Positions 1 to 64,000 of a stretch of DNA of 64,000 bases are shown piece by piece; position 1 is the first letter of the stretch, and each line of letters starts with the position of its first letter. The notes under the pieces are model-generated. The model saw only the letters and a list, made by a program, of their open reading frames with translations. It was not told where the DNA came from and ran no database searches. The stretch is from Antedon mediterranea (Eukaryota > Animalia > Echinodermata): contig NC_092672.1 in NCBI RefSeq assembly GCF_964355755.1, positions 9,300,001 to 9,364,000 of the forward strand. Reading direction: 5' to 3'. The translations under genes were made by a program, and so were the position numbers.

Positions 1-421
1 GGTTCCCAGTCAATAAAGTTACCGCAGATATATATAACAAATGCCGCAGTTGAAGTTACGTTTCATTTTAAACGTTACCCGGAACTCGCTTATGGAAACA
101 TCACTGCATTTTAAACACATCCTTGTTCGAATTTAACCCCCAATAAGCACCCCAATTAATTTAACAAATACCAAAGTCAGTGTAAGTACGCCGCATTCCA
201 TTGTAATAGGCCTACTAGTTAGTTTTGGGTTTAGTTTCTCTGTCAGATAAGCCGTTGTTGTATGTATGTTTATTGAATAGGCCTATAACAACAACATATA
301 TTTATACCAAATACGCAAATTTGGTTAATGAGAAATTTGACGATTGTCTGACTCACGTTAATAATTACGTATATATATATATATATATATATATACAAAC
401 CTATATAAATCTCCAACGTAC

Positions 422-3400
422 CTGAAACCCTTTTGATAAGTAACTGAACTCGGGGCAGATGAGAGAATTTCCAGCGTACGCACCATCACAATGTAACCAA
501 ACATCTCTTTCGAAACAAACTTTGCCTAACTCTTCGATATTGTCGCATGAACAAACACTAGTCGTTCCAATTGTTCCAGCAACCTGAAACAGTATTATTA
601 AGAAAGAAAGTAAGTAAGTATACTCTATAGACTCAATGACAATAAAATAAACATCAAAATCAATATATAGTTCCACTGCAAATTATTTGAGTGCGATCTG
701 AACTATCCAGAGACTTGACTAATATACTTACAAAGAAGGGAACCAATCCCTTTTCTTCATCATTCTGGAAAATAAATGAATATATCACGTTTTATACTCT
801 TGTATAACGGAAACATTCGGTCACAATCTATTATTCGCTTTCATAGGCTACGTTGTGTTGTGTGGACGCGGGTATTTTTCAAGAAGTTTTTATTTTGTGG
901 AAACGGTGGTGTAAAGCTCTATCTACACTATCAAACTAGTTTGCCAAAGTAAGTGTGATTTGCCCGTGGTAGTTATATTACGTCATTGTGTCCATTATGA
1001 GCATATCACATTTTATCGTCACATAACATTTGATAGTGCTTATAAGTAGTGTGAAGTAACTTTCTAATACCTTCATTGCTTCCAAAAGGGTAGAACCTCT
1101 AAGTGCGTAGTTTTCGTCAGTCTGCAGTTGTCGGAGTTTTACAAAACCTATCATTGCAGCTTTTTCAACAGAAGAATGTGCCTAAAAATGAATCGCAATA
1201 TCAGTTAATGTGTAAAAGTACTTACAATTAAATATTTTAAACTTTGACCATCAGAGAAAATGTTCAAAATATTAAGATTAATAGTAATTGTAATTAAAAT
1301 TGAATGGCTCATATTATTATGTTATCGGTTTTTAGTCTTAATGTATGAATCGTTTTGATAGTACAATCAAGAAAAACTATTTATGTTTTGCTTACCTGTT
1401 TTGAGCAATACCCTACGAGTTTTGAAAGCAAGATCGCTCTATCTTCATCCGGGTATTGAACTTGCAGGTTTTTTATTGCTTTGTCTCGGGCAGCTAAAAG
1501 GCAGACCAATGTACACTCACTCGCAGATCCCTAAATTAATTTAAAAATATGGGTTTGATACTTGTTAGGCCTTTTACTATTTCATCAAACTCGTTTCATA
1601 TTATAACTTGAGCTAATTAAGTAAGTGTTTAAGTAAAAGTAATTTCTCTAATCACCTGACATCATCACATGACTTTCAAATATCACATTTTTAAAGTTTA
1701 CAGTTTATACAATCTTTCCTGATTTACAAATAATTATGGATGGTGACGTATGATTCGTGCTATCTTTCATAAACTATAAACAAAAAGACTAAAGCAACAA
1801 AATTTGAATAGTAAATGGTACGTTCATGCTATTTTTGTAACAATTTAATTTTATAGTTTTAAGAGCTAATAATAAATAGCCAATTGAATTTACCTGTATG
1901 ACGCCACCGCCTTGACTTCCTTTAGTTGAAAACATGAAATGTTTTGGTAGCTTCATCATCTTTGCTAGCCAATCGACAACAATCATTTCCAACTCAGTTC
2001 CAGCAGGATTTGCAGCCTATAAAATAATTAATCACCATCGTCATCTCGTCAGTTTATCGTTGATGTAAAGGAATTATTATACGGTAACAACTCCTTATTT
2101 AATCTGTTTATGCAATTATTCAGCAAGCTTTATTTATTTATTTTTCATTGAACTTCTAAGAAACATAAACAATGATGATTAAAAAATAAACTTAGGATAT
2201 AGGCACATTTTACAGTTTTAATAAAGTTAATAACTTCCGTAGAAAGAAAAACTAAAAACAAACTAATTTCCACAAAGGTTAAATTCTACCAAAAACACAT
2301 TGACTTCCAGCCAATTTGACTATGTGTTGCTTCAAAAAAAACTTTTTTTTCGATCCAATTTTTGGTCAAAGTGAATAACTAATATTTGACATTAAAATGG
2401 GATATACTCAACAAAAACATTTTACAACATTATTTTCAGGGAAGCGTATCTTTAATGATTTAAAGATTTTTTTGTAAAGAATTTCTAAAAAAAAGAAAAA
2501 TCTTGCTACAGTAAGATGGAGAAAAGATATAGAAGGAATATTATCAGCGGTTAACACATACGCTAAAACACCAATAGTCTCTTGCCGCGGCACACTCGAC
2601 AATACAAAACGTACCCAGGCATTGTATGCGCAGTTTGATTGTTCTACTGACATGTCTGCGCAGATGATTAATATAATACAATTTTATTTTATTAAACCAA
2701 AATCAGGCTTTGATCCTTATAACCGTGGTGTTAAGTTTTAATTATTTAAAATGTATGTTGTTGAAATGGTTTAGTGGCATATTGCAACCAATCAAATCTC
2801 AGGAAAGTTTGATTCGTCTAGTGGGACACAGGCTTTCGATGTATTTAGAACAATTATATTCTATTGTATAATTGGTTTGGAAAATAAGATAAAATAATAG
2901 GATAATACTCACCCATGAAAAACCAACTGATCCAATAGCATCTGATAGCATGTCAGCTAATATAGATGGGTAAGAATTGCCAGCTGGAAAATAAGCGTGG
3001 AAGCGACGATGTTGCCAGTGAGTTACCTAATCATAGAATCAAAGCACAACATTGTTGATTATAAATAACTCTGTCGAATGAAATTAATTACTGCAATGTG
3101 TAGTAAAAGGACACAAACATTTAAATTGAAAAGACTAAACATGTACTGAGATTAAGGATAATTGAAGGCGGGTGGCTGCTCCCACCAAAAGACAAGGAAT
3201 GTTAATGATGAGACAAAAGATCGAAATAAATATATATCTAATTCTACAAATGGTAATTCAGCGCTCTGGTAAAAAGTTACCAGACAAGTAAGAATAGTTG
3301 TATTATTACCCCAGGCATAATTTGATCTTCAACATCTTTCATGATGCTTTGCCAGGTATCGGGATGATCTGGTGCCTCCTCGGGAACTAGCTCTCTTAGG

Positions 3401-3510
3401 TAACCTGGTTTCACATGTGGGTACACAGGACGCTCTTCAGTCGTACTTAAGTACTTGGTGATGTAATCAAGCATGTCACGTCCATGTTTGATAAATGATG
3501 ATCCATTCAT
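422..3510 (-). CDS. Group II PLP-dependent aromatic L-amino-acid decarboxylase, tyrosine-decarboxylase-like; 5' part only, continues beyond the window start
   Basis: GT-AG exons 3310-3510 ([21 protein letters not shown]), 2913-3026 ([38 protein letters not shown]), 1894-2016 ([17 protein letters not shown]), 1396-1530 ([20 protein letters not shown]), 1071-1181 ([19 protein letters not shown]..), 732-764 ([11 protein letters not shown]), 422-583 ([27 protein letters not shown]). They join in frame and follow the DDC/TDC/HDC family sequence. TDC versus DDC is judged from remembered motifs only. Confidence 0.92.
913..1040. mobile_element. Small MITE-like repeat, family with TIR AAGCTCTRTCTACACTATCAAAC (degenerate copy)
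   Basis: Starts aaagctctatctacactatcaaac and ends tttgatagtg. Related copies occur at ~22975-23073 and ~24950-25112. Confidence 0.5.
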
Positions 3511-6500
3511 TTTCTTGTATCTAGAACAAATGCATTTCATTTTACTTATGTTAAAAATACATACCGATTTGGATAAAAGTTAGTGGATGATGAATAGGCC
3601 CAATTGAAAGTAAATTAAAAAAAAAACAGGTAGAAAAAAATATAGTAGACATTTTGCAGATAAGACATATTGAGATTCGATGCTTAAGTGACCCCATATT
3701 CTATTTATAAGGAGAAAATGACATTTTTAAGATTTGAATTTTTCATACAAAGAGCTCGAGTTTATGCATCACTACTGTACTTCCACACCCACATATTTAT
3801 GAGAGTGAAATTATGTCGAATGTAAAAAGGTTCAACATCGTCAAATTCATGAATGAGTGTTATCGGAAGGTTGAAAGAGGTGTTCAGAACATTAATCACA
3901 ATGACGTATTTCTATAAATAGGTTTTTTACAGAAAACGTAAAATAGGCGTGTGTTTGCTTTATAAATAGAAAGCTGAGTAGCATTTCACAATACAATCTC
4001 ACTATGTATAGTAATATTATTAACATGGTTTAAAAGTTGTATTATTTTCCTCGGCCTTCATTTTTAAGAAATAAAATTATTATCCAAAAATATTATTTAC
4101 GAAATACAGTACTGTAATATATAATACTATTCGTAGCATTCTATATGTAGGCATAAATCTGGTCAGATAAACCGACGTAAGCATTTTTTCCATTTTGCTT
4201 AAACTTTGAAGATTTTAGAAAAAGAAACTCTGGTTTTTTCCCCTAAAAATGTGTTATACATTATCGACATAAATAAATTATTATAACAAACATAATACAT
4301 AACATAAGATTAAATACACAAATAACACATGAGGAGCAATATCATAGTCTGCCAACTAATAAGGAAAAACTATTCGAGACCCACAATTCTATACAGCGAG
4401 TCTGCCTACCAGTTTGTCCTCTTCGCATTCAAAAAGCATGAAATATCCCTCTTAACAAATAATTCTACCGTTACTAGACTGTAATCCCCAACCCTGTATC
4501 TTAAGCCGATAAGTTATAACAACACAATACAATTGGCTTAACAGTATTGAATCTGGACTAGAAGAAAGTAAAATTCACAAAAAAAGGTAATCGGATTGTT
4601 GTATAACCTTATTGTCGCTGATCACATTGTCTACCGGCTAATAGAAGACTGACCAGAAGTAGTGTACAGTACTTTAAATTTGTCAAGATATATTCGTAGA
4701 ATGAAGGACGAGTTGTTTGCCTCAACTCTGACAAAATGCAACGACTTGTGTCATGGGGGAGAGAGCATGGGAGAGAGGGAGAGAAATATTGTTTAAATCT
4801 TATTTAAAGAGGACTCAACGCCCAGATAACCAAATCATTTAAAAAGCCTAAAGCAAACTTTACTCAATAAACATATTTAACAATATCAAATGACTTAAAA
4901 ACAAAGATAAAAACTGCAGCAAAAAAAACCAACAGAAAAAAAAAACAAATTTGGGAAATTTACGAAATTTAGCGTACTGTAGTAAAAAGCATAATTTGAC
5001 ATTTATTTATTTTTATTTATTTAGCATCAATTCAAAAATTAAAATACAAAGAAAAAATACAAACAATTGGAATATTAAAATTGAATAAAATGTGAATGGA
5101 TCAAAGGACGACCCATAAAATCGACATGTCAATTTATTTCCAATGGGGTCCATTACAAGAGAAATCGGAGATGTGAAAATGGACAAGGACCATAAGAAGG
5201 AAATGGAAATGTATAATGACCTTTATAATGACCTTTATATTACAGTAGTCAAAATATCATGATCAGCAAATACTATACATAACAATATATTGGCATAATC
5301 CCGGAAATAATTTAAATAATATTTACGCTAGATTACTCCAAAAAAAGAGAGCTCGGAGTGGAATAAGAAAGGTGGTCCCTTACGAGAGGCGGTTTATTTA
5401 ACTAATACGCGTTTTGTCTAAGATGCATATATAAATGGGACACGCCCCTCTAATAGGGGTTGTACTATCACACAAAGTATTTTATGTGATATTACTAGAT
5501 AAAATAACAGTCGAGTTATGAAATATTGAAACATGAACTGCATGATGAAGTATAGATTTAAGCAGGAGCCGATGTAATCATTAATTTATTTACATAAATA
5601 ATTCCCTTATCTTAATTAAATACTGTACTATGTACTAATTAAAATAACTTACTTTGAATCACTGATGTCAGATCTCTGTGTCTAAACGATTGCAAATGAC
5701 TCCCGGCGAAACGTTTTCTAAAGATATATTGTACTTGATTAACCAGTGTAACTGAAAAGCGCGTTGGTGTTGGTTTGACCTTGACGTCTGCCAAATCCAG
5801 GACTCGTTTTATGACAATTGTGTTCTCACCTCCAATCAATACGCGATAAAACATAATAATAAATTACTTCATGGTATATGTGTGTGTCTTGTGACCAGCA
5901 CATAACAAGGGTAAAAGTAAGAATCGTCGGCTGCAAAAATAAACATTAATCGAAAGCCAATGATACAGGTTACACAAGTAAAACAGAAGCGCGATTCATT
6001 TATGTTCTAAGGGTTAAGTTAGGTCCTCTCCAGACCTAATGATGGCCAAGTATATACCCCGGTCGTGGGGCTTGTCACGCAGGCCCTCCTTAAGCACAGC
6101 ACAGCTTTGTCAATCAATGATATTTTATCTTTAGGAATGTGTACTACAAATTTCCAAACCTTAAAAAAATCGGAGTTTATCTTCCCTAACACCTGTTTCG
6201 TAAAAGCTATCAGACATTCAAAATAATCACGTTATTTAATAATTTCTTATCTAAAAATTTCTTTCTAAAATCTGTCTGTTGAATGTTGTTAATCAGAATT
6301 GATTCAATAGGGCCTACACATTTTTTTAACACGAAATTGTTTATATACACATAACTCCATGCATAAACTTACTTATAATTAAAAAAAATTATTGCTACAT
6401 AACTTATATTTTTTGACTTTTATGTGCAGTTTTACATGGGCGAATGTTCATTTACTAATTAAACTATTTAAGCCAGAACTTATGTTTTATGTGTCTTTAT

Positions 6501-6933
6501 TATTCTATGAGTTAATGCGGCCGCAGTCTCCGAGTAGTAAAAAATATTCGAGTTCGGTAATAATACCCGTACTTTTGAAAATGAGGGTAAAAGTTAATAT
6601 TTGAGTTTCTTCTCAATTAATATGTATACAGATATGCACCGACTAAGTTTTCCACCTGTTGGGTGGAGTTTCTATGCCAAATATACTACGGATTAACACA
6701 TAGCTCAATCGTATTTCATTGCACTGATGATGTTGTCACAAAACTCTAGTTTACCTTAATTCACTATGCTGTCGATAGTTCGGCAATATTCTATTCACGA
6801 AACAAGAAAACGGTGTCAATCAAGCACTTACGAAAGTTGAACAAACTCTCTAAAAAATCCGTAAAACCAGGTCAGTTTTAAACTGAATAAAAATGTTTTG
6901 ACAAAAGGCATAGACTTAACTTATATATTCTTA

Positions 6934-8019
6934 GGCCCTGTTCAGACCCATGGCGTTAGACCGTTTTAGCGTACGACGCTAAAAGAATGTGTGTCTGAAC
7001 AGTTGGGGATTAGCGTACAACGCGTTGTACAACGGTTGTAGCGTTGTAGTGGAAAACGGTTGATAGTACCGTTTTAGCGTACGACGCTACTGTAAGTCAA
7101 CGTTGTATCCAATCAGAACGTTTCCTGTTATGACGCGAAACAAGGTTTGACCTAGGCTGACATCTTGTATCGTCAATGTGCGAGATGGATTTCAATAACA
7201 AAAAGGCCAGAATAAATAAGGCCTAACTACACTACAAATACAACTGTTACAAAGGCTACAAACTATTATCAACTGATTACCATTATATTTTCTAACAAAT
7301 GACATAAATACATGCACCTTGTATTTAAACAAAGGGACTACGATCCCATCCGCTTTTAGGCCTAGCTAGGCCTAACTAGGCCTAGAGCCATTCACGCATT
7401 TCATTCAAGCTAAAAACTAGCCTGGGACATCAAGTCACTCATTCATACAAGGCAGACTAGACTGGACAAGTTTAATGCTGAAAACCCCCTAACTCCTAAA
7501 AAAATCAGTAAACAAACAAGGGGAGCTGTTTCCCTTTTATTAGCAAGTTAAGGGTTATTTTCAACCGACTGGACCAAAGAATATATAATCTTTGACTGGA
7601 CTGGATAGACTAATCACAATCATTTTTTTCTTCATCATTACGAGGCCTGCTTTATTTTCGTAACACAAGAGCCTGGGGAAAATGTTTTTTACTACAAAAT
7701 AAAAACAATAGAAACAGAAATTTGGCTTTACTATATTTTTCTTAAATAAATGCTGAGGTATGTTTTATTTACGGCAAATTTTGTCATAATTGTAGGGCTG
7801 AGATCTAGGCCTGTATACAGTGGAAATAATGATGAAAACACGTGTGTAAGAGCACATGAATATGCAACTAGAAACAACCTGAATGACGTACTTCCGTTGT
7901 AACGATAATCGTACGCTATGGGTCTGAACACCTCGTTTTTTTCTCTGCGGTTTGTAACGTGACCTTGCTAGTAACGTTGTACGCTAAAACGGTCTAACGC
8001 CATGGGTCTGAACAGGGCC
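6934..8019. mobile_element. PIF/Harbinger (Tourist-like) non-autonomous element, ~1.09 kb
   Basis: Perfect ~40-bp TIRs GGCCCTGTTCAGACCCATGGCGTTAGACCGTTTTAGCGTAC at 6934 and its reverse complement ending at 8019. TTA lies on both sides (6931-33, 8020-22). No ORF of note. Confidence 0.85.
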
Positions 8020-8979
8020 TTAGGCTATTGAACTATAATAGTAGAGCAGTTAATGACATGAGCTGTGCATTTTATTACCAAAGCATGAAACTTGGCACAA
8101 AGTTTCTTTAATGTATATAGATTCAAAATATCGAGGGGTGCCAAGTGTCCAATGTCCGGTATGGCGGCCATCTTGACTTCAAAATGGCCACCATAAAATC
8201 AAAAAATGTTCATATCTTGGCAACTATACACATTAGAGACTTAATTCTGGTCTCAAATTGTTTACAAACTATATATTTCTATTTGCTCTAATGAAAAGTT
8301 TTGGCCAAAATGACCGGAAATGACGTTTCTTACAGTTTGACCTTTGACCTCGTATTTGTATATCTCTGTAACTACTGGTCATTTTCAATCGATTTTGGTG
8401 TCATTTTGTTCAGAATAAATACATTTATATTTGTAGTAATGAAACATTTTCACATAAAATGACCGAAAATACAATTTATGACCTTAGACATTTATTTATT
8501 GATTTTTAATTATGTGAATATACTGTATGTGGTTTTTGTTGGTCTTAAATGCACCTAATTTTGAACTTTTACCTGATAGGCGTAATTATATTAAATGATT
8601 AATGGACTTAAATTGTATATAGTACATAAAATTGGTAAACATTGTGCTTGGTGGTACCATTAGTTAAACGATGTTGGCACCTTCTGATTCGCTAAAAGTT
8701 TTAATAGTTTGACAGAGGAAATAACATACATGTATGGAATACCATAAAACCTCAAAAAGGTGATAGTATGAGCTTCTTTTCGAGATAGACTGTATTTGAA
8801 TTTCAAATAATTAGTATGATGATCGTGTTTATATCAATATATTATTAATGACCTTACAAAGTACCCTTTATGTTTCAACAATTAAGCCTCAGTTATTCTA
8901 CAATTTATTGTTTTCCAAGTGGTAGGCCTATTTTGATTGCATCTTCTTTTTGTATGCTTCCTGGGTTAATATGGTCCTA

Positions 8980-9410
8980 ACCCTCCTTCTTTGTCTGTAG
9001 ATGGTCTTACACCTCTTTCTTTATCTGTGGATGGTCTTGTACCCCCTTCTGTGTCTGTGGATGGTCTTATACCCCTTCTTTGTATGTGGATGGTCTTCAC
9101 CCCTTCTTTGTCTGTTGATGGTCTTACACCCCCTTCTTTATCTGTGGATGGTCTTGTACCCCCTTCTGTGTCTGTGGATGGTCTTACACCCCCTTCTTTG
9201 TCTGTGGATGGTCTTACACCCCCTTCTTTGTCTGTAGATGGTCTTCACCCCTTCTGTGTCTGTGGATGGTCTTCACCCCTTCTTTGTCTGTTGATGGTCT
9301 TACAACCCCTTCTTTGTCTGTTGATAGTCTTACACCCCCTTCTTTGTCTGTAGATGGTCTTACACCCCCTTCTTTGTCTGTAGATGGTCTTACACCCCCT
9401 TCTTTGTCTG
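8980..9410. repeat. ~30-bp minisatellite (TGTCTGTGGATGGTCTTACACCCCCTTCTT), ~14 copies
   Basis: Directly visible tandem array; it explains the SVDGLTPPSL repeat ORFs. Confidence 0.9.
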
Positions 9411-12309
9411 GACCCACTACTTTGATTGATTAAATCAGACATTGTTTCTTGTATGATTAGGAGACCAAGACCTTCAAAGTAAAAGTCCACAGGTGGATGC
9501 CTAAAAAGGTCTTGTACAGAACAGTATATTGTAGGTCCATGTCACTAATTTGAGGATTACTTGAATAATTATATTGAGATGTCTTTTACGAATTGATTTG
9601 GTTCGGATTTTGCTAAAAAATCAATGACTAGAGAAAATCGAGGAAAATGATTCAGATGAAAGGTTTACAGCAAAGGCCCATTACCATAAAAATGGAGTAC
9701 ATTTTTTTAGATGCAACGAAAATGAACAAGAATTATCTGAGTTTTGACTAATGAAAGTAGGTCTACAGCACAAATGCAGGATAAGTTTGTAGTAAGTACT
9801 TTGAAAGACGGTGTTCTCTTCTCTTAACTCATGAAAATGAGAACTTTCCGAACTTGCCTCATATGCAACATCAAAGAGGCCAACGAAAGAATACTACTTT
9901 ACATCAAAACATTTTCCAAATGGCATCTAACAATTCAATTCAACATATGGTATAATACATAAAAAAAAAGAAAAGATGACGGAGAGAGGACCAAAACTGT
10001 TATCTAACGATTGACACATCACAGTTAAGCAAACAAGTCGGCATAGATAAGAAAGTATGCCAAGGCTTCAAACAATTACAAATTAATCATTATGATTATA
10101 GGTGGCTACTGCGTTATGGTCCGAATCACTCTATTGTCAAGTCAGTGACATCAAAAACTAAAACATTGTTTATTTATTTACAGGTATTATGTACTAGTGC
10201 TACTGTCTGAATACAGGCTCATAGACTCTCTTCCACCATACGTGCTCTAGGGTTTACGCATGCCCAATCCAAGTCCCATTTTTCAGGCTTACTAAACAAT
10301 ACGCTACCCCGTGATACAGAATCCTTCGGTCCTCGTGAATATAACTGCCCAAAGGGGCGGCGCGATAAAAAAAAATTATCTTAAGATTGAGAAGTGCTGA
10401 ATAGGTTTATGTGAATATCGAAACACTATCGATAAATACTAACATGTTCTGTACAAAATATATTAGTAAATGAGATACTGATACAAGTAAATGAGATACT
10501 GATACAAGTGAATAATTAAAAAGCAACGATTTTACAACAACAACGACAAAACTATATATTGTTTGAAGGTTTGCATGACGAAATCAAATGTTAATATAAA
10601 GTTTGCGGTACACCACGTATATTAGTTCTGAAAAGAACTGTTGAGTTTTTCGACGTTTCGATCAATATGCTTTGATCATCCTCTCATTTCTAAAGAAAGC
10701 AAAAATGTGAACGGAATAACCATAGAGGTTAAAATAACCATTGAATTACCGTACCTACTTCTTAAGACACCTGTGTACATTTATTATAAACTAGATACAG
10801 CTTTATATAAGAACTAATAGTGAATAAATAAATAACAAATTAAATAGATAAATAAAATAACCTATGACTATTTTAACAAATGTGCAATATATATCTATGA
10901 GAAAAAAATGCTTCCCTATTAGAGTCAATACTTAATGATACTACAATGTTTAAGCTAATAATTCCAGGATAAAGCTAAGTTAAAAGTTAAATATGTATTG
11001 TTTCAAATACTGAATTGAATTTACAGCGTAATATATTTTTTTTCAAACAAATTATATTACGCTGTAATCAATTCAATATTTGGCGTTCTTGCGTTGCGTC
11101 ATATAGTGGGAACCAAAAGCTCCGCAACAATGTTACATGCAAGGCACAACCGAAGTTAAACAATACAAAGGATAGGCCTATAATCTAACCTACGTTTATT
11201 CTTCAAACAGAAAATCTAAATATATAAAAAATTGATTAGAGTAATTAATATTATAAAAATAATTATCAAAATATTAGATGTAGTAACACACAATCAAAAT
11301 ACACAAAAGCAATTCAAGACTTACAAATATAGCTGAGGCCAGCCCTAATAAACAGTCAAATAGACTTGTAGATACTTACATATACTTTAACAGCATTTAA
11401 TTTAGCTATGTCAGTATTCGTAATAGGACTAACTAAATATTATGGTTAATGTACCACTATTTATATTGTTATGCAGGATATAATGAGGTGATCATTATGA
11501 TCTCATGACTTTATGATGGTTAAATTGGTTTTTAAATTAAATTAAAATTACGTCATCATCTTTAATTAGGATACAGTAATGTAGTAACAATTTCCTTATG
11601 GAATATCAAAGCAACTAATTTTAACATTCCCCAAAAGTGGTCATATTAAAAAAAAAAATAATGATTCTATACAAATTACATAATCGCGAGCGTAGCTAAC
11701 AAAGGGACCTACGATCAATGAACTATACGGTTTTTTAATACATGGTTTTTTCACAGTTACAGAGTAAACCAGGAAAAACGAAACAATGTAGGTCGTAAGT
11801 GCCAGCAAATCATTGTCATGTTGACAATAACCCGTAGACTACTAGGGAAAAAACAACTTGAACTTGTTACCTCTTTTGAAAATAAAGAACAGTTAAAGGA
11901 CTTTATTATATTGACTTTATTATTTTGACACTTATTTTATTGACTTTATCTAAAAGCTGTTAGTCCGGGAGCCCATGAAGATTTGTTTAGCATTGCGAGT
12001 ACAAAAGGTCTGAGGCATAGAATATGTCAAGTAGGGTCCAGAGACCATCAAACGGCCGTTCTTAAGTTCCCGCCCCTGTACCAACTCTAGGGAGGGGCGC
12101 TCAAAATACCCCAACATTTCTTTCTTTCTTTATTTCTTTATTTACCCATAAATATAAATTATAAACATTGTAATAATATACAAATAAAAATAATTATATC
12201 AAGGGAAGGGCTAAAAAATAGTTAAAACTAATTTGATTTGAACACCCACACAGCTACTACTAGAATAGACATGGGTATAGAGACAAATAATTAGGCCTAA
12301 TAGTATTAT

Positions 12310-12385
12310 AATGATAATAATAATAATAATAATAAGATTTTGATAGCGCACATACCACTCCAGAGTGCTCAAGGCGCATTTAAAA
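12310..12385 (-). mobile_element. 3' end of an L2/CR1-type non-LTR element or SINE with an (ATT)n tail
   Basis: Minus strand reads aaatgcgccttgagcactctggagtggtatgtgcgctatcaaaatc(ttattatt)n, typical of L2-clade 3' ends. A similar tail is at ~59440-59505. Confidence 0.5.
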
Positions 12386-12773
12386 ATAAAAAGAAATTAA
12401 AAAATTAATAGAAACTATAATTTTAACACGTAATTTATTAGTAATAAATTATATTAAAAACACCATAAACTAAAGGCCGATTATTTCGACAATCCACACA
12501 AAACGCAGCTATTCTTCTATGAAATCACACGCCGCAACAACAGCGGAGATAGGCCTAGAATCGTACCGCAATACGCAATTTAATTGATGAATAATTCATG
12601 TTTATTTTGTGACGTTTCATGAGGGGGTCCCCAACTTATGTACGAAAAAAAAAATCGCGGCCCGGGGCATTATTTTTTTTCCATGAGGTTAAGGAACTCA
12701 TTCATAATTAATTTCTAATACCTGTATAAAGAATTCCAAGATATGCTAAAGCGGTGCTTTATTTTTTTTTATA

Positions 12774-13280
12774 TTAGGTTAAGGCAGAAACTATAGAGGG
12801 CGTGCATATATAATGAAAATTCTTGAAGCATAACGGAGCTCTGACGTCATACTTGCAAAACACACGTTGATGCACGTTCGCAGTGCATAATCGGACTGGA
12901 GTTACTGTACTCTTTTTCTCTCGATGTTTGTGTTAAAGACACTAGACCTGCAATTGTTGACGTTTTGTAAAAATAATGCATATAATATATATCTTTAAAA
13001 ACATTAAACCAGATCATTTTTTTTTCTATTAGGTTAAGGCAGAAACTATAGAGGGCGTGCATATATAATGAATATTCATGAAGCATAACGGAGCTCTGAC
13101 GTCATACTTGCAAAACACACGTTGATGCACGTTCGCAATGCATAATCGGACTGGAGTTACTGTACTCTTTTTCTCTCGATGTTTGTGTTAAAGACACTAG
13201 ACCTGCAATTGTTGACGTTTTGTAAAAATAATGCATACCGTATAATATATATCTTTAAAAACATTAAACCAGATCATTTC
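12774..13280. repeat. Tandem direct duplication, ~254-bp unit, 2 copies
   Basis: attaggttaaggcagaaactatagagggcg... begins at 12774 and again at ~13028, near-identical through acattaaaccagatcattt. Confidence 0.9.
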
Positions 13281-13864
13281 TTGTCTTAAATGTGCGTTTT
13301 ATTAAAGTTAATTATGATAACATGGGTAAAAACAATCACTATCTCATTTTTATGGAAAACAATTATAGGTATGCCTAGTACGCTATACCACTTCGCAAAA
13401 ACTAGTTTGTTTGAAAATACAATCACAAAAAAAATGAAAATCGTTTACATTGTCCACACATAGTATGTTCTTTTAATTACAAAGTATCATCATTACAGAA
13501 AACAGACAGAAATAATAAAATATACACAACTGTGTTACTCTAAGATTAAGCTACATATAGATTAAAAGAAATTCATAAATTAACTCAAAACATGTATCAA
13601 TTTAATTAGCATTACCTTAAAAACATGTAAATTAGAAGGAAAAAAAAACGAGTTCATTGTACACAAGTACGTTAGCATAATGACTAAGTATAGAGTAGTG
13701 GCTTATCCACGATTTGTAGGAAAAGGTAGGAAGGGATGGTGAGACCACATCCACCATAAAAATAGAATATTAATGGATGTGAGAAACTATGGCACATCAA
13801 CACTTATTTCATATTGAAAAAAAAAACGGACCTGATACGTCACTGCCATAAGCTTGTTTCTCAT

Positions 13865-14041
13865 TAAAGCGTGGTTCCCACTAGCGACGCAACGCAAGGA
13901 CGTAACGCAACGCAAGTGAATTGACCAATCACAAGCGATGGCTTATTCGCTTGTGATTGCTAACTGTCTATAACTCATTGGTTAAAACGCTTGCGTTGCG
14001 TTTACGTCCTTGCGTTACGTTCTAGTGGGAACCAAGCTTTA
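13865..14041. mobile_element. Palindromic ~175-bp MITE, followed by degenerate partial copies to ~14340
   Basis: taaagcgtggttcccactagcgacgcaacgcaaggacgtaa... pairs with ...ttacgtccttgcgttacgttctagtgggaaccaagcttta. Fragments also at ~11085-11120 and ~18265-18360. Confidence 0.75.
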
Positions 14042-14820
14042 GAGACGTAACGCAACGTAAGTGAGTTGACCAATCACAAGCGATGGTCATTGGTCAACAC
14101 GCTTGCATTTATAAAATGCAATTTTACATAAATATCCTTGCGGTGCGTCCTAGAGGGAACCAAGATTAAGGACGTACGCTGCGACGCAAGCACATACTCA
14201 GATAATTCGCCTGCGTTGCGGCTTAGTTCCTTGTGTTGCGTGGTGGGTAATTCGACTAATCACGTTACTACAAATTTAAACATTGCGTCGTGATTGGTAA
14301 AATTACTTGCACTGTGTCCAGTGGGAACACAACTTAAGCTACATTTACAATAATTTGTCCACGTTCCGTTATTAGAACTATATATTATCATTTCTAGTAT
14401 ACACTATCATAATTTTAAAAAGAAAAACCCATTGATCTTTCAAACTCATTATGGTATCATTCAAAATAAAATAAACGAATTTATTAAAAATTATGAACAT
14501 ATATAAAAAAATTAACTTGCTATAATAATAATAAAAATATATTGCAATTGTATCAAGGTAAATTGTTAAGATTATAATTTTAAATATCATAATAATCATG
14601 GATGGTATGATAAAGTTAAATGCTAATAGAATTAATTAATTAAATCATTTGGCTGTCCATATCGGACATTATGACTAAAAAAAATAAATTAGAATTTGTA
14701 AAAAAGGATTGTTCCCGAGTTTCTACGCATGCCTAACCAGAGTTTTACCTGGATGAAAATAAGGTTAACAACCATTTTAACCAATCAATATTGTTGTACC
14801 ATGGTCGTGCTGACAACCAA

Positions 14821-17075
14821 AGTTATACCATGATTGTGATGGAAATCACAGTTATATCATGATTGTGATGGCAACCACAGTTTTACCATGATTGTGATGG
14901 AAACCACAGTTATATCATGATTGTGATGGCAACCACAGTTATATCATGATTGTGATGGCAACCACAGTTATACCATGATTGTGATGGCAACCAGTTATAT
15001 CATGATTGTGATGGCAACCACAGTTATATCATGATTGTGATGGAAACAACAGTTATATCATGATTGTGATGGCAACCACAGTTATACCATAATTGTGATG
15101 GCAACCACAGTTATACCATGATTGTGATGGAAACCACAGTTTTACCATGATTGTCATGGAAACCACAGTTATACCATGATTGTGATGGCAACCACAGTTA
15201 TACCATGATTGTGATGGAAACCACAGTTATATCATGATTGTGATGGCAACCACAGTTATACCATGATTGTGATGGCAACCAGTTATATCATGATTGTGAT
15301 GGAAACCACAGTTATATCATGATTGTGATGGCAACCACAGTTATATCATGATTGTGATGGCAACCACAGTTATATCATGATTGTGATGGAAACCAGTTAT
15401 ACCATGATTGTGATGGAAACCACAGTTATATCATGATTGTGATGGAAACCACAGTTTTACCATGATTGTGATGGAAACCACAGTTATATCATGATTGTGA
15501 TGGCAACCACAGTTATACCATGATTGTGATGGCAACCAGTTATATCATGATGGTGATGCAAACACAGTTATATCATGATGGTGATGCAAACACAGTTATA
15601 TCATGATTGTGATGGAAACCACAGTTATATCATGATTGTGATGGAAACCACAGTTATATCATGATTGTGATGGCAACCACAGTTATATCATGATTGTGAT
15701 GGCAACCACAGTTATATCATGATTGTGATGGAAACCACAGTTATACCATGATTGTGATGGAAACCACAGTTATACCATGATTGTGATGGCAACCACAGTT
15801 ATACCATGATTGTGATGGAAACCACAGTTATACCATGATTGTGATGGAAACCACATTTTTACCATGATTGTGATGGAAACCACAGTTATACCATGATTGT
15901 GATGGAAACCACAGTTTTACCATGATTGTGATGGCAACCACAGTTATACCATGATTGTGATGGCAACCACAGTTATACCATGATTGTGATGGAAACCACA
16001 GTTTTACCATGATTGTGATGGAAACCACAGTTATACCATGATTGTGAATGCAACCACAGTTATACCATGATTGTGATGGAAACCACAGTTATACCATAAT
16101 TGTGATGGCAACCACAGTTATACCATGATTGTGATGGAAACATAGTTATACCATGATTGTGATGGCAACCACAGTTATATCATGATTGTGATGGAAACCA
16201 CAGTTATATCAGGATTGTGATGGAAACATAGTTATACCATAATTTTGATGGCAACCACAGTTATATCATGATTGTGATGCAAACATAGTTATACCATGAT
16301 TGTGATGGCAACCACAGTTATATCATGATTGTGATGGCAACCACAGTTATACCATGATTGTGATGCAAACATAGTTATACCATGATTGTGATGGCAACCA
16401 CAGTTATATCATGATTGTGATGGCAACCACAGTTATACCATGATTGTCATGGAAACCACAGTTATACCATAATTGTGATGGCAACCACAGTTATATCATG
16501 ATTGTGATGCAAACATAGTTATACCATGATTGTGATGGCAACCACAGTTATATCATGATTGTGATGGCAACCACAGTTATACCATGATTGTCATGGAAAC
16601 CACAGGTATATCATGATTGTGATGGAAACCACAGTTATACCATGATTGTCATGGAAACCACAGGTATATCATGATTGTGATGGAAACCACATTTTTACCA
16701 TGATTGTGATGGAAACCACAGTTATACCATGATGGTGATGGAAACCACAGTTATACCATGATGGTGATGGAAACCACAGGTATATCATGATTGTGATGGA
16801 AACCACAGTTATACCATGATTGTCATGGAAACCACAGGTATATCATGATTGTGATGGAAACCACATTTTTACCATGATTGTGATGGAAACCACAGTTATA
16901 CCATGATGGTGATGGCAACCACAGTTATACCATGATTGTGATGGCAACCACAGTTATACCATGATTGTGATGGCAACCACAGTTATATCATGATTGTGAT
17001 GGCAACAACAGTTATACCATGATTGTGATGGCAACCACAGTTATATCATGATGGTGATGCAAACACAGTTATACC
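14821..17075. repeat. 29-bp minisatellite (CCACAGTTATAYCATGATTGTGATGGMAA), ~2.25 kb, with 27-bp variants
   Basis: Directly visible tandem array with a small set of recurring variants. Confidence 0.95.
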
Positions 17076-18837
17076 TGTACCAAAAAAAGTATGGTAAACA
17101 CAGTTGTACCAAGTTAACTTTGGCGGTAACTACATTATTATCCCATATCCCATGGTAACCACAGTTTTTCCAATAAATATTGCCTGGTATATTAAGTACA
17201 CTTTCTTTACCAAGGAGCCTACTGTAGTATGGTTGAACGCTTGGCACCACATGGCATTAACACTTAGAATATATATCTACATTACTAAAAAAAATATGAG
17301 GTAATCCTTAAGATTTATGCAAACTGTGGGATATGATTTGAAGAAAACCAAACATGACAACAGGTCAAATATTTGTGACGTTTGTATAGTGACCTCTGAT
17401 TAAATTTGGTAATTGCCAATTCAGATGTTTCTGACAACATACAAAAGGGATTAAATAATTGAACCAAGGGAGAGATAGTAACAGAATAAGAGAAAATAAT
17501 TCATGGAAATTAGGCGCTGACAGTTTAATTATAACTTCATATTTTGTAAAACAAAGGTTCAAGTGCAAACTAGATCAAGTAGCTAATTAACTGTGACACT
17601 AAAATTGAAAACAGCTGACCTAAACACAAACAACGCACACAATAATCATGTGTTGTATTAAAAGTGTTTTTCATATCATTTTTATATTATATTATCACAG
17701 TTATTTCACGCAGTGAATTTTCCTAAAACTATGATTTTTGTTTTAAAAATCTATGTGCAACAAACACAATGACTTTGACATATGATGACATAATCATATT
17801 ACACAAATACAGTGTTTTGGGATGCATAAAACTGTTATACTGATACTTTCCAAAAAGAAAAGTCTGTATGATATACAAGAATTACTCTAGAATTCTGTGA
17901 CTGCAATTGTATATATAATAGGCTTATCCGACTGGTTTACTTTGAGAATATCTAACTCCTCGCTGTGTCTATTCAATAGGAGTAGTGTGAATAGATCTTT
18001 AGCGATTAGTTTATGAGCCAGTCGAATACACCTAAAAACTTTCCGAGGTGAATTAAGCAGTACAGGTCAGAGGTGATGGTTACCCCCACTCCCAGAGGTT
18101 CATCAGGCTACCTGAGGCAGAGGAGAAAGCACTTACTGCCAAGGACATCTGCAAACGGGTTATTAAAAATAAAATTCTATTATTGGCAGTATACAAATGA
18201 AAATAAATCTATGGCATGGTTATTATTATTATTATTTATCTTAAGGCATGGTTGCCACTTATAAAGTGAGTTGACCAATCAAAAGCAACAGTTCAAATGA
18301 TCTGTCGCTTGTGATTGGTCAAATGACTTGCAATTACGTCATAGTGGGAACCAAGATTAATGCACTACATAATAGCAGACGAATATTTGACAAATTTATT
18401 TGATAATTAATAAAATTTATGGCTCTGAGAAATTATACAAACACTATTATTAATCATTTTGAAACAATAAATGCATTGTAATAATTATTAGAAAAGAGAA
18501 AATGTGTTTATCTTATAATAATGTTTTTCTTTCTTTTGGTTAAGTATAATGTTAATGTCCTTTTATATTTTGACCAATTAGCATAGGTGTATAGCACCTT
18601 TTTATTTGCCTTTGATATATCTGTTTTTTTTTTGTATTTAGCCGAAATTTGACAAATTGAAAAAGTGAGATCCGCAATTTATTAGCCTAATTACTGTACT
18701 CAAGTACAAGTCAAGTCAAGTATGATTATCATAATAAATTTGCCTATAAAATAAAGTACAGTACTGTATATATGCAAAAGGTTCTACTGTGAAAGGATTG
18801 CTTGTGAGTGGGGAGGGGGGGGGGGATGTTCACATCT

Positions 18838-26041
<7,204 letters not shown>

Positions 26042-27564
26042 CTCTATTCTTAATTCTGCACTCACACTCTGGTAATCTATTATACGGTCTTGTGTACAAA
26101 TCTACAGTAATTCAAAATAGAAAGAAAACAATTGCAGTGTGTGTATGTTACTTCTCATAATTAGTGTTTTTGTTATACAATATTTCCATTCATTGTACAC
26201 TTTTTTTGTACCAGCCTAGGCCTAGCTAGGCAAATTATGATTAGGCCTAATCCGCCCCCAGCTAGCTACTTCCAGTATACTGTAAGCCTTGGCAGGAACT
26301 AGTAGGGCCTAGGCTAGCCCTACCTAGATGTTTTTGGGCAGTCCATTTCAATCAAGCAAGCCGTTTACTTTCTGGACTCTGGAGGATTTCACCTCAGCCC
26401 CTTTTTAATTTGCTATTCAAGATCTGTGTGACAAGGAGGCGTGGCCTACCTACCTACTTGATATGCGCTAGGCTAGAGGTAGCCTAAGCAGGCTGCTACT
26501 AGGCCTAGTATAACAGGGCCTAGGCCTATGCCTAGCTTTTAGTTAGGCCTAGAGGCTAGCCCACCCAGGCCTGCTAGAAATAAAAATAAATGAAGTTGGT
26601 TGTCGATGTAAACAAAACAGATCTGTATAAAACTACCTGAAACAATCCGATTGTCTGTAATTATTTCATTTGCGTGTAATATTTGTTTATACAAACAATA
26701 ATACCAGATTAATACGCTTTTAATGATGTGTAAGAAACCTAAGCCGAGACAATAGTCGATGGGTTCCCCTCGCAGATTGTCACCTCCACTGTCGACTCTC
26801 TGTTGTTTCTCTCATCAAGTTTTTTAGCGTCCTTCGCGATGACTTAAGATGGCGTCCTAATAGTGTAAGTAGTTCCAGCAATTTTGCGGATGAATTTATA
26901 TTTCTGGGGACAATGTACTCAGGCTGATTTTCCTACTTTATTTACCATAAAAAAATGATTATAGATTGGTTGCTTTGTATTTCGAATAGTAATATAATGT
27001 GTCAATTTGTTAATTATGCTTAAAAAAAGGCCATTTGATGCATAATTAGTGGCTATAGAACTATAGTATAAGTTAAGGCAATGCATACTCTTTACATTCT
27101 TTAGGATGATGATAATGAAAACATAAAATTGTTCACATTATGTACTGGGCTGCACAAAAAAAATGTCTTTATTTTTCTTTTTACATTTTTTATTCTAGAA
27201 TTGTAACTATTAAAACCATTTCAACACAAGCTGGGGCATACAGTAGAAAGAGATACTATCTAAGCTATCATTTCTGTTAGGAAAAGACTATTTCTATGCA
27301 AGAAAAAGGTTCCATCTGATTGGGTGATGCAAAGATTTTTCATAGGACACTTTCTCATTACACAGAAAAAAGAGGCAATATATTTTTTATCACTACAGCC
27401 CAGAAGCGAAACACCTATTACAAGGACACCTTGGTCCCTAAGGTGCCTGCCTTTAATAAATGTTCTACTGTAGAGATTTTACTCAATGGCACTGGGAGTG
27501 TACACTATTATTTGTCCATCCAGAGAAAAATGATAATTTGAGACAGTTAGCTTAACCTAGAACC

Positions 27565-28677
27565 CTTGTGTACACCACACTTGTGTACACCACACTTGTG
27601 TACACCACACTTGTGTACACCACACTTGTGTACACCACACTTGTGTACACCACACTTGTGTACACCACACTTGTGTACACCACACTTGTGTACACCACAC
27701 TTGTGTACACCACACTTGTGTACACCACACTTGTGTACACCACACTTGTGTACACCACACTTGTGTACACCACACTTGTGTACACCACACTTGTGTACAC
27801 CACACTTGTGTACACCACACTTGTGTACACCACACTTGTGTACACCACACTTGTGTACACCACACTTGTGTACACCACACTTGTGTACACCACACTTGTG
27901 TACACCACACTTGTGTACACCACACTTGTGTACACCACACTTGTGTACACCACACTTGTGTACACCACACTTGTGTACACCACACTTGTGTACACCACAC
28001 TTGTGTACACCACACTTGTGTACACCACACTTGTGTACACCACACTTGTGTACACCACACTTGTGTACACCACACTTGTGTACACCACACTTGTGTACAC
28101 CACACTTGTGTACACCACACTTGTGTACACCACACTTGTGTACACCACACTTGTGTACACCACACTTGTGTACACCACACTTGTGTACACCACACTTGTG
28201 TACACCACACTTGTGTACACCACACTTGTGTACACCACACTTGTGTACACCACACTTGTGTACACCACACTTGTGTACACCACACTTGTGTACACCACAC
28301 TTGTGTACACCACACTTGTGTACACCACACTTGTGTACACCACACTTGTGTACACCACACTTGTGTACACCACACTTGTGTACACCACACTTGTGTACAC
28401 CACACTTGTGTACACCACACTTGTGTACACCACACTTGTGTACACCACACTTGTGTACACCACACTTGTGTACACCACACTTGTGTACACCACACTTGTG
28501 TACACCACACTTGTGTACACCACACTTGTGTACACCACACTTGTGTACACCACACTTGTGTACACCACACTTGTGTACACCACACTTGTGTACACCACAC
28601 TTGTGTACACCACACTTGTGTACACCACACTTGTGTACACCACACTTGTGTACACCACACTTGTGTACACCACACTT
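27565..28677. repeat. Perfect 15-bp tandem array (CTTGTGTACACCACA), ~74 copies
   Basis: Directly visible, no variant units seen. The unit has no stop codon, which creates the long spurious repeat ORFs. Confidence 0.97.
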
Positions 28678-29535
28678 AATGAAACACACTCAATTTTCAG
28701 AAATTTATTTATCATTATCTACAATATAAGGCCAAATAAAATTTACTTGCTACTTTAATTGTTTAATGCACATTATCAGTTGTTTTGTTACAAGTTTTCG
28801 ACAGTTTAAACAGTCTACAAGGTACAGTAATTAAATTTTCTTTTTAGAAAATGTTTATGTTTGATCATTAAGGAGTAAATAAAAATTCCAAGATAATTCC
28901 ATGCCAGATTAAATGTTAATAAATGGTAAACAATTACCAAAAAATTTCGTGGAAATATTTGTCTTGTATGGAATTGGTGGTGCTTTAATACATTTGTGAG
29001 ATGGTATAAAACAAGTTCTATAAGAATCAATAACACATCATAGTTGCCAACTGCTGGACAAAGATACTACACAATAGTAAAACCCATCACAACACAATTT
29101 GATGTTACCTTCCAAAAGGAAACTTGGTTTGGGGTTGTGAAAACATAGTACCTACATCAATTGTTTGAATTTTTTGTCTCAGTAAAATTGTTTTCGCAAT
29201 GAGTGTGCACCCAAAAAGGTTAAAATGCGTGATAACAAAATCCAATGTTGTCAACTGGACAAAATTCAGTAAAAATTGCCAGTCCAAACATATGAAAACA
29301 ATCAATTAACATAACGAACGAACAAATGATTAAAATCTGAAGAAAAAAACTCAAATATAACCATTACTGACAACATGGTATGTTGTAACAATTATGTTGG
29401 TTTCGTTTAGCATGCAAAATACGGCAATACTATACTGTCCACTGAATTATCATTGCAAATTCTGAATGAAAATGAAAGTATCAAGTAAATCTAATTTGCC
29501 TATGATTAAACAAGAACCGCAACTTGACACACGAT

Positions 29536-32500
29536 CTAATCATTATTTGAAAGCACTTGCAGCGAGTTCTTGATTGGTATAAATTTGTAATCACCATCAC
29601 CACGTTTTCTCATCTGTCGTTTGATTTCCCTTTCTTGTTTTCTGATTATTAAAAAAAAAAAGTAAAGATTTTATTAAAAGATTGACTGTAATTGAATGAA
29701 CTGTTGAATGTGTATGAAATAAAAAAAAAAAAAAATTCAACTGCCATTTGAAACTGATAGAAATCAGCTATTAAAATAATCATCAAATAAATGCATATTA
29801 CATTGAATTTAAAACGTTGGGGTCTACAGTAAAACCTCTAAAAGAAGCCCCCAGGCTTTTTTTTTTTAAGACTCTTGAATGGCTTCTTTTCGAGATTATA
29901 TTTGCAAACAAAATAGGGCGATTCTTTTTGAAATAAATTTTGTATTTTGTGAATTGCTAACTACAATAATATGATTTCTCTGCCAATTTTGAATATTTGC
30001 CAAGGAAGCAGACAAGAAGATAAAAGATTCCATGAAATGAAAGCACTGGAAACAAAAAACTGTAAAATAAATTTACATTATGAGGCTTGCTTGTTAAATA
30101 ATTAAGGGTTGCAAGATCCTATTAAACATGATCATACACATCCTCATCAGAAGGGCCATCAGTCAAACTGTTTGCTGTTTACAAATAAAACAAAAACAAA
30201 CCTCGCCACTGATTTAGCATGTTCCAATTCCATAACATGTGCTTGTTTTTCATATTCTTGTTGTGGACTAGCTTTCAGGTATCTTGCTATGAAACGTGAA
30301 ATTGGATGCTGAAATAGAAACGAAATAACATATCAGAAACTGAGCAAAAACAGACTGAGTGAAGTACTGTACTTGGCAAAATATATTAGGAAAAAACATT
30401 CACCAAACATTAAGGATGATAACTTACAAATTGTGGATGCTAACTTTTTTATTTTTATTTATTTGCATCTCATTAAAACATGCACAAACTAGAAAGCCAC
30501 TCCGAGAGTGCATACCTCCGCCTACTGTAAAATTCTCCTACATAAGATTTCTCCGGTAAAAAAAAAATATATATATATATTTGTGTGTGTCTTAATGCTG
30601 TTTGTGATTTAGGCTAATTTCACTACAAGCATGTGTATGCGAGTTTGGGGTAATGGTTATGTAACAAGCCTTTCAATTAACAATAGCTTCAGTTGACTAA
30701 CAATAGAACAGCAACGCAAAAATCAAACGAGTGAATTTGAAAAGAAAATAGGTTTTTTAAACTACTGGCATAAAAAAACGTGCACATTAAATCAAATTAT
30801 GTTTTAAAATTACAAATCACAAATTATAATTCTTGCCTCTTGTACAAAAATGAAGTTTTTTGGACAAGTAGTTCTCGAGAAAATGCAATTTCAGTATACT
30901 TGTTACTTTAAGACTGCTCGCTGGCTTTTGAAAAATTCTGTCCTATCTTTTAACACAAGCAGGTCTGAAAAGTATACTAAAAAGTGGTCCAGAATTGGGA
31001 CAATTGTCCAAAAATTTAATGGAATGGTCCTTGACCACATATCTATCTGTATATTCATTTTGGTAAAGATCTTGTAATTACTTTTTGAGTAATCCTGCTA
31101 ACAAACAAACAAACAAACACACGCTACCGATTACATATACCTCCTTGGCGGAGGTAAATAATGAAACAAGAGAATACAATTTAAATTTAAAAAGACAAAT
31201 ACAGAGATGCAGGATAGCCCATGAATGTCCCAATATCATGCCAATAAACAAAGTTAGTACTATACTTAGCAAACTTCAATTTGTTTTATCAATCAACACA
31301 GCAATTATTTATTTCACTCATAACATCTCATATTTGACATAACAGTAGTTCTAATTATAAAAAACATTTTTAAACACAAATACAGTCAATACCGGACTCT
31401 ACAAAAACCAGACTATTTTGAGGTTCAAAAAGTCCCAAATTCATTTTCCCTATTAAAAACACATTCTGAATACCAGAATTTCCAGAAAACAAGACATATA
31501 CACCAGCCCAAAGGTGTCCGGTAATGGGAAAGTGATTTGATTTGATTTAAGGTGATAATAATCGGTGGAGTTTGTAATATTACCTCTGGTAATTTTAAAC
31601 CTTTTTTAAAAAAGCTGTTTTGAACCAGCATGGATGGGCAGTGTTCAAGATCTCTTTTCACTTTGTTTTAAATATTTAAAAAAAAATTATTTTTAAATAT
31701 ACAACAACCTACTGGATAGTATTCCCAATGCTTTGGTACATATCCTTCTGGAATTTTAGAGAGTTCTGCTTCTCCTAAAAAAAAAAGTATGTTCAATTTG
31801 TTAAGCTGATGCATTATGGGACAAATTTTGGCACTCAGATTTTGACCATGGGAGCAGAGGACACTATTAGATGGCATACAATGCAGGTGGATTTCATATC
31901 GCATATTTGCACAATAATCAAAAACAATTTATTTGTATTATAGAGAATGCAAAGAGAGATGAAAACATGTATTTAGAGCTGGAGTATGAGGTACAAACTT
32001 ACCATAAAGAACATTAACATAAGTTATTACAGCCAGCGAGGGAACACCAGTTAGTGATGCATAGAACATCTATAGAAAAAAAAATTGTATTTATTTTTTT
32101 TCAATTTAACAATGAAAAAAAAAAATCAGGAATACAACAGGATACTTGCCTACTGGTATTGTCACATAATACTGTATGAAAGTCACCTTTGTGGGGGTGG
32201 AGGAGGGGGGAAGGAGGAGGTTGGCCCTCTCTGGTGTGGCCTTTTTCCTGTCGCCTTAGTAGTTCAATTCCAAAAACAGGTAGCACAAGTGCCTTTATAT
32301 CTGGAAGTAGCTGTTTGTATACAAGTGACTCCCAGGGATAATGGACACACAAATATAAGGCTGCTATCTCTCACAATTAGTTCACAATCAATGTTAAAGA
32401 CCCTACTAACCGCTCTTCGGAGAAATCTTCGATCAGTGTATGTACTTGCATGCGGAAAGAATTTCCTTGTAGCACCACCAGACATGCCCTTTATTTGTAC

Positions 32501-35373
32501 TGAAAATATAATAAATTAATATGAAATCATGATTATTATTAAAAGATATTATTCAAAATTAAAGTCATTTTTACTTTAATAAATTAATGTCATATCAGCC
32601 TAATTTTCTTTATTGGTTGATCACTTCTGATTTTTCTGTCCAAATAATTTGAATTACACATAGCGCAGGGATGGATATAATAATATAAAAATAGTTGAAA
32701 TTATTATAGAGGTCTAGGTCTAAATAAATGGTATCTCTCCAGGGAATTGGAGGTGGGGACAGCCTATATACAGTTACAGTATGCCTAGGCCTATACATTT
32801 ACTTCCAAATTTGCAGTCTATGTTGTGGAAATTATATAAAGTTTGATCAGAGCCAATTATGACATGGATTCTTCCTTTTAATCAATTATAATAAGTTATA
32901 GGCCTAATTATTGTTAGCCTTAGGCTATGTTCAAATTGCGCAAAAATAGTGTGTAAATTGTAAATACAAAAAAAAAGCATTATTTATATTACTAGATGGC
33001 ACGCTCGCTTCGCTCGCGTACCATCTAGGTCGTGCCCACAGATGGTTCTCGAATACATAATAATTTCAGCGTTAAAAAACTGGCAATTTCAAATGTACGT
33101 ACCGCAGGACAATAATACATGTCGTTTACAGGAACGATTAAATAGACACTGTGATTTATGTACTCAACTAAAATTAGCACCCTATTACTTCCGAAAGAGA
33201 AACTTGTCACAAAATAAGACCAATTGTTTAAGTCAAATTTAAACAAACTTAATTTGTGTTTTGTATGTAACATTAGGGTTGAGGGATGGGGAAGAGGATG
33301 GGTGCAAAGAGGAACAATGTTAAAATATATTCTTTATCCATTTAGTAACGAAATATTAATTGCTTTCATGTTTTACAAATAATATACCACTAAACACAGT
33401 AAAACATTGCGATGTAATACTTTGTTGAAACTATCACCGTCCTAGTCGATTGAAATAGTACAGCACATGTAACGATACATCACTACGACGTGTATATGTT
33501 TATAATATAATGTAAAACAATTTGTGAAAACCACCTCTATTCGGGGAAAATCATAAATTCGATTTAATCGTCAATAAATAAATATTAAATTATCTAAACT
33601 CAACTTAATTAGTAGGCCTTATGGTTTTCAATTGTTTCTTAGAGCCAATTCATACTTAAGTTGGTTCCTACCCTACCCACCAAAGTTGTTCTGCGTTTAG
33701 GGCAAGTGATGTACCGTAGGCCTATTCTCTACTGGTTTTACAACGCTACTCATGCCAGTGAGGGAAAGGTGATGATGTGGGTGGTTTAACTGCAATAATA
33801 AAGATTTGTACATAATATACGGCGAGTGAAACCGCTAGCTCATTATTCGTTTAAAAAAAAATTATATCCAACCTCTGCAGCACAGATTGAAAACAAAAAT
33901 GGATCGAATTTCGAGTATACACTACTGTACTTGCCTTTACGACGCCTGAGGGAATAGACACTTGTGAAACAGAGATTGGAATGTTCCATTCATCGCAAAT
34001 CAATACATTTGTATAATCGTATATTAAATCTATCAAAATAGTATTTTTTAAAGAAAATCGGCCTGTCTTCAACATTATGATGCTGTACTCTAACTGTTCA
34101 ACCAGTTTTCAGCTATTAAAAACAATTATCGTAGGAGGAGATAGGAAAATGCGAAGCCTCCTCGTATTTTTGTGGCGGGTATTTTTCAAGATGGACATCC
34201 ATTAGACAGTGTATACCACGATCGGAAAACACCCCTATTTGGGGCAAATCGTTGAACCTAAATTCGTTTTAATCGTCAATAACTAATTATCTAACTCAAT
34301 TTAATTAGTAAACAGGGTTACATCAGGCGGTTAAAATCAGTACCGAAAGTACGAACCAACTTTATATACCATCGAGTGAAAATTCTAGAAGTAAGGCGCG
34401 ATTTACCTAATTTTGCCCTTACGTAAATTTATATTAGATTATTAGTTAGGCCTAGGCTATGCCTACACGGATATATAAAAAATGAGCTGGTATCGCGTAG
34501 GTTGAAGAAATTGTAATTGTGGCTCTGATAACTAATTTTAAAATCATATTAAATTAACATTTTCGAAACTATAAATCAGGGATAATCTTTTTAGAACTTT
34601 CAAACAAGGGACTATTTTTTTAATGATTTTTAAAAAGCACATCACTCCATTAAAACCTGTAAAATACAAATTAAAACACATATTATTTATATAATAGGAT
34701 AAACATTTAGCGCGACCAAAGTAACAATGCAATCGATATCAAACGCAACCGATATGATTACAACCGTGGGCGACTTTGCGATGGGGCGACTTTGCGTTGG
34801 GGCGACTTTGAGATGGGGCGAATTTGCGATGGGGCGACTTTGTAATGGGGCGACTTTGAGATGGGGCGACTGTGCCGGGGCGACTTTGTTTTGGGGCGAC
34901 TTTGCGATGGGGCGACTTTGTATTGGGCGACTTTGTATGGGGCGACTTTGCGATGGGGCGACTTGACTGGATCCCCATCAATAGGGCGGTACTGCTTTAC
35001 AATTACGAGGCTTGGAAAATTAAAAAAAACTATATTATAGCATATTGAGCTAGGCCTATTACCATATATATGGACCATAGAAAGGTTACTCGCGACTCGG
35101 TGGTGGATCAAAGTCTCGCTCGGTCGGCTAGCCAGCCAAGGCCTATTTATAGCCTAGCTAGGCTAGGCCCTAGTAGTAGGCTAGCCTACGCGACGCTGGT
35201 CTGTCACCTCTTGCGGGCTTGTTGTGAGAAAGTATGTACACAAAACAACATAATTCGTGAAGTTATGATTTATTTAATATTGTGAGATCAAAATGCTTAC
35301 CTCTGGACACTGTTGGCACTGACAAAATTCGATTGATACATCGAAAAAGATTTGTTCCGACACAATTCGCCAT
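29536..35373 (-). CDS. NDUFB5: NADH dehydrogenase (ubiquinone) 1 beta subcomplex subunit 5 (SGDH), complete, 167 aa
   Basis: Exons 35301-35373 ([24 protein letters not shown], transit-peptide-like), 32411-32499, 32003-32069 ([24 protein letters not shown] helix), 31713-31774 ([21 protein letters not shown]), 30202-30308 ([10 protein letters not shown]..), 29536-29641 (..[10 protein letters not shown]). Total 504 nt in frame; IPEGYVPxHWEYY-HPISR and RGDG are NDUFB5 signatures. Confidence 0.93.
30487..31160 (-). mobile_element. Non-autonomous Helentron/HINE-like element
   Basis: Minus strand starts tttacctccgccaaggaggta and ends ggcggaggtatgcactctcggagtggctttctagtt (subTIR CCTCCGCC/GGCGGAGG plus hairpin). 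Confidence 0.62.
32992..34438 (-). mobile_element. Non-autonomous Helitron, ~1.45 kb, in NDUFB5 intron 1
   Basis: Minus strand reads a|TCTAATATAAATTTACG ... ctagatggtacgcgagcgaagcgagcgtgccatCTAG|t: 5' TC, 3' CTAG, GC-rich subterminal hairpin, A|T insertion site. The 5' end is less certain than the 3' end. Confidence 0.6.
34766..34964. repeat. GC-rich ~16-bp tandem repeat (GGGGCGACTTTGCGAT), ~13 copies
   Basis: Directly visible; the core GGGCGACTTT is nearly invariant and the spacer varies. Confidence 0.9.
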
Positions 35374-35483
35374 GTTGATTTCGGACTAGGCCTAGGATAG
35401 TTTTTTGTGTTTTGTGTGACGGGAGGCCGCGTATTCGACTAGTCTATCCTGGTAAACTACTGTTGTAGTGTACGTGTATGTAC

Positions 35484-35662
35484 GGGTCAGTCTAATTACC
35501 GAAAACAACCGAAAACAACCGAAAACAACCGAAAACAACCGAAAATAACCGAAAACAACCGAAAACAACCGGAAACAACCCTAAACAACCGAAAACAAAC
35601 CGAAAACAAACTAAAACAAATCTAATTACCGAAAACAAATTTTTTGTTATGTCGCCCTCTAT
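35484..35662 (+). repeat. Left TIR with subterminal (GAAAACAACC)n decamer array
   Basis: ggtcagtctaattacc, ~10 gaaaacaacc units, a second tctaattaccgaaaacaaat, then atgtcgccctctat. Confidence 0.9.
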
Positions 35663-38389
35663 ATTAATGATATATTGAAGTAGATAGCACTGCGTTATTA
35701 CACGTGAGCCTTGGTTTGGTTGTCAGGATCTGACGAGTATTCGGCACCAAAATCAGGGGCGGATCCAGGATTTTGAAATAGGGAGATGTGGGGGGGGGGG
35801 GGGAGCAAAGGTAAAGTTTTCCCCTATGACATGTTCATTTCAAACTGAGAAGCAAAAAGCAAAGCTAAATACGTCAGAGGTGTTTTTTTGTTTTATAGTA
35901 GGCCTATACCCCCAAGTACCCAACAAATAATCCACTGAAAATTAATTAAATAGTCTATTATTTATTAAACTTTGTTATTCGGTGGCCATATAACAGCTAG
36001 AAGGCCTACTAAGAAATTTGTAATGCCTGAGATGATCATTGTGGGTGGGTGGGTAAGTTTAGTTCTGATAAAATGATAAGAAGTATTGGAACCATGGTGG
36101 GGCCTGTGACGAAGCTAATTTACTCCCATGACACCCCTAGCTAGATGGCCGGAAATGGGTACTCTCGCGCGTAAAATTCATGAAAAATGGAACCTCATAA
36201 CTCATATCATTTGACGTTATTTTAATGTTGATTCTTGAATTTATTTGTTCACTAAACGAATAACTGTAATTTATTTGAATGCAAATAGAGAGAAAATGAT
36301 GCCTATGTGCTCACGCATGAATTTGTTCAAAGTACTTGTTTCATTAAAAAATCAATTTGAAAGAAAGAGTATAGCTAGCCTTCTGGTGTAATGCCCAATT
36401 CACCACTAGACTAGACAAGTATTGTAATACAAATTAAAATCAAGGTTAAAATAAAAAAGAAAAATATATAAACATTTATTAAATAAGTTAAATTCTTAAT
36501 TCCAGCAGTGTGCGTTTTAGAGAGGATTCATTTTAAGTCTTTTGCAGCGACAGCTTAATTTTGATTAAGTTGTTTAACAATTAAACGTAATGTTGTTTCC
36601 CCTGATTAATGAGTTAATGAATGTTTTTCTCCGTTGAAATATATATATATATATAATAGTCTGACAAAAATGATGACAGGAAGTGAAAACACAAACATGT
36701 TTCATTAACTTGTAAATCTTTATTAACCTTAGGCCTAATCATATTGAGAGAACATGAGAACACAACTCAAGTCTGTAACATCTTTTTAGTACTAAATTTC
36801 ATTTTGTTTTCGAGGTACAAACTCGATTCAAGATATCAGATGTATTATCAACATCTAGCCATGTTTGTTTAACTACAACAAACTAAATTTAAATAACATA
36901 GTGTAGTAAATAAATAACATTTTTCATGTTTTAAATAATACATGAGAACACAACTGAAAATCTGTAACATAATTCCTTTTTTATTTTTTTATTTTTTATT
37001 TTATTAAAATAAAAACCAACAGCGATAATTACCGCCACTAACAGGTTTGATACAAACAAAGCCAGGACTGTTTAAAGCACCTTGATTGGTCCTAACATTG
37101 GTCAAGGGCTTATCTCGTCTCTTGACCAGAGGAAAGGCATTAAATATAATGTTTTTGAGGTATACAAACTTGATTCAAGATATCAAATGTATTATCAACA
37201 TCTACCTAAATTTAATTTGTAAAAAAAAACACACAAAACATACTGAAATCTAATGTTTTTTTAGGTATAGGTTGAAACTCAATAAAATATCAATTTGTGA
37301 ATTTTTTTTTGAAAAAGAACAAACTTAATACACATGTTTGTTGAAGGCAAAGTGATTTATATTCTATGTGGAGAAAAAATACAAATTATCGAACAAAAGT
37401 TTAAAAGAAAAAAGAAATTTTATAACTTAATGCTAATTGCAAAACTGAATATTTACAACTGCTAAGTTGTCAATCTAAATCGGATACGATTGCATTGCTT
37501 TTAAAAATTGTTAGACAGAGAACGTATGTTTTTAGGAAGTAGTGTTATACAAACCAGGGAGTTGACTCCCTGTACAAACCATGGAGGACCTCCATGTACA
37601 AACCAATATAAACATATTTAAAATTGCAATAATAATCTGTAAATGCTATCTAGTAAATGCGTTATTAAATAATAAAAATTTAACACTGTGACAAATACTG
37701 GAGTAAATACATAAGTATATTTAAAATGCGACTTAACTTTAACAATAATTAATATAAAAAGATAGATTTAATAAGTGCAAACAGAATTAATAACACGAGA
37801 AACTAAGGTAGGCCTACCTTTAATAATAAACGTTTCATTGTTAAAGTAATAGTAAAACGTACGAGATGTGGAATTATTAAATGTGCGACATAAAACACAA
37901 CTGAGAACATTTAATCAAATTACTAGCTTTTGACACATTGATGGCGTGGATAATGGGGTTCTTCGACAAAATTTAGGGAAACCGATTGAATAAGCTTAAT
38001 GCACTTTTTATTTTTTTTTTTTGGTGTAAAATGGTTCAATAGATATCTCGGAACCTCTTCAATATGAAAACTACAATACAATTACATCACGACGTGTTAA
38101 ATAGAGTAAAAATTAGTTTGTGTAATTGTCGCCCTAATTAGAGGGGTTGGGTTGCATTTATTCAATTTATTCGAATAAATACGGTACTATTTTTTTCACA
38201 TTCAAATCTTTGTATTATACAAGTATATACTGATTTAATATAAATGATATTAAGTTAAAAACATATACAAAACAATATTATTATAAAAAGAGTGTAATTA
38301 TTGTAGATTATGAGTTTCAAATAAGTGTGAATATAAAATAGCCTAAGTAAAATCTTCACCATTAATTCTTTCAAGTCTTGATACAACTC

Positions 38390-40269
38390 TTATTTCTTAC
38401 TGAATGATGTGGTTTTTGCAACTCTGGTTCTTTTTTTTTGTCCTGGTTTTTTAGCACATTGTGGTGTTGCAGGAATAATTAATTTCCCGTCTTTAGATGT
38501 TGTTGTTTTTGCAACTGTTTTGTTCAGTGATATTTTCAAAAATCGTAAAACATATTTGTTTTTTTCATCTTCAGATTTCCCTATCCAAACAGAATTTGGC
38601 ACTGTATATTTCTTTAATCTAGGGATAACGTAAAAATTGCCTTGTCCGTGAATTGCACGCCGGGCGTCTGCATATTGTAATTTCGCAATTTTGTGTAGAA
38701 TTTGTACTAAATCTGGAAGCCTTTGTGGTTTCCAGTTAATGGATAGTTTTAGAATGTGATTTATGCTTTCGCAGTTGTTGTTTGTCCAACGGTCCGGAAT
38801 CACTCGGTCGGTAATATTGGGTCTGAAAACCTTTTCTTTTAAGGTTGGGCACAGTTTATCTCTAAAATAATTTCCAAATAGTGGAACTTGTTTTTGGAAA
38901 TCTATTTCCAATTGTAGTGAACGTTTGTCAAATTGTGAAATGTTTGTACTCCCAAGTAATCCGGACGGCGAAAAGATTTTGTTTAGTATTATTTGTCGGT
39001 ACTTATTATTTGCTCCTTGCTTTTCAAGCAAGTAACGAGATGCATTTTGCTTGATATGCCTTGTGCACAATATGTGTCGCGAATTGGGGAAAGAAAAGTT
39101 TAAAGCTTTCAAAATTGCCTTTTCTTCGTCGGAACCTATGACCATATTACAACTCATACCAACTTCGGAATTGTTTATGTCACTGTCAAGCTGACAACGC
39201 AAATGTGTAAAGAAATCAAGATACGTGCTGTACCGACCATCCCAGTGTAATAGCATCGGGCCGACAAAAATGGGATGATCATTTGCTTCTTTTTTAAGCA
39301 ATAGAGTGTTTTTAAAAACAGTAACCGTTAAATAGCAAGCCCCCAAGTTAAAAGTCCTATCGATCCCTAGTATACTTTGAGAAATATTGCCACAACAAAA
39401 CCTTCGTAAGTCATTAATTTGATTGTTTGTGTACAGAATTACACAAGGAGGCTGATTAGGTACAGCAAAGACTTTTTTTACAAATTCATGTTTTGTTAAT
39501 TCGGTTATTAAATTTTGTATATCATCGGCAACATTAGACCTACTACCTGTGGTGAGTTTTTTTGATCGGTTATATTTCAAATTTCTCAGTTGTTTCATAT
39601 CTCTGGGTGCGCTTTCGGGGTTAGAAAAAACCATATCTGCGTAAGTATCCCTGGGTTTGGAATGGACAAGTCTACATTCAGCATCACGTAGAACTTTCGG
39701 ATGAGTACGTACGTATTCTGTGTGTGTATGTCTGTCATTACCATGTGACGAAATGGTAAAAGGAAAATTGCCAATGTATTCAACTACTGCTTTAGGCCTA
39801 TTGAAGTTGTTCATTTTTTCGTTTTCGTTTTCTATCCACGACACTCGTTTTTTGTACCCTTTGTCTCGTTTTAATTTACAATAACACCTATGCAAAGTTA
39901 TAATATTAGTCGGTTGTGGTACGAGCGGGACCCAAGTACCGTTTTTTTTAATGCAAAATCTATCACACTTAAAGACAATGGTGATAAGCCTTCCAGCTAC
40001 TCTTGTGAACTGTGTCTTCGGAGTACTACTACTTGACGAGTCCCATACACCACAATCATCAGGAAAGAAGCTACGACCACCTCCAAAACGTTGTTGTACA
40101 TTGCCTTCATTGTTGACAACAAATAACATATTTTCTTTAACACCCTGCGGAATGTCTGGGAATGTTGCATTTTCTGATGTTTTCATGAGGATTTGGTATA
40201 GTTCAGACACCTGAACAAATTTTTTGTTTAACAACCGCTTTGTGAACCTTTTGCACGACATTCGGTCAC
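38390..40269 (-). CDS. MULE/Mutator-family DDE transposase (last coding exon, ~626 codons)
   Basis: Uninterrupted ORF with ILGIDRTFNLG (D1), VIGSDEEKAI (D2), HILCTRHIKQN (CxxH) and WTNNNCESINHILK (E). Acceptor cgttttAG|GTGACCGA at 40270/40269 is in the ORF frame at phase 1. Confidence 0.9.
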
Positions 40270-40689
40270 CTAAAACGAAGCATATTGAAAATTTCAAAAT
40301 ATTTAATAACAGTAATAGGCATGTTTCCTTTTTTGCGGGCACTGTTTATAAACTTTATTTCAATAGTTACTTTTGAGCAAATGTATGATGCATGCATTTT
40401 CTATTTTATATGTAATATTTTCACAATAGAATATTAGTATATTAGTAACATGTAATTGTACCTTAAGAACACGCTAAAACGTAGTCGATACATCTAAAGA
40501 TAGTTTTATTTGGAAAATAAAAGATATCAGCCGTCACAATTTCCCACAAAAATAAACAGAATTATTTTAATTTTAATTGCATATTGGAAATGATAATGAA
40601 TTTTGTTTTCGAATATTGTGTCACACAAAGATAATGTAGATTTTATTAATATAGTGTTTCAATTAGGTTGTGTAAATTAAATAACGAAC

Positions 40690-43600
40690 CTTGCTTTTCC
40701 AGATCAGAACTAAATGAATTGTTTATGTGACTGTATCGTGTTTCGGAATTACTTAGAGCAACTTCAGACTCGGACGAAGAAAATATAATTGGTGAATTAT
40801 CGCCGACGTCTTCAATCTTGACAAATGCAGTGTGTCCCCTCTGTTTTTTTCCTTTTTAAAAATATATAAATATTTGTCAAACCATAAAGCAATACATAAC
40901 TTACAAATGTATTCCCCTATATTTTCATGCTATTGCTGGGAGCTTTTCTTTTGCTTTTTAACGGTAAATAACATACAGTACATGATAAACAATCAGACAT
41001 TGAATCGTGTTCTATATCATGATACATTTTATCCGCATTTTATGCAGGTTGACCGCAGTACTATTGCAAATAACAGTACTTACAATGATAGGTGTATTTT
41101 AAACACTACCCTCTTATTAATAATGACACGATTTACTGTATTTGGTGATTTGAGTTTTCTATTTGAATAATGAAACTCGAATCTTGTTATTGAAATATCA
41201 TAAATTTAAGAAACTCAAATATCTGAGTTTTTTAGATCTAGGAAACTTAGATATATTTAAAACTTGTGTTTTCTAACACAGATCTTGTAATGCGAAGATC
41301 AAAACGAACAAAACACTTACTTTCATGTTGCATAGTTTTTGTGGTTTTCGAGTCGGGCGTTGTCATCGACGTGCTTTTTTCCTTTATGATTTCGCTGTGG
41401 GGGTTACAAATTGGGGATTGGAAAATCACACTATCGCCGGAAGGCCTTCCTGTTATAGGCGTATGCAATACATCATTACGATTAGGTAGTAACTTTTCAT
41501 TGGTGTCTGTATGATCACTGCTGTCGTTGTTGGAGTCAGAAAATTGATGTGATAATGAAATCAAATCAAAATCTATATCGGAAGATTGGCTAAAAAAAGA
41601 GGTAGCTGGAATGCCCTTAAAATTAGCCATCGTGGCATTTGTGTCTGTCTTTTTGCTGTTGTCGCTGTTTGGTGTGGAGCGTGGAGATATGGAAATCATA
41701 TCACGTTTATGGAAAGGTTGTCTATCAACAGAAGTGGAGGGAACGTCTGTAGGATCAACCTGTGGTGTTGAGTCAACGGAATCAGATGATATGGTTGCGA
41801 TTCGTTGCTTCTTCTTCGGTCGCCTTGTTTTCTTTTTCCGCACTATAAAATGTAGATTCATATCGATAAGTAAAAACACACAATGTTATATGATCTAGAT
41901 ACATTCAGATATCTCAGTTTCCTATAGACACCTACACTTATTGAATAAAACATTACTTTGTTAAAAAAAAAACAACAGATCAAAACACTACCTCCTGCAT
42001 GATTCGTTACTTTCGTGGTTTTTAAGTCGGGCGTTGTCATCGACATGGGTACGTTGTCGCTATTTGGTGTGAACAGTGGAGATATGGAAATCATATCCCG
42101 TTTATGGAAAGGTTGTGTATCAACAGAAGTGGAGGGAAAGTCTGTAGGATCAACTTCAGACTCGGACGAAGAAAATATAAATGGTGAATTATCGCCGACA
42201 TCTTCAATCTTGAAAAATACAGTGTGTCGCCTCTGGTGTTTTCCTTTTTGAAAATATATAAAATATTTGTCAAACCATAATGCAATGCATAACTATACAT
42301 GTATTCCCCTATATTTTCAGGCTATTGCTGGGAGCTTTTCCTTTGCTTTTTAAAGGTAAATAACATACATGATAAACAATCAGACATTGAATCGTGTTCT
42401 ATATCATGATATACATTTTAGCCGCATTTTATGCAGGTTGACCGCAGTACTATTTTTGGCAAATAACAATGAGTACTTACAATGATAGGTGTATTTTAAA
42501 CACTACCCTCTTATTAACAATGACACGACTTACTGTATTATGTGATTTGATTTTTATATTTGAAGCTTGAAACTCGGATCTTGTTATTTAAATTTCATAA
42601 ATATAGGAAACTCAAATATCTGAGTTTTTTAGATCTAGAAAACTTAGATATATCTAAAATTTGTGTTTTCTAACACAGATCTATTCTTGTAATGCGAAGA
42701 TCAAAACGAACAAAACACTTACCTTCATGTTGCATAGTTTTTGTGGTTTTCAAGTCGGGCGTTGTCATCGACGTGCTTCTTTCCTTTATGATTTCGCTGT
42801 GGGGGTTACAAATTGGGGATTGGAAAATCACACTATCAGAAGGCTTTCCTGTTATAGGCATATGCAATACATCATTACGATTAGGTAGTAACTTTTCATT
42901 GGTGTCTGCATGATCACTGCTGTCGTTGTTGGGGTCAGAAAATTGATGATCAAAATCTATATTGGAAGATTGGTTAAAAAAAGAGGTAGCTGGAATGCCC
43001 TCAAAATTAGCCATCGTGGCATTAGTGTCTGTCTTTTTGCCGTTGTCGCTGTTTGATGTGGAGAGTGGAGATATGGAAATCACATCACATTTATGGAAAG
43101 GTTGTCTATCAACAGAAGTGGAGAGAAAGTCTGAAGGATCAAGTGTTGAGTCAACGGAATCAGAAGATATGGTTACTGTGGTTGCGATTCGTTGCTTCTT
43201 CTTCGGTCGCCTTGTTTTCTTTTTCCGCACTATAAAAATGTAGATTCATATCGATAAGTACAAACACACAATTGTATTTGATGTAGATACAATCAGATAT
43301 CTCAGTTTTCTATAGACACCTACACTTATTAAATAAAACATGTCTTTGTTAAAAAAAAAAAAAACAGAACAAAACACTACCTCCTGCATGTTGCGTAGCT
43401 GTTGTAGTTTTCAAGTCGGGCGTTGTCATCGACAAGGGTACGTTGTCGCTGTTTGGTGTGGAGATTGGAGATATGGAAAACATATCACGTTTATGGAAAG
43501 GTTGTCTATCAACAGAAGTGGAGGGAAAGTCTGTAGGATCAAGTGTTGAGTCAACGGAATCAGACGATATGGTTGCTATGGTTGCGATTCGTTGCTTCTT

Positions 43601-45396
43601 CTTCGGTCGCCTTGTTTTCTTTTTTCGTACTATAAAAATGTAGATTCATATCGATAAGTACAAACACACAATGTTATTTGATCTAGATACAATCAGATAT
43701 CTCAGTTTCCTATAGACACCTACACTTATTGAATAAAACATTTATTTTTTACAAAAAAAAAAACAGAACAAAACACTACCTCCTGCATGTTGCGTATCTT
43801 TTGTGGTTTTCAAGTCGGGCGTTGTCATCGACATGGGTACGTTGTCGCTGTTGGGTGTGGACAGTGGAGATATGGAAATCATATCCCGTTTATGGAAAGG
43901 TTGTGTATCAACAGAAGTGGAGGGAAAGTCTGTAGGATCAACTTCAGACTCGGACGAAGAAAATATAAATGGTGAATTATCACCGACATCTTCAATCTTG
44001 AAAAATACAGTGTGTCGCCTCTGCTGTTTTCCTTTTTGAAAATATATAAAATATTTGTCAAACCATAATGCAATACATAACTACAAATGTATTCCCCTAT
44101 ATTTTCAGGCTATTGCTGGGAGCTTTTCTTTTGCCTTTTAAAGGTAAATAACATACATGATAAACAATCAGACATTGAACAGTGTTCTATATCATGTTAT
44201 ACATTTTAGGCGCATTTTATGCAGGTTGACCGCAGTACTATATTGCAAATAACAGTACTTACAATGATAGGTGTATTTTAAACACTACCCTCTTATTAAT
44301 AATGACACGATTTACTGTATTATGTGATTTGATTTTTATATTTGAAGATTGAAACTCGGATCTTGTTATTTAAATTTCATAATTCTAGGAAACTCAAATA
44401 TCTGAGTTTTTTAGATCTAGAAAACTTAGATATATCTAAAATTTGTGTTTTCTAACACAGATCTTGTAATGCGAAGATCAAAACGAACAAAACACTTACC
44501 TTCATGTTGCATAGTTTTTATGGTGCTTTTTTCCTTTATGATTTCGCTGTGGGGGTTACAAATTGGGGATTGGAAAATCACACTATCGGAAGGCTTTCCT
44601 GTTATAGGCATATGCAATACATCATTATGATTAGGTAGTAACTTTTCATTGGTGTCTGCATGATCATTGCTGTTCTTGTTGGGGTCAGAAAATGGGTGTG
44701 ATAATGAAATCAGATCAGAATCTATATTGGAAGATTGGTTAAAAAAAGAGGTAGCTGGATAGCCCTCTAAATTAGCCATCGTGGCATTTGTGTCTGTCTT
44801 TTTGCCGTTGTCGCTGTTTGATGTGGAGAGTGGAGATATGGAAATCATATCACGTTTATGGAAAGGTTGTCTATCAACAGAAGTGGAGGGAAAGTCTGTA
44901 GGATCAAGTGTTGAGTCAACGGAATCAGATGATATGGTTACTGTGGTTGCGATTCGTTGCTTCTTCTTCGGTCGCCTTGTTTTCTTTTTTCGCACTATAA
45001 AAATGTAGATTCATATCGATAAGTACAAACACACAATTGTATTTGATGTAGATACAATCAGATATCTCAGTTTTCTATAGACGCCTACACTTATTAAATA
45101 AAACATGTCTTTGTTAAAAAAAAAATAACAGAACAAAACACTACCTCTTGCATGTTGCGTATCTGTTGTGGTTTTCAAGTCGGGCGTTGTCATCGACATG
45201 GGTACGTTGTCGCTGTTGGGCGTGGACAGTGGAGATAGGGAAATCATATCCCGTTTATGGCAAGGTTGTGTATCAACAGAAGTGGAGGGAAAGTCTGTAG
45301 GATCAACCTGTGGTGTTGAGTCAACGGAATCAGATGATATGGGTACTATAGTTGCGATTCGTTCTTTCATTTTCGGTCGCCTTTTCTTTTTTTGAA
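40690..45396 (-). CDS. Eight tandemly amplified phase-1/phase-1 exons encoding Ser/Thr/Asp/Pro-rich low-complexity repeats with basic NLS-like heads
   Basis: Exons 45145-45396 (252 nt), 44500-44994 (495), 43780-44031 (252), 43381-43629 (249), 42723-43229 (507), 41992-42243 (252), 41321-41842 (522), 40690-40851 (162). All are multiples of 3, AG..GT bounded and open. Three acceptors (..aaaaAG) are weak. Confidence 0.7.
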
Positions 45397-45606
45397 CTAT
45401 AAAAATTTAGATTTATCTCGGTCAATAATATAAACACACCTCTGAGATAACTTCGTTACAATAAAAAATAACAATGAACCAATCTATTGCGTACACTACG
45501 TACGGATAAGTTTTGTGTATTCTTATCCTAAAATTTTATTTTTTTTAAATTTGTACAAATAAATAAGAAACCATTTGTCTAAATTAGTAGAGTAGGCCTA
45601 ATTTAC

Positions 45607-46612
45607 CTTTCCTTTTGATTACTTTCTTGTGACCAATGTCGTCATACGAAGTAGATGACAAGCAAGATGACAATATTTCGGGTAAACACACTCTCTCATC
45701 TATTAAAGAACTGTCCAATAACGGGACAAAGTGGTTAGGAATCCACGTACCCTTTGAAGAAGGTAATAGTGTACTAGTCCACATAATAAAAATCGGATGT
45801 CTGTCAGCTGTTTCTTCGCAAGGATAAAAACTTCTATTCAATATGCGATGTGCATTGTCAGTAACGCCATTATAAGGAGGATACACAGAAATAATTTCTT
45901 GCCCTATAACACTAGACAACGCCTGTATCTGCCAAGCTGAAGAATAACCGCTTTCACGACTACAATCTGAACAAGCGAGATTGTAATCAGGACTGGTTAA
46001 AGCAATTTTTGAATGTTTGTGCAGTTCCTTGTAGAATGTTTCTTTTTCTACCATATCAACAAATGTTCTTACGCGAAGTTCAGTAGCAATGTTTTCATTG
46101 CCAGTCAAAGCAACAGCTACGGCATTAAACAAGCAGCTACCGTCACCAGCGACAGATACAGGGATTAAACGCCCACCTCCACATTTGTTCATTATACTTG
46201 TAGAAACAGCATCGATGACATACTGTTGAGATATCGTAAACGGGGGTTTACTAAAGCGATGATTACGTAGAAATAAACGTTCACTTTGCGCTATGTCAAG
46301 TATATTGTAATTGTTTTTGGTAGCTGAATCAATACGCTCTAATGAGGCCAAAAAATCAAAACTGCCATTAGGGCTACAGCATTCGGAACAAGTGAAATGC
46401 AAAGGAGAGTTACCTAAGCTATGCAAGTTTGCTTTAGTTAAGTTTTCGCACAATATGTGGAACCAGCGTAAGCAATAATCACAAAATATACTGTCATTGT
46501 TGCACGCAAACTTACAAACACCACAAAAGTATTTCCCCGTTTTTTTCTTGTCACAATCAAAACAAGTTAAACAAGGTCTAGTTTTTTTGTGCTGCCTTTT
46601 TTGTCTGTACAT
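45607..46612 (-). CDS. PHD finger plus vertnin-like OTU cysteine protease domain (first coding exon of the transposon gene)
   Basis: C4HC3 pattern CGVC..CDYC..WFHILC..CSEC. OTU motifs VAGDGSCLFNAVAVAL, ELRVR, WQIQALSSVIGQEIISVYP, IFIMWT, WIPNHFVPLL. Acceptor tttcAG|AATATG at 46616; donor AAAG|GTAAAT at 45606. Confidence 0.85.
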
Positions 46613-48059
46613 ATTCTGAAAGTAAAATAAGAACAATTGGTTTGAAAGCAATTGTAAGGTCCTATCATTAGCAAGTACACATTATATTTATCAGATTATA
46701 TTTACACTTTTGCAGCATTTACTATTTATAGAATAAAAATGTTATCTGCACTAAATAAGCCAGTCGGTAAATCTTTATGGAATTCATTTAAAAGCAATAT
46801 GTTATATAACATTGAATGTGAAACATATAACAATAAAGAAAAAAGTATAGAAAAATGGGTAGCTTTAAGAAATAAGATTATGATAATATAATTTCTAATT
46901 TGATACGATTAACAGAAAAAGAATTACAGTGATACGGGTTACTGGTGGTACTGAGCTATTATTGTTTATTTTTATCATGTATATAAATATATTGTATAAT
47001 CCGGGTTGTAAAATGAAAACAAACAAATGAAAATGTGTGAACTATTTTAAAACGGGATAGATGATAATGATGATCCTGTCAAGTGTATAACAAAATATAA
47101 GAAAATTAATGAAAAAAGGAGTAATACAGAATTCATATATGTAAAAATGTTACTTATGAACTGTAACGACATTTACAAGTTAAATAATACGATTTTATGT
47201 AATATGAGATAATATGAATGTGAATAAAAGTGGTGTTTGCGCCACAAAAGAGAAAAAGAAAAAAAAACAAGTACACAAATCAAATTGCTTAACTTAGGCT
47301 TTATTGTTTTTCAATTCTTTATATCATTATTAGTCAAAATGATTAGTTTGATGATTTTTGGGTAAAAATTAAACTGCGAATGCGTATACGCGAAAAATTG
47401 CGATTCGCACAAATAAATAACTTGAATACCGTTGTAGATATTTAAATTAAAGCATTCTTTATACACTGAATAATGATTAACTATTAAAAAATGAACTGTA
47501 AATAATTATGAATGACTTACCACTGTGTGCTCGTCAGAACCGAACGGTTAAGTAAAAATAGACTGAACTGTTGTACAACTGAACTGAACTGTACAAAAAT
47601 AAAGATTTAGATGGATTTTCTCCAGTGAGAATTCAAGAATAAAGGTATGATGTGTTTTTTTATCGCTTTAAATAGTGGAAAGAAACTTCAGCAGAACCAC
47701 GCTTTTTACATAGTTGCATGAAGGTCTTTTTTATTGGCTTATTTTCTGAAGCCTAACACCGTCAAAGTTCTAGACCAATCGCAATGCACATTTTGCCAAA
47801 GCTGCTCTCATATTTGGGACCATCTTTAAGAAATCGGAAACCAACAGGCTGCTTTGATAATAACCGCACACGGAACCGGTGCTATCGCCATATCAAACAC
47901 TATTTTGACAAAACCGTCCGACTCCGATAAAATGCCAGTTATTCCACTGACATATTGCAAAATAGGTTACCGTCAAGAATAAACATGTAAGGAACTCCTT
48001 TGTATGATCTTGATAAAATTACTAAGGTTCTTCGAACACAGAGACCAGAGACTAAGAGA

Positions 48060-49105
48060 TAGGTCGAAACGGGTGTCTCAAAAACAGAGACCAGAGACCC
48101 GAGACCCAGGGTCTCTGTTTTCGAGAAAATCTGGAAAACAGAGACCCCCACTAAAACGTCTAAATAATACGTTATATAGGGGGTCTCTGTTTTCCAGAAA
48201 AACTCGAAAACAGATACCCCCATTAAAACGTCTCAATATTAAGTCAATATTACGTTACATAGGGGGTCTCTGTTTTCCAGAAAAACTCGAAAACAGATAC
48301 CCCCATTAAAACTTCTTAATATTAAGTCAATATTACGTTATATAGGGGGTCTCAGTTTTCGAGTTTTTCTAGAAAACAGAGACCTCCACTAAAACGTTTC
48401 AATATTAAGTCAATATTACGTTATATAGGGGTCTCTGTTTTCGAGAAAAACTCGAAAACAGAGACCCCCACTAAAACGTCTCAATATTAGGTCAATATTA
48501 CGTTATATAGGGGGTCCCCACTAAAACGTCTCAAAATCACAGAATGACGTATCAGTAATAAACGGTAACTGATATGCCGATATCAAAGAACATGCCGCAA
48601 CGATAAGAAGATTGATGAATTCTTGAACGCGTGTGAAGAGACTGTCATTTTGGAATACAAGGTCGACGTCCTAGAAGTTAAGTAAGATGTATAAATGCAT
48701 GTTAGAAGCTAAAAAGCGGGAGATTATTTCAAAAACTGACACTAGTTTCGTAACCTTTATTAACAAGCATAAAAGATAATAACGTACAATGCAATAACAA
48801 AATGATATGAGGTCAGACTTTGAGGCAGACTGGAGGATGAAGACAAATATATTGTGTTGGGCGAACCTTTAAAAAGAAATGAATTAAAAAAATAAAAATA
48901 AATTGATAAATAAATAAACATAAATTCACGGTTTTTGCGATAAAAGTTGGGTTTTAATAATTTATGACCAAGCTCGTTGGTGGGTATTTGCAACACTCTC
49001 AATAAACAGGGATTATATTAGGGGGTCTCGGGAAATCTCAAAAAAAGAGACCCCCAATATAATGAGACGTTTTAGTGGGGGTCTCTGTTTTCGAGTTTTT
49101 CTCCA
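48060..49105. repeat. Array of ~83-bp units built from inverted GAGACCCC/GGGGTCTC motifs (main block 48060-48535, outlier 49020-49105)
   Basis: aaaacagagacccccactaaaacgtctcaatattaagtcaatattacgttatatagggggtctctgttttc repeated ~5 times; each unit is self-complementary at its ends. Confidence 0.8.
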
Positions 49106-50170
49106 TTAGTATTTGTTTTATTATAAGGTTGTTGACATTATAATGTGTCTATTGTATATTTTAATGGTATTATACATATGCCTACATCATTATAATATAG
49201 CTCATCCCCACCCTCCTACCTCCTCCATTAGGCCTATTCCCTGCCCCACCGTTCGATAGAGATTAAATATAAATATATGAAAATTCACTAAAATTAGTTG
49301 TGAAATTAGGTTCTTTTTTTCGTAAAAAAATTAGATTTATGAATAACTTATACAAATTCTCAAGTGTCAACAATAAATCGTCTGTGTTTTTAAACAGTGA
49401 ATAGTAGCCGATAAATTCACGTGCATCCTTCACAATAACAATACAAAATATAACAATATACATACAGAAAATTATAAAGGCAAAAAACAACTAACAACCC
49501 CTAAAATATCCTCTACCCTCCGCAACACCCCAACCAATTTTAATCGATACATAGGGACATAGGGTAGATCATTACTGTACAAAAATGAATAAAGAAATAT
49601 AGTGAAATTGTATTAAATAAAATCAACAGAAAACACAGCTTATTAATAATACAAACGATTTGTTTTGTAATTCAATTCTCCATTCATCTATCATTATAGA
49701 GTTAAGTTTCTTAAAATTTTAGACATTTAAAAGGAGAGAGGAGAAAATATATTTGGATTCACAATTACACTTCCATCTTTAGTATTTCATACAAAGAGCG
49801 TTATGGATCTCAGTTAATTGGAGACCAACCAGAGGTGCTTTTTTTAAGGTATAACGCGCCATTTGGAGCTTGATACGCTTTAGCTTATCTTTATCTATTC
49901 TATACTTAAAGAGCACCAAATAAATGAACAACCATAGTTGATAGAACTATCGATCTCCACAGAGTATCTCCATAATATACTAGTTCAAGTTACTGATACC
50001 GTATCTATAAGAAACTGAAATACACAGCATGCTTTATACGTGTGTGATTGCATTTGATTGTGGGAATAGACATTTCTCAAATGTTGTGGTCTTCATGACG
50101 TGCTCTTTTGAAACATCATATTCATACTGGTTCAATAATTTTGTTAACGCTAGTTTTTGCAGGTTATTTA

Positions 50171-50262
50171 TCCTTTTGATACGATAGATCACGACATCCT
50201 GATCAGTCGTATGCAGAAGGAATTTGGCATTACTGGCTTTTCTTTAAATTGGGTAGATAGAA
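50171..50262 (+). pseudogene. Non-LTR retrotransposon reverse-transcriptase fragment (second copy at ~52275-52370)
   Basis: Translates FDTIDHDILISRMQKEFGITGFSLNW, similar to the CR1/L2 RT motif AFDTVDHxILLxRL..GIxG..LxW. IGVFLDLSK is also readable at ~52408-52434. Confidence 0.7.
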
Positions 50263-51185
50263 TATTGATGGATCCATTCTTCTTCCTTGGTAGTTTTAAT
50301 ATTTGTCTCAGTCGAGCCTTGTATTTCAGGACCTGGTACCCAAGCTATAGTTTTCCAGAGGTTCTCCCATGTTGAAAATCTCAGACTGACTTATTTTCAT
50401 TACTATCTATGGGTGCTGCCTCATCGATAGTTAGTGTCATCAACTACAGAAACGCTGGCCCTTAATTATAGCATCTAAAAAAGGGTGTAATTCGCTCTCG
50501 CATACTTTTTGTGTTGTAGTTTGTAACATATTTCATGCCTTCTAAGTTCATCTAACCAATATTCCATTCGGATTGGATGGTGCGAGGTATTGCATCATCC
50601 CAGCCAAGTTCTTGACGGCATCAATTCTGTAAAATAAGTTAGTAAATTAATTCGATGAGTTGCATAGGCCTGTCAGTTATGGCCTTAAGACAGATTTCCG
50701 AGGAACTACGTAGAATTGTTTGCCGTGATTAATTACAATTTTTGTATGAAACGTATATACAGGTTCGAATCCCGCCAGAGACATTTTTTCATACAACTAA
50801 AAAATACGGAACTTTCGCCAATGACGCGTTTATGAGATCATGTTCCGATGAGCACTGTAATTTGACAGTATTTATTTATATATAATTTACACAGTGCTTC
50901 GCAATACAATTGTATAAATATAAAAACACAACAGGCATAGAAATAAATTCCAAACCGCCCGGTGATACACTGAAAATTATTTAATTAATTTTTGAAATGA
51001 TAAAGATGAGGAAATCTGTGAGAATGAGAAAAAGTCGACCCAACCGAGACTCGAACTCGGACCGTCTGCTTGATATGCAGTTGCCCTAACCATTAGACCA
51101 TTTCATGGTATTGTTCTTTAACTCGATTGGATAACGACCCTTTAACATTCTCGGCGTGGTACGGTTGGAACACAACTAGTCCTCA

Positions 51186-51304
<119 letters not shown>

Positions 51305-51696
51305 CATCAAAGTAAAAAAAAATGTATAATACAGCGCAACACATAATCCTTGATGTACATAAAATAAAGGTAACAACAATATCGCCAATGCATTTAATGT
51401 AAAAATATTATATCGTCATTCACCTCTGGAAAGTAACCTGGCATGGTTATGACGAATTTAATGAACATGCAATCGTAAAAGTTTGTAAACAAATCAACGT
51501 ATAGTTAGAAATAAATACCCAAATAGATATTATGTTTTTCTCCTGTCATTTGTTTAAATCGGGCTATATACAAAATATTTGTACTGTGTATTTGACCTCC
51601 ATTTTTAAATGTAGCAATATATCCGTTTTGCCCATTTTTATCCTAATACATTTTAAATAAAAATAAAAGTTTTAAAACACAGAATCGATTGAATTT

Positions 51697-51990
51697 ATAT
51701 TTATACTGGGTAACCTCTTCAGTCAAAGACTGGTCTCCCAGAGGACCCAGTTGGTGATCAGTGGCTGTAATGTACTAATACACCGGGGTAACCCCCTACT
51801 CGTCTCGTACTAGGTTCTTTAAAGTGCACACGAGCGAGATGTGTACACTGGACCTACGGTTTATAGTCCTTATCCGAGAAGACTCGTTCTAACCACCAGA
51901 ACCACGGAGTGAGTGAGCCTCGAACCCCTGCCGATGTTATGGCTACGTAATTACTGTTCCACTGTCGTAACCGCTCGGCCACTCACTCCC
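51697..51990 (-). mobile_element. tRNA-headed SINE with a Deu/Nin-like central domain
   Basis: Minus strand: head GGAGTGAGTGGCCGAGCGGTTA..GGTTCGAGGCTCACTCACTCC, then TCGGATAAGGACTATAAACCGTAGGTCC..GCACTTTAAAGAACC..GAGTAGGGGGTTACCCCGGTGT, resembling the DeuSINE core. A second near-identical copy is at 59062-59660. Confidence 0.72.
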
Positions 51991-53305
51991 TACGAATGTC
52001 TACTAATGTTGATTTGCGAAATTATTGGTTTAGGTTCCCGACCAAATCAACATTAAACTCAGATTTTCGCCCAGTTTCTAACCTTCATACGTTAGGTAAG
52101 ATTATTCAGTATCTAACCATTTCCTGTCTACTTTATGAAACATATCAGTCGGTATAAATAATATAATAAATCTCATAGTACGGAAACTGCTCTATCGCGT
52201 TAAAAGTGATATATTATGTTGATGAAACATGATAAAGGGTGATATATTATGCTAGTTTTGGCAGTTTTTTTTTTATCCTTTTGATACGATAGATCACGAC
52301 ATCCTGATCAGTCGTATGCAGAATGAATTTGGCATTACTGGCTTTTCTTTATTAATTGGGTAGATAGAAATAAAATTACTTCAGCATTACATAAAAGGGA
52401 TTTTTTTATTGGCGTCTTTCTTGATTTGTCAAAGTCAGTCAAATACCACAATACTTCTATCACAATTAATTGATTGGTTTAAAAGTTATTTATTATTTAC
52501 CTCCGCCAAGGAGGTATCTCTAATCGATCGCGTGTGTCTGTTTATTTGATTGTCTGTCTGTTTGTTAGCAGAATTACTCAAAAAAGTTATTGCAAGAAAT
52601 ATGTGGCCAAGGACCACTCCATTACATTTGGAGGCAATCCGGACTACGGTCCCAATTTTTGACCACTTTTTAGTATTATTTTCAGACCTGCTAATTTACG
52701 ATTTGCACCGAATAGAGGTGTTTTTCACAAACTGTTTTACATATAAACACAATATACACAAATAAACGTCGTAGAAGTGGTGTATTATTGTCATGCGGTA
52801 AGTACATTTGAAATCGCTGAAATTATACTATGTATTCGAGAACCATCCCTAGTTGTTAAAATTGTTATAAAATACTAAAAAATATTTTAGAAGTGATTAT
52901 ATCGAATTACAGTATTTAAAAATGCTTATATATTAAAATGCTTATATATTATGCGTGGTGCGTGTTAGTGTTAGGCTACTATTATGTAGTTTCTTTTATA
53001 TTATATGTAGGAATACTTTAACTTTCCAACTTGTATCTTTAAAACCTTATTTCATGTTTTTTTCTATGATAATGTTTTATTTTTCAAAGGGTCTTACGAC
53101 TACAGACAATTCCTTGTCTCCGTAAGATTCATGTAACATATATATTAAATATCTAACATATTGTAGATTCTGTAAGTAAATGCACGGTGTTATCATTGAG
53201 TTTGTACGATATTGAGTTAAATTTTGTGCACACTTCCATTTCGTATGGTCTCTATCTCCTTGGCTTTGCGCGCGCGGTCTTGTTGGCTTTAGAAACACCT
53301 ATCAA

Positions 53306-53524
53306 TAGAGGGCGACATTTAAAAAATATACTGTAGAAATTTGTTTGGCGTGCGAGGTCAATATAGTAGCTGCATCAAATTTGTTTTCGGTATTTAGATA
53401 TTGTTATTTTGTTTTCGGTTTGTTTTCGGTTGTTTTCGGTTGTTTATGGTTGTTTTCAGTTGTTTATGGTTGTTTTCGGTTGTTTTCGGTTGTTTTCGGT
53501 TGTTTTCGGTAATTAGACTGACCG
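53306..53524 (-). repeat. Right TIR with subterminal (GGTTGTTTTC)n array
   Basis: Reverse complement of the left TIR, including atagagggcgacat, with ~50-60 bp of extra sequence. Confidence 0.9.
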
Positions 53525-53595
53525 GTATGTACAGTGCATTTTTTTCATCCACAAAAATACACCAGTCGAACTTTGCATGCTTACGTCAAACTTAA

Positions 53596-54303
53596 AGCTC
53601 AGGTACAGGCATGAATTTTACATATAATATTTGGTTAATTGTACATAAATCAAATATTTGTCGAAAAAACATGAATTTCCCTTAATATAGTCAAATACAA
53701 AATTTGGCAAAATTCTTCCATAAAAACCAGGAAGACTTTTTTTAAGTAGTTAGGTAGTTAACCTAATGTAATAACATGTCTGGTGACTCCCTAGACGGTG
53801 AAAAAAGATGGTGGATATACGGTGGATACTTTTTGCTATAGCATGAAAATAAAAATCTGAAGTTGAATAAAAATATCAGAAATGTAATATTCAAGTTATA
53901 TTATCTATATTTAGTCATCTGATAACATTTTTTACCACACCATTTATTTTTCATAGCTTTTTAAAATGCCTCTCTATTTACAAAATGTGTGTACAAAAGA
54001 ATAGAGATTTTACTGTGTAATTTGAACTATCCCCCCCCCCCCCACTGATAAGAAAGGGCTTATTTTCAACAAGCTCGTGTAACACAAATAAAATCGATCA
54101 AATATAGATCGATAATTATTAGAATGTCTGATCAATAGACATTTTTTGCCCGCACCTTGCCTTTAAAGCTCAGGTACAGGCATGAATTTTAAATACTAGA
54201 TGGTAGATGGTAAATCTAAAAAATTATGAAACATAGGGGAAACTATAGATAAAAAATTATTGGAATGTATGATCAATAGAAATTTTTTGCCCGCACCTGG
54301 CCT
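53596..54303. mobile_element. Two head-to-tail TTAA-flanked non-autonomous elements (Kolobok-like)
   Basis: TTAA|AGCTCAGGTACAGGC..GCCCGCACCTTGCCT|TTAA|AGCTCAGGTACAGGC..GCCCGCACCTGGCCT|TTAA, with imperfect TIRs starting AG. Confidence 0.6.
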
Positions 54304-55173
54304 TTAAGGATTTGAAGCATGGTATTTTGGTAGGGGTGAGAGAACATTAACATGCGTATATTACAACAAAAAAAAGCCTGCCACATGCATCATTTGTTGT
54401 TTTATTTTCAAGAACTAGTTCACTTGTTAATCTCCGTTAATCCAGATATCTGTTAGCTGCATCTCATGCAACATGAAGAAAAACATGTCTATAAATAGAC
54501 TATTTCTGTAGATACACATGCTTCAAATAATAATGACTTTCCTTTAACTTTGCTGTATTATGACCCATATCATAATAATTATTCTGACACAGTAGTACAC
54601 ATGTATAATAACATTATGTATACATTTTGAATTCCTTGAAAGTCTGTATACATATATAAAGTTAAAGTTCAGTTGCCTACAGTATACTGAATATCATAAC
54701 CCATCATTAATATAGAAACCCACCATATATTTTTATTTTTCCTTACATTTTTTTATAACCAGTTCAGTTGAGTGCAGTTACTACATATGAAATAACTCAT
54801 AATATTTTTCTAAAAGTATTAATAATAATACCATTAAAGGTTGTTTCATTTACATAATTGAAAGACTATAGGCCTATAGGCCTGAAAAAAAAATGACAAT
54901 TCAGAAAACTAAATATACAGTACACATTTACCATTTAAGGTCAATTTTCCACAGAAAAAAACCTGGACAGTGTACAGGTTAACACCACCACTGCCAATTT
55001 AATAAAATAATATTTAAAACATACTACAGTACTAGCAATGCCTAATTAATAATAATAAATTGTGAGAGGTTCAATTAAAGAAACAAATATTTAAAATTAC
55101 ATGAAACTTGCTCACAACGGTGAATTATGATGGGCATTATAAAGCATGGGATTACAAAGGCATTATCAATATT

Positions 55174-55399
55174 AGTCCAGATCCCTATGTATTTTCGTGT
55201 GCAGATCATGGGGAAAGTGTAAACATTGTGTTTTATGAATATTTGAATCATGCTGACCTCAAGGTCAAAGATGAATTTTAGAAATTTGACAACATGGGTT
55301 TTTATAACCAGCATGATTCAAATATTCATAAAACACAATGTTTACACTTTCCCCATGATCTGCACACAAAGGCACTTTTTTGACATAGGGATCTGGACT
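55174..55399. repeat. Long inverted repeat / foldback MITE (~80-bp arms, ~50-bp loop)
   Basis: agtccagatccctatgt..gtgcagatcatggggaaagtgtaaacattgtgttttatgaatatttgaatcatgctg pairs with cagcatgattcaaatattcataaaacacaatgtttacactttccccatgatctgcac..acatagggatctggact. Confidence 0.85.
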
Positions 55400-56840
55400 A
55401 CTGTATATGGCATTCCAAATTCCATATACATGTAGAGGCAATTTGCATATGTGTTAGCAGGTGTAACGAACGGCATGCAAACCTTTTTATTCTTTGTCTC
55501 TCTCTCAACTACCGACCATTGAACAAGCAGGACGTATTTGTTTTACTTACCGTTGTTTGTTAACTCAAGGAACTTTGCGTATCCTGTACATGTACAGAAG
55601 AAACTATATTATTGGAATATATTATGTGTATATAATTACGGAGCCAAGTATAAGAAGTTACTAATGATATTTGGACCCAATGCATGCTCTCACAACAACT
55701 TAAATTATTTATTTGGTTAAATAGTCAAAGAAAGTATACATCTCGCATTATATATTCATCTGTAATTAGAGGTAGGCCTAACTATTTAATTAAGATGTTT
55801 CTTTACAAGTATGGAATGCACATGTGTCAAAATTCTTCTAAAACTTCCTAAAATACAATATTTAAAATGCTAAAAAAAAAAACTAAACATATACAGATTA
55901 AAATCTTGCAGCAATTATAATATAATTTTCCAAAAAGCCATTTAAAATTTCAGTAATATTCATTATTTTACAAGCTGTCTGTGTAGTTACATGGCAAATT
56001 CTTAAATACAGTAAAACTGTTGTTAGTCCTCTAGCCTTCAAGTGACGAATGTATCATGGATTTATCCTAAGAAATTTAACACATCTGAAATAATGCAGGA
56101 TTCACCACAAAAAAAAAAATATTATTTAATGTTTCTTGGGTGGTAATGGTGATAATATGGTAGTAATTAATCTTATGATAAACCAGGTACAATTATTTTT
56201 TGGTCAATTTGACACTAGTCTCATTTTTCTTAAATGAAAATATCAGCAACAATAGTTCCAAGCACCACATTTAAAAAGTGCCAAATTAAATGCTTTACAC
56301 ATGTACACATGGTAAGATCCACATACTATGAAATCTACCTTTATTTGTACAAATTTAATTCTTTTGTTCTTTCAAACAGGTCCCATATAAAATACAGCAT
56401 TTAAAACCGAGATAAATTAAGAAAACAACTACTATCTTCTTTAACAAAAATTTACTTAAGTTTAAATAAGACTTATATTTTTATATGTCAATCGATCCTT
56501 TGTGGAAGACAAATGGTGACATTTGTTTATTATGATATAATCATATAAAATCTTGTTTTTCAATGTTAACATATTAAACCTAGTAGAAATATTTAAAGTT
56601 AACTTTGAGGAAAAATAAAAATCAACCAGCAATCAGAATCTTTAGTAAAAAAAAACAGCATCATTATCTTATACGTGTTTGGTTAAGTTGTACCAATCAC
56701 AGGGTCCTAGATTGAACCCTATTCTGGTTGTGCCTACCACGGCAACACCCATACCCTCCCACAATGCCCCACTTCTTCAATACATAGTCATGTCTAGTTC
56801 TCCTCTCATATATTTATTTACATAATAATAATAAGTACCA

Positions 56841-59800
56841 CTATTCTTTTCCCATAGCTTCAAACATCTAAAAAGGAAAAAAAAAGAAAATAAAAAGATC
56901 AATAACAAGCTCACTAAGCAAAAGAAATAGCTAAATAGAATCAATTTACATACAGTATGTCTGACTTTACCTTTGCTCTTGCCATAACATTCTTTGAAGA
57001 TATAGCACGTTGTAGCATTGGCGACGCTCTGCCACTTGTTTTGTTTGAAAACTTTTCAACATTTAGATTCTGTAGAGATAAAATCAATTAACAAATCAAG
57101 TTTAGATAATCGTCTTATACACACGCTACAATATTTGGTTGCAATGAAGTTAAAACAGATTGCTAATGTACTGCACATTTATGTTTATTGCCAGTGCGCC
57201 AGATAGTCTGATGACTTTCCCGCCTCGGCTGCTTTGCTCATATCTTGGATTGCTTTCCTTCAGTCCAGTACTTTACTGTACCGTAGTATTAAATTTATGC
57301 AATGTTCTTCTTAAACTATACTAATACCTCATCTCCTTTGGAAGCTCTCGCTATCTTCTCCTCCATCTCAGTTAGTTCTTTACTCGAAGCTGTCCACTCT
57401 TGTATGGCTGCATTTAACTCTTTTTCAATTTTGGCTTTCTTTGCTTCATCTTGACATGCATTTTTTCTTCCTCTATTAATATTAAACAAATGAAATGGTA
57501 ACATTATATACAAACCAGTTAAATCTAGGTATCTATGTATGTACATAAACATTTTTTTAAATACATTTATGATTCGGTCAGTCATAAATTTAAGCCACCA
57601 TTTCACGAAAAAATGTTGTTGATAATGGAAATCTTCCATTCTGTGAATGTCTATAGCTTTATGAATTTATTTAGAAACAAAGATAATTTTGATCAGTGCC
57701 CTGAATTGTTGATGTGAATACTATTTTAAAAGAAATCTTGGTTTACCGAAGTTCAGTTTTCTTTATGCGAAGATCTTCTCTCTTCTGCAGCAAGAGTTTC
57801 CTTTCTCCTTGAAGTCGATCAATATCTAATAAATGCTTTTTGTCAGACTTCACAAATTTGTTTTCCATTTTTGGAACTTCTGCAAATATAAAATAGACAG
57901 ATTTTTGTTTTAAAATAATATATTTGTACCATGTTTTGAAGCAATATTTAATAATTTCTCGGGACCACTCAATATTCTTTTTTAATTTATTAATACCCAC
58001 CCGAGACTTTCTCTTCATTCTTTTTTTGTACAACTTCAGTGACCAAAGGCTCTACACTGACTTTACTGGAATTGTCTGCTCCAGAATCTGCATTACTATC
58101 TGCATCATCTTTTGGCTCTTCTGTTTTTTTACCCTTTTCCTTCTTTTTCTTTTCTTTCTTTTTCTTTTCCTTTTCCTTCTCCTTCTTTTCCTTATCTTTA
58201 ATGTCCTTTCTTTGAAGGTTAGGCGATTTTTTGGGTTGCAATTTGGCCTTCAGCCATGCCTGGAATAAAAGTGTGGAAATTGTAAGTATGAACTTTCACC
58301 ACAAATACAGATTTTGTGATTATAATTCGTAACGAATGATGTTGAAAATGGAACAAATTTAATAAATAAGTTAAATACTAATTAATCTCTTTTTGTCAAG
58401 TTAAAATATTATCTACCAAAAAAAAATTAGAAATTAAAACTACTTATTTGAAAAATGGTTTGGTAAACATGTATGCATACTGTAGACCCAGGAAAAACAC
58501 ATTCCAGAGTTGTTTTAAACTTACAGATGCCGTGGGGTTATTTTGATACACTGGATCAGTTTCTGGTTCTTCTACATTGATTGTTGGTGTTTCAGGCTTA
58601 GCCTTCTCTATTGATTCATCCATTTCAAGGTAAACAGAATCTTTTCCTTCTGTTTCTGCGGACTGAATACAAACCACATTCAATTTTTTCTTGGTTTTGA
58701 CTAATACCAAACAGATTAAGATACTCTTGCTAAGTTACAGTAACTACTGTATTCATTTAACCATAATAAAGCAATACCGAGTCATCTTACCTGAGGTGAC
58801 TGCAGAAAACATTTTTTTTCGTGTGCTGTGTTTGCACAATACATTTGGCAAAATCAGCAATAATCATTAAAGCTATAATGTTATAATATTAATGGCCCAG
58901 GGACCACTAACGGTTGGAATCCAATCACCTGTGAAACTGATGTGAACATGATTACACATCCTCATATTCACTTTCTTTTTGGTTATCACATGGTATACTA
59001 CAAACCTTATACTTTTTACTATTTTTTCCCATTATGAAATATATTGATTGATTGATTGAAATATATATTTATACTGGGTAACCTCTTCAGTCAATGACTG
59101 GTCTCCCAGAGGGCCCAGTTGGTGATCAGTGGCTGTGATGTACTAATACACCGGGGTAACCCCCTACTCGTCTCGAAAGATGTACTAGGTTCTTTAAAGT
59201 GCACATGAGCTAGATGTCATTTACTCTCAATTCTTAATTCTGGCCCTGAAACCTTGACTCAGAAATACCGGGATGGTGTCCGGCGGGGGATAGTTTTACC
59301 TTAGTTAGGCATAGTTAAGCTTAGTTACATTTTTTTTTTTCACATTATTGATTGTCTCCATCCCCGAAACCTCGACTAAGAAATACTGGAATGGTGTCCG
59401 GCGGAAGATAGTTTATTACCATTAGTTAAGGTCCTATGTAAAGCACCTAGAGGGGTCAGTGATCCATTAGGCGCTATATAAATACTGTTTATTATTATTA
59501 TTATTATGTGTACACTGGACCTACGTTTTATAGTCCTTATCCGAGAAGACTCGTTCTACCACCAGAACCATGGAGTGAGTGAGCCTCGAACCCCTGCCGT
59601 TGTTATGGCTAGGTAATTACGGTTCCACTGTCTTAACCGCTCGGCCACTCACTCACTCACTTATATTAAACAATAAAACAGATTTTTTAAACATGGAGAT
59701 CTACCTGATGCCAAATAAAATTTTAGCTTTTGTCAGAACACAAGATCTTTCCATTTACAGTACCGACTAATTGACCGATTTTCAAGAGATTATTCTACAG

Positions 59801-62800
59801 CTTTGATTCTTAGCAGCATCAATTTAGATTTAATACAAAAACATTTTTATTATTCAAATTTGTTTGAATTCAGTTCTTGATCTGATAGTTGTATCAAGGA
59901 AATACCATTTAACAATGTTATACGCAACTTTACAAACCCTAAAAAAATGATTTAATCAAATCACTAATAATAAAATAAAGTTAAACATATCAAATTAACA
60001 TACATTTTCAAAGCGTTGCAGCAGAGAAAAGATACTGGGTAGCTTTGGATTTTGGACAACAGGTGGTTCCATTTGCTCTTCTGGCATGATGTAGTCACTT
60101 TCCAAACTCTCAGCAAAGCCAGTCTCCTGGATCAATTTTCGTAATAGTTTGCCATGGTCTAACTGGTTCACTGCCTAATATCAATAGGTAATGATGGTAC
60201 ATAAAAAATGATAATTAGAAAATAAATTTGATAATTTTATTGAATGTATGGGAAAAACATTTTAAAGAGGCAGTAAAACTATTAATGCAAACAAATTTGT
60301 ATCATGTTTTCTATCCTATTGTTACATAAATTCAATATGGCCATCATAATTGTCAAATAGATAAATGATGCCCATGGTTTCATAAGACATAATCCCCATG
60401 GCAATACCACTACTCTACAAAATCAACAAAAAACACATATATTTAGAAACATTTTTCATAGCAGAAACGGATAACCTTGAAAAACTAACAAAACTTAAAT
60501 TTAAATAAATACAACTGTAAATGCTATATTTTTATTCCACCAACCATGAAATTAAACAATCATATCAAAAGGTTTTTGTTGAAAAACTAACCTCGATGTA
60601 GAGATAAGTTGTGTCACCCTCAAATAGTGTTAGTGTATTTTGTCGTTTGGCTTGTTTTCCTTGTCCAATCTCCAAGCCTTGTAGGGGCTGTGACAGTACA
60701 AGTTTTTCACCAGATGTGTCTTTGTAAATATGTATAATTTGATTTGTGACCAAACAAAAACGTTCCTTCCATTTTGTTTCTCCATGTACTGGACTATAGA
60801 CATTTACAACTCCTTAAAAAATTTAAAACAAAAAATACTGTACAGAAACTCTGTATACATGCTTTGGCATGTAGTATACAAAAGCGATTTTATGCAGCTA
60901 AAAAAAAATTAGAAAACTAGCTAGTTGAAAAATTTTATCCATCAAAATGTTGGCAAACTTCCGAAGAGGAAACCCTTAAAATATAACTATTCAAAAATAG
61001 AGAAGGAAAAAAGAAGAAAAAGCACGAAATAAAGAAAGAAACAAAGAAAGAAGGAAAAGAAGAAATTAAACATAAAAGCATTAAAAAAAGTATAAAAGAA
61101 AAAAAATAAAGCAAAAAAAGAAAGAAGAAAAGAGTAGATTAAAAAATAATTAACAAAAGAAAACAGAAAGCATAAAAGAAAATCAAAAAAGAGAAAAAAA
61201 AAGTGAAAACAAAAGAAAATAACAAAAAAGAGGAAAAAAATAAAAAGACACACAAATGCAATAAAAAAAAAGCAAGACACAAAAGAAATAAAACTAATTA
61301 ATTAAAGGGAAAAAAGTAGAATAAAAAAGAAAAATAAAAGAAAAATGAAAGAATAGATAAGGAGAGAAAAAAGAAAGAAAAAAAATTAATGACAATTATA
61401 GAATAAAGATATTAATTTATTAGTAAATAACTTTCTACCTGCAAGGTTGCCCTCATTGTCCTCAGTAAATACAGGAACTGATCTGGATCGTCTCTTTAAC
61501 ATATTTGGTAACTTTTTTTTATCTGTAAAAATAAAATCGGAAAATAATTACGAGCTCTTAAAGATTGTCCACCTGAAAAATAATTTTTTTTCTATTTTAT
61601 TTTAATATGTCATTTGGATGTTCCATAATAGTTATTTACTTTGATTAAAAATTGATTTGAAAAAAATAAATATTTACCTGAAAAAACGTATATTTACAAA
61701 AATTAGTCAAATTGATTGCAAGGTTGAATTTAACCATTTGTTTTGTCTTTATATGTGTTTTTTTTTTTGTTCTGTGGAAGTGATTACATTTATTAAAACT
61801 ACAAAATGGCCTTTTTAAAATCTGATTTTATAAATCTTTATTTGTCATGTTTTTGGGGGGACAATACATCTTTAATCTAGATAGTAAGATGGCACAAAGT
61901 CATATGTGAGATGCTACAAGTTGAAAATATATAGTTACCTTTTTTAGATGGCGCGTCTGTCACTTCAAGAATTGAACTGTGTGGGTTATTTTCAGATGGA
62001 ATGTTGTCTGCATTTGTCGCCTCTTCTTGGAGTACCTAAAACATTTAATTTATAGGGAACTTTGTGATGACCAAGGACTGAGGATTAATGTGTTCTCTTT
62101 ATTGAAGGAATAGAGTATAGGGAAGTAAATCCAAACTTTCCCATATGCACACAATACATTATTAACATGACCTAACTTTTTCCTAAGTTTTTACTACAGT
62201 AGTTTATAACCTAAATCTCTTTATTCATCTCACAAACAAACAAAAAAAAGCAAGGAGTAAACCTATAATTAACGATGAAAGAGACATCCAAGAAACCCCA
62301 AGGGGCTTGTGATAGGAGGCCCACTAAAAAATAGTTACATTAATTAAGATACCGTAAAAAGAATAAAAAATTAAATTTTTTTTTGTCTTGTGTGGGTTCG
62401 TCCCACTTTTATTATAGTTCTATAAATATAATAATATATGTATATATGCACATTTATATAATTCTCTTATTTATAAGGTACATTGTTAAAAAAAATACAT
62501 ATCTTTTGAACAGTATATACATAAGACTAAGATTATTTTGATGTTAAGAAGTAACCACATTTACATTCATATACATTTTTAAAAATACAATTAATTAAAA
62601 TATGTCGATGGCAATAAACTGACGATAAAAATTGATTTAAGAAAAACGTACTTATGAAAAAGTTATTATTGTTGTTTTATTCTGTTCGTGTCCGTTGTCT
62701 GGGTAGAGAGGCTACAAACTCAGGGGAAGAATATAAAGAATCTTCCCTTTTCACCAAGAAAAAAATGGATGAGATGAAAACGAAGAATGCAAAAGCTTGA

Positions 62801-63458
62801 AAAAAGGGTGTTTAGAATGGATAGGATGGAATGATATATATAATGAAAACCGTAAGGTTAGAGTCCATACACAGTGCAAGTCCAAGGTAATATTTTGGCT
62901 CTGTGTGTATGAGTCGCTTCATACCCGGATCTTAAAACTAATATAGTTACTAGGCCTATATACAATGTATTTAAGAGATAAAAATAGCATTTTTTTTTAT
63001 TTCATTAATTTAAGGAGATTTTGCTTTATATCTCCCCATTTACATTGAGCTTTAAAAAATTAAACTTAATTATGAATACCTTAATCCAAGTTTGAAGTTT
63101 CTCTTGGCTTGTGGTTGCAAAGTACTGTGACGTCTGCCCCTGGTGATGGATTCCAAATACAAATTCATTCTTTCCATCCTGTACATCCTCTGTGATATTG
63201 TACCCAAACAGGGTCAAAGATTTTGATGGCACTTTATCAGATGGCTTACTATACATATATAAAACACCCTTGTTCACGGTGCAATATTTTCTGCTCCACT
63301 TTCCAAGAGAGATTCTTGACAATGTACCAGAAAAGCTTTTGATGGAGAGAATTCCGTAGTGGATGATGTATGGGTCATTTTCACATCGTATTTTGAATTG
63401 TTCAGCTTTACTATTTCTTGTTTGTACCGGAACATCTCTTTCTGGTAATGAAGGTGCA
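56841..63458 (-). CDS. AFAP1 (actin filament-associated protein)-family adaptor: two PH domains, Lys-rich linker, C-terminal coiled coil; 5' exons lie beyond the window end
   Basis: In-frame GT-AG exons 63080-63458 (PH1, GKWSRKYCTVNKGVLYMY..LQTWIK), 61939-62035, 61439-61522, 60592-60812 (PH2, TKWKERFCLVTNQIIHIYKD), 60004-60174 (HGKLLRKLIQETG), 58525-58662, 58001-58259, 57747-57879 and 57328-57472 (coiled coil), 56971-57069, 56841-56867 (KNVMARAK|MFEAMGKE*, similar to the AFAP1 C-terminus). Confidence 0.72.
59062..59660 (-). mobile_element. Second Deu-domain SINE copy, interrupted at 59218-59505 by a retroposed insert
   Basis: Both halves match 51697-51990. The insert is flanked by ATGT and ends gtaaagcacctagag..gcgctatataaat..(ATT)n. 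Confidence 0.75.
60990..61400. repeat. A-rich purine low-complexity tract (intronic)
   Basis: Visible A/G-rich run; it causes the Phe-rich spurious ORF. Confidence 0.8.
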
Positions 63459-64000
63459 CTAAAAAAAAAACAAATGTTATGCAGCTATCAGACTTCTTAA
63501 CTTGCTATATAAAAATATGTTTGCTTTATTTGGCAATATACTAATTTTATAGTATTCAGGATGCTTGATAAATACCAAAGATGTCTTTAAATGGGGGTTC
63601 TCCTCTAATGTACTTATTTTCAAAGAGATCCAAAAATATACCAAGTATATACAGTATATTACTTTCTGATACTTTGCTGGTAAGCCAGCGACCTAAATAT
63701 AACATATAGTAACTTCACAATCCTAAGCTAAATTCAATGGATTTAATTGTATTTAAGTCTTTCTGCTTTAGATAATGTAACATTTTAACAAATTCCTAAA
63801 ATTCTAATGAACTGTAAAGCCACAAAAGACAGAATTACAAACAAAATATAGGCCTACTTTTGTGTATTCTACACAACATGCTCAATCAACAAAAGAAGTT
63901 GACAGTCTGACACTGTATTGTGAGTTTTATTGTCTAGTTTAACCACAAGTTACTATACAAGAATGAACTAAACCATGCATAAATCTAATACTTCAGGACC

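What the first reader, a model, noticed from the sequence alone, without database searches (positions are those of the whole stretch)
35484..53524. 18-kb Mutator-like giant transposon carrying a PHD finger and OTU protease alongside its transposase
Seen: matched tandem-repeat-rich TIRs 18 kb apart, an exact 8-bp flanking duplication GTATGTAC, an intact DDE/CxxH MULE transposase ORF, and a co-oriented PHD + OTU-like ORF. Established: MULEs make ~8-11 bp TSDs; some animal MULE lineages (Foldback/Rehavkus/Phantom types) have repeat-rich TIRs and accessory protease or PHD domains; PHD fingers read histone H3 tails; OTU domains are deubiquitinases. Inference: a recently mobile, unusually large autonomous element with a histone reader and a ubiquitin eraser, which could target open chromatin or counter host silencing. 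It may be an undescribed family.
Basis: partly seen in the sequence, partly recalled or inferred. Interest (0 to 1): 0.88.

Follow-up and report, generated by a model that had tools for sequence, protein, structure and literature searches.

The report
Mobile Mutator transposon, PHD-OTU-transposase fusion
This 18-kb jumping gene is present in some copies of this animal's chromosome and absent from others, sits about 110 bases ahead of the start codon of the respiratory gene NDUFB5, and likely makes one long spliced enzyme that joins a predicted histone-reading finger and a predicted ubiquitin-removing protease to the cutting domain, a layout shared with many unnamed marine-invertebrate relatives and partly catalogued in Hydra.

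Summary
The element is real and moved recently. TIRs (35484-35642, 53377-53524), the 8-bp TSD and an intact MULE DDE frame are confirmed. A contig from another sample joins the two flanks across a single GTATGTAC, which is the empty site. The insertion lies 103-110 nt upstream of the ATG of NDUFB5, likely in its 5' UTR. (1) PHD-OTU and transposase are likely one gene, not two ORFs: ten phase-compatible exons give a stop-free 1,858-aa frame, and 18 of 20 long PHD/OTU homologues carry this transposase in the same chain. Splicing was not seen in RNA. (2) The family is not unknown: the DDE core matches Hydra MuDR-6_HM (MULE group 14, listed with an OTU domain and no TIR). The 18 kb comes from a tandemly duplicated linker-exon block (4.7 kb) and nested repeats, not extra genes; relatives' proteins are about 950-1,100 aa. 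New here: complete ends, polymorphism, a Pygopus-like PHD, an amplified linker, and a subclade with Ulp1 in place of OTU. Chromatin targeting and deubiquitination are untested. This scan noted the same fusion earlier in other genomes.

The parts
35476..35483 (+). left target-site duplication GTATGTAC
   Evidence: single copy in the empty allele
35484..35642 (+). left TIR, about 12 copies of a 10-bp unit behind a unique tip
38390..40269 (-). last exon: MULE transposase (beta-rich N-terminal domain, then D302, D379, C400-x-x-H403, E499 counted from 40264; codons at about 39361, 39130, 38770)
   Evidence: acceptor predicted
40690..45396 (-). 4.7-kb tandemly duplicated block holding eight predicted phase-1 linker exons (45396-45145, 44994-44500, 44031-43780, 43629-43381, 43229-42723, 42243-41992, 41842-41321, 40851-40690); Ser/Thr-rich, several begin with a basic NLS-like run; 897 aa if all are used
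   Evidence: splicing predicted, not seen
45607..46615 (-). first coding exon: ATG at 46612, C4HC3 PHD finger (about 46531-46379), OTU domain (Cys codon about 46135, His codon about 45733), phase-1 donor at 45607
46693..47230 (.). very high-copy repeat nested upstream of the ATG, in the presumed first intron
   Evidence: depth jump and loose ends
47521..47588 (-). possible non-coding first exon (splice-site scores only)
   Evidence: weak
48109..49103 (.). 83-bp palindromic tandem array (5 copies, 48109-48516) and an inverted partial copy at 49041-49103; nested repeat
50149..52847 (.). filler of nested repeats: duplicated 119-bp piece (50149-50262, 52251-52369), tRNA-like piece 51042-51102, (TA)58 at 51187-51302, pieces shared with DNA outside the element (51684-51991, 52489-52847)
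   Evidence: no Pfam family in the 7 element frames scanned
53377..53524 (-). right TIR
53525..53532 (+). right target-site duplication GTATGTAC
35301..35475 (-). host NDUFB5 exon 1, downstream part: 5' leader, ATG at 35373, donor after 35301
   Evidence: later exons hit Pfam NDUF_B5
53533..53619 (-). likely upstream part of the NDUFB5 leader, joined directly to the TSD in the empty allele and displaced 18 kb in this allele
   Evidence: 87 loose letters, 30 shown, all matching 53533-53562

Best explanation
This is a recently inserted, polymorphic Mutator-like cut-and-paste transposon related to Hydra MuDR-6_HM, and it likely encodes one spliced protein, PHD-OTU-linker-transposase, in which the PHD would tether the enzyme to H3K4-methylated promoter nucleosomes and the OTU domain would strip ubiquitin from the enzyme or from chromatin at the cut site. 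Shown: ends, TSD, empty allele, other junctions with different flanks, intact catalytic residues in both enzymes, and the fused layout in many relatives. Inferred: splicing into one mRNA in this species (about 0.85), autonomy (0.75), an active deubiquitinase (0.75), PHD binding to H3K4me2/3 (0.55), and that this binding biases insertion to promoters (0.35-0.4). The transposase would bind the 10-bp TIR units, excise the 18 kb and leave 8-bp duplications, and also move many shorter elements that share the ends.
For: Empty site: X5 contig (292 nt, depth 111) matches 35301-35483 and continues with the right flank from 53533. Other insertions: 20, 20 and 16 listed contigs in X1, X3 and X4 (one sample) leave the TIR tip into unlike flanks, agreement 0.46-0.56. 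One 1,948-2,084-nt contig with 0 differences covers most of the transposase at depth 140/992/135, against 28-38/210/33 for the flank; this fits several near-identical copies but is no copy number. Fusion: P0001 is a single 1,102-aa ORF 38% identical to the PHD-OTU exon and 39% to the transposase; 43 of 153 proteins held then, and 18 of the 20 of 800 aa or more, hit both parts; 24 of 28 metagenome loci with 900 nt or more upstream of the transposase hold the OTU there. Gene model: all 8 linker exons are multiples of 3, phase 1, with GT-AG ends and no stop, total 1,858 aa; between duplicated exons 11 of 13 gaps are multiples of 3 (the other two sum to 15), between duplicated introns 0 of 21 (pairs not independent). 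Catalysis: OTU Cys 36 of 40, His 39 of 40, D/N before the Cys 39 of 40; model pLDDT 92, OTUD3 Z 13.4 (135 aligned, rmsd 3.3), VCPIP1 Z 13.1. DDE D 56, D 60, E 60 of 60; ISCth4 Z 13.0, 227 aligned, rmsd 5.0. PHD: best structural match Drosophila Pygo, Z 8.8, rmsd 2.0, 31% identity; cage Trp 36 of 40 and an aromatic two residues before Cys1 33 of 40.
Against: No spliced join of the element's exons appeared in any run, and an X5 contig reads through the predicted transposase acceptor unspliced (39973-40368); X5 may hold DNA. I chose the linker exon ends from motifs shared by the repeats; none of their 8 acceptors and only 3 of their 8 donors passed my score cut-off. dN/dS between exon copies is not clearly under 1 (dN/dS 0.041/0.050, 0.060/0.029, 0.048/0.029, 0.029/0.105, 0.083/0.161), so only the frame looks constrained. 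The PHD lacks the Met/Tyr that lines the cage in ING2 or BPTF (recalled; Ser here, mostly Cys/Ser/Thr/Ala). 22 of 47 near-full transposase hits had under 150 aa before the transposase; these may be truncated gene calls or true stand-alone forms. The promoter insertion is one case, and maize Mu favours open chromatin and gene 5' ends too (PMC2774946, abstract and headings), without a PHD as I recall. No listed contig bridges the filled junction itself (only 32 of 1,008 pieces were shown).
Confidence: 0.6

Rival explanations
1. Same fused gene, but the head acts on the enzyme itself rather than on target choice: the OTU removes degradative ubiquitin from the transposase or tunes repair signalling at the break, and the PHD is a structural partner of the OTU or binds an unmodified tail or another protein.
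For: A starred subclade carries a Ulp1-like protease without the PHD in the same N-terminal slot (P0171, P0179, P0180, P0183), and 18 of 32 near-full OTU-bearing relatives show no PHD (many may be truncated), so the protease is the constant part. PMC2836005 proposes a repair-related role for such proteases. The model packs PHD and OTU as one unit (pTM 0.90).
Against: The Pygo-like aromatic positions of the PHD are conserved in 33 and 36 of 40 diverged relatives, which fits a kept ligand pocket. The one mapped insertion is at a housekeeping 5' end.
Confidence: 0.3
2. The OTU fold is a self-processing protease that cuts the polyprotein in the linker and frees the transposase.
For: Suggested for Medicago MULE-OTU fusions in PMC1702500 (passage read). 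The linker is long and low in complexity.
Against: Nearest folds are deubiquitinases. The slot is also filled by a Ulp1-type isopeptidase, which points to ubiquitin-like tags. Linkers vary from 30 to 237 aa in relatives, and I did not look for a conserved cut site.
Confidence: 0.07
3. In this copy PHD-OTU and the transposase are two separate genes, as the first reader drew them; the block between them is non-coding duplication.
For: The PHD-OTU frame has its own stop 20 nt past the predicted donor, the transposase exon has an in-frame ATG just after its acceptor, and no splice was seen.
Against: Fusion is the rule in intact relatives; donor and acceptor phases match with or without the linker exons (direct join 961 aa plus stop); indels in the duplicated exons keep the frame while intron indels do not.
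Confidence: 0.1
4. The 18 kb is not one mobile unit: two short TIR elements of a common family happen to flank a transposase gene, or the join is an assembly error.
Against: The empty allele removes exactly the 18,041 bp plus one TSD copy; non-repeat parts of 37.6-48.0 kb mostly share one depth; no other copy of the TIR tip lies in the window.
Confidence: 0.03

Closest known systems
MuDR-6_HM (Hydra; MULE group 14 in PMC6446971; DDE sequence in the supplement of PMC13359780)
   Same: DDE core alike by eye: 15 of 20 residues around the first Asp, 18 of 32 from the second Asp through CxxH, 11 of 13 around the Glu. It is the only place in that supplement's held text with the motif DRTFN. Listed with one ORF and an OTU domain.
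   Different: Listed at 5,227 bp with no TIR, no TSD and no zinc finger. Here: 150-160-bp repeat-built TIRs, an 8-bp TSD, a PHD, introns, a linker up to about 900 aa and 18 kb. I could not see the Hydra full-length protein, so its OTU position and any PHD are unknown.
Rehavkus (MULE outgroup; PMC6446971)
   Same: PHD finger in the transposase, repeats near the ends, up to 10.7 kb.
   Different: 9-bp TSD; its DDE motifs, seen in the PMC13359780 alignment, do not resemble this one; no OTU listed.
Ginger1 transposons and Ulp1-bearing MuDR elements (PMC2836005); Medicago MULE-OTU (PMC1702500); OTU in Helentrons (PMC6431247)
   Same: A transposase fused to an OTU or Ulp1 protease, sometimes with a PHD; function proposed, not tested in the passages read.
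   Different: In Ginger1 and Medicago the domains are C-terminal; here PHD and OTU lead the protein. Different transposase cores.
Maize Mu/MuDR (PMC2774946) and ISCth4 (IS256 family, PDB 6xg8)
   Same: Same superfamily; Mu inserts in open chromatin and gene 5' ends; ISCth4 is the nearest solved fold.
   Different: Mu has 215-bp TIRs and 9-bp TSDs; neither is known to me to carry a reader or a protease (recalled).
RAG2 PHD of RAG recombinase (works-like comparison)
   Same: An H3K4me3-reading PHD coupled to a DDE enzyme (recalled; search listing only).
   Different: Separate subunit, Transib-derived core, a non-canonical PHD; no protease.

Membership tests
Mutator/MULE superfamily | DDE triad with C/D-x-x-H after the second Asp | tested here: met
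   D302, D379, C400-x-x-H403, E499; kept in 56, 60, 59/58 and 60 of 60 rows; Pfam MULE E 5e-6, 0.3 bit under the cut-off
Mutator/MULE superfamily | Transposase fold nearest to IS256/Mutator | tested here: met
   ISCth4 first by Foldseek (E 1.5e-7) and VIA-align (Z 13.0 against 10.3 for Hermes)
Mutator/MULE superfamily | Long TIRs and an 8-11-bp TSD made on insertion | tested here: met
   TIRs 159/148 bp; 8-bp TSD, single in the empty allele
MULE group 14 (MuDR-6_HM) | DDE core sequence of the group | tested here: met
   By-eye block identities 15/20, 18/32, 11/13; DRTFN and FFTHL each occur once in the held supplement, both in this entry
MULE group 14 (MuDR-6_HM) | Placement in one clade with MuDR-6_HM in a tree | not testable with these tools
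   The Hydra sequence is held only as paper text and could not be put into the tree
MULE group 14 (MuDR-6_HM) | OTU domain in the element | tested here: met
   group listing
MULE group 14 (MuDR-6_HM) | One ORF for OTU and transposase | tested here: inconclusive
   Open 1,858-aa spliced model and fused relatives, but no spliced read
Rehavkus | 9-bp TSD and Rehavkus-type DDE core | tested here: not met
   8-bp TSD; motifs unlike the Rehavkus rows shown (by eye, 2 of 6 rows)
Phantom | Phantom-clade transposase, often with FLYWCH | tested here: inconclusive
   No FLYWCH hit up to E 1, but PMC6446971 lists Phantoms with and without it; no tree with Phantom references
OTU deubiquitinases | OTU fold with Cys-His-Asp/Asn catalytic residues | tested here: met
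OTU deubiquitinases | Cleaves ubiquitin or a ubiquitin-like tag | not testable with these tools
   needs an enzyme assay
H3K4me-reading PHD fingers (Pygopus type) | C4HC3 zinc ligands | tested here: met
   eight ligands kept in 37-40 of 40 rows
H3K4me-reading PHD fingers (Pygopus type) | Aromatic cage that binds methyl-lysine 4 | tested here: inconclusive
   Trp 36/40 and N-terminal aromatic 33/40 kept; the Met/Tyr position of ING2/BPTF (recalled) is not; best matches Pps and Pygo; binding not tested

The most novel reading that the evidence does not exclude
A large, still active and unnamed clade of animal Mutator elements (group 14 widened to molluscs, crustaceans, a ribbon worm and this host) picks promoter targets with its own Pygopus-like H3K4me reader and rewrites ubiquitin marks on arrival with a protease on the same chain. 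The protease slot is exchangeable between a deubiquitinase (OTU) and a deSUMOylase fold (Ulp1), and this copy has lengthened its tether several-fold by exon duplication and has landed in the leader of a respiratory housekeeping gene.
Probability: 0.3. Interest if true: 0.75.

Novelty: new variant of a known kind. Interest (0 to 1): 0.5.

Why it matters
Ubiquitin and SUMO proteases and PHD fingers recur on unrelated transposases, and their purpose has been proposed but, in the papers I read, not tested. This is an intact, polymorphic element with defined ends, both active sites whole and many sibling insertions in one genome. That makes two questions testable at once: whether a transposase-borne PHD steers insertion to promoters, and what the protease acts on. 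It also supplies TIRs and a TSD for a MULE group listed without them, shows that the group is wide, and marks a segregating insertion in the leader of NDUFB5 that could act as a natural loss-of-function or promoter-swap allele.

Tried and rejected
No whole genome is held, so copies, TSD lengths and the insertion spectrum could not be counted. No RNA holder was listed by record; X5 is only guessed to be RNA. No joint among the element's exons was listed; parts without cover say nothing. A 9-bp TSD was rejected: it needs a mismatch, and the empty allele reads as one 8-mer; the consensus letter next to the tip also fits a family-wide mismatched last base (one sample). Viral contigs: 30 pattern matches, 0 relatives. 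Inverted repeats in 14 of 80 metagenome loci gave no complete TIR-bounded relative; contigs are short. ACCGAAA-type units occur in 2 of 80 loci (L076, L077, near-identical), around a broken transposase piece and without a clear TSD; a lead only. Extra genes in the non-coding parts: 7 element frames gave no Pfam family and Rfam gave one weak tRNA piece. The transposase N-terminal domain gave only middling matches (SSR4 Z 7.7, GCM Z 6.5, NAC Z 6.0), which fit a WRKY-GCM1-like fold but do not show it. The atlas search with P0040 gave only hits under 0.9. The tree is a quick tree of 59 of 237 proteins plus the window, with an open backbone and no root: it shows the Ulp1 rows in one starred clade with 3 short rows, not the direction of the swap. 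A likeness of this OTU to vertebrate vertnin is recalled and raised in earlier notes; I had no vertnin sequence, and two paper searches showed no such link in their listings. No complex prediction was run. Not in print, as far as reach: a description of an N-terminal PHD-OTU MULE with TIRs. Repbase Reports and the FASTA supplements of PMC6446971 were not visible and may already describe it.
Full report
Observation. The element runs 35484-53524 (18,041 bp) between two copies of GTATGTAC. The arms align at 86% over 168 columns, the outer 56 bases (from 35485 and 53523) are identical, and both are arrays of a 10-bp unit. A chance 8-mer duplication at two random window positions has a rate of 0.0006. 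The TIR tip occurs only twice in the window. The two long minus-strand frames hit Pfam MULE, and PHD plus OTU, at E about 5e-6 to 5e-5.

Mobility. No genome was held, so I used public runs (5 runs, 2 samples, 2 studies; I laid 4 of the 5). In run X5, from the other sample, one 292-nt contig matches 35301-35483 and then continues with 87 letters, of which the 30 shown match 53533-53562 exactly. This is the empty site with one copy of the 8-mer, and it fixes the TSD at 8 bp. In X1, X3 and X4 (one sample, perhaps the source of the assembly) 20, 20 and 16 listed contigs leave the TIR tip into unlike flanks; 105 further loose-end rows were not shown. TIR bins are hundreds of times deeper than the flank, partly because the unit is repeated. 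The transposase lies on one contig of about 2 kb with no differing letter, at depth 140, 992 and 135 against 28-38, 210 and 33 for the flank. Depth here is no copy number, but the ratio of about 4-5 fits several near-identical copies. In X3 and X4 a flank contig also runs on into non-TIR letters after 35481, which suggests that this sample carries an allele without the element; the letters were not shown and the two-base offset is unexplained. No listed piece bridges the filled junction (32 of 1,008 pieces shown).

Insertion site. The same X5 contig jumps at 35301 to letters found at 32472-32499, directly behind an AG acceptor. That side holds 28 letters, just under the tool's bar of 31, but the join is in frame from an ATG at 35373, and downstream exons hit Pfam NDUF_B5 at E 7e-9 and 8e-11. 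So the element sits 103-110 nt upstream of the NDUFB5 start codon, likely inside the 5' UTR, in the same orientation as the gene, and pushes the upstream leader 18 kb away. The effect on expression is unknown.

One gene, not two. The PHD-OTU exon ends in a phase-1 donor (45607) and the transposase exon starts at a phase-1 acceptor (40269). Between them lies a block duplicated in units of 1.4-2 kb at about 90% identity, which holds eight candidate exons of 252, 495, 252, 249, 507, 252, 522 and 162 nt. All are multiples of 3 with AG and GT ends, and the ten exons give 1,858 aa without a stop. Indels between exon copies keep the frame (11 of 13 gaps; the other two sum to 15), those between intron copies do not (0 of 21); the pairs are not independent. 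Against this: I picked the exon ends from shared motifs, most score weakly, dN/dS is not clearly under 1, and no spliced join was seen; an X5 contig reads through the 40269 acceptor. Relatives settle the layout. P0001 is one 1,102-aa ORF matching both parts. The PHD-OTU query found 1,903 clusters at E 0.001 or better, of which 150 were listed; 43 of the 153 proteins then held also hit the transposase, including 18 of 20 of 800 aa or more. In metagenome loci found with the transposase alone, 24 of 28 with room upstream hold the OTU. Of 47 near-full hits from the transposase searches, 20 have the OTU head, 4 a Ulp1-like head, 1 a linker only, and 22 under 150 aa of head. Linkers in relatives are 30-237 aa, against about 900 here if all exons are used.

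Size. The gene spans 8.2 kb (4.7 kb of it the duplicated block), with 2.7 kb downstream and 6.8 kb upstream. The rest is nested repeats, a tRNA-like piece and a (TA)58 run. I found no further gene. The element is large through accumulation, yet still moved as one piece.

Domains. The PHD-OTU model is confident (pLDDT 92, pTM 0.90, 40 sequences). OTU enzymes fill the top of both fold searches (OTUD3 Z 13.4, VCPIP1 13.1, TRABID 12.7), and the catalytic Cys, His and flanking Asp/Asn are kept. The PHD is nearest to Pygopus by structure (Z 8.8, rmsd 2.0) and to Pps and Pygo by sequence; two aromatic cage positions are kept, a third (as I recall it from ING2 and BPTF) is not. The transposase model (pLDDT 82, 17 sequences) is nearest to ISCth4, with an intact D-D-CxxH-E set.

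Relatives. Named hits are uncharacterised or MULE-domain proteins of abalone, mussels, oysters, clam, sea slug, whelk, a ribbon worm, mantis shrimp and crab. Four proteins with a Ulp1-like head (Pfam E 5.5e-6, 1.1e-3, 8.8e-3; the fourth by eye) fall in one starred clade of an unrooted quick tree. The same OTU type also heads FLYWCH-MULE proteins and one tyrosine-recombinase protein. Earlier notes of this scan call the host a feather star; I did not test that.

What is known. PMC6446971 (passages and supplement rows) lists MuDR-6_HM of Hydra as group 14, 5,227 bp, one ORF, OTU, no TIR, and Rehavkus with a PHD and 9-bp TSD. The Hydra DDE sequence in the supplement of PMC13359780 (passages and supplement passages) matches this one by eye in all three catalytic blocks; the Rehavkus rows do not. 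PMC2836005 and PMC1702500 (passages) describe C-terminal OTU, Ulp1 and PHD fusions on Ginger1 and MULE transposases and propose roles in repair or polyprotein processing. PMC6431247 (passages) notes 16-20-kb CACTA families and lists no giant animal MULE in the passages seen. PMC2774946 (abstract and headings) reports Mu insertion in open chromatin and at gene 5' ends. My searches found no description of this N-terminal PHD-OTU form with TIRs, but Repbase Reports were not visible. This scan had already noted the fusion in three other genomes.

Verdict. A real, young, polymorphic Mutator-like element related to MuDR-6_HM, likely with one PHD-OTU-transposase gene. I commit to tethering at H3K4-methylated promoters plus local deubiquitination as the likeliest role of the head; the anatomy is shown, the role is inferred. 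New variant of a known kind; interest 0.5.

Noticed in passing
window 30165-35373 (minus strand): Host gene NDUFB5 (complex I subunit); exon 1 encodes what looks like a mitochondrial presequence. The element sits just upstream.
   Followed up: yes
window 35481-35483: In the DNA runs X1, X3 and X4 the flank contigs end or turn to non-TIR letters after 35481, two bases before the end of the TSD, whereas the X5 empty allele matches to 35483. It could be a polymorphism or an excision footprint; the letters were not shown.
   Followed up: partly
proteins P0171, P0179, P0180, P0183: Same transposase family with an N-terminal Ulp1-like protease in place of PHD-OTU; one starred clade.
   Followed up: partly
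proteins P0068, P0004, P0056: The same OTU type is fused to a tyrosine recombinase (P0068) and to FLYWCH-MULE transposases (P0004, P0056), so the module moves between element classes.
   Followed up: partly
L077:4219-5063 and L076: Inverted repeats with ACCGAAA units, like the window's TIR unit, around a broken fragment of a related transposase; may show a conserved binding motif.
   Followed up: partly
window 50149-50262 and 52251-52440: Duplicated piece whose translation resembles a non-LTR reverse transcriptase motif (recalled); no Pfam hit.
   Followed up: partly
window 56900-63500 (minus strand): Host gene with at least two PH-domain exons (63029-63484, 60571-60813) and a coiled, lysine-rich tail; it ends a few kb upstream of the element's right end.
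   Followed up: partly
window 400-3579 (minus strand): Exons of a pyridoxal-dependent decarboxylase gene (aromatic amino acid or histidine decarboxylase type).
   Followed up: partly
window 27565-28677, 14793-17075, 8971-9410, 34768-34964: Tandem arrays: a perfect 15-bp unit in 74 copies, a 29-bp unit in 79 copies, a 30-bp unit in 15 copies, a 16-bp unit in 13 copies.
   Followed up: no
window 55194-55370: 62-bp inverted repeat at 98% with a 53-nt loop, likely a small MITE.
   Followed up: no

What the first reader, a model, noticed from the sequence alone, without database searches (positions are those of the whole stretch)
38390..46612. The ORFs splice into one 1858-aa PHD-OTU-repeat-transposase fusion protein
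Seen: the PHD/OTU exon ends at a phase-1 donor (45607), eight symmetric phase-1 exons follow, and the transposase exon opens at a phase-1 acceptor (40269). The lengths 1006+252+495+252+249+507+252+522+162+1880 sum to 5577 nt = 1858 codons + stop, with no internal stop found on reading. A likely 5' non-coding exon ends at a GTAAGT donor at 47520. Inference: the protease and reader domains are tethered to the transposase through an ~900-aa disordered linker. The ORF track hides this completely.
Basis: partly seen in the sequence, partly recalled or inferred. Interest (0 to 1): 0.85.

Follow-up and report, generated by a model that had tools for sequence, protein, structure and literature searches.

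The report
Mutator transposon with exon-duplicated protease tether
This is a young 18-kb animal jumping gene whose cutting enzyme is likely spliced to a chromatin-reading finger and a predicted ubiquitin-removing protease, as in its many relatives; what is unusual is that repeated copying of exons has stretched the predicted spacer between them to about 940 residues, three times longer than in any relative fetched.

Summary
All ten exons, GT-AG ends, phase-1 junctions and the 5577-nt, 1858-aa frame check out. The gene lies in an 18,041-bp Foldback-type Mutator (MULE) transposon (35484-53524) with an 8-bp target duplication, an intact DDE triad and an intact OTU Cys/His.

The fusion itself is a family trait. 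81 of 255 fetched proteins carry OTU ahead of this transposase in one chain, and 31 of 80 genomic loci have both in one unbroken reading frame. An OTU-bearing MULE from Hydra is in print, and this scan found the family three times before on other DNA.

The variant here is the spacer: 940 aa against 38-313 aa (median 102), built by tandem duplication of exon-plus-intron units. All 7 indels between exon copies keep the frame; 0 of 10 between intron copies do (p=5e-5), so the repeats are probably translated.

No splice junction was seen in RNA. All 256 skip patterns stay in frame, so fusion is very likely, but the exact 1858-aa form is less sure. Three acceptors are weak and compete with frameshifting ones. 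What PHD-OTU does for the transposon is untested. New variant of a known kind.

The parts
35476..35483 (.). Left 8-bp target-site duplication
   Evidence: Identical to 53525-53532, directly abutting both TIR ends
35484..35642 (+). Terminal inverted repeat at the gene's 3' side: about 15-bp terminal motif starting GGGTCAG, then about 12 tandem 10-mers (Foldback-type)
   Evidence: (86% over 168 nt to the other arm)
38390..40269 (-). Exon 10: MULE transposase (aa 1234-1858): GCM/WRKY-like N-terminal domain, DDE D1536/D1613/E1733, C1634xxH1637, conserved W before the E
38012..38171 (-). Three AATAAA candidates for the poly(A) signal
   Evidence: inferred, not shown in RNA
40690..40851 (-). Exon 9 (162 nt, B-type linker exon; weak AAG acceptor, competing frameshifting CAG at +11)
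41321..41842 (-). Exon 8 (522 nt, long A-type repeat exon, starts with basic RKKKTRRPKKK patch)
41992..42243 (-). Exon 7 (252 nt, B/A chimeric repeat exon; weak AAG acceptor)
42723..43229 (-). Exon 6 (507 nt, long A-type repeat exon)
43381..43629 (-). Exon 5 (249 nt, short A-type repeat exon)
43780..44031 (-). Exon 4 (252 nt, B/A chimeric repeat exon; weak AAG acceptor)
44500..44994 (-). Exon 3 (495 nt, long A-type repeat exon)
45145..45396 (-). Exon 2 (252 nt, short A-type repeat exon)
45607..46612 (-). Exon 1: PHD finger (aa about 20-85, Pygopus-like) and OTU protease (aa 131-300; D134, C160, H294; fold closest to VCPIP1, OTUD3, Cezanne, TRABID, A20)
47521..47780 (-). Likely promoter (two CCAAT boxes near 47777 and 47735, TATA-like box 47674-47667) and 5' non-coding exon ending at 47521
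   Evidence: read from sequence; inferred, not shown in RNA
53377..53524 (-). Terminal inverted repeat at the gene's 5' side, starting CGGTCAG, with about 10 tandem 10-mers
   Evidence: a contig at flank-level depth starts at 53525 in run X2
53525..53532 (.). Right 8-bp target-site duplication

Best explanation
This is a complete, recently copied Foldback-type Mutator transposon whose single gene likely splices a PHD finger and a predicted OTU deubiquitinase to the transposase through a long, predicted-disordered spacer that likely grew by tandem exon duplication. Shown: the element ends, the target duplication, the exon frame, the catalytic residues and the same domain order in relatives. Inferred: the transposase binds the 10-bp subterminal repeats and cuts and pastes as Muta1 does. 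The PHD finger likely docks the protein on methylated histone H3. The OTU domain likely strips ubiquitin in cis, from the transposase itself (sparing it from the proteasome) or from nearby chromatin or repair proteins. The spacer is likely a tolerated, length-flexible tether under selection for frame rather than sequence. It likely expanded because unequal crossing-over between symmetric phase-1 exons cannot break the frame.
For: Element: TIR arms and exact 8-bp TSD. The same C/G-GGTC terminal motif with short tandem repeats and 8-9-bp TSDs bounds relatives L045, L053 and L027 (3 of 34 loci scanned). Contig depth inside is about 4 times the flank outside (X2 130-163 vs 31; X4 875-1205 vs 232), with 0 differences over a 2084-nt contig.

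Fusion: 37 of 101 transposase hits carry OTU upstream in one chain; 48 of the 150 best PHD-OTU hits carry transposase parts; 31 of 80 loci have OTU and transposase in one stop-free frame. Exon 1 + exon 10 alone give 961 aa, the family's usual size (P0001 969, P0070 964).

Catalysis: D303/D380/E500 of exon 10 are kept in 47 of 48 aligned proteins and the CxxH His in 48 of 48; OTU C160 in 42 of 47, H294 in 43 of 47, D134 in 44 of 47. Folds: ISCth4 transposase Z 12.9; VCPIP1 and OTUD3 OTU Z 14.6.

Linker: 7 of 7 vs 0 of 10 frame-keeping indels; 1.4-kb and 2-kb duplication units at 90-92% identity; 12 of 81 relatives also have repeats in this spacer.
Against: No splice junction has been observed. 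Amino-acid constraint on the linker is weak or absent: pN/pS is 0.29-2.04 over 10 exon pairs, and only exon 4 vs 7 is borderline (p 0.02-0.07). Exons 4, 7 and 9 use AAG acceptors with a frameshifting CAG 8-11 nt downstream, and the donors of exons 2, 4, 5, 7 (GTAGTG) and 9 (GTTCGT) are off-consensus. Depth of contigs is not a true copy number, and X2/X4/X5 are one sample that may be the assembly's source. No activity, substrate or histone binding was tested. The protein collections are rich in unspliced ORF calls, so other long spliced linkers would be missed.
Confidence: 0.78

Rival explanations
1. Fusion yes, but mostly short: transcripts skip many or all repeat exons (weak sites), giving products from 961 aa upward, and the 1858-aa form is minor.
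For: All 256 inclusion patterns are in frame, the shortest 961 aa, equal to the family norm. Several splice sites are weak. Relatives need only 38-313 aa.
Against: Frame-keeping indels in the A-type exons (7 of 7 vs 0 of 10) imply that these exons were translated often enough for selection. Splice sites are kept in every copy.
Confidence: 0.3
2. The repeat exons are a splice switch: use of the downstream CAG acceptors or intron retention yields a transposase-less PHD-OTU protein (343 aa upward) that acts as a regulator or anti-silencing factor, while the full form is the transposase. This resembles the P-element repressor and En/Spm isoforms (recalled).
For: A frameshifting CAG sits at +11 in all three B-type exons and stops translation after 8 codons; retention of any intron gives a stop 7-81 codons downstream.
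Against: The three CAG copies descend from one ancestor, so their presence is not independent conservation. Such transcripts would likely be destroyed by nonsense-mediated decay. No RNA support.
Confidence: 0.15
3. OTU is a self-processing protease that cuts the polyprotein in the linker and frees the transposase, as suggested for Medicago MULE-OTU fusions in PMC1702500.
For: A long exposed spacer next to a papain-fold protease; the suggestion is in print.
Against: The fold matches deubiquitinases. Relatives swap OTU for a Ulp1-type SUMO protease (P0033 E=5.5e-6, P0023 weak), which points to removal of ubiquitin-like tags. The linker has no detectable similarity to any relative, so no shared cut site is evident.
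Confidence: 0.1
4. A domesticated host gene or a dead relic rather than a mobile element.
For: Many introns and a TATA/CCAAT-type promoter look host-like.
Against: Intact TIRs, exact TSD, several near-identical copies by depth, and an intact DDE.
Confidence: 0.05

Closest known systems
MuDR-6_HM (Hydra), MULE group 14 of Dupeyron et al. 2019, PMC6446971 (section 6 with Table 1 read; supplement searched)
   Same: Invertebrate MULE with one ORF and an 'Ovarian Tumour Gene' domain.
   Different: Listed as 5227 bp with no TIR, no TSD and no zinc finger; here 18 kb, Foldback TIRs, PHD and a 940-aa spliced linker.
Muta1 of Aedes aegypti, PMC5499845 (passages read)
   Same: MULE DDE with (C/D)xxH and W before E; 8-9-bp TSD; TIR = terminal motif plus subterminal tandem repeats that boost transposase binding and excision.
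   Different: 504-aa transposase in a 3.2-kb element; the passages read mention no PHD or OTU.
Tm1 / Phantom Foldback MULEs, PMC3169594 (passages read)
   Same: TIRs of short tandem repeats, asymmetric outer motifs (one begins CGGT), 8-10-bp TSD.
   Different: 496-aa FLYWCH-type transposase; no protease in the passages read.
Ginger1 transposases with OTU or Ulp1 and PHD, PMC2836005; Medicago MULE-OTU fusions, PMC1702500; Helitron OTU/VTD, PMC9741609 (passages read)
   Same: Transposase fused to an OTU or Ulp1 protease, sometimes with PHD. Helitron VTD domains are active deubiquitinases.
   Different: Different transposase families or a C-terminal position. Here PHD-OTU is N-terminal to a MULE core. 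PMC9741609 states that transposon OTU domains had not been tested for activity.
Vertnin (VRTN), inactive OTU-like protein per PMC10318531 (passages read)
   Same: One relative (P0042) is labelled 'Vertnin' by UniRef; OTU-like fold.
   Different: Vertnin lacks the catalytic site; this OTU keeps Cys/His. No direct comparison with vertebrate VRTN was run.

Membership tests
Mutator/MULE superfamily | DDE catalytic triad in an RNase H-like core | tested here: met
   D1536, D1613, E1733, each kept in 47 of 48 aligned proteins; best structural match ISCth4, E=3e-7 and Z 12.9, rmsd 4.8 over 221 aa
Mutator/MULE superfamily | (C/D)xxH motif 15-45 aa after the second D, and W before the E | tested here: met
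   C401xxH404, 21 aa after D380; W494 nearly invariant; definition from PMC5499845
Mutator/MULE superfamily | Pfam MULE / Transposase_mut match | tested here: met
   27.3 bits vs cutoff 27.6 for this protein (just under); 45 of 48 alignment members match MULE and 34 of 48 Transposase_mut at E<=0.1
Mutator/MULE superfamily | Long TIRs and 8-10-bp TSD | tested here: met
   About 150-bp TIRs, exact 8-bp TSD
Mutator/MULE superfamily | WRKY-GCM1-type DNA-binding domain ahead of the core | tested here: inconclusive
   GCM domain Z 6.6, WOPR Z 5.7; Atlas neighbours with GCM (0.94, 12% of members) and FLYWCH (0.86); CG-1 weak in 2 of 48. Consistent but middling scores
Foldback-type MULE | TIR made of a terminal motif plus subterminal tandem repeats | tested here: met
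   12.1 and 10.1 copies of a 10-mer; similar build in L016, L019, L027, L045, L053
MULE group 14 (MuDR-6_HM) | Monophyly of the DDE domain with MuDR-6_HM | not testable with these tools
   Its protein sequence was not found in the held supplements (name only)
OTU deubiquitinases | OTU fold with catalytic Cys and His | tested here: met
   Pfam OTU 24.4 vs cutoff 23.3; Z 14.6 to VCPIP1 and OTUD3; C160 aligns with the VCPIP1 and Cezanne Cys loop; H294 conserved
OTU deubiquitinases | Cleaves ubiquitin isopeptide bonds | not testable with these tools
   Needs an enzyme assay
H3K4me-reading PHD fingers | C4HC3 zinc finger | tested here: met
   Pfam PHD 24.1 vs cutoff 24; family profile matches the Pygopus PHD at E=3e-10
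H3K4me-reading PHD fingers | Aromatic cage binding methyl-lysine | tested here: inconclusive
   The Tyr before the first Cys and the Trp two before the His are present as in the Pygopus alignment; their cage role is recalled, binding untested
Active autonomous element | Expression of the spliced transposase and transposition | not testable with these tools
   No run on record as RNA holds it

The most novel reading that the evidence does not exclude
An active animal transposon family carries its own chromatin-targeted deubiquitinase, a working relative of vertnin, as a counter-defence. The PHD finger parks it on methylated nucleosomes and the OTU erases ubiquitin signals that would silence the element or destroy the transposase. 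In this lineage a cassette of symmetric exons lets splicing tune the tether from about 45 to 940 residues, or switch to a transposase-free PHD-OTU protein.
Probability: 0.18. Interest if true: 0.75.

Novelty: new variant of a known kind. Interest (0 to 1): 0.42.

Why it matters
Protease domains on transposases have been noted since 2006-2010, but PMC9741609 (2022) states that transposon OTU domains had not been tested for activity. This element is intact, young and has defined ends, so it is a ready test case: clone the cDNA, mutate C160 or the PHD, and score transposition, transposase half-life and insertion sites. It also shows tandem exon duplication lengthening a protein inside a mobile DNA element without breaking it. 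The architecture itself is common, which caps the surprise.

Tried and rejected
Expression: no RNA holder listed. Run X1 is only guessed to be RNA. Laid on the element it gave depth 2-11 over exons and introns alike, a contig crossing the 40269 acceptor unspliced, and no predicted junction among the 15 of 26 joints shown. It has depth 364-486 just downstream of the neighbouring PH-domain gene where the DNA runs have 31, so it may be RNA with a DNA background. This says nothing for or against splicing here.

No genome is held for this window, so copies and empty sites could not be counted.

A single-protein scan of metagenome contigs found nothing; the alignment scan did. No solved structure matches the transposase profile by sequence at E<=1. 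The linker matches no Pfam family (3 exons scanned) and no fetched relative. The 'longer' searches returned 5 and 3 proteins, none with a long spliced linker; weak evidence, given how the collections were built.

A conserved phase-1 linker intron was rejected: the candidate in-frame linker intron of L062 and the first donor of L007 are phase 2. A CG-1 (CAMTA) label for the N-terminal domain got only weak support (E 0.02-0.03).

No paper describing a PHD-OTU-MULE fusion or an exon-duplicated transposase linker turned up in 9 literature searches. Repbase reports and most subscription papers are outside that library. No complex prediction was run.

Full report
OBSERVATION. Rebuilding the model from the window confirms every number given: ten coding exons on the minus strand from 46612 to 38390, nine GT-AG introns of 149-479 nt, all phase 1, 5577 nt, 1858 aa and one terminal stop. 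In each internal exon only the required frame is open. Exon 1 holds a PHD finger and an OTU domain, exon 10 a MULE transposase. The 896 residues from exons 2-9 are 44% Ser/Thr/Asp/Pro and poor in order-promoting residues (0.23 vs 0.35-0.37 in the folded parts). Disorder is inferred from composition, not predicted by a dedicated tool.

ARE THE REPEAT EXONS REAL? No RNA junction could be seen. The best indirect test is indels. Between exon copies 7 of 7 internal indels are multiples of three (3, 3, 6, 6, 9, 15, 27); between intron copies 0 of 10 are (Fisher p=5e-5; terminal gaps left out, one 6-nt event may be shared). Amino-acid constraint is weak: pN/pS runs from 0.29 to 2.04 over ten pairs, as expected for a spacer selected for frame only. 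Against a single fixed product: exons 4, 7 and 9 use AAG acceptors with a frameshifting CAG 8-11 nt downstream, and all 256 inclusion patterns of exons 2-9 are in frame, the shortest giving 961 aa. So fusion is robust to how the middle is spliced; the exact 1858-aa form is the less certain part.

HOW THE LINKER AROSE. Self-comparison shows overlapping duplication units of about 1.4 kb (three copies, 90%) and 2.0 kb (92%), introns included. Exons 4 and 7 are chimeras: the 5' part matches exon 9, the 3' part exons 2 and 5. This fits unequal crossing-over between symmetric phase-1 exons (inference).

THE FUSION IS THE FAMILY NORM. Of 101 transposase relatives, 37 carry OTU upstream in one chain; most of the other 64 begin close to the transposase domain and cannot show it. 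Of the 150 best PHD-OTU relatives, 48 carry transposase parts, 26 with all three modules. Of 80 genomic loci, 31 have OTU and transposase in one stop-free frame, 8 in different frames, 32 show no OTU on the contig and 9 lack the N-terminal transposase part. Named hosts include molluscs, crustaceans, a lancelet and a tunicate. In 81 of 255 fetched proteins with both domains the spacer is 38-313 aa, median 102; here it is 940 aa. Twelve of the 81 have their own internal repeats. Because the collections are rich in unspliced ORF calls, 'longest' is only 'longest fetched'.

THE ELEMENT. Inverted arms at 35484-35642 and 53377-53524, each a short terminal motif followed by 10-12 copies of a 10-mer, enclose 18,041 bp and are flanked by an exact 8-bp duplication. 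One end starts GGGTC, the other CGGTC. The same one-base asymmetry, a similar motif, short tandem repeats and 8-9-bp duplications bound L045, L053 and L027 (3 of 34 loci scanned), and the motif also occurs in L016 and L019 (the pattern was drawn from the window and L045). The ends therefore belong to this transposase family. In DNA runs the interior lies at about four times the depth of the flank outside (X2 130-163 vs 31; X4 875-1205 vs 232), the outer parts higher and the TIR arrays far higher, and a 2084-nt contig over the transposase has no differences. Contig depth is not a copy number and these runs are one sample, but the pattern fits a few near-identical full copies plus many short derivatives.

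CATALYTIC STATE AND FOLDS. The DDE residues, the CxxH motif and the Trp before the Glu are intact and conserved. The model (pLDDT 88) matches the ISCth4 transposase best (E=3e-7; Z 12.9), then Hermes, P and RAG1. The N-terminal domain resembles GCM/WRKY-type DNA-binding domains at middling scores. The PHD-OTU model (pLDDT 86, pTM 0.82) matches VCPIP1 and OTUD3 (Z 14.6), Cezanne, TRABID and A20. C160, H294 and D134 are conserved in 42, 43 and 44 of 47 aligned proteins; an upstream Asp as third triad residue is the A20 arrangement (recalled). The PHD profile matches Pygopus best (E=3e-10).

MECHANISM. Cut-and-paste through the subterminal repeats follows from Muta1 (PMC5499845, passages). For PHD-OTU I favour a chromatin-docked deubiquitinase acting in cis on the transposase or on nearby chromatin and repair factors. 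The exchange of OTU for a Ulp1-type protease in two relatives, and the active VTD deubiquitinases of Helitrons (PMC9741609, passages), support tag removal over self-cleavage. Substrate and benefit are untested. The long spacer is most simply a tolerated expansion; a splice-switch role is possible but unsupported.

COMPARISON AND NOVELTY. An OTU-bearing MULE (MuDR-6_HM, Hydra) is tabulated in PMC6446971 (section 6 read). OTU fused to Medicago MULEs is in PMC1702500 (passage); OTU, Ulp1 and PHD on Ginger1 in PMC2836005 (passages); vertnin as an inactive OTU in PMC10318531 (passages). Three earlier notes of this scan describe the same PHD-OTU-MULE family on other genomes, seen after I had reached this reading; none of the summaries shown mentions an exon-duplicated linker. 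Nine literature searches found no description of this exact architecture or linker, but Repbase reports are not searchable here and may cover it. Verdict: real, a MULE by the tested criteria, a new variant of a known kind. Interest 0.42.

Noticed in passing
L007:4500-5520: A relative has, in the same OTU-transposase spacer, a duplicated exon end plus donor and intron start. It could form an extra symmetric small exon, a weak parallel to the window's duplications.
   Followed up: partly
P0023, P0033: Same MULE transposase with an N-terminal Ulp1-type SUMO protease in place of PHD-OTU (P0033 E=5.5e-6, P0023 weak).
   Followed up: partly
P0166; P0002-P0005: The same OTU type rides on unrelated elements: ahead of a tyrosine recombinase (P0166) and C-terminal to a different transposase-like protein followed by tandem repeats (P0002-P0005).
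   Followed up: partly
window 48109-48516 and 49020-49095: Five 83-bp tandem units, each with an internal palindrome, upstream of the promoter; high depth in DNA runs, so a repeat family of its own.
   Followed up: no
window 54400-64000, minus strand: Host gene with two PH domains; run X1 has high depth at 54452-55100, possibly its 3' UTR. The transposon sits about 0.9 kb beyond it.
   Followed up: partly
window 3280-3579, minus strand: First exon of a pyridoxal-dependent decarboxylase gene (E=4.5e-6).
   Followed up: partly
window 27565-28677: 74 perfectly identical copies of a 15-mer with all six frames open; very young satellite or assembly artefact.
   Followed up: no
window 14793-17075; 8971-9410; 34768-34964: Minisatellites of 29, 30 and 16 bp.
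   Followed up: no
window 51684-51991 vs 59051-59657; 53592-54307: A 91-95% identical interspersed repeat inside the element and in a host intron, and a very high-copy 0.7-kb repeat just outside the right TIR.
   Followed up: no
P0014, P0083: Members of this animal transposase family are deposited under bacterial metagenome bins; likely host contamination.
   Followed up: no
window exons 2-9: Repeats alternate a basic NLS-like patch with hydrophobic-then-Ser/acidic stretches that recall phospho-SUMO-interacting motifs (recalled pattern, untested).
   Followed up: no
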